Shown: one piece after another, positions 1-64,000 of the stretch | Layout: each line of letters begins with the position of its first letter | Numbering within the stretch: position 1 is the stretch's first letter | Source of the DNA: Escherichia coli | Lineage (GTDB): Bacteria; Pseudomonadota; Gammaproteobacteria; Enterobacterales; Enterobacteriaceae | NCBI RefSeq assembly: GCF_024223415.1 | Contig: NZ_CP100500.1 | Strand: one strand, 5' to 3' | Length of the DNA: 64,000 nt | The notes under the pieces: model-generated | The model's database searches: none | Told to the model about the DNA's origin: nothing | Seen by the model: only the letters and a program-made list of their open reading frames with translations | Program-made: the position numbers and the translations under genes

Positions 1-1
1 A

Positions 2-780
2 TTTAATTCCCGGCAGGCGGTTGAGCGCCTTCCTGGTGAAGATCCGGCTCAACTGAACGATCCGGCTTACCGCCGTCTGCGTATCATTACCGATAACCTC
101 AAACAGGAAGAGCACGCGATTGTCCAGGTGGAAGAAATGCAGGCGGTAAATGCCGTGCTGTATGGCAAATACACCATGGAAGGAGACCAGTTCGAGAAAA
201 TTGAGGTCGATTTTGGCAGGTCGACGAAGAATAACATTACGCAGGCCAGTGGTAAAAAATGGTCTGAGCACGATCGTGACACGTTCGATCCTGCGCATGA
301 TATTGACCTCTACTGCGACCAGGCCAGCGGCCTTGTGAATATTGCCATTATGGACGGTACCGTCTGGCGTCTGCTGAATGGTTTTAAGCTGTTCCGCGAA
401 AAACTGGATACCCGTCGCGGTTCAAATTCGCAACTCGAAACGGCAGTGAAAGACCTGGGGGCGGTGGTGTCTTTCAAAGGGTATTACGGTGATCTGGCCA
501 TTGTGGTGGCGAAAACGTCTTATGTGGCAGAGGACGGTACCGAAAAACGTTATCTGCCAGACGGCACGCTGGTCCTGGGGAATACTGCTGCAGATGGGAT
601 CCGTTGTTACGGTGCCATTCAGGATGCACAGGCGTTGTCTGAAGGAGTGGTGCCTCTTCCCGTTATCCGAAACACTGGCTGACGGTGGGGGATCCCGCCC
701 GTGAATTTACCATGACGCAGTCCGCGCCGCTGATGGTGTTGCCGGACCCGGATGAGTTTGTGGTGGTACAGGTGAAATAA
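2..780 (+). pseudogene. E: Major capsid protein, lambda gpE-like; 5' end lies outside the window; reading frame switches near 641-646
   Basis: Translation from position 2 matches my recollection of lambda gpE (..RRLPGEDPAQLNDPAYRRLRII.., EEMQAVNAVLYGKYTM). The conserved C-terminus (SGASSRYPKHWLTVGDPAREFTMTQSAPLMVLPDPDEFVVVQVK, stop 778-780) is in a different frame from the upstream part, which stops at 680-682. Confidence 0.6.
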
Positions 781-787
781 TCCGTGA

Positions 788-817
788 GCGGGGGCGAAAT
801 GCCCCCGTGTCTTTTTT
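788..817 (+). terminator. Intrinsic-terminator-like hairpin (GC stem 789-795/801-807, then T6) between capsid gene and FI
   Basis: cGGGGGC-gaaat-GCCCCCg followed by gtcTTTTTTc, read directly. Confidence 0.4.
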
Positions 818-831
818 CACAGGGGGCTGAT

Positions 832-1194
832 ATGGCAACGAAAGAGCAAAATCTGAAACGGCTTGATGAACTGGCCCTGATTCTGGGGCGTGAGCCGGAT
901 ATATCCGGGAGTGCCGCAGAGATAGCGCAGCGGGTGGCGGAATGGGAAGAGGAAGCAGAGGACAAAAACCAGGAGAGTGATGAGAACGAAAGGCATTTGA
1001 TGACGTATAGCCACTCCACTGGCGGGGATGAAATGAGCACTGTTCGTGTACTCAAAACCCTGCATGTGGCGGGAAAACATCCGCATGATGACAGTGATAT
1101 GGAGATTGTTGTTACAGGTATGACTGTCAGAGTTGATCCAGTGAATGTTGCGGAACTTGTCCTGGAGGGGCTTGTTACAGATGAAAGTTATTAA
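832..1194 (+). CDS. FI: Head assembly / DNA-packaging protein, lambda FI-like
   Basis: ATG at 832 behind AGGGGG; position between E and FII; C-terminal region resembles lambda FI as I recall it. Confidence 0.55.
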   Translation: MATKEQNLKRLDELALILGREPDISGSAAEIAQRVAEWEEEAEDKNQESDENERHLMTYSHSTGGDEMSTVRVLKTLHVAGKHPHDDSDMEIVVTGMTVRVDPVNVAELVLEGLVTDESY

Positions 1195-1543
1195 TATCAG
1201 GGATAACGGTTTTGATACAGCCATTGCCCGGGCTGATGAAACGATACGCGGGCATATGGGAACGTCAGCCACCATTACATCCGGTGAGCAGCCCGGCGCA
1301 GTAATACGTGGTGTTTTTGATGACCCTGAAAATATCAGCTATGCCGGACAGGGCGTGCGCGTTGAAGGCTCCAGCCCGTCCCTGTTTGTCCGGACTGATG
1401 ATGTGCGGCAACTGCGGCGTGGAGACACGCTGACCATCGGTGAGGAAAACTTCTGGATAGACCGGGTTTCGCCGGATGATGGCGGAAGCTGTCATCTCTG
1501 GCTTGGGCGGGGCGTACCGCCTGCCGTTAATCGTCGCCGCTGA
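1181..1543 (+). CDS. FII: Head-tail joining protein, lambda FII-like
   Basis: AIARADETIRGHMGTSATITSGEQPGAVIRGVFDDPENISYAGQGVRVEGSSPSLFVRTDDVRQLRRGDTLTIGEENFW matches lambda gpFII almost residue for residue. Confidence 0.8.
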   Translation: MKVINIRDNGFDTAIARADETIRGHMGTSATITSGEQPGAVIRGVFDDPENISYAGQGVRVEGSSPSLFVRTDDVRQLRRGDTLTIGEENFWIDRVSPDDGGSCHLWLGRGVPPAVNRRR

Positions 1544-1554
1544 AAGGGGGATGT

Positions 1555-2130
1555 ATGGCCATACAGGGTCTTGAGCAGGCCGTTGAAAACCTCAGCCGTA
1601 TCAGCAGAACGGCGGTGCCTGGTGCCGCCGCAATGGCCATTAACCGCGTGGCCACAACGGCGATTAATCAGTCTTCGTCTCAGGTCGCCCGTGAAACCCG
1701 GGTGCCGAGAAAACTTGTTAAAGAGCGATCCAGACTGAAACGGGCTACGGTCAGAAATCCGAACGCAAAAATTATCGTTAACCGCGGCGATCTTCCTGTG
1801 ATTAAGCTGGGGATCAGGATGCTGGGACGTCGCCCGAACAGCATACTCAAAGCCGGTCAGCATCGTTATCAGCGGGCATTCATCCAGCGACTGAATAATG
1901 GGCGCTGGCATGTTATGCAACGTCTGCCAGAAGCCAGGTATGCGAAGGGCAATGACGATAAGGGAAGGAAAAAGCGTAATCGTCTTCCCATTCAGGTGGT
2001 GAAAATTCCGATGTCGGCCCCACTGAAACAGGCTTTTGATGAGAACGTTAACCGTATCCGACGCGAACGTCTGCCAAAAGAACTGAGCTATGCGCTGAAA
2101 CAACAACTGAGGATTGTGATAAAGCGATGA
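1555..2130 (+). CDS. Z: Tail completion protein, lambda Z-like
   Basis: 191 aa, order and size as lambda gpZ. Confidence 0.75.
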   Translation: MAIQGLEQAVENLSRISRTAVPGAAAMAINRVATTAINQSSSQVARETRVPRKLVKERSRLKRATVRNPNAKIIVNRGDLPVIKLGIRMLGRRPNSILKAGQHRYQRAFIQRLNNGRWHVMQRLPEARYAKGNDDKGRKKRNRLPIQVVKIPMSAPLKQAFDENVNRIRRERLPKELSYALKQQLRIVIKR

Positions 2131-2522
2131 AAAATACTGATATCCGTACAGCCGTACTGGATGCACTGGAGAAGCATGACACCGGGGCGACGTTTTTTGA
2201 TGGTCGCCCCGCTGTTTTTGATGAGGCGGATTTTCCGGCAGTTGCCGTTTATCTCACCGGCGCTGAATACACGGGCGAAGAGCTGGACAGCGATACCTGG
2301 CAGGCGGAGCTGCATATTGAAGTTTTCCTGCCTGCTCAGGTGCCGGATTCAGAGCTGGATTCGTGGATGGAGTCCCGGATTTATCCGGTGATGAGCGATA
2401 TCCCGGCACTGTCAGATTTGATCACCAGTATGGTGGCCAGTGGCTATGACTACCGGCGCGACGATGATGCGGGCCTGTGGAGTTCAGCCGATCTGACTTA
2501 TGTCATTACCTATGAAATGTGA
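2127..2522 (+). CDS. U: Tail terminator protein, lambda U-like
   Basis: 131 aa, 4-nt overlap with Z, same size as lambda gpU. Confidence 0.8.
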
Positions 2523-2529
2523 GGACGAT

Positions 2530-3270
2530 ATGCCAACACCAAATCCTCTGGCACCGGTGAAAGGGGCCGGGACCACCCTGTGGGTTTATAAGGGGAACGG
2601 TGACCCTTATGCGAACCCGCTTTCAGACAATGACTGGTCGCGTCTGGCTAAAGTTAAAGACCTGACGCCCGGCGAACTGACCGCAGATTTCTATGACGAC
2701 AGCTATCTCGATGATGAAGATGCGGACTGGGCCGCGACCGGACAGGGGCAGAAATCCGCCGGAGATACCAGCTTCACGCTGGCGTGGATGCCCGGAGAGC
2801 AGGGGCAGCAGGCGCTGCTGGCGTGGTTTAATGAAGGTGATACCCGTGCCTATAAAATCCGCTTCCCGAACGGCACGGTCGATGTGTTCCGCGGCTGGGT
2901 CAGCAGCATCGGTAAGGCGGTGACAGCGAAGGAAGTGATCACCCGCACGGTGAAAGTCACCAACGTGGGACGTCCGTCGATGGCAGAAGATCGCAGCACG
3001 CTAACAGCGGCAACCGGCATGACCGTGACGCCTGCCAGCACCTCGGTGGTGAAAGGGCAGAGCACCACGCTGACCGTGGCATTCCAGCCGGAAGGCGCAA
3101 CCGACAAGAGCTTCCGTGCGGTGTCTGCGGATAAAACAAAAGCCACCGTGTCGGTCAGTGGTATGACCATCACCGTGAAGGGCGTTGCTGCAGGCAGGGT
3201 CAACATTCCGGTCGTATCCGGTAATGGTGAACTTGCTGCGGTTGCAGAAATCAACGTCACCGCCAGTTAA
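2530..3270 (+). CDS. V: Major tail tube protein, lambda V-like, with C-terminal Ig-like domain
   Basis: [23 protein letters not shown]-terminus; ATG 2530 preferred over the ORF-track start at 2500; beta-rich C-terminal domain. Confidence 0.8.
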
Positions 3271-3285
3271 TCCGGAGAGTCAGCG

Positions 3286-3708
3286 ATGTTCCTGAAAAAC
3301 GAATCATTTGAACATAACGGCGTGACCGTCACGCTTTCTGAACTGTCAGCCCTGCAGCGTATTGAGCATCTTGCCTGGTTGAAAGAGCAGGAAAAAAAGG
3401 CTGAATCCAGTGGCAACCTGCAGGTGTCTGTAGAGGATCTTATCAGAGGCGGGGCGTTTCTGGTGGCGATGTCTCTGTGGCATAACCATCCGCAGAAGAC
3501 AAAGCTGCTGCCCATGAATGAAGCCATTACGCAGATTGAGCAGGAAGTGCTTACCACCTGGCCCACGGAGGCAATTGCTCAGGCTGAAAACGTGGTGTTA
3601 CGTCTGTCCGGAATGTCTGAGTTTGTTGTGAATAATGCCCCTGAACAGGCAGATGACGCCGGGCCTGCAGAGCCTGTTTCTGCGGGAAAGTGTTCGACGG
3701 TGAGCTGA
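3286..3708 (+). CDS. G: Tail assembly chaperone, lambda G-like
   Basis: 140 aa immediately upstream of the tape measure gene; ends just after a GGGAAAG heptamer. Confidence 0.8.
   Translation: MFLKNESFEHNGVTVTLSELSALQRIEHLAWLKEQEKKAESSGNLQVSVEDLIRGGAFLVAMSLWHNHPQKTKLLPMNEAITQIEQEVLTTWPTEAIAQAENVVLRLSGMSEFVVNNAPEQADDAGPAEPVSAGKCSTVS
3684..3690 (+). other. Slippery heptamer G GGA AAG for -1 programmed ribosomal frameshift (G to G-T)
   Basis: GGGAAAG sits 16 nt before the G stop; the -1 frame opens straight into the T reading frame. Confidence 0.65.
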
Positions 3709-4124
3709 GTTTTGCCCTGAAACTGGCGCGTGAGATGGGGCGACCCGACTGGCGCGCCATGCTTGCCGGGATGTCATCCACGGAGTATGCCGACTGGCAC
3801 CGCTTTTACAGTACCCATTATTTTCATGATGTTCTGCTGGATATGCACTTTTCCGGGCTGACGTACACCGTGCTCAGCCTGTTTTTCAGCGATCCGGATA
3901 TGCATCCGCTGGATTTCAGTCTGCTGAACCGGCGCGAGGCTGACGAAGAGCCTGAAGATGATGTGCTGATGCAGAAAGCGGCAGGGCTTGCCGGAGGCGT
4001 CCGCTTTGGCCCGGACGGGAATGAAGTTATCCCTGCATCCCCGGATGTGGCGGACATGACGGAGGATGACGTAATGCTGATGACAGTATCAGAAGGGATC
4101 GCAGGAGGAGTCCGGTATGGCTGA
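3690..4124 (+). CDS. T: T segment of the G-T fusion tail assembly chaperone (made by -1 frameshift, no own start)
   Basis: Open frame overlapping the G 3' end and ending 8 nt into H, the lambda G/T arrangement. Confidence 0.7.
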   Translation: MFDGELSFALKLAREMGRPDWRAMLAGMSSTEYADWHRFYSTHYFHDVLLDMHFSGLTYTVLSLFFSDPDMHPLDFSLLNRREADEEPEDDVLMQKAAGLAGGVRFGPDGNEVIPASPDVADMTEDDVMLMTVSEGIAGGVRYG

Positions 4125-6696
4125 ACCGGTAGGCGATCTGGTCGTTGATTTAAGTCTGGATGCGGCCAGGTTTGACGAGCAGATGGCCAGAGTCAGGCGT
4201 CATTTTTCCGGTACGGAAAGTGATGCGAAAAAAACAGCGGCAGTCGTTGAACAGTCAATGAACCGGCAGGCGCTGGCTGCACAGAAAGCGGGGATTTCCG
4301 TCGGACAGTATAAAGCCGCCATGCGTATGCTGCCTGCACAGTTCACCGACGTGGCCACACAGCTTGCAGGCGGGCAGAGTCCGTGGCTGATCCTGCTGCA
4401 ACAGGGTGGTCAGGTGAAGGACTCCTTCGGCGGGATGATCCCCATGTTCAGGGGGCTTGCCGGTGCGATCACCCTGCCGATGGTCGGGGCCACCTCGCTG
4501 GCGGTGGCGACCGGTGCGCTGGCGTATGCCTGGTATCAGGGCAACTCAACCCTGTCCGATTTCAACAAAACGCTGGTCCTTTCCGGCAATCAGGCGGGAC
4601 TGACGGCAGATCGTATGCTGGTCCTGTCCAGAGCCGGGCAGGCGGCAGGGCTGACGTTTAACCAGACCAGCGAGTCACTCAGCGCACTGGTTAAGGCGGG
4701 GGTAAGCGGTGAGGCTCAGATTGCGTCCATCAGCCAGAGTGTGGCGCGTTTCTCCTCTGCATCCGGCGTGGAGGTGGACAAGGTCGCTGAAGCCTTCGGG
4801 AAGCTGACCACAGACCCGACGTCGGGGCTGACGGCGATGGCGCGCCAGTTCCATAACGTGACGGCGGAGCAGATTGCGTATGTTGCTCAGTTGCAGCGTT
4901 CCGGCGATGAGGCAGGGGCATTGCAGGCGGCGAACGAGGCCGCAACGAAAGGGTTTGATGACCAGACCCGCCGCCTGAAAGAGAACATGGGCACGCTGGA
5001 GACCTGGGCAGACAGGACAGCGCGGGCATTCAAATCCATGTGGGATTCGGTGCTGGATATTGGTCTCCCGGACACTGCCCGGGAAATGCTGGAGAAAGCA
5101 GAAAAGGCTTTTGATGAGGCGGACAAAAAATGGCAGTGGTATCAGAGCCGGAGCCACCGGCGCGGTAAAACCTCAGCATTTCTTGCCAATCTCCGGGGAG
5201 CATGGGAGGACAGAGCGAATGCGCAACTTGGGCTTTCAGCCGCCACGTTGCAGGCCGATCTTGAAAAGGCCAGAGAGATGGCAGCAAAGGACTGGGCCGA
5301 CTCTGAGGCATCACGGCTGAAATATACCGAAGAGGCGCAGAAGGCTTACGAACGCCTGCAGACACCGCTGGAGAAATATACCGCCCGTCAGGAAGAACTG
5401 AACAAGGCACTGAAAGACGGAAAAATCCTGCAGGCAGATTACAACACGCTGATGGCGGCGGCGAAAAAGGATTATGAAGCGACGCTGAAAAAGCCGAAAC
5501 AGTCCGGCGTGAAGGTGTCTGCGGGCGATCGTCAGGAAGACAGTGCTCATGCCGCCCTGCTGACGCTTCAGGCAGAACTCCGGACGCTGGAGAAGCATGC
5601 CGGAGCAAATGAGAAAATCAGCCAGCAGCGCCGGGATTTGTGGAAGGCGGAGAGTCAGTTCGCGGTACTGGAGGAGGCGGCGCAACGTCGCCAGCTGTCT
5701 GCACAGGAGAAATCCCTGCTGGCGCATAAAGATGAGACGCTGGAGTACAAACGCCAGCTGGCTGCACTTGGCGACAAGGTTACGTATCAGGAGCGCCTGA
5801 ACGCGCTGGCGCAGCAGGCGGATAAATTCGCACAGCAGCAACGGGCAAAACGGGCCGCCATTGATGCGAAAAGCCGGGGGCTGACTGACCGGCAGACAGA
5901 ACGGGAAGCCACGGAACAGCGCCTGAAGGAACAGTATGGCGATAATCCGCTGGCGCTGAATAACGTCATGTCAGAGCAGAAAAAGACCTGGGCGGCTGAA
6001 GACCAGCTTCGCGGGAACTGGATGGCAGGCCTGAAGTCCGGCTGGAGTGAGTGGGAAGAGAGCGCCACGGACAGTATGTCGCAGGTAAAAAGTGCAGCCA
6101 CGCAGACCTTTGATGGAATTGCACAGAATATGGCGGCGATGCTGACCGGCAGTGAGCAGAACTGGCGCAGCTTCACCCGTTCCGTGCTGTCCATGATGAC
6201 AGAAATTCTGCTTAAGCAGGCAATGGTGGGGATTGTCGGGAGTATCGGCAGCGTCATTGGCGGTGCTGCCGGTGGTGGCGCATCAGTGTCAGGCGGTACA
6301 GCCATTCAGGCTGCTGCGGCAAAATTCCATTTTGCGACCGGGGGATTTACGGGAACCGGCGGCAAATATGAGCCAGCGGGGATTGTTCACCGTGGTGAAT
6401 TTGTCTTCACGAAGGAGGCAACCAGCCGGATTGGTGTCGGCAACCTGTACCGCCTGATGCGGGGCTATGCGGAAGGTGGTTATGTGGGCGGTGCCGGAAG
6501 TCCGGCGCAGATGCGGCGGGCTGAAGGCATTAATTTTAATCAGAACAATCACGTGGTGATTCAGAACGACGGTACGAATGGTCTGCCAGGTCCACAGATG
6601 ATGAAGGCAGTGTATGACATGGCCCGCAAGGGTGCCCGTGATGAAATTCAGGCACAGATGCGCGATGGTGGTCTGTTCTCCGGAGGTGGACGATGA
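4117..6696 (+). CDS. H: Tail tape measure protein, lambda H-like
   Basis: 859 aa, alanine/glutamine-rich coiled coil, glycine-rich C-terminus; lambda H is about 853 aa. Confidence 0.85.
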   Translation: MAEPVGDLVVDLSLDAARFDEQMARVRRHFSGTESDAKKTAAVVEQSMNRQALAAQKAGISVGQYKAAMRMLPAQFTDVATQLAGGQSPWLILLQQGGQVKDSFGGMIPMFRGLAGAITLPMVGATSLAVATGALAYAWYQGNSTLSDFNKTLVLSGNQAGLTADRMLVLSRAGQAAGLTFNQTSESLSALVKAGVSGEAQIASISQSVARFSSASGVEVDKVAEAFGKLTTDPTSGLTAMARQFHNVTAEQIAYVAQLQRSGDEAGALQAANEAATKGFDDQTRRLKENMGTLETWADRTARAFKSMWDSVLDIGLPDTAREMLEKAEKAFDEADKKWQWYQSRSHRRGKTSAFLANLRGAWEDRANAQLGLSAATLQADLEKAREMAAKDWADSEASRLKYTEEAQKAYERLQTPLEKYTARQEELNKALKDGKILQADYNTLMAAAKKDYEATLKKPKQSGVKVSAGDRQEDSAHAALLTLQAELRTLEKHAGANEKISQQRRDLWKAESQFAVLEEAAQRRQLSAQEKSLLAHKDETLEYKRQLAALGDKVTYQERLNALAQQADKFAQQQRAKRAAIDAKSRGLTDRQTEREATEQRLKEQYGDNPLALNNVMSEQKKTWAAEDQLRGNWMAGLKSGWSEWEESATDSMSQVKSAATQTFDGIAQNMAAMLTGSEQNWRSFTRSVLSMMTEILLKQAMVGIVGSIGSVIGGAAGGGASVSGGTAIQAAAAKFHFATGGFTGTGGKYEPAGIVHRGEFVFTKEATSRIGVGNLYRLMRGYAEGGYVGGAGSPAQMRRAEGINFNQNNHVVIQNDGTNGLPGPQMMKAVYDMARKGARDEIQAQMRDGGLFSGGGR

Positions 6697-7022
6697 AAAC
6701 CTTCCGCTGGAAAGTGAAACCCGGTATGGATGTGGCTTCGGCCCCTTCCGTAAGAAAGGTGCGCTTTGGTGATGGCTATTCCCAGCGAGCGCCTGCCGGG
6801 CTGAACGCTGACCTGAAAACGTACAGCGTGACGCTTTCTGTTCCCCGTTGGGAGGCCACGGCGCTGGAGTCGTTTCTGGCTGAGCACGGGGGCTGGAAGG
6901 CCTTTCTGTGGACGCCGCCTTATGAGTGGCGGCAGATAAAGGTGACCTGCGCAAAATGGTCGTCGCGGGTCAGTATGCTGCGTGTTGAGTTCAGCGCAGA
7001 GTTTGAACAGGTGGTGAACTGA
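6693..7022 (+). CDS. M: Minor tail protein, lambda M-like
   Basis: 109 aa, 4-nt overlap with H; same size as lambda gpM. Confidence 0.85.
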   Translation: MKTFRWKVKPGMDVASAPSVRKVRFGDGYSQRAPAGLNADLKTYSVTLSVPRWEATALESFLAEHGGWKAFLWTPPYEWRQIKVTCAKWSSRVSMLRVEFSAEFEQVVN

Positions 7023-7720
7023 TGCAGGATATCCGGCAGGAAACACTGAATGAATGCACCCGTGCGGAGCAGTCGGCCAGCGTGGTGCTCTGGGAAATCG
7101 ATCTGACAGAGGTCGGTGGCGAACGTTATTTTTTCTGTAATGAGCAGAACGAAAAAGGTGAGCCGGTCACCTGGCAGGAGCGGCAGTATCAGCCGTATCC
7201 CATTCAGGGGAGTGGTTTTGAACTGAATGGCAAAGGCACCAGTACGCGCCCCACGCTGACGGTTTCTAACCTGTACGGTATGGTCACCGGTATGGTGGAA
7301 GATATGCAGAGTCTGGTCGGCGGAACGGTGGTCCGGCGTAAAGTTTATGCCCGTTTTCTGGATGCGGTGAACTTCGTCAACGGAAACAGTGACGCCGATC
7401 CGGAGCAGGAGGTTATCAGCCGCTGGCGCATCGAGCAGTGCAGTGATTTGACAGCGGTCAGCGCGACCTTTGTACTGGCCACGCCGACGGAAACGGACGG
7501 CGCTGTTTTTCCGGGACGTATCATGCTGGCCAACACCTGCACCTGGACCTATCGCGGCGATGAGTGCGGTTATAGCGGTCCGGCGGTCGCGGATGAATAT
7601 GATCAGTCGACGTCCGATATCACGAAGGATAAATGCAGCAAATGCCTGAGCGGCTGTAAGTTCCGCAATAACGTCGGCAACTTTGGCGGTTTTCTTTCCA
7701 TTAACAAACTTTCGCAGTAA
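7022..7720 (+). CDS. L: Minor tail protein, lambda L-like
   Basis: 232 aa with cysteine cluster near C-terminus, as in lambda gpL. Confidence 0.85.
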   Translation: MQDIRQETLNECTRAEQSASVVLWEIDLTEVGGERYFFCNEQNEKGEPVTWQERQYQPYPIQGSGFELNGKGTSTRPTLTVSNLYGMVTGMVEDMQSLVGGTVVRRKVYARFLDAVNFVNGNSDADPEQEVISRWRIEQCSDLTAVSATFVLATPTETDGAVFPGRIMLANTCTWTYRGDECGYSGPAVADEYDQSTSDITKDKCSKCLSGCKFRNNVGNFGGFLSINKLSQ

Positions 7721-7725
7721 ATCCC

Positions 7726-8469
7726 ATGACACAGACAGAATCAGCGATTCTGGCGCACGCCCGGCGATGTGCGCCAGCGGAGTCGTGCGGCTTCGTGGTA
7801 AGCACGCCGGAGGGGGAAAGATATTTTCCCTGCGTGAATATCTCCGGTGAGCCGGAGGCGTATTTCCGTATGTCGCCGGAGGACTGGCTGCAGGCAGAGA
7901 TGCAGGGTGAGATTGTGGCACTGGTCCACAGTCACCCCGGTGGTCTGCCCTGGCTGAGTGAGGCCGACCGGCGGCTGCAGGTGCAGAGTGATTTGCCGTG
8001 GTGGCTGGTCTGCCGGGGGGCGATTCACAAGTTCCGCTGTGTGCCGCATCTCACCGGGCGGTGCTTTGAGCACGGGGTGACGGACTGTTACACGCTGTTC
8101 CGGGATGCTTACCATCTGGCGGGAATTGAGATGCCGGATTTTCATCGCGGGGATGACTGGTGGCGTAACGGTCAGAATCTCTATCTTGACAATATGGAGG
8201 CGACTGGTTTTTACCGTGTCGCACTGACAGAGGCGCAGCCCGGCGACGTGCTGCTGTGCTGTTTTGGTTCATCGGTGCCGAATCATGCCGCCATTTACTG
8301 CGGCGACGGCGGGCTGCTGCACCATATTCCTGAACAACTGAGCAAACGAGAGAGGTATACCGACAAATGGCAGCGACGCACACACTCCCTCTGGCGTCAC
8401 CGGGCATGGCACGCATCTGCCTTTACGGGGATTTGCAACGATTTGGCCGCCGCATCGACCTTCGTGTGA
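7726..8469 (+). CDS. K: Tail tip assembly protein, lambda K-like (JAMM and NlpC/P60-like motifs)
   Basis: HSHPGG motif and a later Cys/His region; overlaps I by about 100 nt as in lambda. An internal start near 7870 would give the 199-aa form. Confidence 0.7.
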   Translation: MTQTESAILAHARRCAPAESCGFVVSTPEGERYFPCVNISGEPEAYFRMSPEDWLQAEMQGEIVALVHSHPGGLPWLSEADRRLQVQSDLPWWLVCRGAIHKFRCVPHLTGRCFEHGVTDCYTLFRDAYHLAGIEMPDFHRGDDWWRNGQNLYLDNMEATGFYRVALTEAQPGDVLLCCFGSSVPNHAAIYCGDGGLLHHIPEQLSKRERYTDKWQRRTHSLWRHRAWHASAFTGICNDLAAASTFV

Positions 8470-9014
8470 AAACGGGAGCCGAAGCCATCCGGGCGCTGGC
8501 CACGCAGCTCCCTGCGTTTCGTCAGAAACTGAGCGACGGCTGGTATCAGGTGCGTATTGCCGGGCGTGATACAGGCGAAAACGAATTATCAGCCCGTCTT
8601 AATGAACCGCTGGCAAATGGTGCCGTGATCCACATCGTGCCGCGTCTGGCGGGAGCCAAACGTGGTGGTGTGTTTCAGGCAGTGCTGGGCGCGGCGCTGA
8701 TTGCGGTGGCATGGTGGAACCCTGCAGGCTGGCTGGGGGCTGCGGCTTTATCGGGCATGTATGCGGCAGGGGCCAGTATGGTGCTCGGTGGTGTGGCGCA
8801 GATGCTGGCACCGAAAGCCAGAATGCCCGGAGTATCAGCCACGGATAACGGCAAACAGAACACCTATTTCTCCTCACTGGAAAACATGGTTGCCCAGGGG
8901 AATGCTCTGCCCGTTCTGTACGGTGAAATGCGCGTGGGGTCACGGGTAATTTCGCAGGAGATCAGCACAGCGGATGAGGGGGATGGCGTCCGGGTTGTGG
9001 TGATTGGTCGCTGA
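8367..9014 (+). CDS. I: Tail tip assembly protein, lambda I-like
   Basis: MAATHTLPLASPGMARICLYGDLQRFGRR and the C-terminal GKQNTYFSSLENMVAQGN..VLYGEMRVGSRV match lambda gpI. Confidence 0.75.
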   Translation: MAATHTLPLASPGMARICLYGDLQRFGRRIDLRVKTGAEAIRALATQLPAFRQKLSDGWYQVRIAGRDTGENELSARLNEPLANGAVIHIVPRLAGAKRGGVFQAVLGAALIAVAWWNPAGWLGAAALSGMYAAGASMVLGGVAQMLAPKARMPGVSATDNGKQNTYFSSLENMVAQGNALPVLYGEMRVGSRVISQEISTADEGDGVRVVVIGR

Positions 9015-9074
9015 TGCAAAATGTTTTATGTGAAACCGCCTCCGGGCGGTTTTGTCGTTTATGGAGCGTGAGGA

Positions 9075-19373: not shown

Positions 19374-19536
19374 AACGATAACTCCGTACATTTGAAAATT
19401 ATCGCCACCTTCAGGTTCCAATCATCATGGTGGCGAACTGTGCGGGGTTGGAACTACCGGGTACGGAAACCGGCGAGCCTTTCGGCTCCCCCACACAGCC
19501 CGCCATAAATCGCGAATGTGACTGTGCAAACGATAT

Positions 19537-19558
19537 GAAAAAAGACGCGGGCGCGTCT
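19537..19558 (-). terminator. Intrinsic-terminator-like hairpin on minus strand
   Basis: Minus strand: GAGACGC-gccc-GCGTCT followed by TTTTTT. Confidence 0.4.
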
Positions 19559-19843
19559 CATATCGCTCCGTAAACATCCGGGGTTCCAATCCCGACGCCA
19601 GATTTTGCTGACGCGTTGGAAATATAGCCCCGGAGGATAAAAACTGTCAACGGGTAAAAAATTTCCGTTATCAGGAATGTATAAAATTAAAGCAATCGAT
19701 CAAAAAATCCTTTCTGCAAAACTAAAAAAGATTTCAATAAAATCAGGCAGTTAAAAACGCTGAAAAACGGTATAAAAAAGCATCTCAAAATCCTGTTTTT
19801 TCTTTCAGATACAATATCTTATTTGATTTTTTAAAACCTGCCA

Positions 19844-19960
19844 GTGTGGTACATGGATATCGATACCACCGCCAATTATAAACTGGGCGGTGCACAGCAA
19901 CATGATAGCGTACGCCTCGATCCGTGGGTGTTTATGTTCTCAGCAGGATATCGTTTTTAA
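19844..19960 (+). pseudogene. ompW: Orphan 3' fragment of ompW (C-terminal about 37 codons); likely prophage-host junction
   Basis: Encodes ..WYMDIDTTANYKLGGAQQHDSVRLDPWVFMFSAGYRF-stop, matching the OmpW C-terminus; in-frame stop at 19832-19834 and no upstream ompW sequence. Confidence 0.6.
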
Positions 19961-19974
19961 TTCCGCACAAAAAC

Positions 19975-19995
19975 GACCCCGTAATATACGGGGTC
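19975..19995. terminator. Hairpin between convergent ompW remnant and yciE
   Basis: GACCCCGTA-ata-TACGGGGTC. Confidence 0.4.
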
Positions 19996-20019
19996 AATAA
20001 GGACATGGCATAAAGGGTA

Positions 20020-20526
20020 TTATTTCTTCGCTTCTACGCCATCAGTTTCAGAGCGAATTAAAAATTTCTCAGTTGTTTGCGGAATATGCTGAATCAGCCA
20101 GTCGGCCATTTGCTTTTCCTCATTTAAAATCGCTTCGATGATCGGAATTGAGGCTGTATCACCGGCATTTTTTGCTGCTGCTAATAGAGAGGTGTAACAG
20201 GCGATTTCAAATTGCTCGAAGACATATCCGCTAATAGAGCCTTTGACTATTTCATCAGAAGGGAATATACCACCGATTGACTGCCCAAGCGCAGCCATTT
20301 TACTCATGGAATCTTTAATGACTGAACGTGAAATGTCATTACGATCAAGAATAGTTTCCAGTTGAACAATCTGGTTTTTGGTTTCACTAAGATGTTGTTC
20401 AATACGAGCACGTAGTTCAGGATAATTATCTATACGGCTGGCCATGGATTCAAGCATAGATTCGGCTTGCTTTTCCATTGCATGGGCGTCACGTAACCAG
20501 TCATGATAATGTTCAATACGATTCAT
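20020..20526 (-). CDS. yciE: Ferritin-like stress protein YciE
   Basis: 168 aa, matches K-12 YciE in sequence and position. Confidence 0.85.
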   Translation of the reverse strand: MNRIEHYHDWLRDAHAMEKQAESMLESMASRIDNYPELRARIEQHLSETKNQIVQLETILDRNDISRSVIKDSMSKMAALGQSIGGIFPSDEIVKGSISGYVFEQFEIACYTSLLAAAKNAGDTASIPIIEAILNEEKQMADWLIQHIPQTTEKFLIRSETDGVEAKK

Positions 20527-20571
20527 GAAAATGTCCTCTTTATAAAATGACTAAAAGTTAAAGTTCATATT

Positions 20572-21072
20572 TCAGGCTTTATTTTCGGCTTTCTTATTTA
20601 CGTTATTAAGGGCCAGATCAGTCAGTTTGATGTCGGTGGCCTTTTCTTCTTCCAGGGTCTCTTTCAGAAGCTTCGCTGCTTTACGGTAACCTAATTGTTC
20701 AGCCAGCGTCGCTAATGTCCCGTAAGTGGCAATCTCATAATGCTCGACTTTCTGTGCTGCGGCAATCAGTGCGGCATCACGCACTTCGTTTTTCTCGGTA
20801 CTTTCGATGACCTCATTAGCTTCTTCAATAAGACCTTCCATTGCCACACATTTCATGCGCTTAATTTTCAGATTCGATTCTGATTCCACAACTTGATCAA
20901 TACGTTCAATCTGTCCATGTGTTTCCTCGAGGTGCGCATGAAAAGCCTGACTTAATTTTTCGTTTGATGTTGCTCTTGCGAGTTTTGCCAGTGCCCGGGT
21001 TAATTGTTTTTCTGCGCTGTAGGTATCTGAAAGCAGGTGAATAAATACATCTTCAATGGTCTTCATATTCAT
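20572..21072 (-). CDS. yciF: Ferritin-like stress protein YciF
   Basis: Start set at MNMKTIEDV (166 aa) rather than the upstream ORF-track start. Confidence 0.85.
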   Translation of the reverse strand: MNMKTIEDVFIHLLSDTYSAEKQLTRALAKLARATSNEKLSQAFHAHLEETHGQIERIDQVVESESNLKIKRMKCVAMEGLIEEANEVIESTEKNEVRDAALIAAAQKVEHYEIATYGTLATLAEQLGYRKAAKLLKETLEEEKATDIKLTDLALNNVNKKAENKA

Positions 21073-21157
21073 ATATTTCTCCAGTGGAATCACTGCGAGC
21101 CATACGGCCCGCAGATGCAATTATCTTTATCAGCTGATATTAATAATTAACGATGAA

Positions 21158-21337
21158 TCAGGATTTACCTGATTTATTACCACCGTTTTGTTGACCGCCT
21201 TTTTTACCCGCTTCAGATGCGCGTTGCGGATCATTTTTAAAATTACCGCCGCTATGCTGACCGCCTTTACGGCCTGCGTCGGATGCCTTCTCACGGTCTT
21301 CGGCGAAATTTCCTGAACCACCACGATGTTCGGCCAT
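21158..21337 (-). CDS. yciG: General stress protein YciG (KGG repeats)
   Basis: MAEHRGGSGNFAEDREKASDAGRKGG..; start set at the Met preceded by GGGAGA. Confidence 0.75.
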   Translation of the reverse strand: MAEHRGGSGNFAEDREKASDAGRKGGQHSGGNFKNDPQRASEAGKKGGQQNGGNKSGKS

Positions 21338-21717
21338 GTTATTTCTCCCGTTGCGTTGCATTGTTTCATTAATATGAGTGTTATGTGTCGACACTCATTA
21401 AAATTAGTCGCTAATGAGAATTAGTCAAATTAAGCGTAACGAGAAGGAAGTGGAAAAATATATTATGAGGAACGTTCTTGATATATTAACAATTGCCTGA
21501 GGAATAAGTGACTTAGAGAAAATTATTGATTTTACTGGTGTTATGTTGCGGGATTAATTTGTTTGATTATATTACTGTTGGGCGGAAAAATGACGTAAGT
21601 TGACGTTCGACAGGGGTAAGCGAAACGGTAAAAAGATAAATATTAAATGAATTTAGGATTTTTCCAGCTTCGTTAAAGAAAGTTAAAATGCCGCCAGCGG
21701 AACTGGCGGCTGTGGGA

Positions 21718-22524
21718 TTAACTGCGCGTCGCCGCTTTCATCGGTTGTACAAAAACTTTCAGTGCCGCCAGCATTTTCTCTGGCTCATTAATATGTTGCT
21801 CGATGATTTTAACAATGGCCGAACCAGAAATCGCGCCCGCAGCTCCTGCATCAATCGCTGCTTTTACCTGATCCGGGGCGGAAATACCAAATCCCTGCAA
21901 TGGAGGTGCAGCGTTGTACTCTTTCAGCTTCGCAACCAGATGATTGAGGGGTAACGCGGCGCGGTTTTCAGCGCCGGTCACGCCCGCACGCGACAGCAAA
22001 TAGGTGTAACCACGACCGTAAGAGGCTATCTGGCGCAGCAAGTCGTCATCGGCATTCGGCGGGCAGATAAAGATAGGTGCGACATTATGGCGCAACGCGG
22101 CCTGGCGGAAGGGCGCGGACTCTTCAACTGGCACATCGGCAACCAGCACCGAATCGACGCCGACTTTTTCGCACTGGGCATAAAACTCATCAATGCCTTT
22201 GTTAAACACCAGATTGGCATACATCAAAAGGCCGATAGGAATGGTCGGGTGCTTCTGGCGAATGAGTGCCAGCATCTCAAAGCACTGCGCCGGGGTCACA
22301 CCTGCCGCAAAGGCACGCAGTGTGGCGTTTTGAATCGTCGGGCCATCTGCCAGTGGGTCGGAGAAGGGGATGCCTAACTCCAGCGCGTCAGCACCGGCTT
22401 CAATTAGCGTATCGATAATTTTCAGCGACTGCTCAATGCCCGGATCCCCGAGCGTGACGAAAGGAACGAATGCGCCTTCTTTGCGCTCCTTCAACTGGGC
22501 AAACAGAGATTCGTAGCGTTCCAT
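21718..22524 (-). CDS. trpA: Tryptophan synthase alpha subunit
   Basis: 268 aa, [28 protein letters not shown]. Confidence 0.95.
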
Positions 22525-23717
22525 CAGATTTCCCCTCGTGCTTTCAAAATATCGTGAACGGTGAAGATGTCTTTATCGCCGCGACCGGAAAGGTTAACCA
22601 CCAGTAGCTGCTCTTTTTCCGGGTTTTCGCGCATCATTTTCAACGCATGGGCCAGGGCGTGGGAGGATTCCAGCGCCGGGATGATCCCTTCATGCAGGCA
22701 GAGCGTTTTGAAGGCTTCAAGGGCTTCTTCATCGGTAATAGACACGTAATCAGCGCGTCCAGTGCTGTTAAGATACGCGTGTTGTGGGCCGACAGACGGG
22801 AAATCCAGTCCGGCGGAGATGGAGTAAGATTCTTCAATCTGCCCGTCTTCGGTTTGCATCATCGGCGCTTTCATACCGAAATAAATGCCCACGCGACCAT
22901 GTTTTAGCGGTGCGCCGTGCTCGCCAGTTTCGATACCGTGACCACCAGGCTCCACACCAATCAGGCCGACGTCGGTTTCGTTGATGAAATCTGCAAACAT
23001 ACCGATGGCATTCGAACCGCCGCCAACACAGGCGATAACGGCATCCGGCAGGCGACCTTCTCTTTCCAGAATCTGTGCTTTGGTTTCTTCGCCAATCATC
23101 CGCTGAAACTCACGGACAATGGTCGGGTAAGGATGCGGGCCAGCCGCGGTGCCCAGCATATAGTGCGCGGTTTCATAACTGCCGGACCAGTCGCGTAGCG
23201 CCTCATTACAGGCATCTTTCAGCGTGGCGGAACCGCTATGTACCGGGATCACTTCCGCACCCATTAAGCGCATACGAAAAACGTTAGGCGACTGGCGTTC
23301 AACGTCTTTGGCACCCATATAAATACGGCATTTCAGGCCGAGCAGGGCGCTGGCAAGGGCCGACGCCACGCCATGCTGACCGGCCCCGGTTTCGGCGATG
23401 ATTTCGGTTTTACCCATCCGCTTCGCCAGTAAAGCCTGACCGAGCACCTGGTTAGTTTTATGCGCGCCGCCGTGCAGCAAATCTTCGCGCTTCAGATACA
23501 GCGTGGTTTTCGTCCCAGCCGTAATGTTCTGGCATTTGGTCAGTGCGGTTGGACGCCCGGCATAGTTTTTCAGTAGGTCGTTGAACTGGGCTTGAAATTC
23601 AGGATCTTTTTGCGCGCTGACAAAAGCTTCTTCCAGCTGGCGCAGAGCAGGCATCAGGATTTGTGGCACGTACATGCCGCCAAACTCACCAAAATAGGGG
23701 TTAAGTAATGTTGTCAT
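22524..23717 (-). CDS. trpB: Tryptophan synthase beta subunit
   Basis: 397 aa, [25 protein letters not shown]; stop/start overlap with trpA. Confidence 0.95.
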
Positions 23718-23728
23718 TTTTCCTTTCC

Positions 23729-25090
23729 TTAATATGCGCGCAGCGTCTGGAAAACCGAGGCCAAAAGACGTGCGTCTTTGATGCCCGGTTGCGACTCTAC
23801 AGCAGAATTAAAATCAAGTCCGGCGCAGCCGGTTTGTGCCGCTTCCACGCAGTTATCTGCGCCTAAGCCCCCCGCCAGCAGAACGTTGCCAAGCGATTGA
23901 CCGTTTAACAGTGACCAGTCGAAACGTTGCCCGCTTCCACCCTGGCCGTTGTCTAAAACATATTTATCAACGTGCTGAAGCTCGCGGGCGGGCAGGGTTT
24001 CACCGACGCTTAATGCTTTCCAGATGGCAATGTTTGCGGGCAGCGCGCCACGCAATGTGTCGATATATTGTTGATCTTCATTACCATGCAGTTGCACTGC
24101 CGCCAGTGATAACACCTTAGCTTTGTCCAACACATCGGCAATATCGTGATTGCGGAACACGCCAACATACTGCAACGGTGCCGCAGCCATCACTTCCTGC
24201 GCCTGTTCAACGTTGACGCAACGCGGTGATGTCGCAACAAAAATCAACCCACCGTAAATCGCGCCCGCGTCATACGCTGCTTTAGCATCTTGCCCACGCG
24301 TCAGGCCACATACTTTATTCTCACCCAGCAACACCCGGCGCACGGCGGCGTTCAAATCGTCATGGGCCATCAACGCCGAACCAATCAGAAAACCGTTAGC
24401 GAAGTGGCTTAACTCGCGCACCTGAGCGTAAGTATTGATGCCTGATTCGCTGATTACCGTCACGTTGTGCCCCAGTTTCGGCGCAAGCTCGCGGGTACGG
24501 TTGAGATCAATCGACAAATCACGCAGATCGCGGTTGTTGATGCCAACGACCTTTGCCCCCAATGCAATGGCGCGCTCCAGTTCCTCTTCATTACTGACTT
24601 CGGTCAGCACACCCATCTCCAGACTGTGGGCGACGGCGGCAAGCTGGCGATATTGTTCGTCATCCAGTACTGAAAGCATTAATAAGCAGGCATCGGCCTG
24701 GTAATAGCGCGCCAGATAGATCTGGTAAGGGTCGATAATGAAGTCTTTACATAAAATCGGCTGCGGGGCGATTTGGCTGACGATGGGGAGGAAATCAAAG
24801 CTCCCCTGAAAATATTTCTCATCAGTCAGCACCGAAATTGCCGAAGCGTAATGTTTATAAATGGCGGCAATGCGTGCTGGATCGAAATCATCACGGATCA
24901 CGCCTTTTGACGGCGACGCTTTCTTGCACTCCAGAATAAACGCCGTGCGCGCACCCTGTAGCGCATCATAAAAATGTCGCGTGCTCGGCTGAACCTCATT
25001 CTGAAAACTGGCCAGCGGTTGCTGCTGTTTGCGGGCTTCTACCCAAATCGCCTTGTCTGCGACGATTTTCGCTAAAACGGTTTGCATCAT
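23729..25090 (-). CDS. trpC: Bifunctional indole-3-glycerol phosphate synthase / phosphoribosylanthranilate isomerase
   Basis: 453 aa, K-12 TrpC sequence. Confidence 0.95.
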
Positions 25091-26686
25091 TTACCCTCGT
25101 GCCGCCAGTGCGGTGACTCTGTCGTAAGCGGAACCACTGCGCAGTACCTCAAGAACGGTTTGCGCATTGGCTTGCAGATCTTCATGGCCATGCAGGCGCA
25201 TTAACATGGCGACGTTCGCAGCGACGGCTGCTTCATGGGCGGCGTCGCCTTTACCTTGTAACAAACGTGTTAAAATGTCACGGTTTTCTTCCGGTGTTCC
25301 GCCTGCCAGTTGCTCCTGGTGGTAGGGTGTCAGGCCAAAGTCTTCTGCGGTGAGCTGATAGCTTTTAATTTCGCCGTCATGCAGTTCGGCAACGATTGTC
25401 GGCGCGTGTAATGAAACTTCATCCATCCCGCCGCTGTGCACCACCGCCGCGCGTTGATACCCCAGCACGCGCAAGGTTTCGGCAATCGGCAGCACCAGTT
25501 CCGGACTATAAACACCAATTAACGCCAGCGGCGGATGCGCCGGGTTAATCAATGGCCCCAGCACATTGAACAGGGTGCGGGTTTTCAGTTGCTGGCGAAC
25601 CGGCATCGCGTGGCGGAATCCGGTGTGATATTTCGGCGCAAAGAGGAAACATACGCCTAACTCATCCAGCGCCTGGCGCGATTTATCGGCGTTCATATCA
25701 AGATTAATACCGAATGCCGCCAGCAGATCCGACGAGCCGGATTTACTGGAGACGCTACGGTTGCCGTGTTTCGCCACTTTCAGCCCACAGGCCGCGGCGA
25801 CAAACGCACTGGCGGTAGAAATATTGATACTGTTGCTGCCGTCACCGCCAGTACCGACGATATCAGCAAACAGATAATCCGGGCGCGGGAACGGCGCTGC
25901 GTTTTCCAGTAGCGCGGTTGCTGCCCCAGCGATCTCGTTCGGGTGCTCACCGCGAATTTTCATGCTCACCAGCGCCGCCGCCAGTTGTTCCGGCTTCAGC
26001 TCGCCACGCACCACCGCTGAAAACAGCTGGTGACTTTCTTGTTGGCTAAGCGTCTGCGCCTGATACAGTTTTTCCAGAATCGGTTGCAGTGTGTTGGTTG
26101 GCTCTAGTTTCTGCTGCGCCCAGGCCAGCGTTTGTTCCAGCAGGCGAGCACCTTGGGTAGTAAGAATGGACTCTGGATGAAACTGGAAACCGCAAACGCG
26201 ATCTGCATCGTGACGCACCGCCATCACCATGCCATTAAAATGGGCGTTGATGGTTAAACCGGCCGGAATATTACTGCCAACCAGCGAGTGATAACGCGCC
26301 ACCGGCAGCGGGTTTGTTAATCCGGCAAACATCGCCTGACCGTCGTGTTCAATGCTGGAGGCTTTACCGTGGAGAATTTCGCCCGCCTGACCGACATAGC
26401 CCCCGTAAGCTTCGACAATTGCCTGATGACCAAGGCAAATGCCAATAATAGGCAGCTTACCGCGCAGGCGGGTAAGCAGTTCAGGCATACAACCAGCTTC
26501 GCTCGGCACACCGGGTCCTGGAGAAAGCATCAGCACCGGATTGCTCATCGTCGCCAGGCGTTCAATTAAGGTTTGCGCCGGAATATGGTTGCGGTAAATC
26601 ACCACGTTATGCCCATTGCTGCGCAACTGATCTGCCAGGTTGTACGTAAAAGAGTCGATATTATCGAGCAGCAGAATGTCAGCCAT
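25091..26686 (-). CDS. trpD: Bifunctional anthranilate synthase component II / anthranilate phosphoribosyltransferase
   Basis: 531 aa, [22 protein letters not shown]. Confidence 0.95.
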
Positions 26687-28248
26687 CAGAAAGTCTCCTG
26701 TGCATGATGCGCGGTGGCAATAGCGCGCAGTACAGCGCGGGCTTTATTACGGGTTTCGTCGGCTTCCGACTGCGGAACAGAATCAAGGACTACGCCAGCA
26801 CCGGCTTGCACGGTGGCGATACCGTTTTCCACCAGCGCCGAGCGGATCACAATGCAGGTGTCGAGATCGCCATGCGCGGTGAAATAACCTACCGCGCCGC
26901 CGTAGCTGCCGCGGCGACGACCTTCAGCCTCGGCAATTAACTGCATAGCGCGTACTTTCGGCGCACCGCTTAACGTACCCATATTCATACAGGCGCGGTA
27001 AGCATGCAGGGCGTCGAGATCGTGGCGCAGTTCCCCGACCACTCGGGAGACGAGGTGCATCACATAGGAATAACGGTCTACTTTGGTGAGATCGGCAACG
27101 TAGCGGCTGCCGGGGGTGCAAATGCGCGCCAGGTCATTTCGGGCGAGATCTACCAGCATCAGATGTTCTGAAAGTTCTTTATGGTCGGTACGCATTTCCA
27201 GTTCAATACGGCTGTCAAGGTCCCTGTCGAGCGAGCCATCGGCGCGACGACCGCGTGGACGTGTTCCGGCAATCGGGTAGATCTCAATCTGGCGGCTGGT
27301 GGCGTCATACTTGAGCGAACTTTCCGGCGACGCGCCAAACAGGGTGAAATCATTATCCTGCATAAAAAACATGTACGGGCTGGGATTACTCTTTTTCAGC
27401 ACGTAATAGGCCGCCAGCGGTGACGGGCAGGGCAGAGAGAAACGGCGAGATGGCACCACCTGGAAAATTTCTCCAGCGCGAATCGCTTTTTGCAACAAAC
27501 GCACTACGCCACCGAACTCTTCATCGCTCTGGTTACATTCACAACGCATATGCGGCACGGAAACCACCGGCAGCGGTGGCGCGGTTTCGGTCAGTTGCTG
27601 GCGAAGATCGTTCAGGCGAGCAGTGAGACGTTGTTTTTCTTCTTCATTCGGAGCAAACAGGCTGGCCTGAATGCGGGTGCTTTTTTTCTGATGGTCAATC
27701 ACCATCAGCGTTTCAGCGAGATAAAAACAGAAATCAGGGCAGTTATTTTCCGCTGACAGTTGCGGTAAATCTTCAAACCCCGCCACAAGGTCATAAGAGA
27801 ACAGGCCGCCGAAGAACATGGCTTCTCGTTCTTCCTTCGGTACATTCAACAGATTCTGCAATAAGCGGAAAGCGTCAAAAACCGAAAGGGAGCATAAGCG
27901 AGCGTCTTCATCCAGCAGTGGACTAACAGGGGGGAAGCGCAGCACACGGCAGTTTGGTAATTGTTCATTTTCCACACCCGCAGGCAGGGCGTTATCCAGT
28001 AGTGTCAGCAGGGCTTCGCCGTTGCCGGAAAGGGACTGGATTGTGACAGTGTCACCTAAAGCTGTAATGCGCAGCGCACTGTCTACCAGCAGCAGGCTTT
28101 TTAAATCATCTTTGCTGTCGATATCTGCGGATTCCAGCAGCAGCGTTGCCGGACGATCCCCACACAACTGGTGAAAAAGCGCGGTGGGATTGTCGCGATA
28201 AGCGCCTTCGCAGGTTAGCAGTTCGAGAGTCGGTTTTTGTGTTTGCAT
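26686..28248 (-). CDS. trpE: Anthranilate synthase component I
   Basis: 520 aa, [28 protein letters not shown]. Confidence 0.95.
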
Positions 28249-28270
28249 TGTTATTCTCTAATTTTGTTCA

Positions 28271-28297
28271 AAAAAAAGCCCGCTCATTAGGCGGGCT
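28271..28297 (-). terminator. trp attenuator (3:4 terminator hairpin)
   Basis: Minus strand AGCCCGC-cuaauga-GCGGGCU followed by U7, between trpL and trpE. Confidence 0.85.
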
Positions 28298-28339
28298 GGG
28301 TATCTGATTGCTTTACGCATGGTGAATACACTGCCCGTT

Positions 28340-28384
28340 TCAGGAAGTGCGCCACCAACCTTTCAGTACGAAAATTGCTTTCAT
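28340..28384 (-). CDS. trpL: trp operon leader peptide
   Basis: Minus strand atgaaagcaattttcgtactgaaaggttggtggcgcacttcctga = [14 protein letters not shown], with tandem Trp codons. Confidence 0.9.
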
Positions 28385-28399
28385 TGTCGATACCCTTTT

Positions 28400-28446
28400 T
28401 ACGTGAACTTGCGTACTAGTTAACTAGTTCGATGATTAATTGTCAA
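28400..28446 (-). promoter_or_regulatory. trp promoter and TrpR operator
   Basis: Minus strand TTGACA (28441-28446), spacer, TTAACT (28418-28423); palindrome ACTAGTTAACTAGT over the -10. Confidence 0.85.
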
Positions 28447-28521
28447 CAGCTCATTTCAGAATATTTGCCAGAACCGTTATGATGTCGGCGCAAAAAACAT
28501 TATCCAGAACGGGAGTGCGCC

Positions 28522-29403
28522 TTGAGCGACACGAATTACGCAGTGATTTACGACCTGCACAGCCATACCACAGCTTCCGATGGCTGCCTGACGCCAGAAG
28601 CATTGGTGCACCGTGCAGTCGAGATGCGCGTCGGCACCCTGGCGATCACCGACCATGACACCACAGCTGCAATCGCGCCAGCAAGAGAGGAAATTTCACG
28701 TTCGGGACTGGCGCTGAATCTTATTCCCGGCGTGGAAATTTCCACGGTCTGGGAAAATCATGAAATTCATATTGTCGGGCTGAATATTGATATTACTCAT
28801 CCGCTAATGTGTGAGTTCCTCGCGCAGCAGACAGAACGGCGCAATCAACGGGCGCAGCAAATTGCCGAAAGACTTGAAAAAGCGCAAATACCTGGGGCGC
28901 TGGAAGGCGCACAACGACTGGCGCAGGGCGGCGCAGTAACGCGCGGTCATTTTGCGCGTTTCCTTGTTGAGTGCGGCAAAGCCAGTTCAATGGCGGATGT
29001 CTTTAAAAAGTATCTGGCGCGCGGGAAAACCGGATACGTTCCGCCACAGTGGTGTACAATAGAACAAGCTATTGATGTCATTCATCATTCTGGCGGTAAG
29101 GCGGTGCTAGCTCATCCTGGGCGGTACAATCTTAGTGCTAAATGGCTGAAAAGATTGGTTGCGCATTTTGCCGAACACGACGGCGACGCGATGGAAGTCG
29201 CGCAGTGCCAGCAATCGCCCAATGAACGCACCCAGCTGGCGACACTTGCGCGTCAGCATCATTTATGGGCATCACAAGGATCTGATTTTCATCAGCCATG
29301 TCCGTGGATCGAACTGGGTCGTAAACTCTGGCTGCCCGCAGGCGTTGAAGGCGTCTGGCAGCTATGGGAACAGCCGCAGAACACCACAGAGAGGGAATTA
29401 TGA
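28522..29403 (+). CDS. yciV: PHP-domain 5'-3' exoribonuclease (RNase AM)
   Basis: 293 aa, MSDTNYAVIYDLHSHTTASDG; apparent TTG start. Confidence 0.85.
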   Translation: MSDTNYAVIYDLHSHTTASDGCLTPEALVHRAVEMRVGTLAITDHDTTAAIAPAREEISRSGLALNLIPGVEISTVWENHEIHIVGLNIDITHPLMCEFLAQQTERRNQRAQQIAERLEKAQIPGALEGAQRLAQGGAVTRGHFARFLVECGKASSMADVFKKYLARGKTGYVPPQWCTIEQAIDVIHHSGGKAVLAHPGRYNLSAKWLKRLVAHFAEHDGDAMEVAQCQQSPNERTQLATLARQHHLWASQGSDFHQPCPWIELGRKLWLPAGVEGVWQLWEQPQNTTEREL

Positions 29404-30020
29404 GCCAGTTTTTTTATATTCATCCTGATAACCCACAGCAACGTCTGATCAACCAGGCGGTGGAGATCGTGCGTAAAGGCGGGGTGATTGTTTATCCAAC
29501 TGATTCCGGCTATGCGCTCGGCTGTAAAATTGAAGATAAAAACGCCATGGAGCGTATTTGTCGTATTCGCCAGCTGCCGGACGGTCACAACTTTACCCTG
29601 ATGTGTCGCGATCTATCTGAACTCTCGACCTATTCATTTGTCGATAACGTTGCGTTTCGTTTAATGAAAAACAACACGCCGGGCAACTATACCTTCATCC
29701 TGAAGGGGACGAAGGAGGTACCACGCCGTCTGTTGCAGGAAAAACGCAAAACCATCGGTATGCGTGTGCCTTCTAACCCGATTGCGCAGGCGTTGCTTGA
29801 AGCACTGGGCGAACCAATGCTTTCCACTTCGCTAATGCTGCCAGGCAGCGAATTTACCGAATCCGATCCCGAAGAAATTAAAGACCGTCTGGAAAAACAG
29901 GTAGATTTGATTATTCACGGCGGCTATCTCGGGCAGAAACCAACAACGGTTATTGATCTTACCGATGATACGCCGGTCGTGGTGCGTGAAGGCGTAGGTG
30001 ATGTGAAGCCTTTCTTATAA
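29400..30020 (+). CDS. yciO: YrdC/Sua5-family protein YciO
   Basis: Start at ATG 29400 overlapping the yciV stop (ATGA); 206 aa. Confidence 0.85.
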   Translation: MSQFFYIHPDNPQQRLINQAVEIVRKGGVIVYPTDSGYALGCKIEDKNAMERICRIRQLPDGHNFTLMCRDLSELSTYSFVDNVAFRLMKNNTPGNYTFILKGTKEVPRRLLQEKRKTIGMRVPSNPIAQALLEALGEPMLSTSLMLPGSEFTESDPEEIKDRLEKQVDLIIHGGYLGQKPTTVIDLTDDTPVVVREGVGDVKPFL

Positions 30021-30047
30021 CAAATTGCGTTCCACGGATGGAAGACT

Positions 30048-31943
30048 ATGGCAGGGAAGTTTCGCTGCATTTTGCTGTTGATAGCAGGGCTGTTTGTATC
30101 ATCTCTAAGTTATGCAGAAAACACGGAGATCCCTTCTTATGAAGAAGGGATCTCGCTCTTTGATGTTGAAGCCACTCTGCAACCGGATGGGGTGCTCGAC
30201 ATCAAAGAGAACATTCATTTTCAGGCGCGAAATCAGCAGATTAAGCACGGATTTTATCGTGATTTACCACGACTCTGGATGCAGCCTGATGGTGACGCGG
30301 CGCTGCTGAACTATCGCATTATTAGCGTCACCCGTGATGGTATTCCTGAACCCTGGCATCTTAACTGGCATATCGGGTTAATGAGTATTGTCGTGGGTGA
30401 TAAACATAGTTTCTTGCCTCAAGGTGACTATCATTATCAAATTCATTATCAGGTTAAAAATGCTTTCCTGCGTGAGGGTGACTCTGACCTGCTAATCTGG
30501 AACGTGACTGGTAACAACTGGCCGTTTGAAATTTATAAGACCCGATTTTCACTCAAGTTCCCTGATATCGCGGGTAATCCATTTAGCGAAATCGCTCTCT
30601 TTACTGGAGAAGAGGGCGACACATATCGAAATGGCCGCATCCTTGAGGACGGAAGAATTGAATCCAGCGATCCGTTTTATCGTGAAGATTTCACGGTACT
30701 CTACCGTTGGCCTCACTCGTTACTTAGCAATGCCCCGGCTCCACAAACGACGAATATTTTCAGCCATCTTCTTTTACCCTCCACGTCATCGTTGTTAATT
30801 TGGTTTCCGTGTCTATTCCTGGTTTGTGGATGGTTATATCTCTGGAAGCGCAGGCCGCAATTTACGCCGGTAGATGTGATTGAAACCGATGTCATTCCGC
30901 CAGATTACACGCCCGGCATGTTACGTCTCGATGCGAAGCTGGTTTACGATGATAAAGGGTTTTGTGCCGATATCGTAAATCTGATTGTGAAAGGAAAAAT
31001 TCATCTGGAAGATCAGTATGATAAGAACCAGCAAATCCTGATTCGTGTTAATGAAGGCGCGACCAGAAATAATGAGGTATTACTGCCCGCAGAGCAGTTA
31101 TTACTGGAAGCGTTATTTCGTAAAGGCGATAAGGTCGTTCTTACGGGGAGACGCAACAGAGTCTTACGCAGGGCATTTTTACGGATGCAGAAATTTTATC
31201 TGCCGCGTAAAAAGTCTTCGTTTTACCGGCCTGATACTTTTTTGCAATGGGGGGGAGTGGCAATATTGGCGGTCATTCTTTACGGTAACCTGAGTCCTGT
31301 AGGCTGGGCAGGAATGAGTCTGGTGGGCGATATGTTTATTATGATCTGCTGGCTTCTTCCTTTTTTATTTTGTTCCCTTGAGCTTTTGTTTGCCCGCGAT
31401 GATGACAAGCCTTGCGTTAATCGTGTAATCATCACTTTGTTTTTACCACTGATTTGTTCAGGCGTAGCCTTCTATTCTCTCTATATCAATGTCGGAGATG
31501 TATTCTTTTACTGGTATATGCCAGCGGGTTATTTTAGCGCTGTTTTCCTGACCGGTTATCTCACTGGCATGGGGTATATTTTTCTGCCAAAGTTTACCCA
31601 AACTGGGCAGCAACGTTATGCCCACGGTGAAGCTATCGTTAACTATCTTGCGCGTAAAGAGGCGGCAACGCACAGTGGGCGGCGTCGGAAAGGGGAAACA
31701 CGTAAACTGGATTATGCGTTGCTAGGTTGGGCGGTCTCGGCAAACCTTGGCAGAGAATGGGCAGCACGTATCACCCCATCACTCACAGCGGCTGTTAGCG
31801 CCCCGGAAATTGCCCGTAGTGGCGTTTTGTTCTCATTACAGATGCACCTGAGTCTGGGGGCCAATACCAGTTTGTTGGGGCGAAGTTATTCCGGTGGTGG
31901 TGCTGGCGGCGGCGCGGGTGGCGGAGGCGGTGGTGGCTGGTAA
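30048..31943 (+). CDS. yciQ: DUF2207-family inner membrane protein YciQ
   Basis: 631 aa, several transmembrane segments, glycine-rich C-terminus. Confidence 0.8.
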   Translation: MAGKFRCILLLIAGLFVSSLSYAENTEIPSYEEGISLFDVEATLQPDGVLDIKENIHFQARNQQIKHGFYRDLPRLWMQPDGDAALLNYRIISVTRDGIPEPWHLNWHIGLMSIVVGDKHSFLPQGDYHYQIHYQVKNAFLREGDSDLLIWNVTGNNWPFEIYKTRFSLKFPDIAGNPFSEIALFTGEEGDTYRNGRILEDGRIESSDPFYREDFTVLYRWPHSLLSNAPAPQTTNIFSHLLLPSTSSLLIWFPCLFLVCGWLYLWKRRPQFTPVDVIETDVIPPDYTPGMLRLDAKLVYDDKGFCADIVNLIVKGKIHLEDQYDKNQQILIRVNEGATRNNEVLLPAEQLLLEALFRKGDKVVLTGRRNRVLRRAFLRMQKFYLPRKKSSFYRPDTFLQWGGVAILAVILYGNLSPVGWAGMSLVGDMFIMICWLLPFLFCSLELLFARDDDKPCVNRVIITLFLPLICSGVAFYSLYINVGDVFFYWYMPAGYFSAVFLTGYLTGMGYIFLPKFTQTGQQRYAHGEAIVNYLARKEAATHSGRRRKGETRKLDYALLGWAVSANLGREWAARITPSLTAAVSAPEIARSGVLFSLQMHLSLGANTSLLGRSYSGGGAGGGAGGGGGGGW

Positions 31944-32155
31944 TTAAGCTGATGTTAATCGAAACAAGCTTTAACCATAAAGATAGTGTAGTATGTTGCG
32001 CCTCAAAGCCAGGCCAGTTAAAACGTCGAGTCGTTTACTTAAGGCCTGAAGAGTTCAAACAGACTTTACTATCAGTGAGTCAGATGTAAGTTCTGACTCA
32101 CTGTTGCACAAAAGCATATCAGACGCCTGGGAAGGCGACACCAAAAGGAAGCTCT

Positions 32156-33031
32156 ATGAGCGAAAAGCTACAGAAAGTGCTGGCGCGTGCCGGCCACGGT
32201 TCTCGCCGTGAAATCGAATCTATTATTGAAGCCGGTCGTGTGAGTGTTGATGGCAAAATTGCTAAACTCGGCGATCGCGTTGAAGTTACCCCTGGATTGA
32301 AAATCCGTATCGATGGTCACCTGATTTCGGTACGTGAGTCCGCTGAACAAATTTGTCGCGTTCTGGCCTATTACAAACCGGAAGGTGAGTTGTGTACCCG
32401 TAACGATCCGGAAGGACGTCCAACGGTGTTTGACCGTCTGCCAAAACTGCGTGGCGCACGCTGGATTGCCGTGGGTCGCTTGGACGTTAATACCTGTGGT
32501 CTGCTGCTGTTCACCACCGATGGTGAACTGGCAAACCGTTTAATGCACCCAAGCCGTGAAGTTGAACGTGAATATGCCGTGCGTGTATTTGGTCAGGTTG
32601 ACGACGCGAAACTGCGTGATTTGAGTCGTGGCGTGCAGTTGGAAGATGGTCCGGCAGCTTTTAAAACCATCAAGTTCAGCGGCGGCGAAGGGATCAACCA
32701 GTGGTACAACGTGACTCTGACCGAAGGCCGTAACCGTGAAGTTCGTCGTCTGTGGGAAGCGGTTGGTGTGCAGGTGAGCCGCCTGATCCGTGTTCGTTAC
32801 GGTGATATCCCACTGCCAAAAGGTCTGCCACGCGGTGGCTGGACGGAGCTGGACCTCGCCCAGACTAACTATCTGCGCGAACTGGTGGAGCTACCGCCAG
32901 AAACCAGCTCTAAAGTCGCTGTAGAAAAAGACCGTCGTCGCATGAAGGCGAATCAGATTCGTCGTGCGGTGAAACGTCACAGTCAGGTGAGCGGCGGTCG
33001 TCGTTCTGGCGGACGTAATAATAACGGTTAA
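32156..33031 (+). CDS. rluB: 23S rRNA pseudouridine synthase B
   Basis: 291 aa, S4 domain N-terminus and basic C-terminal tail. Confidence 0.9.
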
Positions 33032-33070
33032 TCAAAGTATGCCGGACGTCATATCCGGCATTTTTACAGA

Positions 33071-33661
33071 TTAATAATCAATCCCTATTTGCGCCTTAAC
33101 ACCGGCATCAAACGCATGTTTGATGGGGCGCAGCTCACTTACCGTATCCGCCAGTTCAAGAATATCCCGATGACAGCCTCGACCCGTGATAATCACCGTC
33201 TGTTGATGTGGACGTTCATTTAACGCCTGCACCACTTCTTCCAGTGGCAAATAGTCATACGCCACCATATAAGTCAGCTCATCAAGCAAAACCATATCCA
33301 GTGAGGAATCAGCAAGCATCCGCTTTGCATGTTGCCAGACTTCGCGGCAGGCGGCGGTATCAGACTCGCGGTTTTGTGTATCCCAGGTAAAGCCCGTTGC
33401 CATCACCTGAAACTCAACGCCATGTGGCTCCAGCAGATTGCGTTCGCCATTAGGCCAGGTGCCTTTAATAAACTGCACGACGCCCACTTTTTTTCCATGA
33501 CCAACTGCGCGTGTTGCCGTACCAAATGCCGCGGTGGTTTTGCCTTTTCCATTGCCGGTAAAGACGATGATAATACCGCGTTCATCCTGGGCCTGGGCCA
33601 CACGAGCATCTACTTTTTCTTTCACTCGCTGCTGACGCTGTTGGTAGCGTTCATCACTCAT
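33071..33661 (-). CDS. btuR: Cob(I)alamin adenosyltransferase
   Basis: 196 aa, P-loop GNGKGKTTAAFG. Confidence 0.9.
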   Translation of the reverse strand: MSDERYQQRQQRVKEKVDARVAQAQDERGIIIVFTGNGKGKTTAAFGTATRAVGHGKKVGVVQFIKGTWPNGERNLLEPHGVEFQVMATGFTWDTQNRESDTAACREVWQHAKRMLADSSLDMVLLDELTYMVAYDYLPLEEVVQALNERPHQQTVIITGRGCHRDILELADTVSELRPIKHAFDAGVKAQIGIDY

Positions 33662-34416
33662 TGGGAAATTCCTGGTTTACGGCCCGGTTGGGCGTCAAAG
33701 GTCATGCCGGTTTTACGGCGGCTGTCATCGCCCATCAGCCAGAGGTAGAGCGGCATGATATCAGCGGGTGTTTTAAGTTTCTGTGGATCTTCGGTCGGGA
33801 AGGCGCTGGCACGCATTGCGGTGCGCGTACCGCCTGGGTTAATGCAGTTGACGCGCAGGCGCTGCTGATATTCATCGGCCAGTACCTGCATCATCCCTTC
33901 GGTGGCAAATTTCGACGCTGCATATGCGCCCCAGTTGGCTCGTCCCTGACGTCCAACGCTTGATGAAGTAAAGACCAGTGAACCGGCGTCCGATTTGAGT
34001 AATAAAGGAAGCAGTGCCTGGGTGAGCATAAAGGTGGCATTAACGTTGACCTGTATGACGTCCTGCCAGACCTGTGGATTTTGTTCGCTCATTGGACAAA
34101 CATCGCCGAGCAATCCGGCATTATGCAAAACACCATCCAGACGCGGATAATTAACGGCAATGCGCTGTGCCAGTTGTTGGCAATCTTCGGACCTGCAGGT
34201 CAGCAAATCGAGAATAAACCACTGTGGCTGACGCCCAGTTTCTTCGTTTATGTGGCTGGCTACCTGACGTAATTTTTCTTCATTACGGCCCAACAGAATC
34301 ACTGTCGCACCATAGCGTGCATACGTCATCGCGGCTTCACGACCAATACCATCACTGGCTCCCGTCACCAGGATAATGCGATCATTGAGTAAATCTTGTT
34401 TTGGCTGGTAATGCAT
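33658..34416 (-). CDS. yciK: Short-chain dehydrogenase/reductase YciK
   Basis: 252 aa, TGASDGIG NAD(P)-binding motif; 4-nt overlap with btuR. Confidence 0.85.
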   Translation of the reverse strand: MHYQPKQDLLNDRIILVTGASDGIGREAAMTYARYGATVILLGRNEEKLRQVASHINEETGRQPQWFILDLLTCRSEDCQQLAQRIAVNYPRLDGVLHNAGLLGDVCPMSEQNPQVWQDVIQVNVNATFMLTQALLPLLLKSDAGSLVFTSSSVGRQGRANWGAYAASKFATEGMMQVLADEYQQRLRVNCINPGGTRTAMRASAFPTEDPQKLKTPADIMPLYLWLMGDDSRRKTGMTFDAQPGRKPGISQ

Positions 34417-34635
34417 GGCTACTCCTCAACGACGTTGTCTGTCGCGCTGCCAGTGTACTTTATGACTTTGGGGCTTTATGCCTGAAACAGAAGGGCAATT
34501 CAATCAGCCTGGGGCGATAACACCGCAAAATGGATACTTTGTCATACTTTCGCTGCAATAACATCTCTGCGAGACGGCTTAACATGCCTGTTGTAAACTG
34601 TGAGCCAAAGCGTTGTTTAACCAAGGTGGGGACTC

Positions 34636-35685
34636 GTGGAATTGTTGTCTGAATATGGTTTGTTTTTGGCGAAAATCGTTACCGTTGTGCTAGCGATTGC
34701 GGCGATTGCCGCCATTATTGTCAATGTTGCTCAACGTAATAAACGCCAGCGTGGCGAGTTACGGGTCAACAATCTCAGCGAACAGTATAAGGAGATGAAA
34801 GAAGAACTGGCCGCGGCGCTGATGGACTCACATCAGCAAAAACAGTGGCACAAAGCGCAGAAGAAAAAGCACAAGCAAGAAGCGAAAGCAGCAAAAGCGA
34901 AAGCCAAACTGGGCGAGGTGTCAACTGACAGTAAACCCCGCGTCTGGGTGCTGGACTTTAAAGGCAGCATGGACGCCCATGAAGTGAACTCGCTACGTGA
35001 AGAGATAACGGCTGTACTCGCAGCATTCAAACCGCAGGATCAGGTTGTGCTACGTCTGGAAAGCCCTGGTGGCATGGTGCATGGTTACGGGTTGGCGGCT
35101 TCGCAGCTGCAGCGTCTGCGTGATAAAAACATTCCTTTAACTGTTACGGTAGACAAAGTCGCTGCCAGCGGCGGTTACATGATGGCCTGTGTGGCGGACA
35201 AAATTGTTTCCGCACCGTTTGCTATTGTGGGTTCCATTGGCGTGGTGGCGCAAATGCCCAACTTTAACCGCTTCCTGAAAAGCAAAGATATTGATATCGA
35301 ACTGCACACCGCCGGGCAGTATAAGCGCACGCTGACCTTGCTGGGTGAAAATACCGAAGAAGGGCGGGAGAAATTCCGCGAAGAGTTGAACGAAACGCAT
35401 CAGTTATTTAAAGATTTTGTGAAGCGTATGCGTCCGTCTCTGGATATTGAACAGGTGGCAACGGGGGAACACTGGTACGGACAACAGGCAGTAGAGAAAG
35501 GCCTGGTTGATGAAATCAACACCAGTGATGAAGTTATTCTTAGCCTGATGGAAGGCCGTGAAGTGGTCAATGTACGCTATATGCAGCGTAAACGACTCAT
35601 TGACCGATTCACCGGCAGCGCGGCAGAGAGCGCCGATCGATTGTTGTTACGCTGGTGGCAGCGGGGGCAAAAGCCATTGATGTAA
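34636..35685 (+). CDS. sohB: S49-family periplasmic protease SohB
   Basis: 349 aa, GTG start, N-terminal membrane anchor. Confidence 0.85.
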   Translation: MELLSEYGLFLAKIVTVVLAIAAIAAIIVNVAQRNKRQRGELRVNNLSEQYKEMKEELAAALMDSHQQKQWHKAQKKKHKQEAKAAKAKAKLGEVSTDSKPRVWVLDFKGSMDAHEVNSLREEITAVLAAFKPQDQVVLRLESPGGMVHGYGLAASQLQRLRDKNIPLTVTVDKVAASGGYMMACVADKIVSAPFAIVGSIGVVAQMPNFNRFLKSKDIDIELHTAGQYKRTLTLLGENTEEGREKFREELNETHQLFKDFVKRMRPSLDIEQVATGEHWYGQQAVEKGLVDEINTSDEVILSLMEGREVVNVRYMQRKRLIDRFTGSAAESADRLLLRWWQRGQKPLM

Positions 35686-35720
35686 AAGACAAACGCGAGG
35701 GTAAGACCTCGCGTTTTGCT

Positions 35721-35972
35721 TTAATCAACCAGGTGATATTTTTCTGAAAGCACATGGGCCAGGTGTTTGAACATATTAAACACCGCGGTGCTTTTGGCTG
35801 TTGGCAATCCTTGTTCATCTAAAAAGTAGTCGCCGGTAAATACCAGCACGCCATTACGCTGCGTGACGCCGGTGGCTTCAATCCCTGCGAGCGTATCCTC
35901 ATGCTCACGAATGATTTTGTTGGCCTCTTTCAACAGCGTTTCGCGGTCGATGGGTTGTGTCTCTTTGTTCAT
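35721..35972 (-). CDS. yciN: Protein YciN
   Basis: 83 aa, conserved position before topA. Confidence 0.8.
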
Positions 35973-36351
35973 TATTTACTCCTTAAACAAGGACATTAGT
36001 CTACGCCAGGCATGGCTTGCAGACAAATATACCACGCTGGTGGCAAGAGCGCCTTACTGGCAACTTTGGATTTTGCATGCTAATAAAGTTGCGTATCGGA
36101 TTTTATCAGGTACAGTGTGACGCTTTCGTCAATCTGGCAATAGATTTGCTTGACATTCGACCAAAATTCCGTCGTGCTATAGCGCCTGTAGGCCAAGACC
36201 TGTTAACTCAGTCACCTGAATTTTCGTGAACAGAGTCACGACAAGGGGTTGATATCCGCAGAGAACGAGTCCATATCGGTAACTCGTTGCCAGTGGAAGG
36301 TTTATCAACGTGCGACGCATTCCTGGAAGAATCAAATTAGGTAAGGTGAAT

Positions 36352-38949
36352 ATGGGTAAAGCTCTTGTCATCGTTGAGTCCCCGGCAAAAGCCAAAACGA
36401 TCAACAAGTATCTGGGTAGTGACTACGTGGTGAAATCCAGCGTCGGTCACATCCGCGATTTGCCGACCAGTGGCTCAGCTGCCAAAAAGAGTGCCGACTC
36501 TACCTCCACCAAGACGGCTAAAAAGCCTAAAAAGGATGAACGTGGCGCTCTCGTCAACCGTATGGGGGTTGACCCGTGGCACAATTGGGAGGCGCACTAT
36601 GAAGTGTTGCCTGGTAAAGAGAAGGTCGTCTCTGAACTGAAACAACTGGCTGAAAAAGCCGACCACATCTATCTCGCAACCGACCTTGACCGCGAAGGGG
36701 AAGCCATTGCATGGCACCTGCGGGAAGTTATTGGGGGTGATGATGCGCGCTATAGCCGAGTGGTGTTTAACGAAATTACTAAAAACGCGATCCGCCAGGC
36801 GTTTAACAAACCGGGTGAGCTGAATATTGATCGTGTTAATGCCCAGCAGGCGCGTCGCTTTATGGACCGCGTGGTGGGGTATATGGTTTCGCCGCTGCTA
36901 TGGAAAAAGATCGCTCGTGGTCTGTCTGCCGGTCGTGTGCAGTCGGTGGCAGTCCGCCTGGTGGTCGAGCGTGAGCGTGAAATTAAAGCGTTCGTGCCGG
37001 AAGAGTTCTGGGAAGTCGATGCCAGCACGACCACGCCATCTGGTGATGCGTTGGCGTTGCAGGTGACTCATCAGAACGACAAACCGTTCCGTCCGGTCAA
37101 CAAAGAACAAACTCAGGCTGCGGTAAGTCTGCTGGAAAAAGCGCGCTACAGCGTGCTGGAACGTGAAGACAAACCGACAACCAGTAAACCTGGCGCTCCT
37201 TTTATTACCTCTACGCTGCAACAAGCTGCCAGCACCCGTCTTGGATTTGGCGTGAAAAAAACCATGATGATGGCGCAGCGTTTGTATGAAGCAGGCTATA
37301 TCACTTACATGCGTACCGACTCTACTAACCTGAGTCAGGACGCGGTAAATATGGTTCGCGGTTATATCAGCGATAATTTTGGTAAGAAATATCTGCCGGA
37401 AAGTCCGAATCAGTACGCCAGCAAAGAAAACTCACAGGAAGCGCACGAAGCGATTCGTCCTTCTGACGTCAATGTGATGGCGGAATCGTTGAAGGATATG
37501 GAAGCAGATGCGCAGAAACTGTACCAGTTAATCTGGCGTCAGTTCGTTGCTTGCCAGATGACCCCAGCGAAATATGACTCCACGACGCTGACCGTTGGTG
37601 CGGGCGATTTCCGCCTGAAAGCACGCGGTCGTATTTTGCGCTTTGATGGCTGGACAAAAGTGATGCCTGCACTGCGTAAAGGCGATGAAGATCGTATCTT
37701 ACCGGCAGTCGATAAAGGCGATGCTCTGACGCTCGTTGAACTGACACCAGCCCAGCACTTTACCAAACCGCCAGCCCGTTTCAGTGAAGCATCGCTGGTT
37801 AAAGAGCTTGAAAAACGCGGTATCGGTCGTCCGTCTACCTATGCGTCGATCATTTCGACCATTCAGGATCGTGGCTATGTGCGAGTAGAAAATCGTCGTT
37901 TCTATGCGGAAAAAATGGGCGAAATCGTCACCGATCGCCTGGAAGAGAATTTCCGCGAGTTAATGAACTACGACTTCACCGCGCAGATGGAAAACAGCCT
38001 TGACCAGGTGGCAAATCACGAAGCAGAGTGGAAAGCTGTACTGGATCACTTCTTCTCGGATTTCACTCAGCAGTTAGATAAAGCTGAAAAAGATCCGGAA
38101 GAGGGGGGTATGCGTCCGAACCAGATGGTTCTGACCAGCATCGACTGCCCGACCTGTGGTCGCAAAATGGGGATTCGCACAGCGAGCACCGGGGTATTCC
38201 TTGGCTGTTCTGGCTATGCGCTGCCGCCGAAAGAGCGTTGCAAAACAACCATTAACCTGGTGCCGGAAAACGAAGTGCTGAACGTGCTGGAAGGCGAAGA
38301 CGCTGAAACCAACGCGCTGCGCGCAAAACGTCGTTGCCCGAAATGCGGCACGGCGATGGACAGCTATCTCATCGATCCGAAACGTAAGTTGCATGTCTGT
38401 GGTAATAACCCAACCTGCGACGGTTACGAGATCGAAGAGGGCGAATTCCGCATTAAAGGTTATGACGGCCCGATCGTTGAGTGTGAAAAATGTGGTTCTG
38501 AAATGCACCTGAAAATGGGGCGTTTCGGTAAATATATGGCCTGCACAAACGAAGAGTGTAAAAACACGCGTAAGATTTTACGTAACGGCGAAGTGGCACC
38601 ACCGAAAGAAGATCCGGTGCCATTACCTGAGCTGCCGTGCGAAAAATCAGATGCTTATTTCGTGCTGCGTGACGGCGCTGCGGGTGTTTTCCTGGCTGCC
38701 AACACTTTCCCGAAATCGCGTGAAACGCGTGCGCCGCTGGTGGAAGAGCTGTATCGCTTCCGCGATCGTCTGCCGGAAAAACTGCGTTATCTGGCCGATG
38801 CGCCGCAGCAGGATCCGGAAGGTAATAAGACTATGGTTCGCTTTAGCCGTAAAACCAAACAGCAATATGTCTCTTCGGAAAAAGACGGAAAGGCGACTGG
38901 CTGGTCAGCATTTTATGTTGATGGCAAATGGGTTGAAGGGAAAAAATAA
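36352..38949 (+). CDS. topA: DNA topoisomerase I
   Basis: Start [22 protein letters not shown] (865 aa), Toprim and C-terminal zinc ribbons. Confidence 0.95.
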
Positions 38950-39134
38950 CCTTTAATTCTGTCAGGTTTTTATAAACAAAGGGTCGCGAAAGCGGCCCTT
39001 TTTTATTGCATATTATTTTTTCTTCACACCTATACACTAAGGCTATAAATGATATAGTGGTTATAGTTAGCACCTTTTTTATTATTAAATCGTATTAGTC
39101 ACCCGCCAGGTGTGACGAAAAAACGATGTTCTGA

Positions 39135-40133
<999 letters not shown>

Positions 40134-40451
40134 TTTCTTGCGTTATTATCGGCACCTTTTATGTAGCGAAGGTGCCGTAATATATTCTCTTTTGTTACTT
40201 ATTTGTATACCGTGCACAATATTTTTATCCCTCATATTTATAGGGTAAATTACCTGTAAAGTAGTGTCTAATTACCCGCCTCGCAAACTCCAGTTTTCAA
40301 ATATCTATTTCAGGTCAAAAGATTGAATTATTCACTGAAGACGATTCGTAAATTCGCTGGATTTTTGACTAAAGTTTCTTTAGGATTTGTCTCATCGTAT
40401 GATTAATTACACCAATCGTTCAACGTCTTGCTGATAAGTGATGGCGATTAT

Positions 40452-40592
40452 ATGAGGTTAGCAATGCCTTCTGGAAATCAGGAACCCCGCCGCGATCCTG
40501 AATTAAAACGTAAAGCCTGGCTGGCGGTTTTTCTTGGTTCTGCACTTTTCTGGGTGGTTGTCGCACTGCTGATTTGGAAAGTGTGGGGATAA
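40452..40592 (+). CDS. ymiA: Small membrane protein YmiA
   Basis: 46-codon ORF MRLAMPSGNQEPRRDPELKRKAWLAVFLGSALFWVVVALLIWKVWG; could start at Met 5 (40464). Confidence 0.6.
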   Translation: MRLAMPSGNQEPRRDPELKRKAWLAVFLGSALFWVVVALLIWKVWG

Positions 40593-40594
40593 CT

Positions 40595-40762
40595 ATGGTT
40601 GGTCAGGAGCAACTGGAGTCGTCACCATTATGCCAGCATAGTGACAATGAAACAGAAACGAAACGGGAATGTACCGTCGTTATTCCAGACAACTGGCAAC
40701 TAACATCGCAGCAGCAAGCCTTTATAGAACTGTTTGCTGAAGATGATCAGCCGAAACAATAA
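40595..40762 (+). CDS. yciX: Small protein YciX
   Basis: 55 aa MVGQEQLESSPLCQHSDNETETKRECTVVIPDNWQ.., directly after ymiA. Confidence 0.6.
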   Translation: MVGQEQLESSPLCQHSDNETETKRECTVVIPDNWQLTSQQQAFIELFAEDDQPKQ

Positions 40763-40875
40763 TTATCATCATTCTTATTACCCATTTTTAATGAATTACA
40801 GGGCTTTTAATACACCGCAGCAATAACAGGTTGAGTTATCTCAACACAAAGTAATAACCGTTAAGGGTGTAGCCT

Positions 40876-40971
40876 ATGATCAACACAAATATGAAATATT
40901 GGTCCTGGATGGGCGCGTTTTCTCTGTCGATGCTCTTCTGGGCCGAACTCCTCTGGATCATTACTCACTGA
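40876..40971 (+). CDS. Candidate small membrane protein (31 aa, MINTNMKYWSWMGAFSLSMLFWAELLWIITH)
   Basis: Short hydrophobic ORF behind GGGTG, upstream of acnA; K-12 has small proteins here but I cannot confirm identity. Confidence 0.3.
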   Translation: MINTNMKYWSWMGAFSLSMLFWAELLWIITH

Positions 40972-41134
40972 TCCCTGACCCTGCTGCGGCGGGGTTTTCA
41001 TTTGCTTTGCCACAAGCTTTCTCCTCTTTTATCAATTTGGGTTGTTATCAAATCGTTACGCGATGTTTGTGTTATCTTTAATATTCACCCTGAAGAGAAT
41101 CAGGGCTTCGCAACCCTGTCATTAAGGAGGAGCT

Positions 41135-43810
41135 ATGTCGTCAACCCTACGAGAAGCCAGTAAGGACACGTTGCAGGCCAAAGATAAAACTTACCACTAC
41201 TACAGCCTGCCGCTTGCTGCCAAATCACTGGGCGATATCACCCGTCTACCCAAGTCACTCAAAGTTTTGCTCGAAAACCTGCTGCGCTGGCAGGATGGTA
41301 ATTCGGTTACCGAAGAGGATATCCACGCGCTGGCGGGATGGCTGAAAAATGCCCATGCTGACCGTGAAATTGCCTACCGCCCGGCAAGGGTGCTGATGCA
41401 GGACTTTACCGGCGTACCTGCCGTTGTTGATCTGGCGGCAATGCGCGAAGCGGTTAAACGCCTCGGCGGCGATACTGCAAAGGTTAATCCGCTCTCACCG
41501 GTCGACCTGGTCATTGACCACTCGGTGACTGTCGATCGTTTTGGTGATGATGAGGCATTTGAAGAAAACGTTCGCCTGGAAATGGAGCGCAACCACGAAC
41601 GTTATGTGTTCCTGAAATGGGGAAAGCAGGCGTTCAGTCGGTTTAGCGTCGTGCCGCCAGGCACAGGCATTTGCCATCAGGTTAACCTCGAATATCTCGG
41701 CAAAGCAGTGTGGAGTGAATTGCAGGACGGTGAATGGATTGCTTATCCGGATACACTCGTTGGTACTGACTCGCACACCACCATGATCAACGGCCTTGGC
41801 GTGCTGGGGTGGGGCGTGGGTGGCATCGAAGCAGAAGCCGCAATGTTAGGCCAGCCGGTTTCCATGCTTATCCCGGACGTAGTGGGCTTTAAACTTACCG
41901 GAAAATTACGTGAAGGTATTACCGCCACAGACCTGGTTCTCACTGTTACCCAAATGCTGCGCAAACATGGCGTGGTGGGGAAATTCGTCGAATTTTATGG
42001 TGATGGTCTGGATTCACTACCGTTGGCGGATCGCGCCACCATTGCCAATATGTCGCCAGAATATGGTGCCACCTGTGGCTTCTTCCCAATCGATGCTGTA
42101 ACCCTCGATTACATGCGTTTAAGCGGGCGCAGCGAAGATCAGGTCGAGTTGGTCGAAAAATATGCCAAAGCGCAGGGCATGTGGCGTAACCCGGGCGATG
42201 AACCGATTTTTACCAGTACGTTAGAACTGGATATGAATGATGTTGAAGCGAGCCTGGCAGGGCCTAAACGCCCTCAGGATCGCGTTGCACTGCCCGATGT
42301 ACCAAAAGCATTTGCCGCCAGTAACGAACTGGAAGTGAATGCCACGCATAAAGATCGCCAGCCGGTCGATTATGTTATGAACGGACATCAGTATCAGTTA
42401 CCTGATGGCGCTGTGGTCATTGCTGCGATAACCTCGTGCACCAACACCTCTAACCCAAGTGTGCTGATGGCTGCAGGCTTGCTGGCGAAAAAAGCCGTAA
42501 CTCTGGGCCTCAAGCGGCAACCGTGGGTCAAAGCGTCGCTGGCACCAGGCTCGAAAGTTGTTTCTGACTATCTGGCAAAAGCGAAATTGACACCGTATCT
42601 CGACGAACTGGGGTTTAACCTTGTGGGATACGGTTGTACCACCTGTATTGGTAACTCTGGGCCGCTGCCCGATCCTATCGAAACGGCAATCAAAAAAGGC
42701 GATTTAACCGTCGGTGCAGTGCTGTCCGGCAACCGTAACTTTGAAGGCCGTATCCATCCGCTGGTTAAAACCAACTGGTTGGCCTCGCCGCCGCTGGTGG
42801 TTGCTTATGCGCTGGCGGGAAATATGAATATCAACCTGGCTTCTGAGCCTATTGGTCATGATCGTAAAGGCGATCCAATATATCTGAAAGATATCTGGCC
42901 ATCGGCACAAGAAATTGCCCGTGCGGTAGAACAAGTCTCCACAGAAATGTTCCGCAAAGAGTACGCAGAAGTCTTTGAAGGCACTGCAGAGTGGAAAGAA
43001 ATTAACGTCGCACGATCCGATACCTACGGATGGCAGGAGGATTCAACCTATATTCGTTTATCGCCTTTCTTTGATGAAATGCAGGCAACACCAGCACCTG
43101 TGGAAGATATTCACGGTGCGCGGATCCTCGCAATGCTGGGGGATTCAGTCACCACTGACCATATCTCTCCGGCGGGCAGTATTAAGCCCGACAGCCCAGC
43201 GGGTCGATACCTACAAGGTCGGGGTGTTGAGCGAAAAGACTTTAACTCCTACGGTTCGCGGCGTGGTAACCATGAAGTGATGATGCGCGGCACCTTCGCC
43301 AATATTCGCATCCGTAATGAAATGGTGCCTGGCGTTGAAGGGGGGATGACGCGGCATTTACCTGACAGCGACGTAGTCTCTATTTATGATGCTGCGATGC
43401 GCTATAAGCAGGAGCAAACGCCGCTGGCGGTGATTGCCGGGAAAGAGTATGGATCAGGCTCCAGTCGTGACTGGGCGGCAAAAGGTCCGCGTCTGCTTGG
43501 TATTCGTGTGGTGATTGCCGAATCGTTTGAACGAATTCACCGTTCGAATTTAATTGGCATGGGCATCCTGCCGCTGGAATTTCCGCAAGGCGTAACGCGT
43601 AAAACGTTAGGGCTAACCGGGGAAGAGAAGATTGATATTGGCGATCTGCAAAATCTACAACCCGGCGCGACGGTTCCGGTGACGCTTACGCGCGCGGATG
43701 GTAGCCAGGAAGTCGTACCCTGCCGTTGTCGTATCGACACCGCGACGGAGTTGACCTACTACCAGAACGACGGCATTTTGCATTATGTCATTCGTAATAT
43801 GTTGAAGTAA
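41135..43810 (+). CDS. acnA: Aconitate hydratase A
   Basis: 891 aa, [29 protein letters not shown]. Confidence 0.95.
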
Positions 43811-43817
43811 CAAGTAT

Positions 43818-43850
43818 TTGCTTGCCGGTTATTTTGCTTCCGGCAAGCAA
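43818..43850. terminator. Hairpin between convergent acnA and ribA
   Basis: TTGCTTGCCGG / CCGGCAAGCAA 11-bp arms. Confidence 0.4.
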
Positions 43851-43873
43851 ATTAATTACACAATGCAAGAGGG

Positions 43874-44464
43874 TTATTTGTTCAGCAAATGGCCCATTTT
43901 CTCGGCTTTGGTATCGAGATAATGTTCGTTATTGGGGTTACGACCTACAATCAATGGTACGCGTTCAACAATATTAATCCCCGCTTCGGTCAGAATTTCG
44001 ACTTTTTTCGGGTTATTGGTTAACAAGCGGACTTCATTGACGCCAAGGAGTTTGAACATATCAGCGCAAAGAGTGAAGTCGCGCTCATCAGCGGCGAAGC
44101 CTAACTGGTGGTTAGCCTCTACAGTATCGTAACCTTGATCCTGCAGTGCGTAAGCGCGGATTTTATTCAGCAGACCAATGTTACGACCTTCCTGACGGTG
44201 ATACAGCAAAATACCACGGCCTTCCTCGGCAATTTGCGTCAATGCCGCTTCGAGCTGGAAGCCACAATCGCAGCGCAAGCTGAACAGGGCGTCACCGGTC
44301 AGACATTCGGAATGGACGCGCGCAAGTACCGGGGTATGCCCGGAAATATCGCCATAGACTAGCGCGACATGATCGTGTCCGGTTGCCAGTTCTTCAAATC
44401 CCACCATCAGGAAATCGCCCCATGGGGTTGGCAGTTTGGCTTCTGCCACACGTTTAAGCTGCAT
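43874..44464 (-). CDS. ribA: GTP cyclohydrolase II
   Basis: Start set at [18 protein letters not shown] (196 aa); CDCG zinc motif. Confidence 0.9.
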
Positions 44465-44633
44465 GAAATTCTCCAGATAATGCTGGTTCTGTATTGGCTT
44501 ATTTTGCCATAACGAGAAGGGGTTCACCTAATCACGACGCGTCGATCGTTCACGGAATGGCACAAATCTGTCAATTTTTCCTGGAACTGGCATTTTCAGT
44601 TATGATTGTGGGACTTATCAAAAAGGAGAGGCC

Positions 44634-45398
44634 ATGCGTTCGATTGCCCGACGTACCGCAGTGGGAGCTGCACTATTGCTTGTTATGCCAGTAGCCGTAT
44701 GGATTTCTGGCTGGCGTTGGCAACCTGGAGAACAAAGTTGGCTACTAAAAGCGGCTTTTTGGGTTACTGAAACTGTCACCCAGCCCTGGGGCGTCATTAC
44801 ACATTTGATTTTATTCGGCTGGTTTCTCTGGTGTCTGCGTTTTCGCATTAAGGCTGCCTTTGTATTATTTGCCATTCTGGCGGCCGCAATCCTTGTGGGA
44901 CAAGGCGTTAAATCCTGGATCAAAGACAAAGTCCAGGAACCACGACCTTTTGTTATCTGGCTGGAAAAAACACATCATATTCCGGTTGATGAGTTCTACA
45001 CTTTAAAGCGAGCAGAACGCGGAAATTTAGTGAAAGAACAGTTGGCTGAAGAGAAAAATATTCCACAATATTTGCGTTCACACTGGCAGAAAGAGACGGG
45101 GTTTGCCTTTCCTTCCGGTCACACGATGTTTGCTGCCAGTTGGGCACTGCTGGCCGTTGGTTTGCTGTGGCCGCGTCGGCGAACGTTAACCATTGCTATC
45201 TTGCTGGTCTGGGCAACTGGAGTCATGGGAAGCCGCCTGCTGCTCGGGATGCATTGGCCACGCGATCTGGTAGTAGCTACGTTGATTTCGTGGGCGCTGG
45301 TGGCGGTGGCAACGTGGCTTGCGCAACGAATTTGTGGGCCATTAACACCACCTGCGGAAGAAAATCGCGAAATAGCGCAACGAGAACAAGAAAGTTAA
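44634..45398 (+). CDS. pgpB: Phosphatidylglycerophosphatase B
   Basis: 254 aa, PAP2 membrane phosphatase. Confidence 0.9.
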   Translation: MRSIARRTAVGAALLLVMPVAVWISGWRWQPGEQSWLLKAAFWVTETVTQPWGVITHLILFGWFLWCLRFRIKAAFVLFAILAAAILVGQGVKSWIKDKVQEPRPFVIWLEKTHHIPVDEFYTLKRAERGNLVKEQLAEEKNIPQYLRSHWQKETGFAFPSGHTMFAASWALLAVGLLWPRRRTLTIAILLVWATGVMGSRLLLGMHWPRDLVVATLISWALVAVATWLAQRICGPLTPPAEENREIAQREQES

Positions 45399-45546
45399 CG
45401 CTGGTTGATTTTCCGAATTTAGCCCTTAAATCATCAACAATGCGCGTGGATGCCATTTCGCAGACGGCGCGAAAATGGTACTTTAAAGGGCTATTGCGGT
45501 AAGTTGACCATAATTTATTCGCTCTAACCACATAACGGGAAGTAAT

Positions 45547-45855
45547 GTGAAATATTTACTCATTTTCTTACTGGTGTTAGCGATCTTCGTGATTTCGGTC
45601 ACGTTGGGTGCGCAGAACGATCAACAGGTGACGTTTAATTATCTGTTAGCGCAAGGGGAGTACCGTATTTCCACATTGCTGGCGGTATTGTTTGCTGCGG
45701 GGTTTGCTATCGGTTGGTTGATTTGTGGCCTGTTCTGGCTGCGAGTTCGTGTTTCCCTGGCGCGCGCTGAACGTAAAATAAAGCGACTGGAAAACCAGCT
45801 TTCACCCGCGACTGACGTGGCTGTAGTGCCGCACTCGTCAGCGGCGAAGGAATAA
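45547..45855 (+). CDS. lapA: Lipopolysaccharide assembly protein A
   Basis: 102 aa, GTG start, two transmembrane helices. Confidence 0.8.
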   Translation: MKYLLIFLLVLAIFVISVTLGAQNDQQVTFNYLLAQGEYRISTLLAVLFAAGFAIGWLICGLFWLRVRVSLARAERKIKRLENQLSPATDVAVVPHSSAAKE

Positions 45856-45861
45856 CTTTCT

Positions 45862-47031
45862 ATGCTGGAGTTGTTGTTTCTGCTTTTGCCTGTAGCCGCT
45901 GCCTATGGCTGGTATATGGGCCGCAGAAGTGCGCAACAAAACAAGCAAGATGAAGCCAACCGCTTGTCGCGTGATTACGTAGCGGGGGTTAACTTCCTGC
46001 TTAGTAATCAACAGGATAAAGCGGTAGACCTGTTTCTCGATATGCTTAAAGAGGATACAGGCACCGTTGAAGCCCACCTTACGCTCGGAAACCTGTTCCG
46101 TTCGCGTGGCGAAGTTGATCGCGCTATTCGCATCCATCAGACCCTAATGGAAAGCGCCTCGCTGACCTATGAACAGCGTCTGTTGGCGATTCAACAACTG
46201 GGGCGTGATTACATGGCCGCCGGGTTATATGACCGCGCGGAAGACATGTTCAATCAGCTGACCGATGAAACTGACTTCCGCATTGGCGCGCTGCAACAGT
46301 TGCTACAAATCTACCAGGCTACCAGCGAGTGGCAGAAAGCAATTGATGTTGCCGAACGCCTGGTGAAGCTGGGTAAAGATAAACAGCGCGTCGAAATTGC
46401 CCATTTCTACTGTGAGTTAGCCCTGCAGCATATGGCCAGCGACGATCTCGATCGTGCCATGACCTTGCTAAAAAAAGGGGCGGCGGCAGATAAAAACAGC
46501 GCCCGCGTATCCATCATGATGGGACGCGTGTTTATGGCGAAAGGAGAATACGCCAAAGCCGTCGAAAGTTTGCAACGCGTGATATCCCAGGACAGAGAAC
46601 TGGTCAGCGAAACGCTGGAAATGCTGCAAACCTGCTATCAGCAGTTGGGTAAAACTGCCGAATGGGCAGAATTCCTGCAACGCGCGGTGGAAGAGAACAC
46701 CGGTGCCGATGCTGAATTGATGCTTGCTGATATCATCGAAGCGCGCGACGGTAGTGAGGCCGCACAGGTCTATATTACGCGCCAGCTTCAGCGTCATCCG
46801 ACCATGCGTGTGTTCCATAAGTTAATGGATTACCACTTAAATGAAGCGGAAGAAGGGCGTGCCAAAGAGAGCCTGATGGTGCTGCGTGACATGGTTGGCG
46901 AGAAGGTACGTAGTAAGCCTCGTTATCGCTGCCAGAAATGTGGTTTTACCGCATACACCCTCTACTGGCATTGTCCGTCTTGTCGTGCCTGGTCAACTAT
47001 TAAACCGATTCGCGGTCTTGATGGCCTGTAA
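45862..47031 (+). CDS. lapB: Lipopolysaccharide assembly protein B (TPR, rubredoxin-like C-terminus)
   Basis: 389 aa, C-terminal CxxC..CxxC. Confidence 0.9.
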   Translation: MLELLFLLLPVAAAYGWYMGRRSAQQNKQDEANRLSRDYVAGVNFLLSNQQDKAVDLFLDMLKEDTGTVEAHLTLGNLFRSRGEVDRAIRIHQTLMESASLTYEQRLLAIQQLGRDYMAAGLYDRAEDMFNQLTDETDFRIGALQQLLQIYQATSEWQKAIDVAERLVKLGKDKQRVEIAHFYCELALQHMASDDLDRAMTLLKKGAAADKNSARVSIMMGRVFMAKGEYAKAVESLQRVISQDRELVSETLEMLQTCYQQLGKTAEWAEFLQRAVEENTGADAELMLADIIEARDGSEAAQVYITRQLQRHPTMRVFHKLMDYHLNEAEEGRAKESLMVLRDMVGEKVRSKPRYRCQKCGFTAYTLYWHCPSCRAWSTIKPIRGLDGL

Positions 47032-47223
47032 TTTTTTAAAAAAACCGACTTTAGTTACAACATACTAGTTATTGATGTCCCATTGTGCTCCGGCAACGAC
47101 GGCGCAGAAAAAGCCTGCCAGGGGAGAAATCGCAACTGTTAATTTTTTATTTCCACGGGTAGAATGCTCGCCGTTTACCTGTTTCGCGCCACTTCCGGTG
47201 CCCATCATCAAGAAGGTCTGGTC

Positions 47224-47961
47224 ATGACGTTAACTGCTTCATCTTCTTCCCGCGCTGTTACGAATTCTCCTGTGGTTGTTGCCCTTGATTATCATAATCG
47301 TGATGCCGCGCTGGCCTTTGTCGACAAGATCGACCCACGCGATTGTCGTCTGAAGGTCGGCAAAGAGATGTTTACATTGTTTGGGCCACAGTTTGTGCGC
47401 GAACTTCAACAGCGTGGTTTTGATATCTTTCTTGACCTGAAATTCCACGATATCCCCAACACTGCAGCGCACGCTGTCGCTGCTGCAGCTGACTTAGGCG
47501 TGTGGATGGTGAATGTTCATGCCTTTGGTGGGGCGCGTATGATGACCGCAGCGCGTGAGGCACTGGTTCCGTATGGCAAAGATGCACCGCTTTTGATTGC
47601 TGTGACAGTGTTGACCAGCATGGAAGCCAGCGACCTGGCCGATCTTGGCGTGACACTGTCACCTGCAGATTATGCAGAACGTCTGGCGGCACTGACGCAA
47701 AAATGTGGCCTTGATGGTGTGGTGTGTTCTGCTCAGGAAGCTGTGCGCTTTAAACAGGTATTCGGTCAGGAGTTCAAACTGGTTACACCGGGCATTCGTC
47801 CGCAGGGGAGTGAAGCAGGTGACCAGCGCCGCATTATGACGCCAGAACAGGCGTTGGCGGCTGGTGTTGATTATATGGTGATTGGTCGCCCGGTAACGCA
47901 ATCGGTAGATCCAGCGCAGACGCTGAAAGCGATCAACGCCTCTTTACAGCGGAGTGCATGA
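47224..47961 (+). CDS. pyrF: Orotidine-5'-phosphate decarboxylase
   Basis: Start set at [23 protein letters not shown] (245 aa). Confidence 0.9.
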
Positions 47962-48287
47962 TGAGTGATTCCAACAGCCGTCTGGTCTACTCAACAGAAA
48001 CCGGGCGTATTGATGAGCCCAAAGCGGCCCCAGTACGCCCTAAAGGCGATGGTGTGGTGCGTATTCAGCGTCAGACCAGTGGACGTAAAGGTAAGGGCGT
48101 TTGCCTGATTACCGGTATCGATCTCGATGATGCCGAACTGACAAAACTTGCAGCGGAACTGAAGAAAAAATGCGGCTGCGGCGGAGCAGTTAAAGATGGA
48201 GTTATTGAAATCCAGGGCGATAAGCGTGATTTATTAAAATCACTACTTGAAGCGAAAGGGATGAAGGTAAAACTCGCAGGCGGTTAA
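47958..48287 (+). CDS. yciH: SUI1-family translation initiation factor homologue
   Basis: 109 aa, 4-nt overlap with pyrF. Confidence 0.85.
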
Positions 48288-48290
48288 CAT

Positions 48291-48320
48291 AAAAAGCCAC
48301 GGATATATCCGTGGCTTTCG
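48291..48320. terminator. Bidirectional terminator between yciH and osmB
   Basis: Perfect 22-bp palindrome AGCCACGGATAT/ATATCCGTGGCT with flanking A5 and T-rich tail. Confidence 0.5.
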
Positions 48321-48412
48321 AATATTTTACTGTGTGTATTATTCAGTTATTTCGTACTGAACAGAATCAAGCGTATTATAATTACGAGTCGATAATCGAC
48401 ATTTATTTACGA

Positions 48413-48631
48413 TTATTTACCGACCTGGTGACCAATAACACCACCGACAGCTGCGCCACCTAATGTACCCAACGTACTGCCATCGGTCAGTACTGCACCG
48501 CCTAATGCCCCTGCACCCGCGCCGATTGCGGTGTTGCGGTCCCGTTTAGACCAGTTAGAACAGGCACTCAGAGACATTGCCAGGGTAATTGCCAGAACAG
48601 CCGCGGTCATTTTTTTGCTCGTTACAAACAT
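48413..48631 (-). CDS. osmB: Osmotically inducible lipoprotein B
   Basis: 72 aa, lipobox LSAC, glycine-rich. Confidence 0.9.
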   Translation of the reverse strand: MFVTSKKMTAAVLAITLAMSLSACSNWSKRDRNTAIGAGAGALGGAVLTDGSTLGTLGGAAVGGVIGHQVGK

Positions 48632-48899
48632 AATACTCTCTCCTGAATTTATGATTCACGGAAGTAAGCTCTCTATAACTATAATAGCTAAGAATAAGCC
48701 TAGTGAAATTATTCCGTGAAATCCGCTCGCGCGCAGGGTTATATCACGCAGGTGATAATGACTTCCTGTTATATCGCTGATAATAATTTTATATCTTGAG
48801 AGTGTTAATAACAGGTAAATAGTCTTAATTATCAACCAGGAATCATCTTAGAGCGGATGATTTGCCAAACTGCAAATCATCCGTAGAGAAGGGAAATGG

Positions 48900-49649
48900 T
48901 TAAATGTCAACGACGTGAACGGTGAGTTTACTGTGCTCAAGATGCATCAGATCGCTGGCGCGTATTTTCGAATCGGTAATCACGCGATTGAATCGCTCAA
49001 CGGGACCGATGGAGTATGAATGTACAGCACCAAATTTCGAGCTGTCAGTCAGGACTATCGCTTCGCACTCTTTTTCCAGCACGGCATTCACCACATCGGT
49101 ACGCATCATATCGCGACCGGTGAATCCAGTTTCAGGTTGCCAGCCATCAATACCAATAAATGCTTTGCTGAAATGTACCTGTTGGATGCACTGGCGTGTC
49201 AACGGGCCAACCATACTTTCGCTTTTTTTCTGGTACACGCCACCGAGCAAAATAACTTCACAAGGCGCGTCTTTCAGCAAATGCGCGATGTAGCTGCTGA
49301 CCGTGATGATAGTGACATTTTTCTTCTGCTCCCCCAGAGTCCGGGCGAGCAGGGCATTGCTGCTGCCATTTTCGATAAAGATGGTTTCGCCCGGTTGAAC
49401 CAGTGACGCGGCAAACTCGGCGAGTTCACGCTTCAGCGTATAGTTGCTCATCATACGGGTTTCGACGTCATCACTATCAAGCGAAACTGCAAAGCCATGT
49501 GCACGGCGGAGGTAACTCAGTTTTTCGAGGGTGTTGAGATCCTGGCGAATGGTAACTTCAGAAACTCCAGTGGCTTTTGCCAGATCGGTTACGCTAACCT
49601 GACCCTGGTCAATGACCATCTGTAGAATAGTTTGTTGTCGGGAATTCAT
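48900..49649 (-). CDS. yciT: DeoR-family transcriptional regulator YciT
   Basis: 249 aa, N-terminal HTH. Confidence 0.85.
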
Positions 49650-49738
49650 CGCTGTAATTCTTATAACGTTATAATACTAAATAAAAAAATACTGACGCGC
49701 CGGGCATCCTCAAATAGGAAAACCTGAAGGCACGATTG

Positions 49739-49912
49739 TTAAATCTCCCACGGTGCCTTCGGGATGTCTGGCGTAGATTCAGCAACCTGGCGCAAGAGTT
49801 CTGCTTTAAGAATCTCGAGATTATGGATCGCAGAGTGGTAATCGCCTGCCACAAGGATATCTAACACAATATCAATACGTTCGGCAACGCGCTGGGCATC
49901 AAATTCAGACAT
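49739..49912 (-). CDS. yciZ: Small protein YciZ
   Basis: [36 protein letters not shown]; start ambiguous between 49921 and 49912. Confidence 0.6.
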
Positions 49913-50059
49913 CAAGGACATCCTTATAGCAAAAGGGGGAAAATGAATAATGCAAAAATTGCCGCTAAAAGAGAAGTGTTTAACAGCAACGGCTAATTAT
50001 CATCCGGGAATACGATATATAATGACGGAATATAGCGCTAAGTATATATATTCATCTAC

Positions 50060-52045
50060 TTATGCGCGCTTCAGATAGCGTTTATACCAGCGTTCGAAGG
50101 CGACGGCGGGCATCGGTTTGGCAAACAAAAATCCTTGCCGCTCATTGATCCCATTCTTGGTTAAAAAAGCATCTTCCTTTGCACTCTCTACACCTTCGGC
50201 GATCACCTGAAGATTCAATGCCTGGGCCACAGCGACGATTGCCCGAACCAGTGACTGCGAGACAGGTTGTTTGTGAATATCTCGAACAAAAACCTGGTCA
50301 AGTTTGATGGCATCGATCGGAAAGCGCGCCAGTTGCGAAAGTGAAGAGTAGCCGGTACCAAAATCATCCAGATGCACTTGCGCACCTAGTTGGCTAAATT
50401 GTTGAATAACAGACAGTGCCAGTTCATCATTCTCAATCAGACAACTCTCTGTCAATTCAACATCAATAGGGCAGTATTCAAAATTGAGTTTCTGGAGAAC
50501 CTGTTTCAGGGCGGTGAAAATGGTTTGATCGGCGAGCTGACGTGCAGAAATGTTTACCGCCACTCGCAGGTTAATGCCTTTATCCCGCCACTTCGCCACC
50601 TGGCGTACGACATCGAGAATCACCCAACGGCCTAAAGGCACAATTAGCCCTGACTCTTCTGCGTAGGAAATGAAGTCCAACGGTGGAATCAACCCACGTT
50701 CAGGTGACTGCCAACGTACTAGTGCTTCCAGACTGCGCACTTCGCCACGCCAGGTGATTTTCGGTTGATAGTGAATAACCAACTGATCGTTTTCCAGTGC
50801 TTTACGCAAGTTGGTATCCAGCCAGAGATATTCAAATACCCGTTGATTCATTTCTGGGGTAAAAACGCAAAATTGTCCTCGTCCGCCTTCCTTTGCTGTG
50901 TACATTGCTGTGTCGGCGTGACGAATAATAGCCGCGCTGTCCGAACCATGTTCGGGAGAGAGTGCAATACCTACTGAACAGCTGGTATAAACTTCAATTA
51001 AACCAATGCGAAAGGGGAGCCGTAAGCGGGTCAAAATTCGTGATGCCATTGCTTCCAGCGCGCTTTGTGAGGTGTTGGATGCCAGTACCAGAAACTCATC
51101 GCCACCTGGACGCGCCAACACCTGGTCATGTTCGAGACAGCTTAAAATAGCCAATGACACGTCGCGTAATAACTGGTCACCAAACAAATGCCCATAGGCG
51201 TCGTTGACCTTTTTAAAATTATCCAAATCAAGATACACGACCCCAACTTTATTGTTATCTGCCTGATTAATAGCGTGATCGATTAACTCCTGCATTGCGT
51301 TACGATTCGGCAGTCCGGTGATACTGTCGGTATTTGCCAGAATACGCAGTCGTTCCTGAGCGCGGCGCTCTTCGGTAATGTCGGTGCCGGAACAGATTAA
51401 AAAAATCTCGTTTTTGCCACTGCCGCTGTGGACAAATTTATTGCGAAACAGAAACAGCCGCTGGCCTTTACGTGTTGGTATCCACAGTTCGACTTCATAT
51501 GCATTGCCGCTTCGAAAAAATACACGGTTATTGCGCCTGGATGCCGCAGCTTCACGACGGCTCATAAACAGTTTAAACACGCTTTGGCCAATGACGTCGT
51601 GTTCGTTCAACCCTGTGTAATCTTCACATAACCGATTGAAGCGTTGGATATTCCCCCGGCTGTCGAGAATCACTATTGCGGAATGTGCTTCAGAAACTAC
51701 CTGCTCAGCAAAGGAAAGTCCGTGTGATAAATCACGAGCAACTGCTGGTGTGTCATGCCATGCAGACGCGTTGCCAGCCCATTCCCGTTTATTGATTTTT
51801 CGTCCTACCAGATGCACAGAAAGATCGCTCTCATCGACGGTCAGACTCATCATCAGGCTGGAGGTGATGACCGTCATTTCCCTGATGCGAGCAGCCTGTT
51901 CGGCAGATAACTGCAACGTACGTTCAGGTTCTGTGGTTTCGGTGGTAGAAAAGCGCAAAACATCGCTGCTTTCCGTCAACCGCCAGTATGGATTGTGCGA
52001 TCCGAGAAAGTTGTACAACGTTGTGGACTCCCTAACGGTTTTCAT
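50060..52045 (-). CDS. pdeR: Cyclic-di-GMP phosphodiesterase (PAS-GGDEF-EAL)
   Basis: 661 aa, degenerate GGDEF then EAL domain. Confidence 0.9.
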   Translation of the reverse strand: MKTVRESTTLYNFLGSHNPYWRLTESSDVLRFSTTETTEPERTLQLSAEQAARIREMTVITSSLMMSLTVDESDLSVHLVGRKINKREWAGNASAWHDTPAVARDLSHGLSFAEQVVSEAHSAIVILDSRGNIQRFNRLCEDYTGLNEHDVIGQSVFKLFMSRREAAASRRNNRVFFRSGNAYEVELWIPTRKGQRLFLFRNKFVHSGSGKNEIFLICSGTDITEERRAQERLRILANTDSITGLPNRNAMQELIDHAINQADNNKVGVVYLDLDNFKKVNDAYGHLFGDQLLRDVSLAILSCLEHDQVLARPGGDEFLVLASNTSQSALEAMASRILTRLRLPFRIGLIEVYTSCSVGIALSPEHGSDSAAIIRHADTAMYTAKEGGRGQFCVFTPEMNQRVFEYLWLDTNLRKALENDQLVIHYQPKITWRGEVRSLEALVRWQSPERGLIPPLDFISYAEESGLIVPLGRWVILDVVRQVAKWRDKGINLRVAVNISARQLADQTIFTALKQVLQKLNFEYCPIDVELTESCLIENDELALSVIQQFSQLGAQVHLDDFGTGYSSLSQLARFPIDAIKLDQVFVRDIHKQPVSQSLVRAIVAVAQALNLQVIAEGVESAKEDAFLTKNGINERQGFLFAKPMPAVAFERWYKRYLKRA

Positions 52046-52280
52046 GATGCATATCCTCCGGTTAACTGCGGAGTCCGCGGTTAAATAAAAGGAACAACAT
52101 GACTTACATGAAATTAACGGCGGCTAAACGCATTGTTTTTTTTATATATTTATTTGTAATCCAGTTTTGGAAAAACGCCAGTTTTCAAACGAAAGTCAGT
52201 TAAAAAATCTGCCTGGATATAACGAAGGTAGAGCGGGGAAATAAACGGCCCATCCATGAGGAATGGGCCGTGAAAGGAGA

Positions 52281-54215
52281 TTACGCGACCGGGCGCGCAA
52301 TAATGCTGCGGGTTTCCATGCGGACTTCGGCAATGGTGACGTCAATAACGTCAGTTACTTTGTAAACCGTTTCACCTTTAATTTGTACAGTGCCGTTTTC
52401 CTGGCTGCAAACCAGTTCATCGCGCACAGCGTGTAAGAAAGGTGCCGGAATAAAGGCGATAGCGCCGTTATCAACCAAACGAACACGCATGCCGCCACGG
52501 CTGATATCGACAATTTCCGCCGAGAAACGGGTGTCGGTCCCGGCTTTGTCTTTCAGGAAGCGTGCGTATAACCAGTCGCCAACATCACGTTCTGCCATCC
52601 GGTTGAGACGGCGACGCTCGGCCATTTGCACAGTGATTTCATCCTGTGGACGCGTCGCAGTTTCGCCTTTGATAACCGCTTTCAGCAGACGGTGGTTGAT
52701 CATGTCGCCATATTTACGGATCGGCGAAGTCCAGGTGGCGTATGCTTCCAGACCGAGGCCAAAGTGAGGACCGGGTTCAGTGCTAATTTCAGCAAATGAC
52801 TGGAAGCGACGAATGCGGCTGTCGAGGAAACCAGTTGGTTGCGCATCCAGTTCACGACGCAGTTTGCAGAAACCGTCCAGCGTGAGCACTTCTTCGGCAT
52901 CGACATGCAGACCGTGCGTTTTCAGCAACGCTGCCAGCGCGTCGGCATTCGCCGGATCAAAGCCCATATGCACGTTATAGATACCAAAACCGAGCTTATC
53001 GCGCAGTACGCGAGCCGCACAAATGTTAGCGGCAATCATCGCTTCTTCGACGATACGGTTGGCAATGCGACGAGGCTCGGCGACGATATCCAGCACTTCA
53101 CCTTTTTCACCGAGAATAAAGCGGTAATCCGGGCGATCTTTAAACACCAGTGCGTGGTTATGACGCCACTCGCCGCGGCGTTGGCAAATTTGCGCTAGCA
53201 AACGGACTTGTTTGGCAATTGCTTCACTTTCAGGCTGCCAGTCACCGGTATTCTCCAGCCAGTCAGAAACCTGGTCATACACCAGCTTCGCTTTGGATTC
53301 GATGGTGGCGGCAAAGAATTCGATATTATCTTCAATGGTGCCATCAGCGGAGAGCGTCATGCGGCATGCCAGTACCGGGCGGACTTCATTGGCGCGCAGT
53401 GAGCAGAGATCGTCAGAAAGCTCGCGAGGCAGCATAGGGATGTTGAAGCCAGGCAGATAGTTGGTGAATGCGCGAATTTTCGCGGCTTTGTCCAGCTTGC
53501 TGCCTTCAGCAATCCACGCGGTTGGATCGGCAATCGCCACAATCAGCTGAAGTTTGTCATCCGGCAACGCCTTAGCGAAAAGGGCGTCATCCATATCTTC
53601 TGTGCTGGCACTGTCGATGGTGACAAAATCCAGCGCGGTCAGATCTTTACGAACCAGACCTTCATCGAGCATTTCGGTAGCGACGCCGTCTGGTGCTTCT
53701 TTTTCCAGATTATGGCGCGCAAGGGTAACCCACCACGGTACAAAGTGGTCGTCACCAAAAGTGATGTATTGTGTCAGTTCAGCATAGAAAGAACGATCGC
53801 CTTTCAGCGGATGACGGCGCATTTCGGCAACTGCCCAGTCGCCTTCTTTAAACTCGTGGTTCAGACCACGGGCTGCGCGGCAAGGAATGGCGTCTTTTAA
53901 GAGTGGATGATCAGGAACGATGGCCAGACGGTCATTTTTGCCCTGAACTTTACCCACGAAACGAGTCAGAAACGGTTCAACCAGTTCTTCTGGCTCTGCG
54001 GATTCACGTTCTTTTTCACTGTGGATCACCGCGATAATTCGGTCGCCATGCATGACTTTTTTCATCTGCGGCGGCGGAATGAAATAACTTTTTTGCGCGT
54101 CGACTTCCAGGAAGCCAAAACCTTTTTCTGTGGCTTTTACCACCCCTTCAGCGCGTGGCGTCTGGGAATGCAGTTGCTGTTTAAGCTGCGCTAGCAGCGG
54201 GTTGTCCTGAAACAT
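52281..54215 (-). CDS. rnb: Exoribonuclease II
   Basis: 644 aa, [39 protein letters not shown]. Confidence 0.95.
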
Positions 54216-54282
54216 AATTGTCTATTTTGGTGGCCATTAGAGCGGCTGACAGTTTTACGCGAATCTGTCTGACGCGGCAAGG

Positions 54283-55410
54283 TTAATATGTCTCACCCAA
54301 CGCGATTTTTAAGCGATTTATCCAGCCACACAGCCCGCTCCATACCAGCAGATTAATAATCTGCGTTGATGATTTTTCGTGTTCGAGTAAAGGGCTGAAC
54401 TGGGCGGCGCTAAAGCGATCGGGTGCTCGGGTCAGCCATTGTATCGCCTGAACGGTAGCGCGCTCAACAGAATGACGGTCAGCCCATTGGTTAATTTCAT
54501 TTTCGCCCTTGCGCAGAAGGGTGCTGATTTTTTTATATTCATTTGATGAATCCATACAGGCGGCAAAACAAGCAGGACTGCCATTTATCCGCGCGCATAA
54601 CAACGCCGCAAGCTGATTATCCGGCTGTGTATTAACCCGTGTGCTGTTTAACAACCTTTCGAGAAGGGAAAGTGAAATAGGGTGGAGAGAGAGTATTTCG
54701 GCCAGTTGGCAAAGTTCTGCAGTTGAACTTTTTGTGTGTTCTTCAGGTAGTTTTTCCACCTCATAGCTGCTTCGCCAGCGTAATGATTCATCAGCAAACA
54801 GTGACGCGTCGGCGTAGTTTTGTATCTCCAGCCCGGGTAACCAGCGTACCGGATGCCCGAGATAAGCCTGAAATGTCGCAATTGTCCGCGCCTGAAAGCC
54901 AATAAAACCAATGATTTGGTTAATGATCACACAGTCCCAGGCAGTAAGACCGACGTCATTCAGATGCTGGCGCGATCGGTTGTCGATAATAGAAGGCGAG
55001 CTAGCCAGTTGGCGGGCATATTGCGTGATTTGTGCTAACCGATGATTACTTTCCCTGGAGGAATCAGGCCCGGGGAGCGGCGTAAGTCGCGCCGAATAGT
55101 AGTTACATAACCGCTGGACGCCGCAAACCTGAGCAACCGTCAGGGCCGTCGACAAGCGTTCATAAGCGGTGAAGGTCTGTGAACGGGTCACGGTAAGCTG
55201 GTCAGGGAACAAATCCACTGCAAGAACACGCGCAGGGTCCAGCCATGAAAGGAAGGGGGCCAGCGTTTCTTTTTCAAGGATCACGTCGAGTAGAAAGGGA
55301 TCGCTGACCTTTGCGGCTTCCGGGACCAGAGGCAGAACGTCATACTCCGTAGTACTGGATTGCGTTTCATGATACCAGTGGCTTTTGCCGGTGATGTGGC
55401 GTTGTTCCAT
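54283..55410 (-). CDS. yciW: CMD-domain protein YciW
   Basis: Start set at [15 protein letters not shown] (375 aa); ORF track extends 26 codons further. Confidence 0.75.
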
Positions 55411-55553
55411 GGGCGCTCCTTGGTCGTAAAGGAAATCGTTATCCTGACGCAAGGCGGGAAGGGGAGAAAGACGGATCGGCGATAACAAATATCAGAAAGG
55501 TATAACAGAGATAACGGGCGGCAGAACGCCGCCCATCTTTACCAACAGAACGA

Positions 55554-56342
55554 TTATTTCAGTTCGAGTTCGTTCATTGCAGCAATGCTGAAACCGCCGT
55601 CAACGTGGACCACTTCACCGGAGATACCGGCAGAGAGATCGGAGCACAGGAATGCCGCAGAGTTACCCACATCTTCAATAGTAACGGTACGGCGAATCGG
55701 GGTAACGGCTTCGCAATGAGCCAGCATTTTGCGGAAGTCTTTGATACCGGAGGCCGCCAGAGTACGGATCGGACCAGCAGAGATGGCGTTAACACGCACA
55801 CCTTCCGGACCCATCGCGTTCGCCATATAGCGCACGTTCGCTTCCAGAGACGCTTTTGCCAGACCCATAACGTTGTAGTTCGGGATAGCGCGCTCAGCGC
55901 CAAGGTAGGAAAGGGTCAGCAGGGCAGAACCCGGATTCAGCATGGAGCGGCAAGCTTTTGCCATTGCAACGAAGCTGTAGGAGCTGATGTCGTGGGCAAT
56001 TTTGAAGCCTTCACGAGTAACGGCGTTAACATAGTCACCATCCAGCTGATCGCCAGGTGCAAAACCAATAGAGTGTACGAAACCGTCAAATTTCGGCCAA
56101 ACTTTCCCCAGTTCAGCGAACATGGTGTCGATGCTGGCATCTTCGGCAACATCGCATTGCAGAACGATATTGGAACCCAATTGAGCGGCAAATTCTTCTA
56201 CGCGGCCTTTCAGTTTGTCGTTCTGGTAGGTGAATGCCAGTTCAGCTCCTTCGCGGTGCATCGCCTGAGCGATACCGTAGGCGATGGACAGTTTGCTGGC
56301 AACACCGGTTACCAGAATGCGCTTACCGGAAAGAAAACCCAT
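55554..56342 (-). CDS. fabI: Enoyl-ACP reductase (NADH)
   Basis: 262 aa, [28 protein letters not shown]. Confidence 0.95.
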
Positions 56343-56819
56343 AGCTTTAATCCTTATTGTTGATGCTTGTTGTGCCTGAAAATCAGGCGATTCGTCGTTT
56401 TAGTAAACAGTACGAACAGATAAACGGTTATTATAATCAACCTGGCTGTGGGTGGCTATAGTTGCGCTTTCTGTACCGGAGAGAAGCTGCGGTACAGAGC
56501 ATTTTGCGTTATCTACTCTTGACGCCTGCAAGGGGTAGGTTGGGGAAATATCTTATAGAATCTGACTATGAAACTATTCGTATTAGCTCCGATAAGTTTG
56601 ATGATGAAAACAGAACTGGCGACAACAAGTAGCAGCCTTTCTGATGAATTGACCCCAACTTAATATTGTCAACTATCTTCACAGAATCTCCACAATCTCT
56701 TCATTATCAGAATATGCACCATGAATAAGATAAAAATACTTTCCATTACTTTGGAGAAACGTATAATCAGCAAAAATGAGAACGATCATTCTCACCAAGT
56801 GATAGGCCAGGAGACAGAA

Positions 56820-57386
56820 ATGACCAGCAAGCTGGAGATACGCCACAAACAGCGTCAGGATGAAATCATTAACGCCGCCCGTCGGTGTTTTCGTCGCTGC
56901 GGGTTTCATGCCGCCAGTATGTCGCAAATTGCCAGCGAAGCTCAGCTTAGCGTGGGTCAGATATATCGTTACTTCGCCAACAAAGACGCCATTATTGAAG
57001 AGATGGTTCGCCGTATCATCGACTTTCGTATTGCCCAAATGGACATTGACGCGCGTACCGATCACTTCCCGGAAGTCCTTGCCTTGCGTAAATCCTTAAA
57101 TGAGGACGACGACGCGCTGATGCTGGAAGTGGCTGCAGAAGCCACACGCAACCCGCGGGTTATGGCAATGCTTGAAGAAGCTGACGCCAGAATGTTCGCT
57201 AACGGTTGTGCACATATGAAAAGAATGCATCCCCATCTTAGCGACGAGCACATTCGTTGCTGCGTTGAAGTGTTTGCTACCATGATGGAAGGTACGGTTT
57301 ATCGTCGTTTAACACCGCAAAAAAGCGATCCACAACATCTGCAGGAAATATATCAGGATATTGTTAGTATGTTGATAAATAAATAA
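56820..57386 (+). CDS. TetR/AcrR-family transcriptional regulator
   Basis: N-terminal HTH (RRCGFHAASMSQIASEAQLSVGQIYRYFANKDAI); ATG 56820 behind AGGAG preferred over the 56721 start. Confidence 0.75.
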   Translation: MTSKLEIRHKQRQDEIINAARRCFRRCGFHAASMSQIASEAQLSVGQIYRYFANKDAIIEEMVRRIIDFRIAQMDIDARTDHFPEVLALRKSLNEDDDALMLEVAAEATRNPRVMAMLEEADARMFANGCAHMKRMHPHLSDEHIRCCVEVFATMMEGTVYRRLTPQKSDPQHLQEIYQDIVSMLINK

Positions 57387-57406
57387 GAACAGAATTAACC
57401 AATAGC

Positions 57407-57430
57407 GGGGGATATTAATCCCCCTTATTT
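57407..57430 (+). terminator. Intrinsic terminator after the TetR gene
   Basis: GGGGGAT-atta-ATCCCCC followed by TTATTT. Confidence 0.5.
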
Positions 57431-57454
57431 CATTGCGAAATTCATTTCGCGATG
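57431..57454. promoter_or_regulatory. Imperfect 24-bp palindrome; candidate regulator binding site
   Basis: CATTGCGAAAT-tc-ATTTCGCGATG, one mismatch between arms. Confidence 0.35.
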
Positions 57455-57487
57455 CGGGTTCGTTATAACTGAATATCCCTGACATAT

Positions 57488-57507
57488 CCTCATTAATTTT
57501 AATGAGG
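57488..57507. promoter_or_regulatory. Perfect 20-bp palindrome just upstream of the efflux operon RBS; candidate TetR operator
   Basis: CCTCATTAA-tt-TTAATGAGG, about 28 nt before the membrane-fusion-protein start. Confidence 0.4.
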
Positions 57508-57534
57508 AGGGTATTTCTCATCCTGGAGAAAATA

Positions 57535-58656
57535 ATGAAGTATATAGCAACATCTGTAGTGGCAATGCTGCTCTTATCTGGTTGTGATAATACGCAAAGT
57601 AACAATTCATCCCCGTCAGAAACAGAAGTCGGCGTTGTTACAGTCAAATCTCAACCGGTCTCGGTAGTCAGTGAATTAACCGGACGCATCAGTGCTGCGC
57701 TCAGTGCCGAAGTACGTCCGCAGGTTGGGGGAATTATCCAGAAACGCTTATTTAAGGAAGGTGATCTGGTCAAGGCTGGACAGCCGCTCTACCAGATTGA
57801 TGCGGCCAGTTATCAGGCTGCATGGAATGAAGCTCGGGCAGCATTACAACAAGCACAGGCACTGGTAAAAGCCGATTGCCAGAAAGCGCAGCGTTATGCC
57901 CGACTGGTGAAAGAGAACGGTGTTTCACAACAGGATGCTGATGATGCTCAGTCTACCTGTGCACAAGATAAAGCCAGTGTAGAGGCGAAAAAAGCCGCAC
58001 TGGAAACTGCGCGCATTAATCTTGACTGGACCACGGTAACCGCACCGATTTCAGGGCGCATTGGCATTTCGTCGGTAACCCCTGGCGCACTGGTGACCGC
58101 GTCGCAAGATACAGCGTTAACGACTATTCGTGGTCTGGATACAATGTATGTCGACCTCACTCGCTCCAGTGTCGATTTATTACGTCTGCGTAAACAGTCA
58201 CTGGCGACCAACAGTGACACCATGAGCGTCTCACTTATTCTGGAAGATGGCACAACCTACAGCGAAAAAGGGCGTCTGGAACTCACCGAAGTCGCTGTAG
58301 ATGAGTCTACCGGTTCGGTGACATTACGGGCGATTTTCCCCAATCCACAACAGCAGTTATTACCGGGAATGTTTGTTCGCGCTCGTGTCGATGAAGGCGT
58401 GATGGAAGACGCTATTCTCGCGCCGCAACAGGGCGTCACGCGCGATGCTAAAGGCAATGCAACTGCGCTGGTGGTGAATAAAGACAATAAAGTAGAGCAG
58501 CGAACGCTCGAAACGGGAGAAACATATGGTGATAAATGGCTGGTGCTAAACGGCCTGCACAACGGCGACCGACTGATTGTTGAAGGTTCTGCCAAAGTCA
58601 CTTCAGGGCAGACGGTCAAGGCTGTTGAAGTTCAGGCTAATGGAGGCAACTCCTGA
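57535..58656 (+). CDS. RND efflux membrane fusion protein (AcrA/MexA family lipoprotein)
   Basis: Lipoprotein signal MKYIATSVVAMLLLSGC; coiled-coil and beta-barrel regions typical of periplasmic adaptors; stop overlaps next start. Confidence 0.8.
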   Translation: MKYIATSVVAMLLLSGCDNTQSNNSSPSETEVGVVTVKSQPVSVVSELTGRISAALSAEVRPQVGGIIQKRLFKEGDLVKAGQPLYQIDAASYQAAWNEARAALQQAQALVKADCQKAQRYARLVKENGVSQQDADDAQSTCAQDKASVEAKKAALETARINLDWTTVTAPISGRIGISSVTPGALVTASQDTALTTIRGLDTMYVDLTRSSVDLLRLRKQSLATNSDTMSVSLILEDGTTYSEKGRLELTEVAVDESTGSVTLRAIFPNPQQQLLPGMFVRARVDEGVMEDAILAPQQGVTRDAKGNATALVVNKDNKVEQRTLETGETYGDKWLVLNGLHNGDRLIVEGSAKVTSGQTVKAVEVQANGGNS

Positions 58657-61600
58657 TGTTTTCGCGCTTTTTTGTTCGCCGCCCGGTCTTTGCCTGGGTT
58701 ATCGCCATTTTGATTATGTTGGCGGGGATTCTGGCTATTCGCACATTGCCCGTCGCGCAATATCCTGACGTTGCGCCACCGACCATTAAAATTTCAGCCA
58801 CTTATACTGGTGCTTCTGCCGAAACGCTGGAGAACAGCGTGACTCAGGTCATCGAGCAACAACTCACTGGGCTTGATAATTTACTCTATTTCAGCTCAAC
58901 CAGCAGCTCTGATGGTTCGGTCAGTATTAATGTGACCTTTGAACAAGGTACCGATCCAGATACTGCACAGGTTCAGGTGCAGAATAAAATTCAGCAGGCG
59001 GAGTCGCGCCTACCCAGCGAAGTGCAGCAAACGGGTGTTACGGTGGAGAAATCACAAAGCAACTTTTTGCTGATTGCTGCCGTGTATGACACCACTGACA
59101 AAGCCTCCAGTTCGGATATCGCCGACTGGTTGGTTAGTAACGTTCAGGACCCGCTGGCGCGTGTTGAAGGTGTGGGGAGTCTGCAAGTCTTTGGCGCGGA
59201 ATACGCTATGCGCATCTGGCTTGACCCGGCCAAACTGGCGTCTTACTCGCTAATGCCTTCAGACGTGCAAAGTGCTATTGAAGCGCAAAACGTGCAGGTT
59301 ACTGCCGGGAAAATAGGGGCATTGCCTTCACCGAATACTCAGCAACTGACCGCAACGGTACGTGCGCAGTCTCGCTTGCAGACGGTGGATCAGTTCAAAA
59401 ATATTATCGTGAAAAGCCAGTCAGACGGCGCAGTTGTTCGTATAAAAGATGTGGCTCGCGTTGAGATGGGCAGTGAAGATTATACCGCTATCGGCAAACT
59501 TAACGGTCACCCGTCTGCCGGGGTTGCTGTAATGCTTTCGCCCGGTGCGAATGCGCTGAATACGGCGACGCTGGTCAAGGATAAGATTGCCGAATTCCAG
59601 CGGAACATGCCGCAGGGATACGACATTGCTTACCCGAAAGACAGCACTGAATTTATTAAAATCTCTGTAGAGGACGTAATTCAGACGCTGTTTGAAGCCA
59701 TCGTATTGGTGGTTTGCGTGATGTATTTATTCCTGCAAAACCTGCGTGCCACACTGATTCCGGCGTTAGCTGTCCCCGTCGTTTTACTGGGCACATTCGG
59801 CGTTCTTGCGTTGTTTGGCTATTCGATTAATACCCTGACGTTGTTTGCAATGGTGCTGGCGATCGGCTTGCTGGTGGACGATGCCATTGTGGTAGTGGAG
59901 AACGTCGAACGCATTATGCGTGACGAAGGGTTGCCCGCGCGTGAAGCCACGGAAAAATCAATGGGCGAGATTTCTGGCGCACTGGTTGCCATTGCGCTGG
60001 TGTTGTCAGCCGTATTCCTGCCTATGGCCTTCTTTGGGGGATCTACGGGGGTAATTTATCGTCAGTTTTCGATAACCATTATCTCCGCAATGCTGCTTTC
60101 CGTGGTGGTGGCATTGACCTTGACTCCCGCCCTGTGCGGCTCCGTCCTCCAGCATGTTCCGCCACATAAAAAAGGCTTTTTCGGCGCATTTAACCGCTTT
60201 TACCGCCGTACTGAAGATAAATATCAGCGAGGCGTAATTTATGTCCTGCGCCGTGCTGCTCGAACGATGGGGCTTTATCTCGTACTGGGTGGTGGAATGG
60301 CCCTGATGATGTGGAAACTGCCGGGCAGTTTCTTACCCACTGAAGACCAGGGCGAAATCATGGTGCAGTACACGCTGCCGGCCGGGGCGACCGCTGCCCG
60401 TACAGCAGAAGTGAATCGCCAGATTGTTGACTGGTTCCTGATTAACGAGAAAGCAAATACCGATGTCATTTTTACCGTTGATGGTTTCAGTTTTAGCGGC
60501 AGCGGACAGAACACCGGGATGGCGTTTGTTTCGTTGAAAAACTGGTCTCAACGTAAAGGGGCAGAAAACACCGCCCAGGCTATCGCCCTACGGGCAACCA
60601 AAGAGCTGGGCACAATTCGTGATGCCACGGTATTTGCGATGACGCCGCCAGCCGTTGATGGGCTGGGGCAAAGCAATGGTTTTACGTTTGAATTGTTAGC
60701 TAACGGTGGAACCGATCGCGAAACACTACTGCAAATGCGTAATCAGTTGATAGAAAAAGCGAATCAAAGTCCGGAGTTACATTCTGTGCGTGCCAATGAT
60801 TTGCCACAAATGCCGCAATTGCAGGTAGATATTGATAGTAATAAAGCGGTGTCATTAGGGTTGAGTTTGAATGATGTCACCGACACCCTGTCCAGTGCGT
60901 GGGGCGGTACTTATGTGAATGACTTTATTGACCGTGGTCGTGTGAAAAAAGTCTACATTCAGGGCGACAGTGAATTTCGTTCCGCGCCGTCAGACTTAGG
61001 TAAATGGTTTGTGCGCGGTAGCGATAACGCCATGACACCATTCTCTGCTTTTGCGACCACCCGCTGGCTGTATGGACCGGAAAGACTGGTGCGCTACAAC
61101 GGTTCTGCAGCCTATGAAATTCAGGGGGAAAATGCGACTGGCTTTAGTTCCGGCGATGCAATGACAAAAATGGAGGAACTGGCAAACAGTCTTCCTGCGG
61201 GAACAACCTGGGCCTGGAGTGGTTTGTCATTGCAGGAGAAACTGGCCAGCGGTCAGGCATTGAGTCTGTATGCAGTTTCTATTCTGGTGGTTTTCCTCTG
61301 CCTTGCAGCACTGTACGAAAGCTGGTCAGTCCCGTTCTCGGTCATTCTGGTGATCCCTCTGGGGCTTCTTGGCGCGGCGCTGGCGGCCTGGATGCGTGAT
61401 TTAAACAACGATGTTTACTTCCAGGTGGCGCTATTAACCACTATCGGCTTGTCGTCGAAAAACGCCATTCTGATTGTGGAATTTGCTGAAGCGGCGGTTG
61501 CAGAGGGCTATTCCTTGAGTCGTGCGGCATTACGCGCGGCGCAGACTCGTTTACGCCCAATCATCATGACCTCGCTGGCGTTTATTGCGGGGGTAATGCC

Positions 61601-61763
61601 GCTGGCGATAGCAACCGGCGCAGGGGCGAACAGCCGCATCGCCATTGGTACGGGCATTATTGGCGGTACGCTGACCGCTACGTTGCTGGCTATTTTCTTT
61701 GTTCCTCTGTTTTTTGTACTGGTGAAACGTTTGTTTGCCGGTAAATCGCGCCGTCAGGAGTAA
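58656..61763 (+). CDS. RND multidrug efflux permease, AcrB/MexB-like
   Basis: 1035 aa, N-terminus MFSRFFVRRPVFAWVIAILIMLAGILAI.., and ..LAIGLLVDDAIVVVENVER.. are hallmark AcrB-family motifs. Confidence 0.9.
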   Translation: MFSRFFVRRPVFAWVIAILIMLAGILAIRTLPVAQYPDVAPPTIKISATYTGASAETLENSVTQVIEQQLTGLDNLLYFSSTSSSDGSVSINVTFEQGTDPDTAQVQVQNKIQQAESRLPSEVQQTGVTVEKSQSNFLLIAAVYDTTDKASSSDIADWLVSNVQDPLARVEGVGSLQVFGAEYAMRIWLDPAKLASYSLMPSDVQSAIEAQNVQVTAGKIGALPSPNTQQLTATVRAQSRLQTVDQFKNIIVKSQSDGAVVRIKDVARVEMGSEDYTAIGKLNGHPSAGVAVMLSPGANALNTATLVKDKIAEFQRNMPQGYDIAYPKDSTEFIKISVEDVIQTLFEAIVLVVCVMYLFLQNLRATLIPALAVPVVLLGTFGVLALFGYSINTLTLFAMVLAIGLLVDDAIVVVENVERIMRDEGLPAREATEKSMGEISGALVAIALVLSAVFLPMAFFGGSTGVIYRQFSITIISAMLLSVVVALTLTPALCGSVLQHVPPHKKGFFGAFNRFYRRTEDKYQRGVIYVLRRAARTMGLYLVLGGGMALMMWKLPGSFLPTEDQGEIMVQYTLPAGATAARTAEVNRQIVDWFLINEKANTDVIFTVDGFSFSGSGQNTGMAFVSLKNWSQRKGAENTAQAIALRATKELGTIRDATVFAMTPPAVDGLGQSNGFTFELLANGGTDRETLLQMRNQLIEKANQSPELHSVRANDLPQMPQLQVDIDSNKAVSLGLSLNDVTDTLSSAWGGTYVNDFIDRGRVKKVYIQGDSEFRSAPSDLGKWFVRGSDNAMTPFSAFATTRWLYGPERLVRYNGSAAYEIQGENATGFSSGDAMTKMEELANSLPAGTTWAWSGLSLQEKLASGQALSLYAVSILVVFLCLAALYESWSVPFSVILVIPLGLLGAALAAWMRDLNNDVYFQVALLTTIGLSSKNAILIVEFAEAAVAEGYSLSRAALRAAQTRLRPIIMTSLAFIAGVMPLAIATGAGANSRIAIGTGIIGGTLTATLLAIFFVPLFFVLVKRLFAGKSRRQE

Positions 61764-61766
61764 GTT

Positions 61767-63140
61767 ATGTTGCGTCGTTCTCTTATTTTTCTGGTGCTGT
61801 TGAGTGCGGGATGTGTCTCGCTCGATCCCCACTACAGCACGCCTGAATCCCCAATCCCGGCGACCTTGCCGGGAGCACAGGGCCAGGGAAAGGCAATCAG
61901 CCATGACTGGCAGCAGGTGATCCACGATCCCCGATTGCAGCAGGTGGTGACTATTGCACTGAACAGTAACCGCGATGTGCAAAAAGCGATTGCTGATATT
62001 GACTCAGCACGGGCGCTCTATGGGCAAACTAATGCGTCGTTATTCCCGACGGTGAATGCGGCCTTAAGTTCAACTCGCAGTCGTTCGCTGGCGAATGGTA
62101 CGGAAACCACTGCCGAGGCTGACGGCACGGTGTCCAGTTTTACGTTAGATCTGTTTGGTCGTAATCAGAGTTTATCTCGGGCGGCGCGAGAAACCTGGCT
62201 TGCCAGTGAATTTACAGCCCAGAACACCCGTTTAACGCTGATTGCTGAAATCAGCACCGCCTGGCTGACACTGGCGGCCGATAACAGCAACCTGGCCCTG
62301 GCAAAAGAAACGATGACCAGTGCAGAAAACTCATTGAAAATTATCCAGCGCCAGCAACAGGTTGGCACGGCGGCAGCGACAGATGTCAGTGAGGCGATGA
62401 GTGTTTATCAGCAAGCGCGCGCCAGCGTTGCCAGCTATCAGACACAAGTGATGCAGGATAAAAATGCGCTGAACTTACTGGCAGGTACAACGCTTGAGGA
62501 AAATTTGCTACCGGGAACACTGGAAAGCCTGCCGGAACAGATGATAAGTCTGGTTCCTGCGGGAGTGTCATCTGACGTTCTGCTGCGTCGCCCGGATATC
62601 CAGGAAGCGGAACATAATTTGAAGAGCGCCAATGCTGATATTGGCGCGGCGCGGGCTAACTTTTTCCCGACGATTTCGCTGACTGCCAGCGCTGGTGTTG
62701 GCAGTGACGCATTGTCGTCGTTGTTCAGCCACGGAATGCAGATCTGGTCATTTACGCCATCGGTCACATTACCGCTGTTCACTGGCGGAAGTAATCTGGC
62801 GCAGCTTCGTTACGCAGAAGCACAAAAGCGTGGACTCATTGCCACCTATGAAAAAACCGTTCAGAGCGCATTTAAAGATGTCGCTAACGCACTGGCGCGG
62901 CGGACCACGCTTGAAGAGCAACTGGATGCACAGCGCCAGTATGTTAAAGCTGAGCAACAAACGGTCGATGTTGGCTTGCGTCGCTATCAGACGGGTGTTG
63001 GTGATTACCTGACCGTGTTGACGGCGCAGCGCAGCTTGTGGAGCGCACAGCAGGAGCTGCTGGCACTGCAACTGACTGATTTTACAAACCGAATCACGCT
63101 CTGGCAGTCGCTGGGCGGCGGCATGTCATCACTCAAGTAA
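61767..63140 (+). CDS. Outer-membrane efflux factor lipoprotein (OprM/NodT family)
   Basis: 457 aa, lipobox LLSAGC, follows the permease by 3 nt. Confidence 0.8.
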   Translation: MLRRSLIFLVLLSAGCVSLDPHYSTPESPIPATLPGAQGQGKAISHDWQQVIHDPRLQQVVTIALNSNRDVQKAIADIDSARALYGQTNASLFPTVNAALSSTRSRSLANGTETTAEADGTVSSFTLDLFGRNQSLSRAARETWLASEFTAQNTRLTLIAEISTAWLTLAADNSNLALAKETMTSAENSLKIIQRQQQVGTAAATDVSEAMSVYQQARASVASYQTQVMQDKNALNLLAGTTLEENLLPGTLESLPEQMISLVPAGVSSDVLLRRPDIQEAEHNLKSANADIGAARANFFPTISLTASAGVGSDALSSLFSHGMQIWSFTPSVTLPLFTGGSNLAQLRYAEAQKRGLIATYEKTVQSAFKDVANALARRTTLEEQLDAQRQYVKAEQQTVDVGLRRYQTGVGDYLTVLTAQRSLWSAQQELLALQLTDFTNRITLWQSLGGGMSSLK

Positions 63141-63148
63141 GGAATAAT

Positions 63149-64000
63149 ATGGCTAGAGTCTCTCTTTCATGGGCATTGATTCTTGGTCTTTTAGCCGGTA
63201 TCGGCCCGATGTGTACCGATCTTTATTTGCCGGCTTTGCCGGAGATGTCTGAGCAACTGGCGGCAACCACGACCATAACGCAATTAACGCTGACTGCATC
63301 ACTGATCGGTCTTGGCGTCGGACAACTGTTATTTGGCCCTCTGAGCGACAAAATAGGGCGTAAACGTCCGTTAATCTTGTCGTTGCTATTGTTTATTGTT
63401 TCTTCCATTTTGTGCGCGACAACGAACAATATTTACTGGCTGGTGGTCTGGCGTTTTATTCAAGGGATCGCGGGGGCGGGTGGTTCGGTGCTCTCTCGTT
63501 CTATTGCTCGTGACAAATATCAGGGAGTAACGTTGACCCAGTTTTTTGCGCTGTTAATGACGGTGAATGGCCTGGCACCGGTGTTGTCGCCAGTGCTGGG
63601 CGGGTACATTGTTAGCACTTTTGACTGGCGCACTTTATTCTGGGTAATGGCTGAAATTAGCACCGTATTGTTGCTGGGCTGCGTGTTATTTATTAATGAG
63701 ACCTTGCCAGAAAATAAAAGGGGCTCATCATTGCTATTAACCGGACGAAGCGTGGTGCAGAACCGCCGTTTTATGCGCTTTTGCCTGATTCAAAGTTTTA
63801 TGCTGGCAGGCTTGTTTGCGTATATCGGCTCTTCGTCGTTCGTGTTGCAGAAGGAATTTGGCTTTAGTCCAATGCAATTTAGCCTGGTGTTTGGCCTTAA
63901 CGGCATCGGACTTATCATTGCTTCATGGATCTTTTCGCGTCTGGCGCGACGGATTAATGCGATGACATTGTTGCGAGGTGGCCTGATAGCGGCAATTTTG
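63149..64000 (+). CDS. MFS drug/H+ antiporter (Bcr/CflA-like), 3' end outside window
   Basis: MARVSLSWALILGLLAGIGPMCTDLYLPALP.. and ..GPLSDKIGRKRP..; open to the window end. Confidence 0.75.
   Translation, partial: MARVSLSWALILGLLAGIGPMCTDLYLPALPEMSEQLAATTTITQLTLTASLIGLGVGQLLFGPLSDKIGRKRPLILSLLLFIVSSILCATTNNIYWLVVWRFIQGIAGAGGSVLSRSIARDKYQGVTLTQFFALLMTVNGLAPVLSPVLGGYIVSTFDWRTLFWVMAEISTVLLLGCVLFINETLPENKRGSSLLLTGRSVVQNRRFMRFCLIQSFMLAGLFAYIGSSSFVLQKEFGFSPMQFSLVFGLNGIGLIIASWIFSRLARRINAMTLLRGGLIAAIL

What the first reader, a model, noticed from the sequence alone, without database searches (positions are those of the whole stretch)
600..780. Frame switch in the major capsid gene at a short G run
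The capsid ORF stops at 680-682, but the conserved gpE C-terminus is encoded in a different frame from about 643 to 780. Restoring one base around 643-646 (gaagg-agtggtgcc) gives a continuous protein ..EGxSGASSRYPKHW.. that aligns with lambda ..EGINASARYPKNW... Either the prophage carries an inactivating capsid mutation and is defective, or this is a homopolymer error in the assembly. A second homopolymer-linked frameshift at 19,194-19,201 makes the error explanation worth testing first.
Basis: seen in the sequence. Interest (0 to 1): 0.5.

Follow-up and report, generated by a model that had tools for sequence, protein, structure and literature searches.

The report
One-base deletion truncating prophage capsid gene
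A lambda-like prophage inserted in the E. coli ompW gene has lost a single G in its major capsid gene, which cuts off the last 42 conserved amino acids; this is either ordinary prophage decay or a lone sequencing error, and nothing new.

Summary
The frame switch is real. Window 1-780 is the 3' two-thirds of a phage-21/lambda-gpE-type major capsid gene. Every relative examined reads GTGGTGGCC; the window reads GTGGTGCC, with a single G at 652. The missing base is therefore one G of a GG pair at 651/652, not a base at 643-646 or in a G run. The encoded product is about 309 aa (300 native residues plus PLPVIRNTG) instead of 342. The lost tail, ASSRYPKHW...VVVQVK, is intact in frame 1 and aligns end to end with lambda gpE.

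The allele is private: none of 1411 matching complete E. coli records has it, and it is absent from three other collections. There is no slippery heptamer and no relative with a two-frame arrangement, so it is not programmed recoding.

Several results weigh against a sloppy assembly. The 44 kb of flanking chromosome has no indels against an independent assembly. The nearby G5 run, where other assemblies differ, is normal. The "second frameshift" (T8 at 19194-19201) and a G5/G6 difference at 17311 are both shared with independent genomes.

I favour a recent genuine inactivating deletion (about 0.6) over an isolated consensus error (about 0.37). Only reads or Sanger sequencing can settle this. 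Interest is low.

The parts
1..682 (+). Major capsid gene (phage-21 gene 7 / lambda E type) as now readable. Frame 2 gives codons 84-300 of the native protein, then 9 out-of-frame codons (PLPVIRNTG) and stop TGA 680-682. The first 83 codons lie upstream of the window.
   Evidence: The region is 95.4% identical to phage 21 and 99.8% identical to E. coli AR_0085.
647..654 (+). Deletion site. The window reads gtggtgcc where all relatives read GTGGTGGCC; one G of the GG pair is missing, leaving a single G at 652.
   Evidence: Alignment A1. Gap at 651 against all 11 relatives compared. None of 1411 matching E. coli records matches the 90-nt query exactly.
652..780 (+). Stranded 3' end of the capsid gene in frame 1. 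It encodes residues 301-342 (ASSRYPKHWLTVGDPAREFTMTQSAPLMVLPDPDEFVVVQVK) and stop TAA 778-780.
   Evidence: Aligns with the lambda gpE C-terminus in PDB 7vi9. Pfam PF03864 covers residues 5-341 of the intact protein.
788..818 (+). Terminator-like GC hairpin plus T run just after the capsid stop codon. The stem and loop (788-800) are identical in phage 21 and three E. coli relatives; alignment A1 ends at window 800, so the rest was not compared.
832..1194 (+). Intact FI DNA-packaging gene. It is followed by intact FII, Z, U, V, G/T, H, M, L, K, I and J genes (1181-12983).
   Evidence: ORF lengths equal those of genes called in relatives.
18812..19373 (-). ORF6N-domain (antirepressor-like) gene split by an extra A in an A run. 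The run is T8 on the + strand at 19194-19201, against T7 in most relatives.
   Evidence: PGAP marks the same allele as 'frameshifted' in GF4 and Ch1.
19839..19960 (+). 3' stub of ompW, marking the right prophage/chromosome junction (attR region) of a lambda-like prophage integrated in ompW.
   Evidence: PMC8112680 reports a 121-bp att for prophages at ompW.

Best explanation
A genuine, recent one-base deletion has frameshifted the major capsid gene of a lambda-like prophage integrated in ompW. One G of GTGGTGGCC was lost, plausibly by replication slippage in the TGGTGG repeat.

Translation now leaves the native frame after residue 300, adds nine unrelated residues and stops. The product lacks the last 42 residues, which are the most conserved part of the gpE-type capsid protein. 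A protein truncated this way is not expected to fold or assemble into capsids. The prophage would then be unable to make infectious particles on its own, although its visible packaging and tail genes are still intact.

Shown: the deletion, the truncation, the conservation of the lost segment, and the fact that the allele is private.

Inferred: that the deletion exists in the cell's DNA rather than only in the assembly, and that it abolishes capsid assembly.
For: The deletion and its consequence are shown.

The lost segment is conserved and part of the domain:
- It lies inside Pfam PF03864, which covers residues 5-341 and all 329 model positions.
- It aligns to the end of lambda gpE in PDB 7vi9.
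- It is 76% identical to lambda, against 59% for residues 1-300.

The assembly looks accurate:
- Window 19839-64000 has 0 indels and 3 substitutions over 44,162 bp against SCU-316.
- It has 0 indels over 27,332 bp against GPEC1446.

The other single-base length differences in the prophage are shared with independent assemblies and so are real polymorphisms:
- T8 at 19194-19201 occurs in GF4 and Ch1, on a haplotype identical to GF4 over 17884-19838.
- G5 at 17311 occurs in four other complete genomes.

The context is GG, not a long run. In Ch1 and in an NCTC assembly, capsid-gene indels fall in the G5 run at 686-690, which is normal in the window.
Against: The allele was found nowhere else. It is absent from all 1411 matching complete-genome records, from IMG/VR, from the species-representative genomes and from JGI metagenome contigs. 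The truncated protein is not on record either.

There is no further decay. The stranded 3' part is identical to AR_0085, and all 13 or so downstream morphogenesis genes are intact. That is also what a single consensus error in a functional prophage would look like.

My own rough rate estimates do not separate the two explanations. Three substitutions per 44 kb since the split from SCU-316 predict well under one real indel per prophage. A residual error rate of 1e-5 per base predicts a similar number.

No reads are available.
Confidence: 0.6

Rival explanations
1. It is an isolated consensus or polishing error in the assembly. The real genome would have GTGGTGGCC, an intact 342-aa capsid protein, and a prophage that may be fully functional.
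For: A single-base deletion is the commonest residual assembly error. The allele is unique to this sequence. Everything else in the head-tail region is intact, and the flanking sequence is identical to relatives. E. coli genomes often hold several copies of this capsid family, up to 5 places per genome, which can confuse read mapping during polishing. Other assemblies do show frameshifts in this very gene: Ch1 and NCTC UARY01, whose capsid product is 317 aa.
Against: There are no indels in 44 kb of adjacent chromosome against an independent assembly. The site is a GG dinucleotide, not a run of 4 or more, and the error-prone G5 run 35 nt downstream is correct. The two other length variants in the prophage are shared with independent genomes. 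The error-rich comparison assembly Ch1 shows five 'frameshifted' CDS in 39 kb of the same prophage type; the window shows only this one private case.
Confidence: 0.37
2. It is programmed recoding: ribosomal -1 frameshifting or transcriptional slippage that restores the full-length capsid protein from the two frames.
For: The two frames together encode a complete capsid protein. The same window holds a genuine programmed -1 site, G GGA AAG at 3684-3690 for the G-T tail chaperone.
Against: There is no X XXY YYZ heptamer anywhere in 601-690. No RNA family match was found in 1-1300. Every relative has a single continuous frame: 0 of 1411 records match, as do none of the 11 aligned relatives or phage 21. 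The shift would also have to occur exactly at codons 300/301 to keep the conserved sequence.
Confidence: 0.01
3. The deletion is genuine and retained because it is useful. Examples would be a head-less prophage that still makes tails (on the way to a tailocin), or a truncated capsid protein that poisons capsid assembly of superinfecting phage-21-type phages.
For: Only the head gene is broken, while all tail genes from Z to J and the fibre genes are intact.
Against: The allele is private and therefore very young, so there is no sign of retention by selection. One mutation with otherwise intact genes is what neutral early decay looks like. There is no functional evidence.
Confidence: 0.02

Closest known systems
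Phage 21 gene 7 / lambda gene E major capsid protein (Pfam PF03864 Phage_cap_E; solved lambda capsid, PDB 7vi9)
   Same: Window 1-954 is 95.4% identical in DNA to phage 21. The repaired protein aligns over residues 1-341 with lambda gpE at E = 3e-134. The downstream gene order FI, FII, Z, U, V, G/T, H, M, L, K, I, J is the same.
   Different: One G is missing, so the gene as written gives about 309 aa and lacks residues 301-342. Phage 21 and lambda have one continuous frame.
Lambda-like prophages integrated in ompW (PPompW; Nakamura et al. 2021, PMC8112680)
   Same: The window has a lambda-like late region whose right end abuts a 122-nt 3' stub of ompW, next to yciE-yciF-trp. The paper reports a 121-bp att in ompW.
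   Different: The integrase, attL and early region lie outside the window. The 21-bp internal attB described in that paper is absent from the window. The cargo here is a YadA-like adhesin gene, not the type III effector loci that the paper emphasises.
Frameshifted prophage genes flagged by NCBI PGAP in relatives (Ch1 capsid gene; GF4 and Ch1 ORF6N gene)
   Same: These are the same gene families, the same prophage type and the same kind of single-base length change.
   Different: The Ch1 capsid frameshift is at another site, G5 to G4 at window 686-690. The window's site is unique to it.
Programmed -1 frameshift of the lambda G-T tail assembly chaperone
   Same: Both involve two overlapping frames that encode one protein. 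A real example, G GGA AAG, sits at 3684-3690 in this window.
   Different: The capsid site has no slippery heptamer, and its two-frame arrangement is not conserved in any relative.

Membership tests
Phage_cap_E (PF03864), gpE-type HK97-fold major capsid protein | Full-length match to the family profile in one reading frame | tested here: not met
   The intact relative L019 matches residues 5-341 to model positions 1-329 of 329. The window's single frame ends after native residue 300, and the remaining 42 residues are in another frame. The locus is a disrupted member (pseudogene) unless the sequence is wrong.
Phage_cap_E (PF03864), gpE-type HK97-fold major capsid protein | Sequence homology to the structurally solved lambda gpE over the whole length | tested here: met
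Phage_cap_E (PF03864), gpE-type HK97-fold major capsid protein | Position in the lambda-type head-tail gene order (protease, decoration protein, capsid, FI, FII, tail genes) | tested here: met
   The downstream half was seen in the window. The upstream half was seen only in relatives with identical capsid N-termini.
Programmed -1 ribosomal frameshift site | Slippery heptamer X XXY YYZ at the frame junction | tested here: not met
   None in 601-690.
Programmed -1 ribosomal frameshift site | The two-frame arrangement is conserved in relatives | tested here: not met
   None of 1411 matching records reaches 99% identity on a 90-nt query, so none matches exactly. All aligned relatives have the extra G.
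Homopolymer-type assembly error | The indel lies in a mononucleotide run of about 4 or more | tested here: not met
   GG to G in GTGGTGGCC. The run-length criterion comes from general knowledge of sequencing error profiles.
Homopolymer-type assembly error | Other indels are present against near-identical independent assemblies | tested here: not met
   0 indels in 44,162 bp against SCU-316 and in 27,332 bp against GPEC1446.
Homopolymer-type assembly error | Reads disagree with the consensus at the site | not testable with these tools
   The source genome and its reads were not found. Exact proteins of the window are not on record.
PPompW-type lambda-like prophage | Integration into the 3' end of ompW with an att of about 121 bp | tested here: inconclusive
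   The right junction, with a 122-nt ompW stub, is present. attL and the integrase are outside the window.

The most novel reading that the evidence does not exclude
The deletion is genuine and the head-less prophage is kept because it is useful. It might be an early tail-only (tailocin-like) element, or a source of a truncated capsid protein that interferes with related superinfecting phages.
Probability: 0.02. Interest if true: 0.5.

Novelty: already known. Interest (0 to 1): 0.08.

Why it matters
It matters little beyond annotation. If the deletion is genuine, this ompW prophage cannot build capsids by itself and should be scored as defective despite an otherwise complete late region. That affects predictions of inducibility and of horizontal spread of its cargo, a YadA-like adhesin gene. 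If it is an error, the gene should simply be corrected. In either case it is a routine frameshifted prophage gene of the kind NCBI's annotation pipeline flags in related genomes.

Tried and rejected
1. Finding the source genome or read-level assemblies. Exact-protein look-ups with the reconstructed 309-aa truncated capsid protein and with the window's J, H and L proteins all returned nothing. The FI protein found 23 contigs; every one of those inspected has the intact capsid allele or a different indel.

2. Searching for the deletion allele elsewhere. A 42-mer scan of IMG/VR, species-representative genomes and JGI metagenomes gave 0 hits. The control with the intact allele gave 2 IMG/VR hits.

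3. Programmed frameshift. I rejected this because there is no heptamer, no conservation and no Rfam hit.

4. Using the second frameshift as evidence of an error-prone assembly. I rejected this because the T8 allele is shared and linked to a haplotype.

5. A third length difference at 17311 (G5 against G6). It first looked private, but four other complete genomes share it.

6. Rate arguments. I estimated expected real indels and expected errors from the 3 SNPs and 0 indels in 44 kb. The two estimates are of similar size, so they do not decide the question.

Full report
**What is in the sequence**

The window opens inside a major capsid gene. Frame 2 reads without interruption from base 2 to a TGA at 680-682. 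Frame 1 from about 646 to a TAA at 778-780 encodes ..SGASSRYPKHWLTVGDPAREFTMTQSAPLMVLPDPDEFVVVQVK.

Window 1-954 is 95.4% identical to the gene 7-FI region of phage 21. Window 1-1200 is 99.0-99.8% identical to 22 complete E. coli genomes. Twenty-one of them span 1201 bases where the window has 1200.

**Where the base is missing**

I aligned window 560-800 with AR_0085, GF60, Ch1 and phage 21. The only difference between the window and AR_0085 over this stretch is one missing G. Relatives read GTGGTGGCC and the window reads GTGGTGCC, with a single G at 652. All 11 further relatives fetched later show the same gap.

It is a GG pair inside TGGTGG, not a G run. The intact peptide is ..SEGVVASSRYPKHW... 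That peptide lines up residue for residue with lambda's ..REGINASARYPKNW.. (PDB 7vi9), so no extra residue is needed.

**Consequence for the protein**

The N-terminal 83 codons lie upstream of the window, but they are identical in 11 of the 12 relatives compared. With them, the encoded product is 309 aa: 300 native residues followed by PLPVIRNTG. The intact protein is 342 aa.

The Pfam capsid-E model covers residues 5-341 of the intact protein. The lost 42 residues are 76% identical to lambda gpE, against 59% for the rest. I infer, but have not shown, that this truncation abolishes capsid assembly.

**Context**

Window 1 to about 19838 is the late (right) arm of a lambda-like prophage. It ends at a 122-nt stub of the 3' end of ompW. 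The chromosome follows: yciE, yciF, the trp operon, topA, acnA, rnb and fabI. Lambda-like prophages with a 121-bp att in ompW have been described (PMC8112680).

All morphogenesis genes downstream of the capsid gene have the lengths of their intact homologues. These are FI, FII, Z, U, V, G/T, H, M, L, K, I, J, the fibre and the fibre-assembly gene. The G-T pair has the canonical slippery heptamer G GGA AAG at 3684-3690.

**Not programmed recoding**

- No X XXY YYZ heptamer occurs in 601-690.
- No RNA family match occurs in 1-1300.
- No relative has the two-frame arrangement. A 90-nt query across the site matched 1411 complete-genome records, and none reached 99% identity, so none matched exactly.

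**Real mutation or assembly error?**

The allele is private. It is absent from the complete E. coli genomes, from IMG/VR, from the species-representative genomes and from JGI metagenome contigs. A control scan with the intact allele was positive. The truncated protein is not on record. I could not find the source genome or its reads. The decisive test is therefore out of reach.

Four indirect results weigh against an error-prone assembly.

1. Window 19839-64000 differs from the independent assembly SCU-316 by three substitutions and no indel over 44,162 bp. It differs from GPEC1446 by two substitutions and no indel over 27,332 bp.

   - It is a T8 run at 19194-19201, against T7 in most of 149 matching genomes. 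It splits an ORF6N-domain gene on the minus strand.
   - GF4 and Ch1 have the same T8, and PGAP annotates their genes as frameshifted.
   - The window is identical to GF4 over 17884-19838, while the chromosomal flanks of the two differ at dozens of sites.
   - The allele therefore travels with a prophage haplotype and is most simply inherited.

3. A G5/G6 difference at 17311 looked private against three relatives, but four other complete genomes share it.

4. Comparison assemblies that look error-rich behave differently.
   - Ch1 has five "frameshifted" CDS in 39 kb of this prophage type.
   - The NCTC contig UARY01000011 has three single-base differences from the window within the first 1.5 kb: the G at 651 that all relatives carry, an extra G in the G5 run at 686, and an extra A at 1445.
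   - In both assemblies the capsid-gene indel falls in the G5 run at 686-690.
   - The window's G5 run is normal, and its deletion lies in a GG pair.

Other results keep the error explanation alive. The allele is unique and there is no secondary decay. The rest of the module is intact, which is also what one stray error in a working prophage would look like. Multi-copy lambdoid sequence, up to five places per genome, is where polishing goes wrong.

My rough rate estimates, derived, predict similar small numbers of real indels and residual errors per prophage. Rates alone therefore do not decide the question.

I put a genuine recent deletion at about 0.6, an isolated consensus error at about 0.37, and everything else at about 0.03.

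**Comparison with known systems, and novelty**

The gene belongs to the phage 21 / lambda gpE capsid family, here in disrupted form. The element matches what has been described for lambda-like prophages at ompW. A single frameshift in a prophage structural gene is routine, and NCBI's annotation pipeline flags it in related genomes. Nothing here is new in kind, and interest is low.

**Side observations**

The frameshifted ORF6N gene sits directly downstream, on the minus strand, of strong Rfam matches. These are C4 antisense RNA (19426-19510), IsrK (19538-19614) and, just below threshold, the C4 target sites (19575-19627). From general knowledge, this resembles a P1-immI / Gifsy-type antirepressor control module.

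The prophage also carries a YadA-like adhesin gene at 15876-17285 and a sigma-factor-like gene at 17346-17801 (PGAP names).

Noticed in passing
window 18812-19373 (-), run at 19194-19201: An ORF6N-domain (antirepressor-like) gene is split by an A8 run (T8 on the + strand), where most of 149 matching genomes have A7. Strains GF4 and Ch1 share the same allele on an identical or near-identical prophage right arm in different chromosomal backgrounds.
   Followed up: yes
window 19426-19627 (-): Rfam matches lie directly upstream of the ORF6N gene: C4 antisense RNA (78.9 bits), IsrK (72.7 bits) and the C4 a1/b1 target sites (44.6 bits, just under threshold). This looks like a P1-immI / Gifsy IsrK-type antirepressor control module at the prophage end next to attR.
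   Followed up: partly
window 18726-18769 and 19468-19511; 18705-18747 (-): A 44-nt direct repeat (84% identical) flanks the ORF6N gene. One copy lies in the C4 RNA. The other lies beside a weak fragment resembling a tmRNA 3' end (22.5 bits), which may be a decayed C4 copy or an internal attachment site. ARAGORN finds no tRNA, and the 21-bp internal attB of PMC8112680 is absent.
   Followed up: partly
window 17300-17335: A perfect palindrome, CCCGGGGG-agt-CCCCCGGG, lies between the YadA-like gene and the sigma-like gene. The window has G5 where GF4, Ch1 and strain 135 have G6. Four other complete genomes share the G5 form, so it is a natural length polymorphism.
   Followed up: yes
window 788-818: A terminator-like GC hairpin with a T run follows the capsid stop codon and precedes FI. 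Its 5' part (788-800) is identical in phage 21; the alignment does not extend further. Its function in a late operon read by antiterminated polymerase is unclear.
   Followed up: partly
window 3684-3690: The canonical slippery heptamer G GGA AAG lies at the end of the G tail-chaperone gene, with the T frame open from 3690. This is the expected programmed -1 frameshift of lambda-type tails.
   Followed up: partly
window 686-690; L003/L021 (Ch1) and L012/L023 (NCTC UARY01000011): The G5 run 35 nt downstream of the deletion varies in length in other assemblies: G4 in Ch1 and G6 in the NCTC contig. Each frameshifts the capsid gene there. These are probably homopolymer errors in those assemblies. 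Ch1 has five 'frameshifted' CDS in 39 kb of this prophage.
   Followed up: partly
window 13042-14847 and 15876-17285: The tail fibre gene has long collagen-like Gly-X-Y repeats. A prophage-borne YadA-like trimeric autotransporter gene (C-terminal match to NF033478) has an internal duplicated segment around 16518-16760. Both vary in length between relatives.
   Followed up: no
window 19841, 48702, 53358: These three substitutions are the only differences from E. coli SCU-316 across 44 kb of chromosome. SCU-316 and GPEC1446 have an intact ompW and no prophage at this site, so the prophage was gained or lost very recently in this clone.
   Followed up: partly

Follow-up and report, generated by a model that had tools for sequence, protein, structure and literature searches.

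The post-capsid gap and its flanking genes

The stretch of DNA analysed here (the window; 64,000 nt of Escherichia coli contig NZ_CP100500.1, assembly GCF_024223415.1) opens among the head-tail genes of a phage 21/D2-type lambdoid prophage, inside the major capsid gene. In the gap between this gene and the next, FI, lies an RNA hairpin followed by a U-rich tract, and the features of the gap and its flanks are as follows:

1..780, plus strand: 3′ part of the major capsid gene (lambda gpE family, phage-21 type), stop TAA at 778-780, identified by megablast to annotated major capsid genes
782..823, plus strand: predicted outer helix, CCGUGA (782-787) with UCAC.AGG (817-823), from folding only
788..808, plus strand: RNA hairpin, 5′ arm GCGGGGGC (788-795), loop GAAAU (796-800), 3′ arm GCCCCCGU (801-808)
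809..818, plus strand: U-rich tail GUCUUUUUUC, with T6 at 812-817, the U-run being offset by 3 nt from the stem
822..826, plus strand: FI Shine-Dalgarno sequence GGGGG, 5 nt upstream of the ATG; the phage 21 record marks its equivalent as a ribosome-binding site
832..1194, plus strand: FI gene (DNA-packaging protein FI; Pfam PF14000, E = 4e-21; gpFI in the AR_0085 annotation), the gene that comes next after the hairpin

The flanking genes are those assigned by an earlier note on this DNA: the capsid gene has 62% identity with lambda E, taken over the full-length phage 21 protein, and FI is recognised by its Pfam family. The intergenic gap, from the capsid stop (778-780) to the FI ATG at 832, spans 781-831; its intergenic placement was described correctly, and its length is 51 nt rather than the 50 given there. 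Among relatives the FI Shine-Dalgarno sequence varies (GGAGG, GGGAG, AGAGG, GGGAA).

All genes of the window from capsid through J are co-oriented. The prophage of E. coli AR_0085, which is 99.8% identical, holds the complete late operon on a single strand: a Q-lambda-family antiterminator (PF03589), lysis genes, terminase, portal, protease, decoration protein, capsid, FI, the tail genes and J. The element thus lies within a co-oriented late operon, as had been proposed. Phage 21, whose hairpin is identical to that of the window, uses Q21. Judging from the AR_0085 prophage and phage 21, the hairpin would be internal to a late operon under processive antitermination; this context has to be inferred from them because the window starts inside the capsid gene, with both the promoter and Q outside it.

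Within the AR_0085 prophage (locus L100, 5969-6262 and 8255-9235), the serum-survival gene iss lies on the opposite strand after the lysis genes, and the late operon contains an IS5-family (ISKpn26) insertion that separates the lysis genes from the terminase genes.

The capsid reading frame of the window is itself broken by one missing G near 651 (window 645-655), where it has GTGGT-GCC as opposed to GTGGTGGCC in AR_0085 and phage 21. The capsid ORFs 128..682 and 685..780 are consequently in different frames, with a frame stop at 680-682 and the conserved C-terminus going on at 685-780. Either the prophage is defective or this is a homopolymer-type sequencing error, and given the frameshifted capsid gene, the hairpin in this particular copy may be a relic.

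Anatomy of the hairpin and its rarity against chance

The coding strand reads GCGGGGGC-GAAAT-GCCCCCGT, then GTC, then TTTTTT (window 788-817), with the hairpin occupying 788-808. This is the anatomy of a Rho-independent terminator, a G/C-rich stem-loop followed by a T-rich tail, and sequence, scan and chance estimate all bear out the terminator-like hairpin that had been noticed at 788-817. The stem has eight pairs, seven G-C and a terminal G-U, closing a loop of 5 nt, and the isolated hairpin folds with −16.8 kcal/mol; it lies within the range of stem-loops of Rho-independent terminators (about 5-14 pairs, G/C-rich, short loop). The earlier description, a 7-bp GC stem followed by T6, is right as to the seven G-C pairs and the T6; it lacks the extra terminal G-U pair, and the T6 is not flush, with UGUC standing before U6. 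The tail has 7 T per 10 nt after the stem as compared with a T fraction of 0.22 for the locus, with G and C among its stem-proximal positions, the reference U-tract being about 7-9 nt immediately after the stem. In the read-through RNA, the minimum-free-energy fold places the hairpin and part of the U-tract inside the predicted outer helix, which we regard as an optional feature.

In a tool scan of positions 1-20000, the 788-817 site ranks first among terminator-like sites. With a stricter definition (at least 8 pairs, at least 6 of them G-C, and at least 5 T in 8), two plus-strand sites are found in 20 kb, compared with 0.08 expected in first-order Markov random sequence, and at the level of the motif the expected count of such a site is about 2e-4 per 51-nt gap. 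Folding energies compared with composition-matched shuffles deviate modestly (z = −1.7 for 770-840 and −2.1 for 781-831), because G-runs and C-runs fold well by composition alone; these weak z-scores were therefore replaced by the motif-level chance estimate and by ranking within each locus. The non-random nature of the 788-808 hairpin is carried by the positional and comparative evidence.

A gathering-threshold scan of the whole window placed no Rfam family over the hairpin site; in evalue mode (positions 1-3000), the site gives a chance-level match to the ylbH leader (14.3 bits compared with a gathering score of 50, E = 8.8). A terminator on the minus strand at 788-808 was also considered and rejected: the complement then runs into CTCACGGATTATTT, which has no T-run, and the scan lists no minus-strand site there.

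Sister hairpins in the late operon

The post-capsid gap is one of several. Every long coding-strand gap of the window's late operon (post-capsid, I-to-J and post-J) has a hairpin, the two further ones being:

9033-9052 (with tail to 9062), plus strand: I-to-J hairpin, AAACCGCC-UCCG-GGCGGUUU then UGUCGUUUAU, U-rich, in a 60-nt gap; z = −2.7
13002-13021 (with U5 to 13026), plus strand: post-J hairpin, GGGCGCCA-GAAA-UGGCGCCU then UUUUUAUUU; z = −3.8

The I-to-J hairpin has only five G-C pairs and was hence missed by the stricter scan; it is also unlisted by the terminator scan of the tool. Lambda has the same I-J element, with the loop UGCG. The post-J hairpin lies in the 58-nt gap between the tail-tip gene J and ORF 13042-14847, and among the plus-strand sites in 20 kb it alone equals the post-capsid one in quality.

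In lambda, hairpins occupy five late-operon gaps: D-E, E-FI, I-J, J-lom and lom-orf401. The D-E hairpin (L003, 98-125) is of canonical terminator type, AAAGGCCGC-CUGU-GCGGCUUUUUUU, and stands directly before the capsid gene. It is found again in 705R4, Leclercia, Pluralibacter, two Vibrio phages and mEp237 (L085, L086, L087, L091, L106-L108), and the mEp237 record labels it a rho-independent terminator. Phage 21 has a hairpin without a U-run in its D-E gap, and the window's counterpart of that gap lies upstream of the window. Since the phage requires D and E in a ratio of roughly 1:1, an attenuator in the D-E gap is puzzling. As a set, the hairpins are as expected for an operon governed by processive antitermination.

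Conservation across E-family capsid loci

Phages 21 and D2 have the intergenic sequence exactly as in the window, with an identical hairpin. All relatives from a scan of IMG/VR were at least 94% identical, which tells little about covariation: the hairpin is kept in 80 of them, with four types of stem substitution, all C-to-T and G-U preserving, and one single-base deletion. The 21-type relatives thus have only G-U-preserving single changes in the stem. A species-level genome scan yielded only 10 loci. The comparative set consists of 23 distinct loci for E-family capsids, the most distant at about 22% identity, and covers at least 17 host genera: Escherichia, Enterobacter, Providencia, Trabulsiella, Pluralibacter, Leclercia, Salmonella, Proteus, Vibrio, Aeromonas, Pseudomonas, Xanthomonas, Achromobacter, Acinetobacter, Erythrobacter, Ruegeria, Rhodobacter and a cyanobacterium.

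A strong hairpin (−7.7 to −27 kcal/mol) is present in the post-capsid gap (34-82 nt) of all 23 loci; in two of them, gap and hairpin come after a 54-aa ORF abutting the capsid gene. With each locus serving as its own control, the post-capsid gap holds the most stable 30-nt fold of the roughly 2.2-kb locus in 8 of 18 and falls within the top 0.5% in 15 of 18. The hairpin starts 2-11 nt past the capsid stop in most enteric lambda-like loci (17 nt in Trabulsiella), and the start codon of the next gene follows 9-48 nt after it in all loci.

What is conserved is the position, as the stem sequences are unrelated between locus groups. The capsids of Providencia and Trabulsiella are about 80% identical to that of the window, yet have entirely different hairpins in the same place. 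Within the lambda-type subgroup, six of the seven stem pairs are invariant, the basal pair is A-U, G-U or G-C, and the loops vary; with so little variation, covariation is not distinguishable from shuffles (256 of 500). The tails are less uniform: with a background T of about 0.2, at least 5 T per 10 nt are found in 11 of the 23 loci, seven are intermediate and five are not U-rich. The invariant feature of the E-family loci is the hairpin, and a terminator-grade U-tract is common, not universal.

A mosaic junction was considered as an explanation and rejected, as homology among E. coli prophages runs from the capsid gene through the hairpin into FI, and lambda-type homology resumes only at FII (about 1202).

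One contig in the collection deserves separate mention. The capsid gene on a 4.8-kb contig binned as a 'Collinsella sp.' MAG (JAIJJM010000220.1; L101) is of phage-21 type and 94% identical; starting at the capsid stop and reaching into FI, 75 nt that include the hairpin match an E. albertii prophage letter for letter, and the contig is almost certainly a mis-binned Escherichia prophage fragment.

Counterparts in other phages and operons

The earlier note knew of no equivalent element at this position in lambda, and on this point it is wrong. In lambda (NC_001416, 7163-7190), a stem of 7 bp closed by a UUCG loop precedes a U-rich tail: the stem-loop, AUGGCCC-UUCG-GGGCCAU, occupies 7163-7180, the tail UGUUUCUCUG extends to 7190, and the FI Shine-Dalgarno sequence follows. 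As in the window, this is a stem-loop between E and FI in the same type of operon, separated in lambda by 2 nt from the E stop and by 21 nt from the FI start, with a G/C-rich stem (closed by a tetraloop in lambda), a U-rich tail and then the FI Shine-Dalgarno sequence. The stems are unrelated (AUGGCCC/GGGCCAU compared with GCGGGGGC/GCCCCCGU), and the lambda tail is weaker than GUCUUUUUUC of the window. The lambda RefSeq record has no annotation for the E-FI stem-loop. An absence from lambda is contradicted additionally by the curated record of P22, in which a 'stem_loop' at 6102-6119 after coat gene 5 (AGGGGC-UGCG-GCCCCU + UUCUUUAU) bears the note 'similar in location to stem-loops in phage HK97 and phage lambda'.

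In HK97, a 'terminator, putative' is annotated at 5192-5213, directly after major head gene 5 (GGGCGGG-GAAA-CCCGCCC + UUUU). HK97 and P22 share with the window a G/C-rich hairpin with a T-rich tail after the capsid or coat gene, in a single late operon with Q-type antitermination (probable in the case of the window), whereas their gp5 proteins belong to other capsid sequence families and the downstream genes are not FI. The hairpin of the window, like the stem-loops annotated in these two phages, is intergenic on the coding strand with the operon continuing beyond it, and its position is conserved without conservation of sequence (23/23 loci; HK97, P22). On the evidence of sequence, then, 788-817 is the phage-21-type version of a positionally conserved hairpin of intrinsic-terminator type after the major capsid gene, and hairpins of this kind come after it in the late operons of lambda-like phages and of many other tailed phages. 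Though genuine and well beyond chance expectation, the hairpin is an ordinary one, its class being annotated in P22 and HK97 and present in lambda. What it adds is a correction of the belief that lambda has no post-capsid hairpin, and a refinement of annotation of small practical importance, as the phage 21 record and E. coli prophage annotations leave the hairpin unmarked.

The hairpins of HK97 (L111, 1693-1714) and of a Providencia prophage (L103, 1833-1851) share a 15-nt core, GCGGGGAAACCCGCC. The Providencia hairpin, CGGCGGG-GAAA-CCCGCCG, follows a capsid gene of a family unrelated to that of HK97, and the common core could have arisen by convergence towards a terminator with a GAAA loop or through transfer of a small cassette.

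Hairpins placed likewise are known from other systems. The 2020 genome paper on the P22-like phage L describes intra-late-operon terminators as not unique and their roles as not known, and offers two options, partial termination or halting of transcription begun without antitermination (PMC8022706). No other explicit account of post-capsid terminators turned up in the literature searched, the papers on Tweety and SPP1 included. In T7, T-phi, the sole terminator for T7 RNA polymerase, lies right after capsid gene 10, and RNA-seq coverage falls beyond it (PMC6938266); LUZ100 has a strong terminator directly after its capsid gene (PMC10134795). In T7 (and with the LUZ100 equivalent) the downstream structural genes need read-through, and partial termination is experimentally established for T7; unlike in the window, where the element is known from sequence alone, the polymerase there is a single-subunit phage enzyme and there is no processive antiterminator.

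A further parallel is provided by intercistronic 3′ stabiliser hairpins, such as the malE-malF REP element and the hairpins of the Rhodobacter capsulatus puf operon. Like the window's, these are stable hairpins in a polycistronic mRNA, placed behind an upstream cistron that is needed in larger amounts, where a longer life of the upstream segment is expected; unlike it, they need no U-tract and are not terminators. Terminator hairpins as such also raise upstream mRNA abundance (PMC11696848).

Possible roles of the hairpin

We tentatively favour, as a reading that falls somewhat short of an even chance, a conditional terminator: polymerase without Q would be stopped at it, Q-loaded polymerase would pass, and the hairpin would afterwards shield the 3′ end of the capsid mRNA. 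From the anatomy, the non-random occurrence, the conservation of position with turnover of sequence and the operon context, we infer each functional step as follows. Q-less polymerase, arriving through spurious or read-in transcription in the lysogen, would terminate at the hairpin and U-tract, so that expression of the structural genes would stay Q-dependent; with the U-run offset by 3 nt from the stem, such termination at 812-817 may be inefficient. In lytic growth, read-through by Q-loaded polymerase would be near-complete, with Q blocking hairpin formation in the RNA exit channel. Both Q21 and Q-lambda form a nozzle in this channel, prevent terminator hairpins and are processive over tens of kilobases (PMC9388147). 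The hairpin would then fold in the mRNA behind the polymerase and block 3′-to-5′ exonucleases after leak termination or a downstream endonuclease cut, whereby the capsid segment would outlive the distal message. The net outcome would be a modest enrichment of capsid mRNA with no large transcriptional step-down. A large step-down is unlikely because Q-loaded polymerase blocks terminator hairpins and because lambda keeps a terminator before its capsid gene: with a canonical terminator directly upstream of its most needed gene, lambda evidently relies on read-through by Q.

The main competitor on the side of transcription is a partial terminator acting in lytic growth, at which a fixed fraction of polymerases stops, leaving less transcript for FI and the tail genes than for the capsid gene. 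It would account for the terminator anatomy of 788-817 and for the enrichment of T-rich tails (11/23 loci), it is one of the two roles proposed for intra-operon terminators (PMC8022706), and it has precedents after the capsid gene in T-phi, with its drop in coverage (PMC6938266), and in the strong terminator of LUZ100 (PMC10134795). Furthermore, a leaky series after E, before J and after J would give a gradient of head > tail > tip that matches the protein needs, and antitermination by Q need not be complete: it is not necessarily 100% efficient, and some attenuation may be real. Nevertheless, we consider this reading unlikely, since Q-loaded polymerase blocks terminator hairpins (PMC9388147), an equal or better terminator before the capsid gene in lambda, mEp237, 705R4 and the Vibrio phages would cut the most needed protein, and several family members have no U-tract. 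The T7 analogy is limited by the different polymerase and the missing antiterminator, and the hairpin lies so near the stop of a heavily translated capsid gene that, from the size of the ribosome footprint, a terminating ribosome should hinder its folding. A hairpin that is simply a neutral passenger or relic, for example a terminator carried with a gene module in mosaic exchange and tolerated since Q-loaded polymerase ignores it, appears improbable. Q does render internal terminators harmless (PMC9388147), moron-type insertions in lambdoid late operons do bring their own terminators (e.g., after lom in lambda and after gp15 in HK97), and the capsid gene of the window is itself broken; but a strong hairpin stands at the same position in 23/23 loci from at least 17 host genera despite complete sequence turnover, the unrelated capsid families of HK97 and P22 have it too, the E. 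coli hairpin travels with its capsid gene without a mosaic junction (matches extend from capsid into FI), and the stem substitutions in close relatives keep the pairing.

Translation offers another account, in which the hairpin and the U-rich tract shape the start of FI translation. The hairpin could be an insulator against re-initiation by ribosomes leaving the capsid gene, or a ribosome on the capsid stop could open the 5′ arm and free the C-rich 3′ arm to trap the G-rich Shine-Dalgarno sequence of FI. The next start codon lies within 9-48 nt of the hairpin in all loci, and the U-rich tracts stand just upstream of Shine-Dalgarno sequences. Additionally, when 763-793 is kept unpaired in the fold, the FI Shine-Dalgarno sequence drops in predicted accessibility from 0.46 to 0.00 (0.37 to 0.11 over a wider zone), though the ribosome-blocking window used in the folding is somewhat generous. 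The same trapping is weak or absent in other 21-type variants (0.45 to 0.44 for AGAGG, 0.56 to 0.49 for GGGAA) and in lambda, mEp237, Providencia, Leclercia, 705R4 and Chi, and the Shine-Dalgarno sequence varies against a constant 3′ arm, without covariation. Striking in the GGGGG allele and not conserved, trapping was accordingly rejected as the general purpose of the hairpin, and we hold a translational role of either form to be very improbable. A more exotic, local variant confines it to the GGGGG allele, where ribosomes terminating on the capsid gene would flip the hairpin and its 3′ arm would trap the FI ribosome-binding site.

In a further reading, the element is no transcription terminator in vivo at all and serves as a dedicated stabiliser of an mRNA segment or a processing landmark, setting the ratio of capsid to everything else post-transcriptionally. 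It arises because the hairpin, and not the U-tract, is invariant across the E-family loci regardless of host and transcription strategy. The hairpins without a U-rich tail (5/23) cannot be classical terminators in enteric hosts (Trabulsiella, Saba), and for these a pure stabiliser fits better than a conditional terminator. A difficulty for the conditional terminator is also that the hairpins follow the genes for the most abundant proteins (D and E) and are not evenly spaced, which a role in insulation alone does not explain. For the window, we hold it doubtful that the element acts in this way only; if it does, a stabiliser or processing landmark would be a general rule of tailed-phage late operons.

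In all the relatives examined, a terminator-type hairpin follows the capsid gene; others stand at several further late-operon junctions, in operons read by a terminator-resistant polymerase. At stake is whether these hairpins bear on structural-protein stoichiometry, on message stabilisation, or on Q dependence only, and the answer would be useful for engineering phage gene expression. For the conditional terminator and its competitors alike, lambda and phage 21 are tractable systems for mutational dissection of stem and U-tract.

Other elements of the window

Towards the distal end of the prophage, on the minus strand at 19426-19614, Rfam matches above the gathering score identify a C4 antisense RNA (19426-19510) and isrK (19538-19614), a pair typical of P1/P7-type antirepressor control regions in prophages. 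The window holds no tRNA genes anywhere. A Trp operon leader (28270-28363, minus strand) and the sRNA STnc180 (40803-41005, plus strand) show that it passes from the prophage into the host chromosome near the trp region.

Follow-up and report, generated by a model that had tools for sequence, protein, structure and literature searches.

A predicted lambda-type G/GT ribosomal frameshift site in the tail genes of a lambdoid prophage of Escherichia coli

Long-tailed dsDNA phages generally carry two overlapping open reading frames (ORFs), flanked by the genes of the major tail protein and of the tape measure, and the longer of the two products is made by low-efficiency frameshifting (Xu et al. 2004). 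In most of these phages the architecture is alike whereas the sequence is not, and some of them use +1 or -2 shifts. The G/GT system of phage lambda has been studied by Levin, Hendrix and Casjens (1993) and by Xu, Hendrix and Duda (2004, 2013, 2014), as cited in PMC5009743. Shifting at the lambda slip site, GGGAAAG, amounts to about 4%, and its rate is tuned by thiolation of U34 of tRNA-Lys (PMC3296357). Lambda yields more gpGT in tusA or mnmA mutants. The resulting G:GT ratio of about 30:1 is important (PMC5009743). The tape measure protein H becomes coated with many copies of gpG and a few of gpGT, all bound by way of the G part, and the tube protein V is brought in by the T domain; the finished tail contains neither gpG nor gpGT (PMC5009743). 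Lambda tail assembly requires both proteins, the fusion being made at a few percent of the short product (PMC3296357, PMC5009743). The lambda site has no apparent stimulatory signal, and G_GGA_AAG is described as highly shift-prone in E. coli (PMC5009743).

The locus described here belongs to a stretch of 64,000 nucleotides of an E. coli chromosome (assembly GCF_024223415.1, contig NZ_CP100500.1), hereafter the window. The window opens in the capsid gene of a lambdoid prophage. The tail genes come next, followed by genes for a side tail fibre with collagen repeats and for a DUF4376 protein with a putative role in tail-fibre assembly, and by cargo genes. Past these lies the yciE-trp-topA-acnA region of E. 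coli, the prophage thus adjoining the trp region. Over 24 kb, the chromosome that flanks the prophage matches several E. coli strains with 100.0% identity. Therefore, the host is E. coli and the tRNA and translational context of lambda applies. The first 12 kb of the window were found at an identity of at least 99% in no complete E. coli genome of the collection, the best match reaching 97.6%.

On the plus strand, the tail module extends from 1555 to 12983 in the order Z-U-V-G-T-H-M-L-K-I-J. Its ORFs are uninterrupted, as judged from their lengths and from their identities to lambda and to two E. coli prophages. Around the site, the gene order is that of lambda: V (2530-3270), G (3286-3708), T (3690-4124) and H (4117-6696), with G and T forming two overlapping ORFs flanked by V and H. 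The product of V, the major tail tube gene located immediately 5′ of G, matches Pfam PF16461 (lambda tail tube protein) as well as Big_2, and 232 of its 246 residues are identical to lambda V. The tape measure gene H follows directly on T, with 8 bases common to the end of T and the start of H. The 859-residue H protein matches PF06791 (TMP_2) and PF09718 (Tape_meas_lam_C) and shares 776 residues with lambda H. Gene G starts at ATG 3286 and encodes, as its zero-frame product, a tail assembly chaperone of 140 residues that matches PF06894 (Phage_TAC_2, E=2e-51). The T segment is reached only through the -1 frame and forms the C-terminal portion of a conceptual 279-residue GT fusion; it matches PF06223 (minor tail protein T). 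When this fusion was scored against the NCBIfam equivalogs, values of 184.6 bits for TIGR01674 (phage_lambda_G, cut-off 74.45) and of 185.8 bits for TIGR01715 (phage_lam_T, cut-off 77.35) were obtained. Two minus-strand ORFs, at 3551-3781 and 3598-3777, were rejected as spurious, since nothing supports them and the coding sequence on the opposite strand is strongly conserved.

An earlier note on this DNA had placed a GGGAAAG heptamer at 3684-3690, with an overlapping -1 frame opening into T exactly as in lambda. The heptamer is indeed present on the plus strand at this very position, and it is phased as G_GGA_AAG within the G ORF (codons GCG, GGA, AAG). This gives, in the frame of G, the X_XXY_YYZ pattern on which tandem -1 slippage depends. 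No -1-frame stop occurs right after the heptamer: from 3684, this frame reads GGG AAA GTG TTC GAC and remains open for 146 codons, up to the stop at 4122-4124. The nearest upstream stop in the -1 frame is a TGA at 3654-3656, and G itself ends in the zero frame with a TGA at 3706-3708, 7 codons past the first G of the heptamer. These two flanking stops delimit the interval in which both frames are open (3657-3708), and the heptamer lies inside it.

The correspondence with lambda was examined at the nucleotide level. Positions 1987-5102 of the window align with lambda J02459 at 94.5% identity and without gaps. In this gapless alignment, the heptamer falls on lambda positions 10109-10115, where G/GT slippage has been proven by experiment. 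The 839-bp G-T region matches lambda 9711-10549 with 93.2% identity, and the 88 nucleotides around the site (3667-3754) are those of lambda base for base. The T segment is identical to lambda T over 144 of 144 residues, with 4 synonymous and 0 non-synonymous differences. The conceptual fusion has the same length as a lambda fusion built likewise, and 253 of 279 residues are identical between the two. Thus, the likeness to lambda that the earlier note had claimed for the site and the overlapping frame is borne out to the base around the heptamer. Common to both loci are G_GGA_AAG, its phase, its distance of 5 codons before the G stop and the flanking V and H genes. The difference lies in gene G, which is another allele in the prophage (113 of 140 residues identical to lambda G), with changes clustered at residues 31-53 and 73-82. 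Overall, the site is almost certainly a canonical lambda G/GT -1 programmed ribosomal frameshift site, carried by a lambdoid prophage in the E. coli chromosome. Phase, frames, -1 opening and orthology to lambda were all read from the sequence, and nothing in it contradicts a lambda-type site. As such, the feature is already known and ordinary. Unlike the equivalent regions of most long-tailed phages, the prophage site is a sequence-level orthologue of lambda itself.

The nucleotide differences from lambda are unevenly distributed along G, 54 of 58 being located before 3667. The mosaic boundary is sharp: 3286-3666 is diverged from lambda and 3667-4124 is nearly identical to it, the near-identity beginning 17 nucleotides 5′ of the slip site. 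At the protein level, this corresponds to 81% identity for G and 100% for T. Closer relatives are found among the Escherichia phages PhiR46_1, Turner and IdasGreatGrand, deposited as complete phage genomes, which show 98.5-98.7% nucleotide identity over the 839-bp G-T region (Turner, 98.7%; IdasGreatGrand, 98.5%). PhiR46_1, which was read base by base, has the G allele in common with the prophage, with 136 of 140 identical residues.

The sequence of the heptamer is not in itself remarkable. Bare GGGAAAG occurs in 11 copies in the window as compared to 8.2 ± 2.8 expected from shuffled sequence and is thus not enriched, so that the significance of the site rests on phase, position and homology. 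This absence of enrichment is the one observation that could be taken to mean that the heptamer occurs by chance. Alternatively, the shift might be brought about by slippage of RNA polymerase instead of the ribosome. Homopolymer tracts that support transcriptional slippage are far longer than three G or three A, and the G3 and A3 runs of the heptamer are too short for it. Chance is ruled out by position, by phase, by homology to the proven lambda site and by invariance in 79 of 79 related loci. Moreover, ten tail genes, with 3,652 codon positions in all, contain just six X_XXY_YYZ heptamers in frame, and of these six only G_GGA_AAG at 3684-3690 sits in an overlap opening into a long -1 ORF. 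We therefore give almost no credence to chance or polymerase slippage, and retain ribosomal slippage at a lambda-type site.

The invariance was established by scanning IMG/VR with the T segment, which yielded 80 loci, 79 of them covering the slip site. GGGAAAG is present at the homologous position in all 79. The 9-mer GCGGGAAAG is likewise invariant in 79/79 loci and in 40/40 unique haplotypes, defined over 127 nucleotides and with an overall identity going down to 77%. The 60 nucleotides 5′ of the site diverge freely among these relatives, about 8 of the 60 columns being invariant according to a manual count of the conservation line. In several haplotypes the C-terminus of G is completely different and GCGGGAAAG is still kept. 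Among the bases that never vary is 3684, the third base of the Ala codon. Being four-fold degenerate in G and left untranslated in the -1 frame, this base is constrained by the slip mechanism alone. At every locus, gene G stops 7 codons past the initial G of the heptamer, and the -1 frame continues for 111 to 154 codons. The -1 frame opens 9 codons 5′ of the site in the prophage; among related loci, the most frequent class has 13. Overall, coding requirements alone do not account for the conservation of the slip site in relatives.

The same data bear on the annotation of T. Both ORF finders and RefSeq give a separate T coding sequence of 144 residues at 3690-4124, starting from GTG 3690; T would then be a gene in its own right, with separate initiation and no frameshift. 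A stand-alone T that begins at the terminal GTG of the heptamer is also annotated by RefSeq (PGAP) and in several GenBank records of related prophages and phages. It stands at 6691-7125 in the relatives L002 and L003 and at 4405-4839 in L086. However, GTG 3690 coincides with the last base of the invariant slip heptamer, and inspection showed no Shine-Dalgarno sequence at a usable distance before it, the sole purine-rich stretch being the heptamer itself, which abuts the GTG. Furthermore, gpG and gpGT are the only products that have been reported from this region in lambda (PMC3296357, PMC5009743), and some records, for instance that of HK630, carry a joined 'tail assembly protein GT'. An independently initiated T is thus very improbable, if a shade less so than chance or polymerase slippage. 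The correct annotation for the prophage would be G plus a joined G-T frameshift product, and not two independent genes.

In the G/GT frameshift model, ribosomes would start gene G at ATG 3286 and translate it up to G_GGA_AAG, from where the -1 frame encodes the T segment. Most of them, about 96% if the lambda value holds, would stay in frame and stop 5 codons past the Lys codon, giving the 140-residue gpG. A few percent would slip back by one base, tRNA-Gly moving from GGA to GGG and tRNA-Lys(UUU) from AAG to AAA. These ribosomes would then read GTG TTC GAC and onward to 4122-4124, giving the 279-residue G-T fusion. The slip rate and the products are assigned here by analogy with the lambda experiments. 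No RNA stimulator would be required, as E. coli has a single tRNA-Lys that pairs only weakly with AAG, which would make the heptamer intrinsically shift-prone. Folding of the 97 nucleotides that begin with the heptamer (3684-3780) gave -41.5 kcal/mol with z = -2.4, a modest stability, and a contribution of downstream RNA structure to the shift is at most a formal possibility; no stimulator is claimed. Because the folded region is almost invariant, covariation is uninformative. An Rfam search returned no family match at the slip site. Over 3000-4400, a promoter scan returned no promoter-like site and a terminator scan 3 matches, as compared to 1.4 ± 1.3 expected, none of them between G and T.

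Within gene G, a second in-frame slippery heptamer, A_AAA_AAG, of the dnaX type, is found at 3393-3399 on the plus strand, six of its bases being within an A7 run at 3392-3398. A -1 slip at this position reads three codons (KKG) before a stop at 3402-3404 and would yield an abortive product of 38 residues. The heptamer is allele-specific: lambda has none, whereas the prophage allele has one, as do 13 of about 77 related loci and PhiR46_1, which thus shares both heptamers with the prophage. It could be imagined as an allele-specific second layer in the tuning of tail chaperone dosage, a reading that we hold to be improbable. If it were true, a few percent of ribosomes would be diverted at A_AAA_AAG, and the output of G and GT would go down with their ratio unchanged. 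Probably A_AAA_AAG is without significance, and it may be an adventitious by-product of a Glu-Lys-Lys sequence.

The earlier note had also started from the premise that the capsid gene is damaged, and this premise holds. The 3′ part of the major capsid gene occupies positions 1-780 on the plus strand, and alignment to the two close E. coli prophages L002 and L003 shows a 1-base deletion after position 651, one G being lost (GTGGTGGCC to GTGGTGCC). The last 43 residues are thereby replaced by 9 aberrant ones, with a stop at 680-682, and the original stop at 778-780 is now in another frame. By contrast, PhiR46_1 has an annotated major capsid gene E. The deletion is absent from all 1,528 complete E. 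coli genomes that match the capsid segment, the best genome matches being 99.5% identical (221 as compared to 222 bases). It could be a private inactivating mutation or an assembly or sequencing error. Programmed rescue of the capsid frame was also considered and rejected, there being no slippery sequence at GTGGTGCCTC; the lesion is a plain indel.

The capsid lesion raises the question of whether the slip site is in use. The site could be an intact, silent relic of a defective prophage whose late operon is never productively expressed, and it would then be conserved for lack of decay time. Such a relic is compatible with the frameshift mechanism and would dispute its current use only. It is the sole serious qualification to the lambda-type identification, and it may be that this strain never translates the site. 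The capsid deletion, private to this copy, points in this direction. Regulation, terminase, portal and protease genes are all outside the window, where more upstream damage is possible, and expression of the late operon depends on a late promoter, the Q antiterminator and upstream head genes that likewise lie beyond its limits. In addition, the site is embedded in the 88-nucleotide stretch identical to lambda, so that its conservation here is silent on selection in this lineage. On the other hand, the 13 ORFs from FI to J (head-tail joining and tail) are all unbroken, and the capsid lesion could itself be a sequencing error. Neither the tail genes nor those host ORFs that were compared by eye, for length, with E. 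coli annotation showed a further frameshift, and decay would therefore be at most very recent. Private substitutions outside G lean to the synonymous side, 41 as compared to 23 non-synonymous, although this is a crude count confounded by mosaic recombination, especially in G. Taken together, we regard a silent relic as unlikely, while leaving it appreciable weight.

From the slip site, the earlier note had argued that the tail assembly module is functional. In favor of this argument, the ORFs from FI to J are intact, and in the 12 ORFs from FI to I the lengths equal those of the closest relatives. The argument from the site itself stood less well: the slip site is necessary and not sufficient. 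It is weak because the site would also persist in a recently disabled prophage, given 93-98% nucleotide identity to living phages. The unbroken ORFs, the domains of J and the synonymous bias weigh more than the slip site and point the same way, to a tail that may be functional, so that the argument is supported only in part. With the slip site intact and the ORFs from FI to J unbroken, the tail half of the prophage appears undecayed. The relevance of this would be confined to the release of tails by the strain, or to phage rescue through repair of a single base in the capsid gene. Beyond correct annotation, the significance is small.

Gene J (9075-12983, plus strand) encodes the tip attachment protein. 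It is unbroken and, at 1302 residues, longer than its counterparts in lambda (1132) and in the closest prophages (1169-1180). The protein contains the full set of tip-attachment domains, and its receptor-binding end is lambda-like but diverged. The first 1103 residues match those of the relatives and divergence is observed beyond, the C-terminus being mosaic. Residues 1012-1301 are only 54% identical to residues 841-1131 of lambda J. This C-terminal divergence suggests a different receptor specificity.

Two cargo genes were observed on the plus strand, 3′ of the tail fibre genes. The first (15876-17285) encodes a YadA-like trimeric autotransporter of 469 residues with a C-terminal membrane anchor domain, and the second (17346-17801) a small protein carrying a helix-turn-helix of sigma-70 region 4. 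Rfam matches to the C4 antisense RNA (19426-19510, 78.9 bits) and to the Hfq-binding RNA isrK (19538-19614, 72.7 bits) are adjacent to each other on the minus strand, close to where the prophage ends on its right side and shortly ahead of yciE. Host features are seen further on, with the Trp operon leader 5′ of trpE (28270-28363, minus strand) and the enterobacterial sRNA STnc180 5′ of acnA (40803-41005, plus strand).

Follow-up and report, generated by a model that had tools for sequence, protein, structure and literature searches.

The 31-codon ORF upstream of acnA in Escherichia coli is very probably ymiC, a catalogued gene for a small membrane protein

Does the short ORF between cysB and acnA of Escherichia coli specify a protein, or does it belong to a regulatory leader, an sRNA or a mere intergenic spacer? 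The ORF occupies positions 40876-40971 (+) of the window, i.e., the 64,000-nucleotide stretch of E. coli DNA analyzed here (contig NZ_CP100500.1 of assembly GCF_024223415.1), and runs from ATG to TGA through 31 codons encoding MINTNMKYWSWMGAFSLSMLFWAELLWIITH, a peptide in which 4 of the 31 residues are Trp and 7 of the 31 are aromatic. An earlier note, made from the sequence alone, had described a 31-codon ORF in the cysB-acnA interval near ymiA and yciX, exactly as it is found here. The note suspected a genuine small protein of K-12, advised a comparison with the K-12 small-protein catalogue, and named missing ribosome occupancy and missing conservation as grounds against the ORF.

Identity of the ORF and selection on its peptide

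The suspicion was well placed, in that the ORF at 40876-40971 (+) is very probably ymiC, a bona fide protein-coding gene that had been catalogued before. RefSeq places the "small membrane protein YmiC" (WP_001310756.1) at exactly these positions, as mapped from K-12 MG1655 and from Combat11I9, the locus of the latter being 100% identical to the window; the CDS (31 codons plus TGA) is that of a small single-pass inner-membrane protein. Its translation matches the NCBIfam equivalog NF041484 at 66.3 bits against a cut-off of 42 (E 1.2e-18) and the Pfam family PF23694 at 87.5 bits against a cut-off of 27, the latter over the full length (1-31 of 31). The YmiC protein of the window is identical to that of K-12, and the DNA differences between the two alleles lie outside the CDS only. 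More broadly, WP_001310756.1 is identical in five genomes with locus identities of 96-100%; even alleles at the divergent extreme of E. coli (~96% identity) carry this accession, as does a strain whose ymiA-yciX was replaced by IS1. A megablast search with window positions 40380-41140, from ymiA to the start of acnA, found the region in 5,421 of 5,426 complete E. coli genomes, and the DNA of the ORF itself is present at an identity of at least 95% in 5,421/5,426.

The gene has also been described in print. VanOrsdel et al. (2018; PMC6001520) named ymiC, located it between yciX and acnA and printed the exact 31-aa sequence, so that the catalogue comparison advised by the earlier note leads to an identical peptide. 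In the same work, chromosomally epitope-tagged YmiC was detected by immunoblot, and a ymiC signal was noted in an earlier tetracycline ribosome-profiling screen. Ribosome occupancy is therefore on record (PMC6001520; PMC11429745), and the ORF withstands this first ground for doubt. ymiC is already known, having been validated experimentally and carrying an annotation in virtually all E. coli genomes.

Conservation beyond E. coli was followed at both the protein and the DNA level. A phmmer search of 1.84 billion representative proteins returned only ten relatives of YmiC, all 27-63 aa long, and the contigs carrying the four most diverged homologues all show the order topA-cysB-ymiA-(yciX)-ymiC-acnA. 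Additionally, species-representative genomes were searched with a degenerate DNA pattern for K-Y-W-S-W-x-x-[AV]-F-x-x-S, which retrieved 94 stretches, nearly all of them from Enterobacteriaceae and distributed over ~20 genera; as the scan overlooked even the E. coli representative and yielded no locus from Salmonella or Klebsiella, absence from its list is not evidence of absence. The matches in Saprospiraceae, Fermentimonas and Flavobacterium are chance matches rather than orthologues, as they show no synteny and two of them have truncated ORFs only. A further match, labeled 'Terrisporobacter', stems from a 454-bp contig with a coverage of 1.3 in a Terrisporobacter mayombei assembly; its ymiC is identical to that of E. 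coli and its yciX nearly so (96%), and it most probably represents contamination of a Firmicute assembly by E. coli DNA.

The orthologues retrieved in this manner allow selection on the peptide to be examined. The distance from K7 to the stop codon amounts to exactly 25 codons in 88/88 usable orthologous loci. Since residues 7-18 are partly fixed by the search pattern, the selection tests rely on residues 19-31. Among 73 unique peptides, the unconstrained positions include W22 in 73/73, Q/E24 in 70/73, F21 in 68/73 and W27 in 58/73. Over codons 19-31, the entropy is 1.29, 0.61 and 1.35 at the first, second and third codon positions, respectively, and the pN/pS ratio, a pairwise estimate, is 0.25 for pairs of close relatives and 0.51 when all pairs, which are saturated, are taken together, compared with ratios of 0.95 and 1.63 when the same codon block is read in two shifted frames. 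In each of the five alternative frames, stop codons occur in 22-60 of 78 sequences. This pattern is the signature of a translated, selected peptide, and with an ORF conserved across ~20 genera the second ground for doubt named in the earlier note falls as well.

Two Escherichia loci depart from this pattern. In Escherichia sp. MOD1-EC7003 the ymiC ORF starts only at an internal Met (26 aa) and carries the changes E24K and L25R; the contig ends soon after ymiC, with a hairpin that is partial and tail-less. In Escherichia whittamii a 20-nt deletion removes the Shine-Dalgarno region of ymiC. These changes may be signs of ymiC decay in some Escherichia lineages.

The YmiC protein and a possible membrane partner

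The earlier note had described two Trp-rich hydrophobic stretches. The peptide is indeed rich in Trp and hydrophobic, but it holds one hydrophobic segment of ~21 residues instead of two; on the Kyte-Doolittle scale, the highest-scoring window of 19 residues covers residues 12-30 with a mean of 1.54. Trp residues are found near both ends of this segment (W9 and W11 at one end, W22 and W27 at the other). A 2025 preprint lists YmiC among 17 small proteins induced in low Mg2+ and reports that GFP-YmiC is seen at the cell periphery (PMC11429745). YmiC is a 31-residue protein with one Trp-flanked transmembrane helix that is made in cells and, according to the GFP fusion, located in the membrane.

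The same preprint informs on the transcript from which YmiC is made. Induction of YmiC is PhoQ-dependent and driven by sequence upstream of ymiA, promoter activity immediately ahead of ymiC is negligible, and ymiC is likely cotranscribed as ymiA-yciX-ymiC (PMC11429745). Since the low-Mg2+, PhoQ-dependent induction comes from a promoter upstream of ymiA, ymiC behaves like the third and final cistron of a ymiA-yciX-ymiC mRNA.

These properties recall other small proteins. MgrB, MgtS and PmrR share with YmiC the size class, the single transmembrane helix and PhoQ-dependent induction in low Mg2+. Their partners are known, namely PhoQ for MgrB, MgtA and PitA for MgtS, and LpxT for PmrR, whereas YmiC is without a known partner and without a phenotype, and its phmmer relatives are YmiC orthologues only. 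The preprint likewise groups YmiC with small membrane proteins linked to PhoP/PhoQ or to Mg2+ stress (PMC11429745). By analogy with these proteins, the helix of YmiC might pack against a larger inner-membrane protein and alter the activity or stability of this partner during Mg2+ limitation, a proposal that we put forward tentatively and rate at somewhat less than an even chance. The contact would be formed by the conserved residues W11, F15, S18 and W22 together with the membrane-embedded Q/E24. The proposal has to contend with the finding that neither deletion nor overexpression of ymiC caused a growth or morphology phenotype in low Mg2+ (PMC11429745), and a comparison with the PDB yielded no chain resembling YmiC and hence no structural hint at a partner. 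Conservation along one face of the helix, which was considered in this context, is partly an artifact, given that the search pattern fixed residues 7-11, 14, 15 and 18; it vanishes in the unconstrained half, i.e., the helical conservation moment of residues 19-31, which the pattern did not fix, shows no peak. A search against the PADLOC defense families returned no matches.

The operon, its leader and its terminator

Within the broader cysB-acnA interval, ymiC is separated by 113 nt from yciX on its upstream side and by 163 nt from acnA on its downstream side. The first gene of the reported operon is ymiA (40452-40592 (+); RefSeq, NCBIfam NF000536, Pfam PF22868), the second is yciX (40595-40762 (+); RefSeq annotation), and the downstream neighbor is acnA, encoding aconitate hydratase A (41135-43810 (+); ORF and RefSeq annotation). 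This arrangement is retained among the loci with enough flanking sequence, where ymiA is found upstream of ymiC in 79/79, yciX in 78/79 and cysB in 72/73, with acnA downstream in 80/80 and a ymiC-to-acnA distance of 137-331 nt wherever it is measurable. yciX is weakly conserved (32-84% identity across genera) and falls much below ymiA (61-98%) and ymiC; no NCBIfam or Pfam model matched it, and the only match of YmiA in the PDB is a marginal one, to AmoD (E 0.04). In E. coli MEI008, an IS1 element has replaced ymiA-yciX and has left ymiC and the sequence just upstream of it intact, so that ymiC in this strain is without its reported operon promoter.

Upstream of ymiA, a scan for PhoP boxes, i.e., (T/G)GTTTA direct repeats with a 5-nt spacer, allowing up to three mismatches, found only 3-mismatch matches, at 40366-40393. 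Such matches are uninformative, as the whole window holds 172 of them against ~131 expected by chance. As this repeat scan yields no convincing PhoP box upstream of ymiA, direct control of the ymiC operon by PhoP rests on the reporter data of the preprint (PMC11429745).

Other RNA elements were encountered elsewhere in the window. The Trp operon leader (Rfam RF00513, 93.1 bits) is located at 28270-28363 (-), as expected for the trp-topA-cysB-acnA region of the chromosome. At 19426-19614 (-), adjacent Rfam matches to C4 antisense RNA (78.9 bits) and isrK (72.7 bits) correspond to RNAs of prophage immunity regions, and in the 8 kb around them, similarity to lambdoid, Stx-converting and PPompW-type phages is only patchy, with coverage not exceeding 14%; this suggests that a prophage or prophage remnant occupies that part of the window.

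The spacer between yciX and ymiC contains conserved elements of its own. A Shine-Dalgarno-like AAGGGTG (40863-40869 (+)), read from the sequence, ends 6 nt before the ymiC ATG, and a GGTGT or GGGTGT block aligns before the ATG in most genera. Further upstream, a near-invariant leader block, ATACACCGCAGCAATAA (40810-40826 (+)), was identified in an alignment of 91 sequences, its ACAC and CAGC positions being at least 90% conserved. Over 40810-40845 (+), the near-invariant ATACAC..CAGCAATA is followed by a hairpin that is conserved across ~20 genera in position and not in sequence. In E. coli this is the hairpin GTTGAG-TTAT-CTCAAC (40830-40845 (+)), part of the minimum free energy (MFE) fold; it occurs at the same offset in 84/88 distinct leaders with 54 different stem sequences, a median ΔG of -6.9 kcal/mol and a median z of -2.4 against shuffles. 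Leader block and hairpin may mark a processing site, stabilize the mRNA or weakly terminate transcription after yciX. A long-range leader helix that would sequester the Shine-Dalgarno sequence, drawn in the Rfam model discussed below, also appears in the MFE fold of E. coli, but this fold has a z of only -0.12 against shuffles, and the helix is 68.6% paired with essentially no compensatory changes; it is therefore regarded as unsupported.

Downstream of ymiC, a terminator scan identified an intrinsic terminator at 40977-41005 (+), with the stem GACCCTGC/GCGGGGTT, the loop TGCG and an interrupted T-run. The hairpin starts 5 nt past the stop codon and folds at -14.2 kcal/mol. Relative to K-12, the window carries a C-to-T change that turns a C-G pair of the hairpin into U-G and a G-to-T change that improves the T-run. 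Canonical intrinsic terminators, counted with a GC-core-trimmed scan since A/T-extended stems can swallow the T-run, are present in 71/88 distinct orthologous downstream regions, and in 76 orthologous regions the median distance from the stop codon to the GC core is 9 nt (IQR 9-12). Pairing in the stem reaches 92%, both partners have changed at 7/8 pairs, and RNAalifold on 91 sequences predicts this stem as the sole structure. The E. coli terminator is weaker, lacking an upstream A-tract and having its T-run interrupted. In a major E. coli lineage, a 14-bp segment corresponding to the 3' arm of the hairpin and the start of the T-run (40987-41000 (+)) is deleted; this deletion-type allele is carried by 1,143 of 5,420 complete E. 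coli genomes (~21%), with an identical YmiC. Similarly, Buttiauxella keeps ymiC and has no T-run after the hairpin.

The terminator presumably ends the ymiA-yciX-ymiC transcript, and in the simplest reading it insulates the P2 promoter of acnA. According to PMC2760140, which cites Cunningham 1997, the P2 start site lies at -50, which corresponds to ~41085 in the window, downstream of the ymiC terminator. The stretch from the terminator to acnA (41040-41134 (+)) is very conserved across the genera inspected, with ATCAATTTGGGTTGTTATCAAATCGTTACG...TGTGTTATCTTTAAT around the P2 promoter. The 5'-UTR from P2 starts with a hairpin, CCCTGA-N6-TCAGGG, and a second CCCTG copy could pair alternatively with the same CAGGG; the fold of this 5'-UTR is not significant against shuffles (z -1.06).

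Alternative readings of the locus

The closeness of stop codon and terminator raises the alternative that ymiC acts mainly in cis, as a uORF. A ribosome ending at the ymiC stop codon would occlude the 5' arm of the terminator, and translation would thereby set what share of the transcripts started at the PhoP-dependent ymiA promoter, or at a distal promoter of acnA, extends into acnA. The position of the GC core, within reach of a terminating ribosome, and the constant presence of acnA a short distance downstream agree with such a role. The sigma-S-dependent P1 start of acnA reportedly lies ~407 bp upstream of the gene, which would place ymiC in a long acnA leader. Additionally, Adams et al. 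(2021; PMC7815308) list ymiC-acnA among uncharacterized uORFs, with an RNA 3' end <200 nt downstream. However, the peptide is under purifying selection, accumulates and is located in the membrane, none of which a pure leader peptide needs, and many operons commonly finish with a terminator near a stop codon. Moreover, P2 gives acnA a promoter of its own beyond the terminator (PMC2760140).

Comparison with established leader systems is instructive in this regard. Like pyrL/pyrBI, mgtL and mdtU-mdtJI, ymiC is a short ORF ahead of a gene, in this case a metabolic one, followed closely by a terminator or RNA 3' end, and the terminator of the window follows the ORF after 5 nt, as expected of an attenuator. 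Unlike these systems, it shows no obvious regulatory codon run, and RNAalifold on the 91 sequences gave only the terminator and no alternative, mutually exclusive antiterminator pairing. A further difference is that YmiC is conserved over its whole length and builds up in the membrane. Nor does retention of the ORF depend on the terminator: ~21% of E. coli genomes dispense with the 3' arm of the hairpin and still have an identical YmiC, and Buttiauxella does without the T-run. For ymiC to be mainly a cis-acting uORF is therefore unlikely. A narrower version, in which the ymiC stop codon and the terminator form a translation-sensitive gate, such that efficient translation would permit PhoQP-driven read-through into acnA and the deletion lineage (~21%) would have made this link constitutive, is a shade more doubtful still; if true, it would link Mg2+ starvation to the supply of aconitase A.

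ymiC as a protein-coding gene also has to be set against an entry in Rfam. RF02079, 'STnc180 enterobacterial sRNA', matches the window at 40803-41005 (+) and covers the ymiC leader, CDS and terminator, with a score of 198.7 bits against a gathering threshold of 50 and all model positions aligned (1-208 of 208). STnc180 was defined from cDNA reads of an Hfq coimmunoprecipitation in Salmonella (Sittka et al., 2008; PMC2515195). The locus might accordingly be that of a noncoding Hfq-associated sRNA in which the ORF is incidental or, in a variant of this view, of a dual-function RNA that pairs with targets and also encodes YmiC. A full-length match far above threshold, the origin of the family in Hfq-bound reads, and a near-invariant leader block with a conserved hairpin that protein coding does not explain all speak for an RNA of this kind.

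Several observations oppose it. When the RF02079 consensus is translated from its AUG, the complete 31-codon YmiC results, and the terminal helix of the model is the ymiC terminator. Of the helices in the model, only the terminator and the inner leader hairpin (40830-40845) are supported, the terminator being the only one with covariation support in the alignment; the helices internal to the CDS were not recovered by RNAalifold on the 91 sequences, and the poorly paired long-range leader helix described above shows essentially no compensation. Nor does the sequence evolve as a noncoding one, judging by the invariant ORF length in 88 loci, the pN/pS of 0.25-0.5 and the stop codons in the other frames, i.e., by coding-type selection on an ORF whose protein has been detected (PMC6001520). 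The small transcript itself was not validated by Sittka et al. (2008; PMC2515195), who saw no STnc180 sRNA band on Northern blots and instead obtained signals of 500-2000 nt, 'likely processed mRNA species'. Collectively, this makes the sRNA reading very improbable, and its purely noncoding form is refuted by the detection of the protein.

STnc180, typed in Rfam as 'Gene; sRNA', most plausibly represents part of the ymiC mRNA, because the match spans the ymiC leader, CDS and terminator and the consensus encodes YmiC. Both names refer to the same locus and strand, with the model lying end to end over 40803-41005, yet STnc180 is classed as a noncoding sRNA gene while holding the conserved ymiC ORF. 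A link between STnc180 and ymiC is stated in no searchable paper. The sRNA typing of RF02079 can mislead automated annotation, as exemplified by a Shewanella study that gave STnc180 a role as a "stress response regulator".

Finally, a chance ORF in an intergenic spacer, without product, can be set aside with near certainty: an ORF alone proves nothing, because chance readily produces ORFs of such length (5.5 kb hold 93 with 20 or more aa), but ymiC is lifted above chance by conservation, coding-type selection and annotation, with family matches and literature pointing the same way, and the published immunoblot together with cross-genus conservation rules this reading out.

Beyond its identification in the window, the 31-codon ymiC ORF is here independently demonstrated, across genera, to be under selection at the protein level. 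The natural 14-bp deletion in the terminator additionally provides a ready-made test of whether PhoP-dependent transcription from upstream reaches acnA.

Follow-up and report, generated by a model that had tools for sequence, protein, structure and literature searches.

An intact eefRABCD efflux operon between fabI and sapF on an Escherichia coli chromosome

The analysed DNA, a stretch of 64,000 nucleotides from E. coli (hereafter the window), very probably carries the intact chromosomal eefRABCD operon of this species, which encodes an EefR-repressed RND pump together with an MFS transporter. The operon has reportedly been linked to E. coli strain SMS-3-5 by Fricke et al. (2008). It is real and not new, since papers of 2025 (Shen et al., Virulence; PMC12482432) and 2026 (Pugh et al., Microb Genom; PMC12817139; preprint 2024) have already described it and put it to the test. 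Gene identities, intactness, operator, synteny and distribution are established here. The eef system is a seventh RND pump, absent from the K-12 model and silent until EefR is lost; after that loss, cells whose AcrB is missing or blocked can regain multidrug resistance through it. This is relevant to strategies based on efflux inhibitors, and all of it has been published already. The present analysis adds presence/absence figures in complete genomes, evidence for a single-origin replacement allele at the K-12 site, and a correction of the idea of plasmid carriage. In addition, a conserved structured leader may help to reconcile two conflicting functional studies.

Annotated E. coli chromosomes that match the DNA at 100% contain genes for a TetR regulator, an adaptor, an RND permease, an outer-membrane factor (OMF) and an MFS transporter between fabI and sapF. 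Both the annotation of an identical record and the comparison with K-12 indicate that the segment is flanked by fabI and sapF and occupies the position of ycjD. The five genes (56820-64000; Table 1) are co-oriented on the + strand in the order TetR, adaptor, RND, OMF, MFS, and none is disrupted, although eefD is clipped by the window end; its 3' end lies about 312 nt further on, at the window-equivalent of about 64312 (full length taken from the identical record). The published E. coli operon has the same site, five-gene order and orientation, as well as the exact EefR operator, and the differences are only allelic. The closest alleles are those of O157:H7 and O145 strains (99.6-99.7%), and the segment shares 98.3% DNA identity with that of strain 'Seattle 1946', which we take to be ATCC 25922, the strain that Pugh et al. 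used as their reference.

Table 1. Positions of the features of the eef locus in the window.
Feature	Position	Strand	Details
Imperfect hairpin TCTGTACCGGAG / CTGCGGTACAGA	56470..56498	+	inverted repeat; left edge of variable segment
eefR promoter	56740..56767	+	-35 TTTCCA 56740-56745, 16-nt spacer, -10 TATAAT 56762-56767; consensus scan, 10/12 matches
EefR operator, 18-bp palindrome TGAGAACGATCATTCTCA	56777..56794	+	exact match to published motif (PMC12482432)
eefR, TetR-family autorepressor	56820..57386	+	188 aa; RefSeq annotation of 100%-identical record; no internal stops
Hairpin H1 GGGGGAT ATTA ATCCCCC, then T-run	57407..57424	+	terminator scan; intrinsic-terminator-like, 3' of eefR
Hairpin H2 CAUUGCGAAA UUCA UUUCGCGAUG	57431..57454	+	first palindrome of the preliminary description
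Hairpin H3 UCCUCAUUA AUUU UAAUGAGGA	57487..57508	+	scan; just 5' of eefA ribosome-binding site; second palindrome of the preliminary description
eefA, periplasmic adaptor lipoprotein	57535..58656	+	373 aa; lipobox LLLSGC
eefB, HAE-1 RND permease	58656..61763	+	1035 aa; no internal stops
eefC, NodT/OprM-type outer-membrane factor lipoprotein	61767..63140	+	457 aa; lipobox LLSAGC, residues 11-16
eefD, Bcr/CflA-type MFS (DHA1) transporter	63149..64000	+	first 283/387 codons in window

Based on comparison with family models, EefR contains the TetR_N domain (Pfam PF00440; residues 16-62, E = 2.1e-15), while EefA belongs to the RND periplasmic adaptors (MFP; TIGR01730, 276 bits vs cut-off 94.9), its best named models being MexA and AcrA, each under its cut-off. 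EefB is assigned to the HAE-1 RND permeases by TIGR00915 (1553 bits vs 940) and NF000282 (1501 vs 1250), and the proton-relay residues D408, D409, K935 and T972 are all present. Its nearest solved structures are AcrB (1288 bits) and MexB (1277 bits). The equivalog models for AcrB (1381 vs 2150), AcrD (1408 vs 1854) and OqxB (847 vs 2200) were all rejected as below cut-off and, as judged from these scores, EefB is a lineage apart from them. EefC matches the NodT/OprM type (TIGR01845, 371 bits vs cut-off 210), and was rejected as a TolC equivalog (57.7 bits vs 495). Even from 283 of its 387 residues, EefD is recognized as a Bcr/CflA-type MFS (DHA1) transporter (TIGR00710, 256 bits vs 200.9). The genes are tightly coupled, with a TGATG overlap between eefA and eefB and gaps of 3 nt (eefB-eefC) and 8 nt (eefC-eefD). 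The preliminary description of this DNA had recognized this coupling, and the locus does encode a tripartite RND pump, dedicated channel included, and a co-transcribed MFS pump; its four-gene operon becomes one of five, since RT-PCR detected a single transcript spanning all five genes, eefR included (PMC12482432).

The operon could also be viewed as a decaying, non-functional remnant in the present strain, given that it is silent in laboratory conditions (PMC12482432) and disrupted in some strains (IS1203 in eefB of an O157:H7 isolate; one strain with 54% of the segment). For the window, this is refuted at the sequence level and has next to no probability: the five ORFs are full-length and stop-free, catalytic residues and lipoboxes are in place, and promoter and operator are intact. 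The permease, in particular, is not the degraded pseudogene whose possibility had been raised. Moreover, at least 80% of the eef segment is held in 2,037 of the 2,043 genomes bearing this allele.

The eefR promoter is conserved: 10 of 11 taxa have ACGTAT, and the 9 that lack an 11-nt gap there all have TATAAT. A GFP reporter located promoter activity in a 316-bp region that holds this promoter (PMC12482432). The EefR operator is the sole match in the window when up to 3 mismatches are allowed, and stays nearly unchanged across 11 taxa, where two of its positions vary, between variable flanks. Binding of EefR to this operator has been demonstrated by EMSA and point mutants, along with reporter data (PMC12482432), in agreement with the TetR regulation proposed at the outset. 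The experiments of that study on repression and co-transcription also include RT-PCR and qRT-PCR. The regulator had previously been given the start 56721, where the longest ORF has its first ATG; this was rejected because the -10 element and the operator would fall inside that ORF. We adopted the ATG at 56820, which has a GGAG and is where the alignment places the start in most taxa compared. For eefA, the first ATG of the ORF (57502) sits within the third hairpin, and 57535 was taken as the start.

In the most likely mechanism, EefR binds a single 18-bp palindrome overlapping the start of its own transcript, thereby holding the five-gene transcript almost silent. Upon loss of repression, through mutation of eefR or a ligand, the EefA lipoprotein adaptor, the EefB HAE-1 RND permease and the EefC OprM-type channel would assemble into a proton-driven tripartite pump resembling MexAB-OprM, and EefD, a 12-helix Bcr/CflA-type MFS pump, would export across the inner membrane. 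As regards a hand-over of substrate from EefD to EefABC, the native inducer and substrate, and the role of the hairpins, we can only infer.

Autorepression by EefR, a derepression of 27- to 83-fold and ethidium efflux have been reported (PMC12817139, PMC12482432), as have increased MICs of sanguinarine, erythromycin, chloramphenicol, clindamycin, fusidic acid and tetracycline in AcrB-null hosts. The earlier suggestion that the locus could extend resistance thus holds with EefR inactivated in an AcrB-null background, and only there (PMC12482432), whereas deletion of eefB, eefABC or eefD in wild-type ATCC 25922 produced no MIC shift (PMC12817139). The two functional studies conflict over antibiotics, in that Pugh et al. 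observed MIC changes only for ethidium and rhodamine 6G, and Shen et al. shifts of 4- to 32-fold. EefD and EefABC showed no synergy for the compounds tested (PMC12482432). Export of a host-derived or endogenous compound may be the native role, drug efflux being a side activity under forced overexpression; this concerns function alone, not identity or mechanism, and we consider it plausible, though somewhat short of an even chance. The unchanged MICs of the ATCC 25922 deletion mutants would fit such a role, as would an operon kept intact at >98% identity across phylogroups (also PMC12817139), the conservation of the whole cassette, operator and structured leader included, across genera, and, according to the account in PMC12817139, lowered gut colonisation and acid tolerance after eefA deletion in K. 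pneumoniae. There is, however, no positive pointer to such a substrate, the neighbouring genes vary among genera and offer no consistent hint, and AcrB-null cells become clearly multidrug-resistant on derepression (PMC12482432).

Between eefR and eefA lies a spacer of 148 nt in which compensatory changes preserve three hairpins (Table 1) across 12 Enterobacteriaceae taxa; the preliminary description had noted them as a terminator and two palindromes. The H1 stem is retained with differing sequence in the 12 taxa and, because the operon is co-transcribed, this terminator-like hairpin must be leaky. In H2, 7 of 9 aligned pairs have changed on both sides, 97% of cells are paired, and each of the 12 taxa folds on its own. 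The stem of H3 is found in 12/12 taxa with swaps of A-U to G-C and U-A to C-G, and its U-G wobbles pair on the + strand only. We tentatively suggest that the region is a conserved structured RNA leader, beyond terminator and spacer, a proposal we rate as possible and not yet as probable. Such a leader could adjust how far transcription from the eefR promoter reads through, as well as the stability or translation of eefABCD. It could account for the finding of Shen et al. that sequence 5' of eefA is essential for the resistance phenotype (PMC12482432), and could contribute to the near absence of a resistance phenotype from the ATG-cloned constructs of Pugh et al. (PMC12817139). The three hairpins are not mentioned in either paper.

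The locus is accessory, as had been proposed. Among 5,426 complete E. coli genomes, 2,043 (about 38%) carry the eef allele and 3,377 (62%) the ycjD allele, and the two are essentially mutually exclusive. K-12 has fabI-ycjD-sapF at the same site, without eef. In one O157:H7 isolate eefB is broken by IS1203, and one strain has only 54% of the eef segment. Outside E. coli, E. albertii has the identical order yciW-fabI-eefRABCD-sapFDC, and both E. whittamii and Escherichia sp. MOD1-EC7003 have eefB. The five-gene cassette also occurs in Citrobacter, Kluyvera, Enterobacter and Pseudocitrobacter at other chromosomal sites (EefB 88-91% identical), which implies that it moved at some time in the history of the family. 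An arrangement that had been called unusual is therefore so relative to K-12, but conserved in several other genera. Only 3 PLSDB records (4.9 Mb, 386 kb and 253 kb) hold the cassette, all typed non-mobilizable, and the two examined carry the chromosomal neighbours rnb-fabI-eef-sap (KE48, -sapFDCBA; pBone4_4, -sapDCB), with pdeR, yciW and ymjA also present where annotated. These copies are mislabelled chromosome fragments, and eef as a plasmid-borne resistance determinant was rejected.

The preliminary description regarded the operon as accessory and inserted downstream of fabI; on this view it would be a horizontally acquired island of recent origin in the lineage of the strain. Its lack in K-12 and in 62% of complete genomes, the differing sites in other genera, and the lateral acquisition proposed by Pugh et al. 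from the resemblance of its parts to MexAB-OprM all speak for such an event. The shared site and gene order in E. albertii and the carriage by E. whittamii and another Escherichia species speak against it. The GC content is backbone-like (0.504 vs 0.512 in the remainder of the window), the segment edges have no word of >=8 nt in common, direct or inverted, and no integrase, transposase, IS or tRNA is annotated within 32 kb around the locus in the 100%-identical record; by flanking repeats, mobility genes, tRNA and deviant composition alike, a mobile genomic island was rejected. Furthermore, the nearest relatives are from Enterobacteriaceae at 88-91% identity, which fits family-level orthologues better than a Pseudomonas import, and the examined plasmid copies are pieces of chromosome. 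Recent insertion is thus largely refuted and very improbable. Instead, because of the E. albertii synteny, the other Escherichia carriers, the backbone GC and the lack of repeats, integrase and IS, the K-12 state is the derived one. The evidence favours a single-origin replacement allele over independent deletions leaving eef remnants: no remnants were found in the K-12 spacer on comparison with the eef allele, and E. ruysiae has exactly the same spacer junctions as K-12. K-12 homology stops at about 56492-56498 (BLAST of the K-12 spacer against the eef allele). The operon would accordingly be old in Escherichia and not inserted in the present strain, a ycjD segment of ~0.6 kb having probably replaced it in the lineage that gave rise to phylogroups A, B1 and C, K-12 among them. 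That the operon is ancestral to the genus is suggested by three carriers, E. albertii, E. whittamii and Escherichia sp. MOD1-EC7003; E. fergusonii lacks it (PMC12817139). An older acquisition, at the base of Escherichia, may be compatible with the data.

Among known systems, MexAB-OprM of P. aeruginosa is likewise a tripartite pump of the HAE-1 RND type whose operon encodes a dedicated OprM/NodT-type lipoprotein channel; the MexB score of EefB is near that of AcrB, and among named adaptor models that of MexA fits EefA best. MexR, however, is a divergently transcribed MarR-type regulator, and the MexAB-OprM operon has no MFS gene. Identity between the two systems is only about 57% (PMC12817139). 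EefABC of Klebsiella (Enterobacter) aerogenes and K. pneumoniae belongs to the same pump family as that of E. coli, the K. aerogenes proteins sharing 78% (EefA), 87.3% (EefB) and 75% (EefC) identity (PMC12482432). By published description, the K. aerogenes locus lacks eefR and eefD and is silenced by H-NS, whereas E. coli eef has both genes. AcrAB-TolC, AcrD, AcrEF and MdtEF of K-12 share the RND subfamily, the architecture and the proton-relay residues with eef, but EefB falls well under the AcrB and AcrD equivalog cut-offs, and eef encodes its own channel where the K-12 RND pumps rely on TolC. EefD passes the Bcr/CflA subfamily model and shares ~30% identity with Bcr of E. coli (PMC12482432). 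Unlike the Bcr/CflA and EmrD/MdfA-type DHA1 exporters it resembles, it lies inside an RND operon, a linkage kept in Citrobacter, Kluyvera, Enterobacter and Pseudocitrobacter.

Two papers devoted to this very locus came up in a full-text search. The feature is the published eefRABCD operon and is already known: its name and its site between fabI and sapF come from Pugh et al. (preprint 2024; Microb Genom 2026, PMC12817139), and its regulation and part in resistance were treated by Shen et al. (Virulence 2025, PMC12482432). The remaining new points are minor, namely a structured leader, a ycjD replacement allele of apparently single origin without eef remnants, plasmid records that are open to doubt, and occurrence in E. 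whittamii. Five co-oriented plus-strand genes lie between fabI and the window end (see the table), and in an identical genome eefD is complete at 387 codons, with sapF immediately beyond it on the other strand. The curated family models place EefC well below the TolC model (57.7 against a cut-off of 495). The junctions are tight, with a TGATG overlap between eefA and eefB and gaps of 3 nt (eefB-eefC) and 8 nt (eefC-eefD). In outline, the family models and open reading frames bear out the TetR, tripartite RND and MFS gene set of the preliminary description, which had rightly called the genes but misplaced the starts of eefR and eefA; the true starts are downstream of the first ATG of the longest reading frames. 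A degraded permease, raised there as a possibility, was not found: no eef reading frame contains a stop within the window, and EefB retains the proton-relay residues D408, D409, K935 and T972. Several E. coli chromosomes match positions 56000-64000 at 100% identity, and positions 44000-64000 differ from strain SCU-316 by only two bases. Elsewhere, the annotation of a near-identical RefSeq record includes a 90-nt pseudogene of a YkgJ-family cysteine-cluster protein between yciC and ompW.

Coordinates and model scores of the eef locus (window positions) and of the ycjD allele of K-12 (positions in comparison locus L002)
Feature	Position	Strand	Remark
YkgJ-family pseudogene	18993-19082		
fabI	55554-56342	-	left neighbour of eef genes
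fabI-eefR spacer	56343-56819		477 nt
fabI promoter-like site	56458-56430	-	
Imperfect hairpin	56470-56498		12-nt arms
Promoter-like TTTCCA-16-TATAAT	56740-56767		consensus scan
EefR operator	56777-56794		exact match
eefR	56820-57386	+	TetR helix-turn-helix domain
eefR-eefA spacer	57387-57534		148 nt
Hairpin H1	57407-57424		
Hairpin H2	57431-57454		
Hairpin H3	57487-57508		
eefA	57535-58656	+	adaptor model, 276 bits (cut-off 94.9); lipobox
eefB	58656-61763	+	HAE-1 RND model, 1553 bits (cut-off 940)
eefC	61767-63140	+	NodT/OprM-type outer-membrane factor model, 371 (cut-off 210); lipobox
eefD	63149-64000, cut by window end	+	Bcr/CflA MFS model, 256 (cut-off 200.9) although truncated
K-12 ycjD allele	L002 3189-3821		
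GC-rich dispersed palindromic repeat and ycjD 3'-end duplication	L002 3198-3253 and 3330-3440		

EefR has been demonstrated to bind the palindrome TGAGAACGATCATTCTCA 5' of eefR and to repress its own gene together with the four pump genes, and a single transcript spans all five (PMC12482432). The regulation by a TetR protein proposed from the sequence is thus upheld, since the published operator occurs as an exact match, once in the window, directly 3' of a promoter-like element. A scan for a second operator, for example 5' of eefA, found none in the 64 kb at up to 3 mismatches. Alignment of the region upstream of eefR from 11 taxa revealed a near-invariant block amid variable sequence, consisting of ACGTAT(AAT), a short spacer, and (A)ATGAGAACGATC(A/G)TTCTCAC, the palindrome being perfect in Pseudocitrobacter and K. 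cryocrescens. The alignment is thus an independent recovery of the published EefR operator. The spacer between fabI and eefR is AT-rich (GC 0.394 versus 0.51 for the window); H-NS silencing has been reported for the eef operon of K. aerogenes. An imperfect hairpin in this spacer, upstream of the fabI promoter-like site, is situated exactly at the end of the homology with the K-12 allele.

The terminator and two palindromes previously noticed between eefR and eefA do exist, and are here named H1, H2 and H3. Across 12 Enterobacteriaceae taxa the sequence of this spacer drifts while three stem-loops persist, and each orthologous spacer folded alone forms the same three hairpins (12/12). For H1 and H2 combined, 94% of cells pair, versus 79% in shuffles and 50-63% with the partners slid; changes affect both sides in 10 of 14 pairs, and the observed covariation was reached by none of 500 shuffles. 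In H3, A-U pairs are exchanged for G-C and U-A pairs for C-G, and several U-G wobbles occur; these pair only in RNA of the plus strand. H1 resembles an intrinsic terminator, one that must be leaky because co-transcription of the five genes has been shown (PMC12482432). No Rfam family matched within 56300-57700 at E values up to 1, and neither PMC12817139 nor PMC12482432 mentions the hairpins. On the plus strand of the spacer a consensus scan returned no sigma-70 promoter, and manual inspection yielded weak candidates only. A six-codon mini-ORF (ATG at 57453) was considered as a leader peptide and rejected, as its E. albertii counterpart has a stop at codon 2.

The leader may bear on the conflicting MIC data for the pump. 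Deletion or weak expression of eef gave no change in antibiotic MIC, and ethidium and rhodamine 6G were exported in an AcrB-null host (PMC12817139). In the other study, loss of EefR raised pump mRNA 27- to 83-fold and, in AcrB-null cells, increased the MICs of sanguinarine, erythromycin, chloramphenicol, clindamycin, fusidic acid and tetracycline 4- to 32-fold; multi-gene constructs required the stretch 5' of eefA to give the phenotype (PMC12482432). For their constructs, Pugh et al. inserted the genes into pET vectors through an NdeI site and used MG1655 hosts without induction (PMC12817139). We infer that expression from them would be very low, MG1655 being devoid of T7 RNA polymerase, and hypothesize that low expression and the missing native leader may together account for the conflict.

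Among 5,426 complete E. coli genomes, the eef segment is present in 2,043 (nearly whole in 2,037) and the K-12-type ycjD segment in 3,377, so that the operon was correctly described as accessory. As the near-complete alleles (2,037 and 3,377) cover all but 12 genomes, eef and ycjD are alternative alleles of one site. According to Pugh et al., eef is present in phylogroups B2, D, E, F and G and absent from A, B1 and C (PMC12817139). The proposal that the operon had been inserted downstream of fabI is not supported. In E. albertii the order yciW-fabI-eefRABCD-sapF-sapD-sapC is that of E. coli, with identities of 99% (FabI), 98% (SapF), 97% (EefB) and 93% (EefD), and eefB is found at 96-98% identity in E. 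whittamii and Escherichia sp. MOD1-EC7003. The eef segment has a GC content of 0.504, versus 0.512 for the backbone, and shows no compositional anomaly; its junctions have no target-site duplications or inverted repeats of at least 8 nt, and the annotation contains no integrase, IS or tRNA near the operon. Taken together, these characteristics indicate that the presence of eef at this site predates the divergence of E. albertii from E. coli. The operon is accessory in E. coli through loss by part of the species and not through gain by this strain; judged from these comparisons the K-12 state is the derived one, in agreement with Pugh et al. (PMC12817139). The latter list E. albertii and E. marmotae as other Escherichia with eef, to which the eefB copies of E. 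whittamii and MOD1-EC7003 are additional. Occasional inactivation within E. coli is represented by NZ_CP062723.1, an O157:H7 isolate with IS1203 inside eefB, and NZ_CP127324.1, whose best match spans just 54% of the segment and which has a second match place.

The homology between the eef and K-12 alleles stops on the left at about 56492-56498 and resumes on the right immediately beyond eefD, where the terminator hairpin of sapF lies. Between these ends K-12 has approximately 0.6 kb, comprising a GC-rich dispersed repeat, a partial duplication of the ycjD 3'-end (about 100 nt, absent in E. ruysiae), and ycjD. The repeat, which we take to resemble the 'Box C' family, has a median of 4 matching places in K-12-type genomes and 1-4 copies elsewhere in eef-positive genomes. 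Identical junctions bound the ycjD alleles of K-12 and E. ruysiae and a divergent E. coli allele (92.7% identity), which points to one replacement event; the sequences further suggest that the replacement was then inherited, or spread by homologous recombination via the conserved flanks. A search of the K-12 fabI-sapF spacer for eef remnants (blastn, word size 7, E value up to 10) gave only chance-level matches of up to 33 nt between the shared flanks. Independent losses that left remnants have been proposed (PMC12817139), and are disfavored by the shared ycjD junctions and the lack of detectable remnants; two or three separate deletions are not what the junctions point to, nor did blastn recover eef-derived sequence corresponding to the 'conserved fragments' figured in that paper. 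The idea that ycjD originally occupied the site throughout Enterobacteriaceae gained no support, the DUF559 homologues of Enterobacter and Klebsiella being at unrelated loci.

Full-length eef matches in PLSDB are confined to three records (4.9 Mb, 386 kb and 253 kb), all typed non-mobilizable. In the two of these that were opened, NZ_CP141085.1 and CP054253.1, rnb, fabI and sap genes lie beside eefRABCD; pdeR, yciW and sapF are annotated only in NZ_CP141085.1, and ymjA in one or both. Both "plasmid" records look like chromosome fragments. We therefore do not accept true plasmid carriage of eef, and the published suggestion of its spread by plasmids is doubtful.

Relatives of EefB sharing 88-91% identity were found in Citrobacter koseri, C. 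amalonaticus, Kluyvera, Pseudocitrobacter, Lelliottia and Enterobacter. The TetR-adaptor-RND-OMF-MFS cassette is complete in C. koseri, C. amalonaticus, K. intermedia, K. cryocrescens, Enterobacter sp. C4G1 and Pseudocitrobacter; Lelliottia sp. WB101 and Dryocola have no eefD. The cassette occupies different chromosomal sites in these genera, and its neighbours are not those of Escherichia. In Kluyvera, Enterobacter, Lelliottia and Pseudocitrobacter it often adjoins a GNAT acetyltransferase and a pair of TetR and TRI12-type MFS genes, and in C. koseri a FecCD-type iron ABC system. The linkage of RND and MFS genes, singled out in the preliminary description as unusual, is real but not peculiar to this locus, since the five-gene cassette is conserved across genera; it is a conserved trait of an old module of the Enterobacteriaceae, whose nearest relatives are enterobacterial and not Pseudomonas-like.
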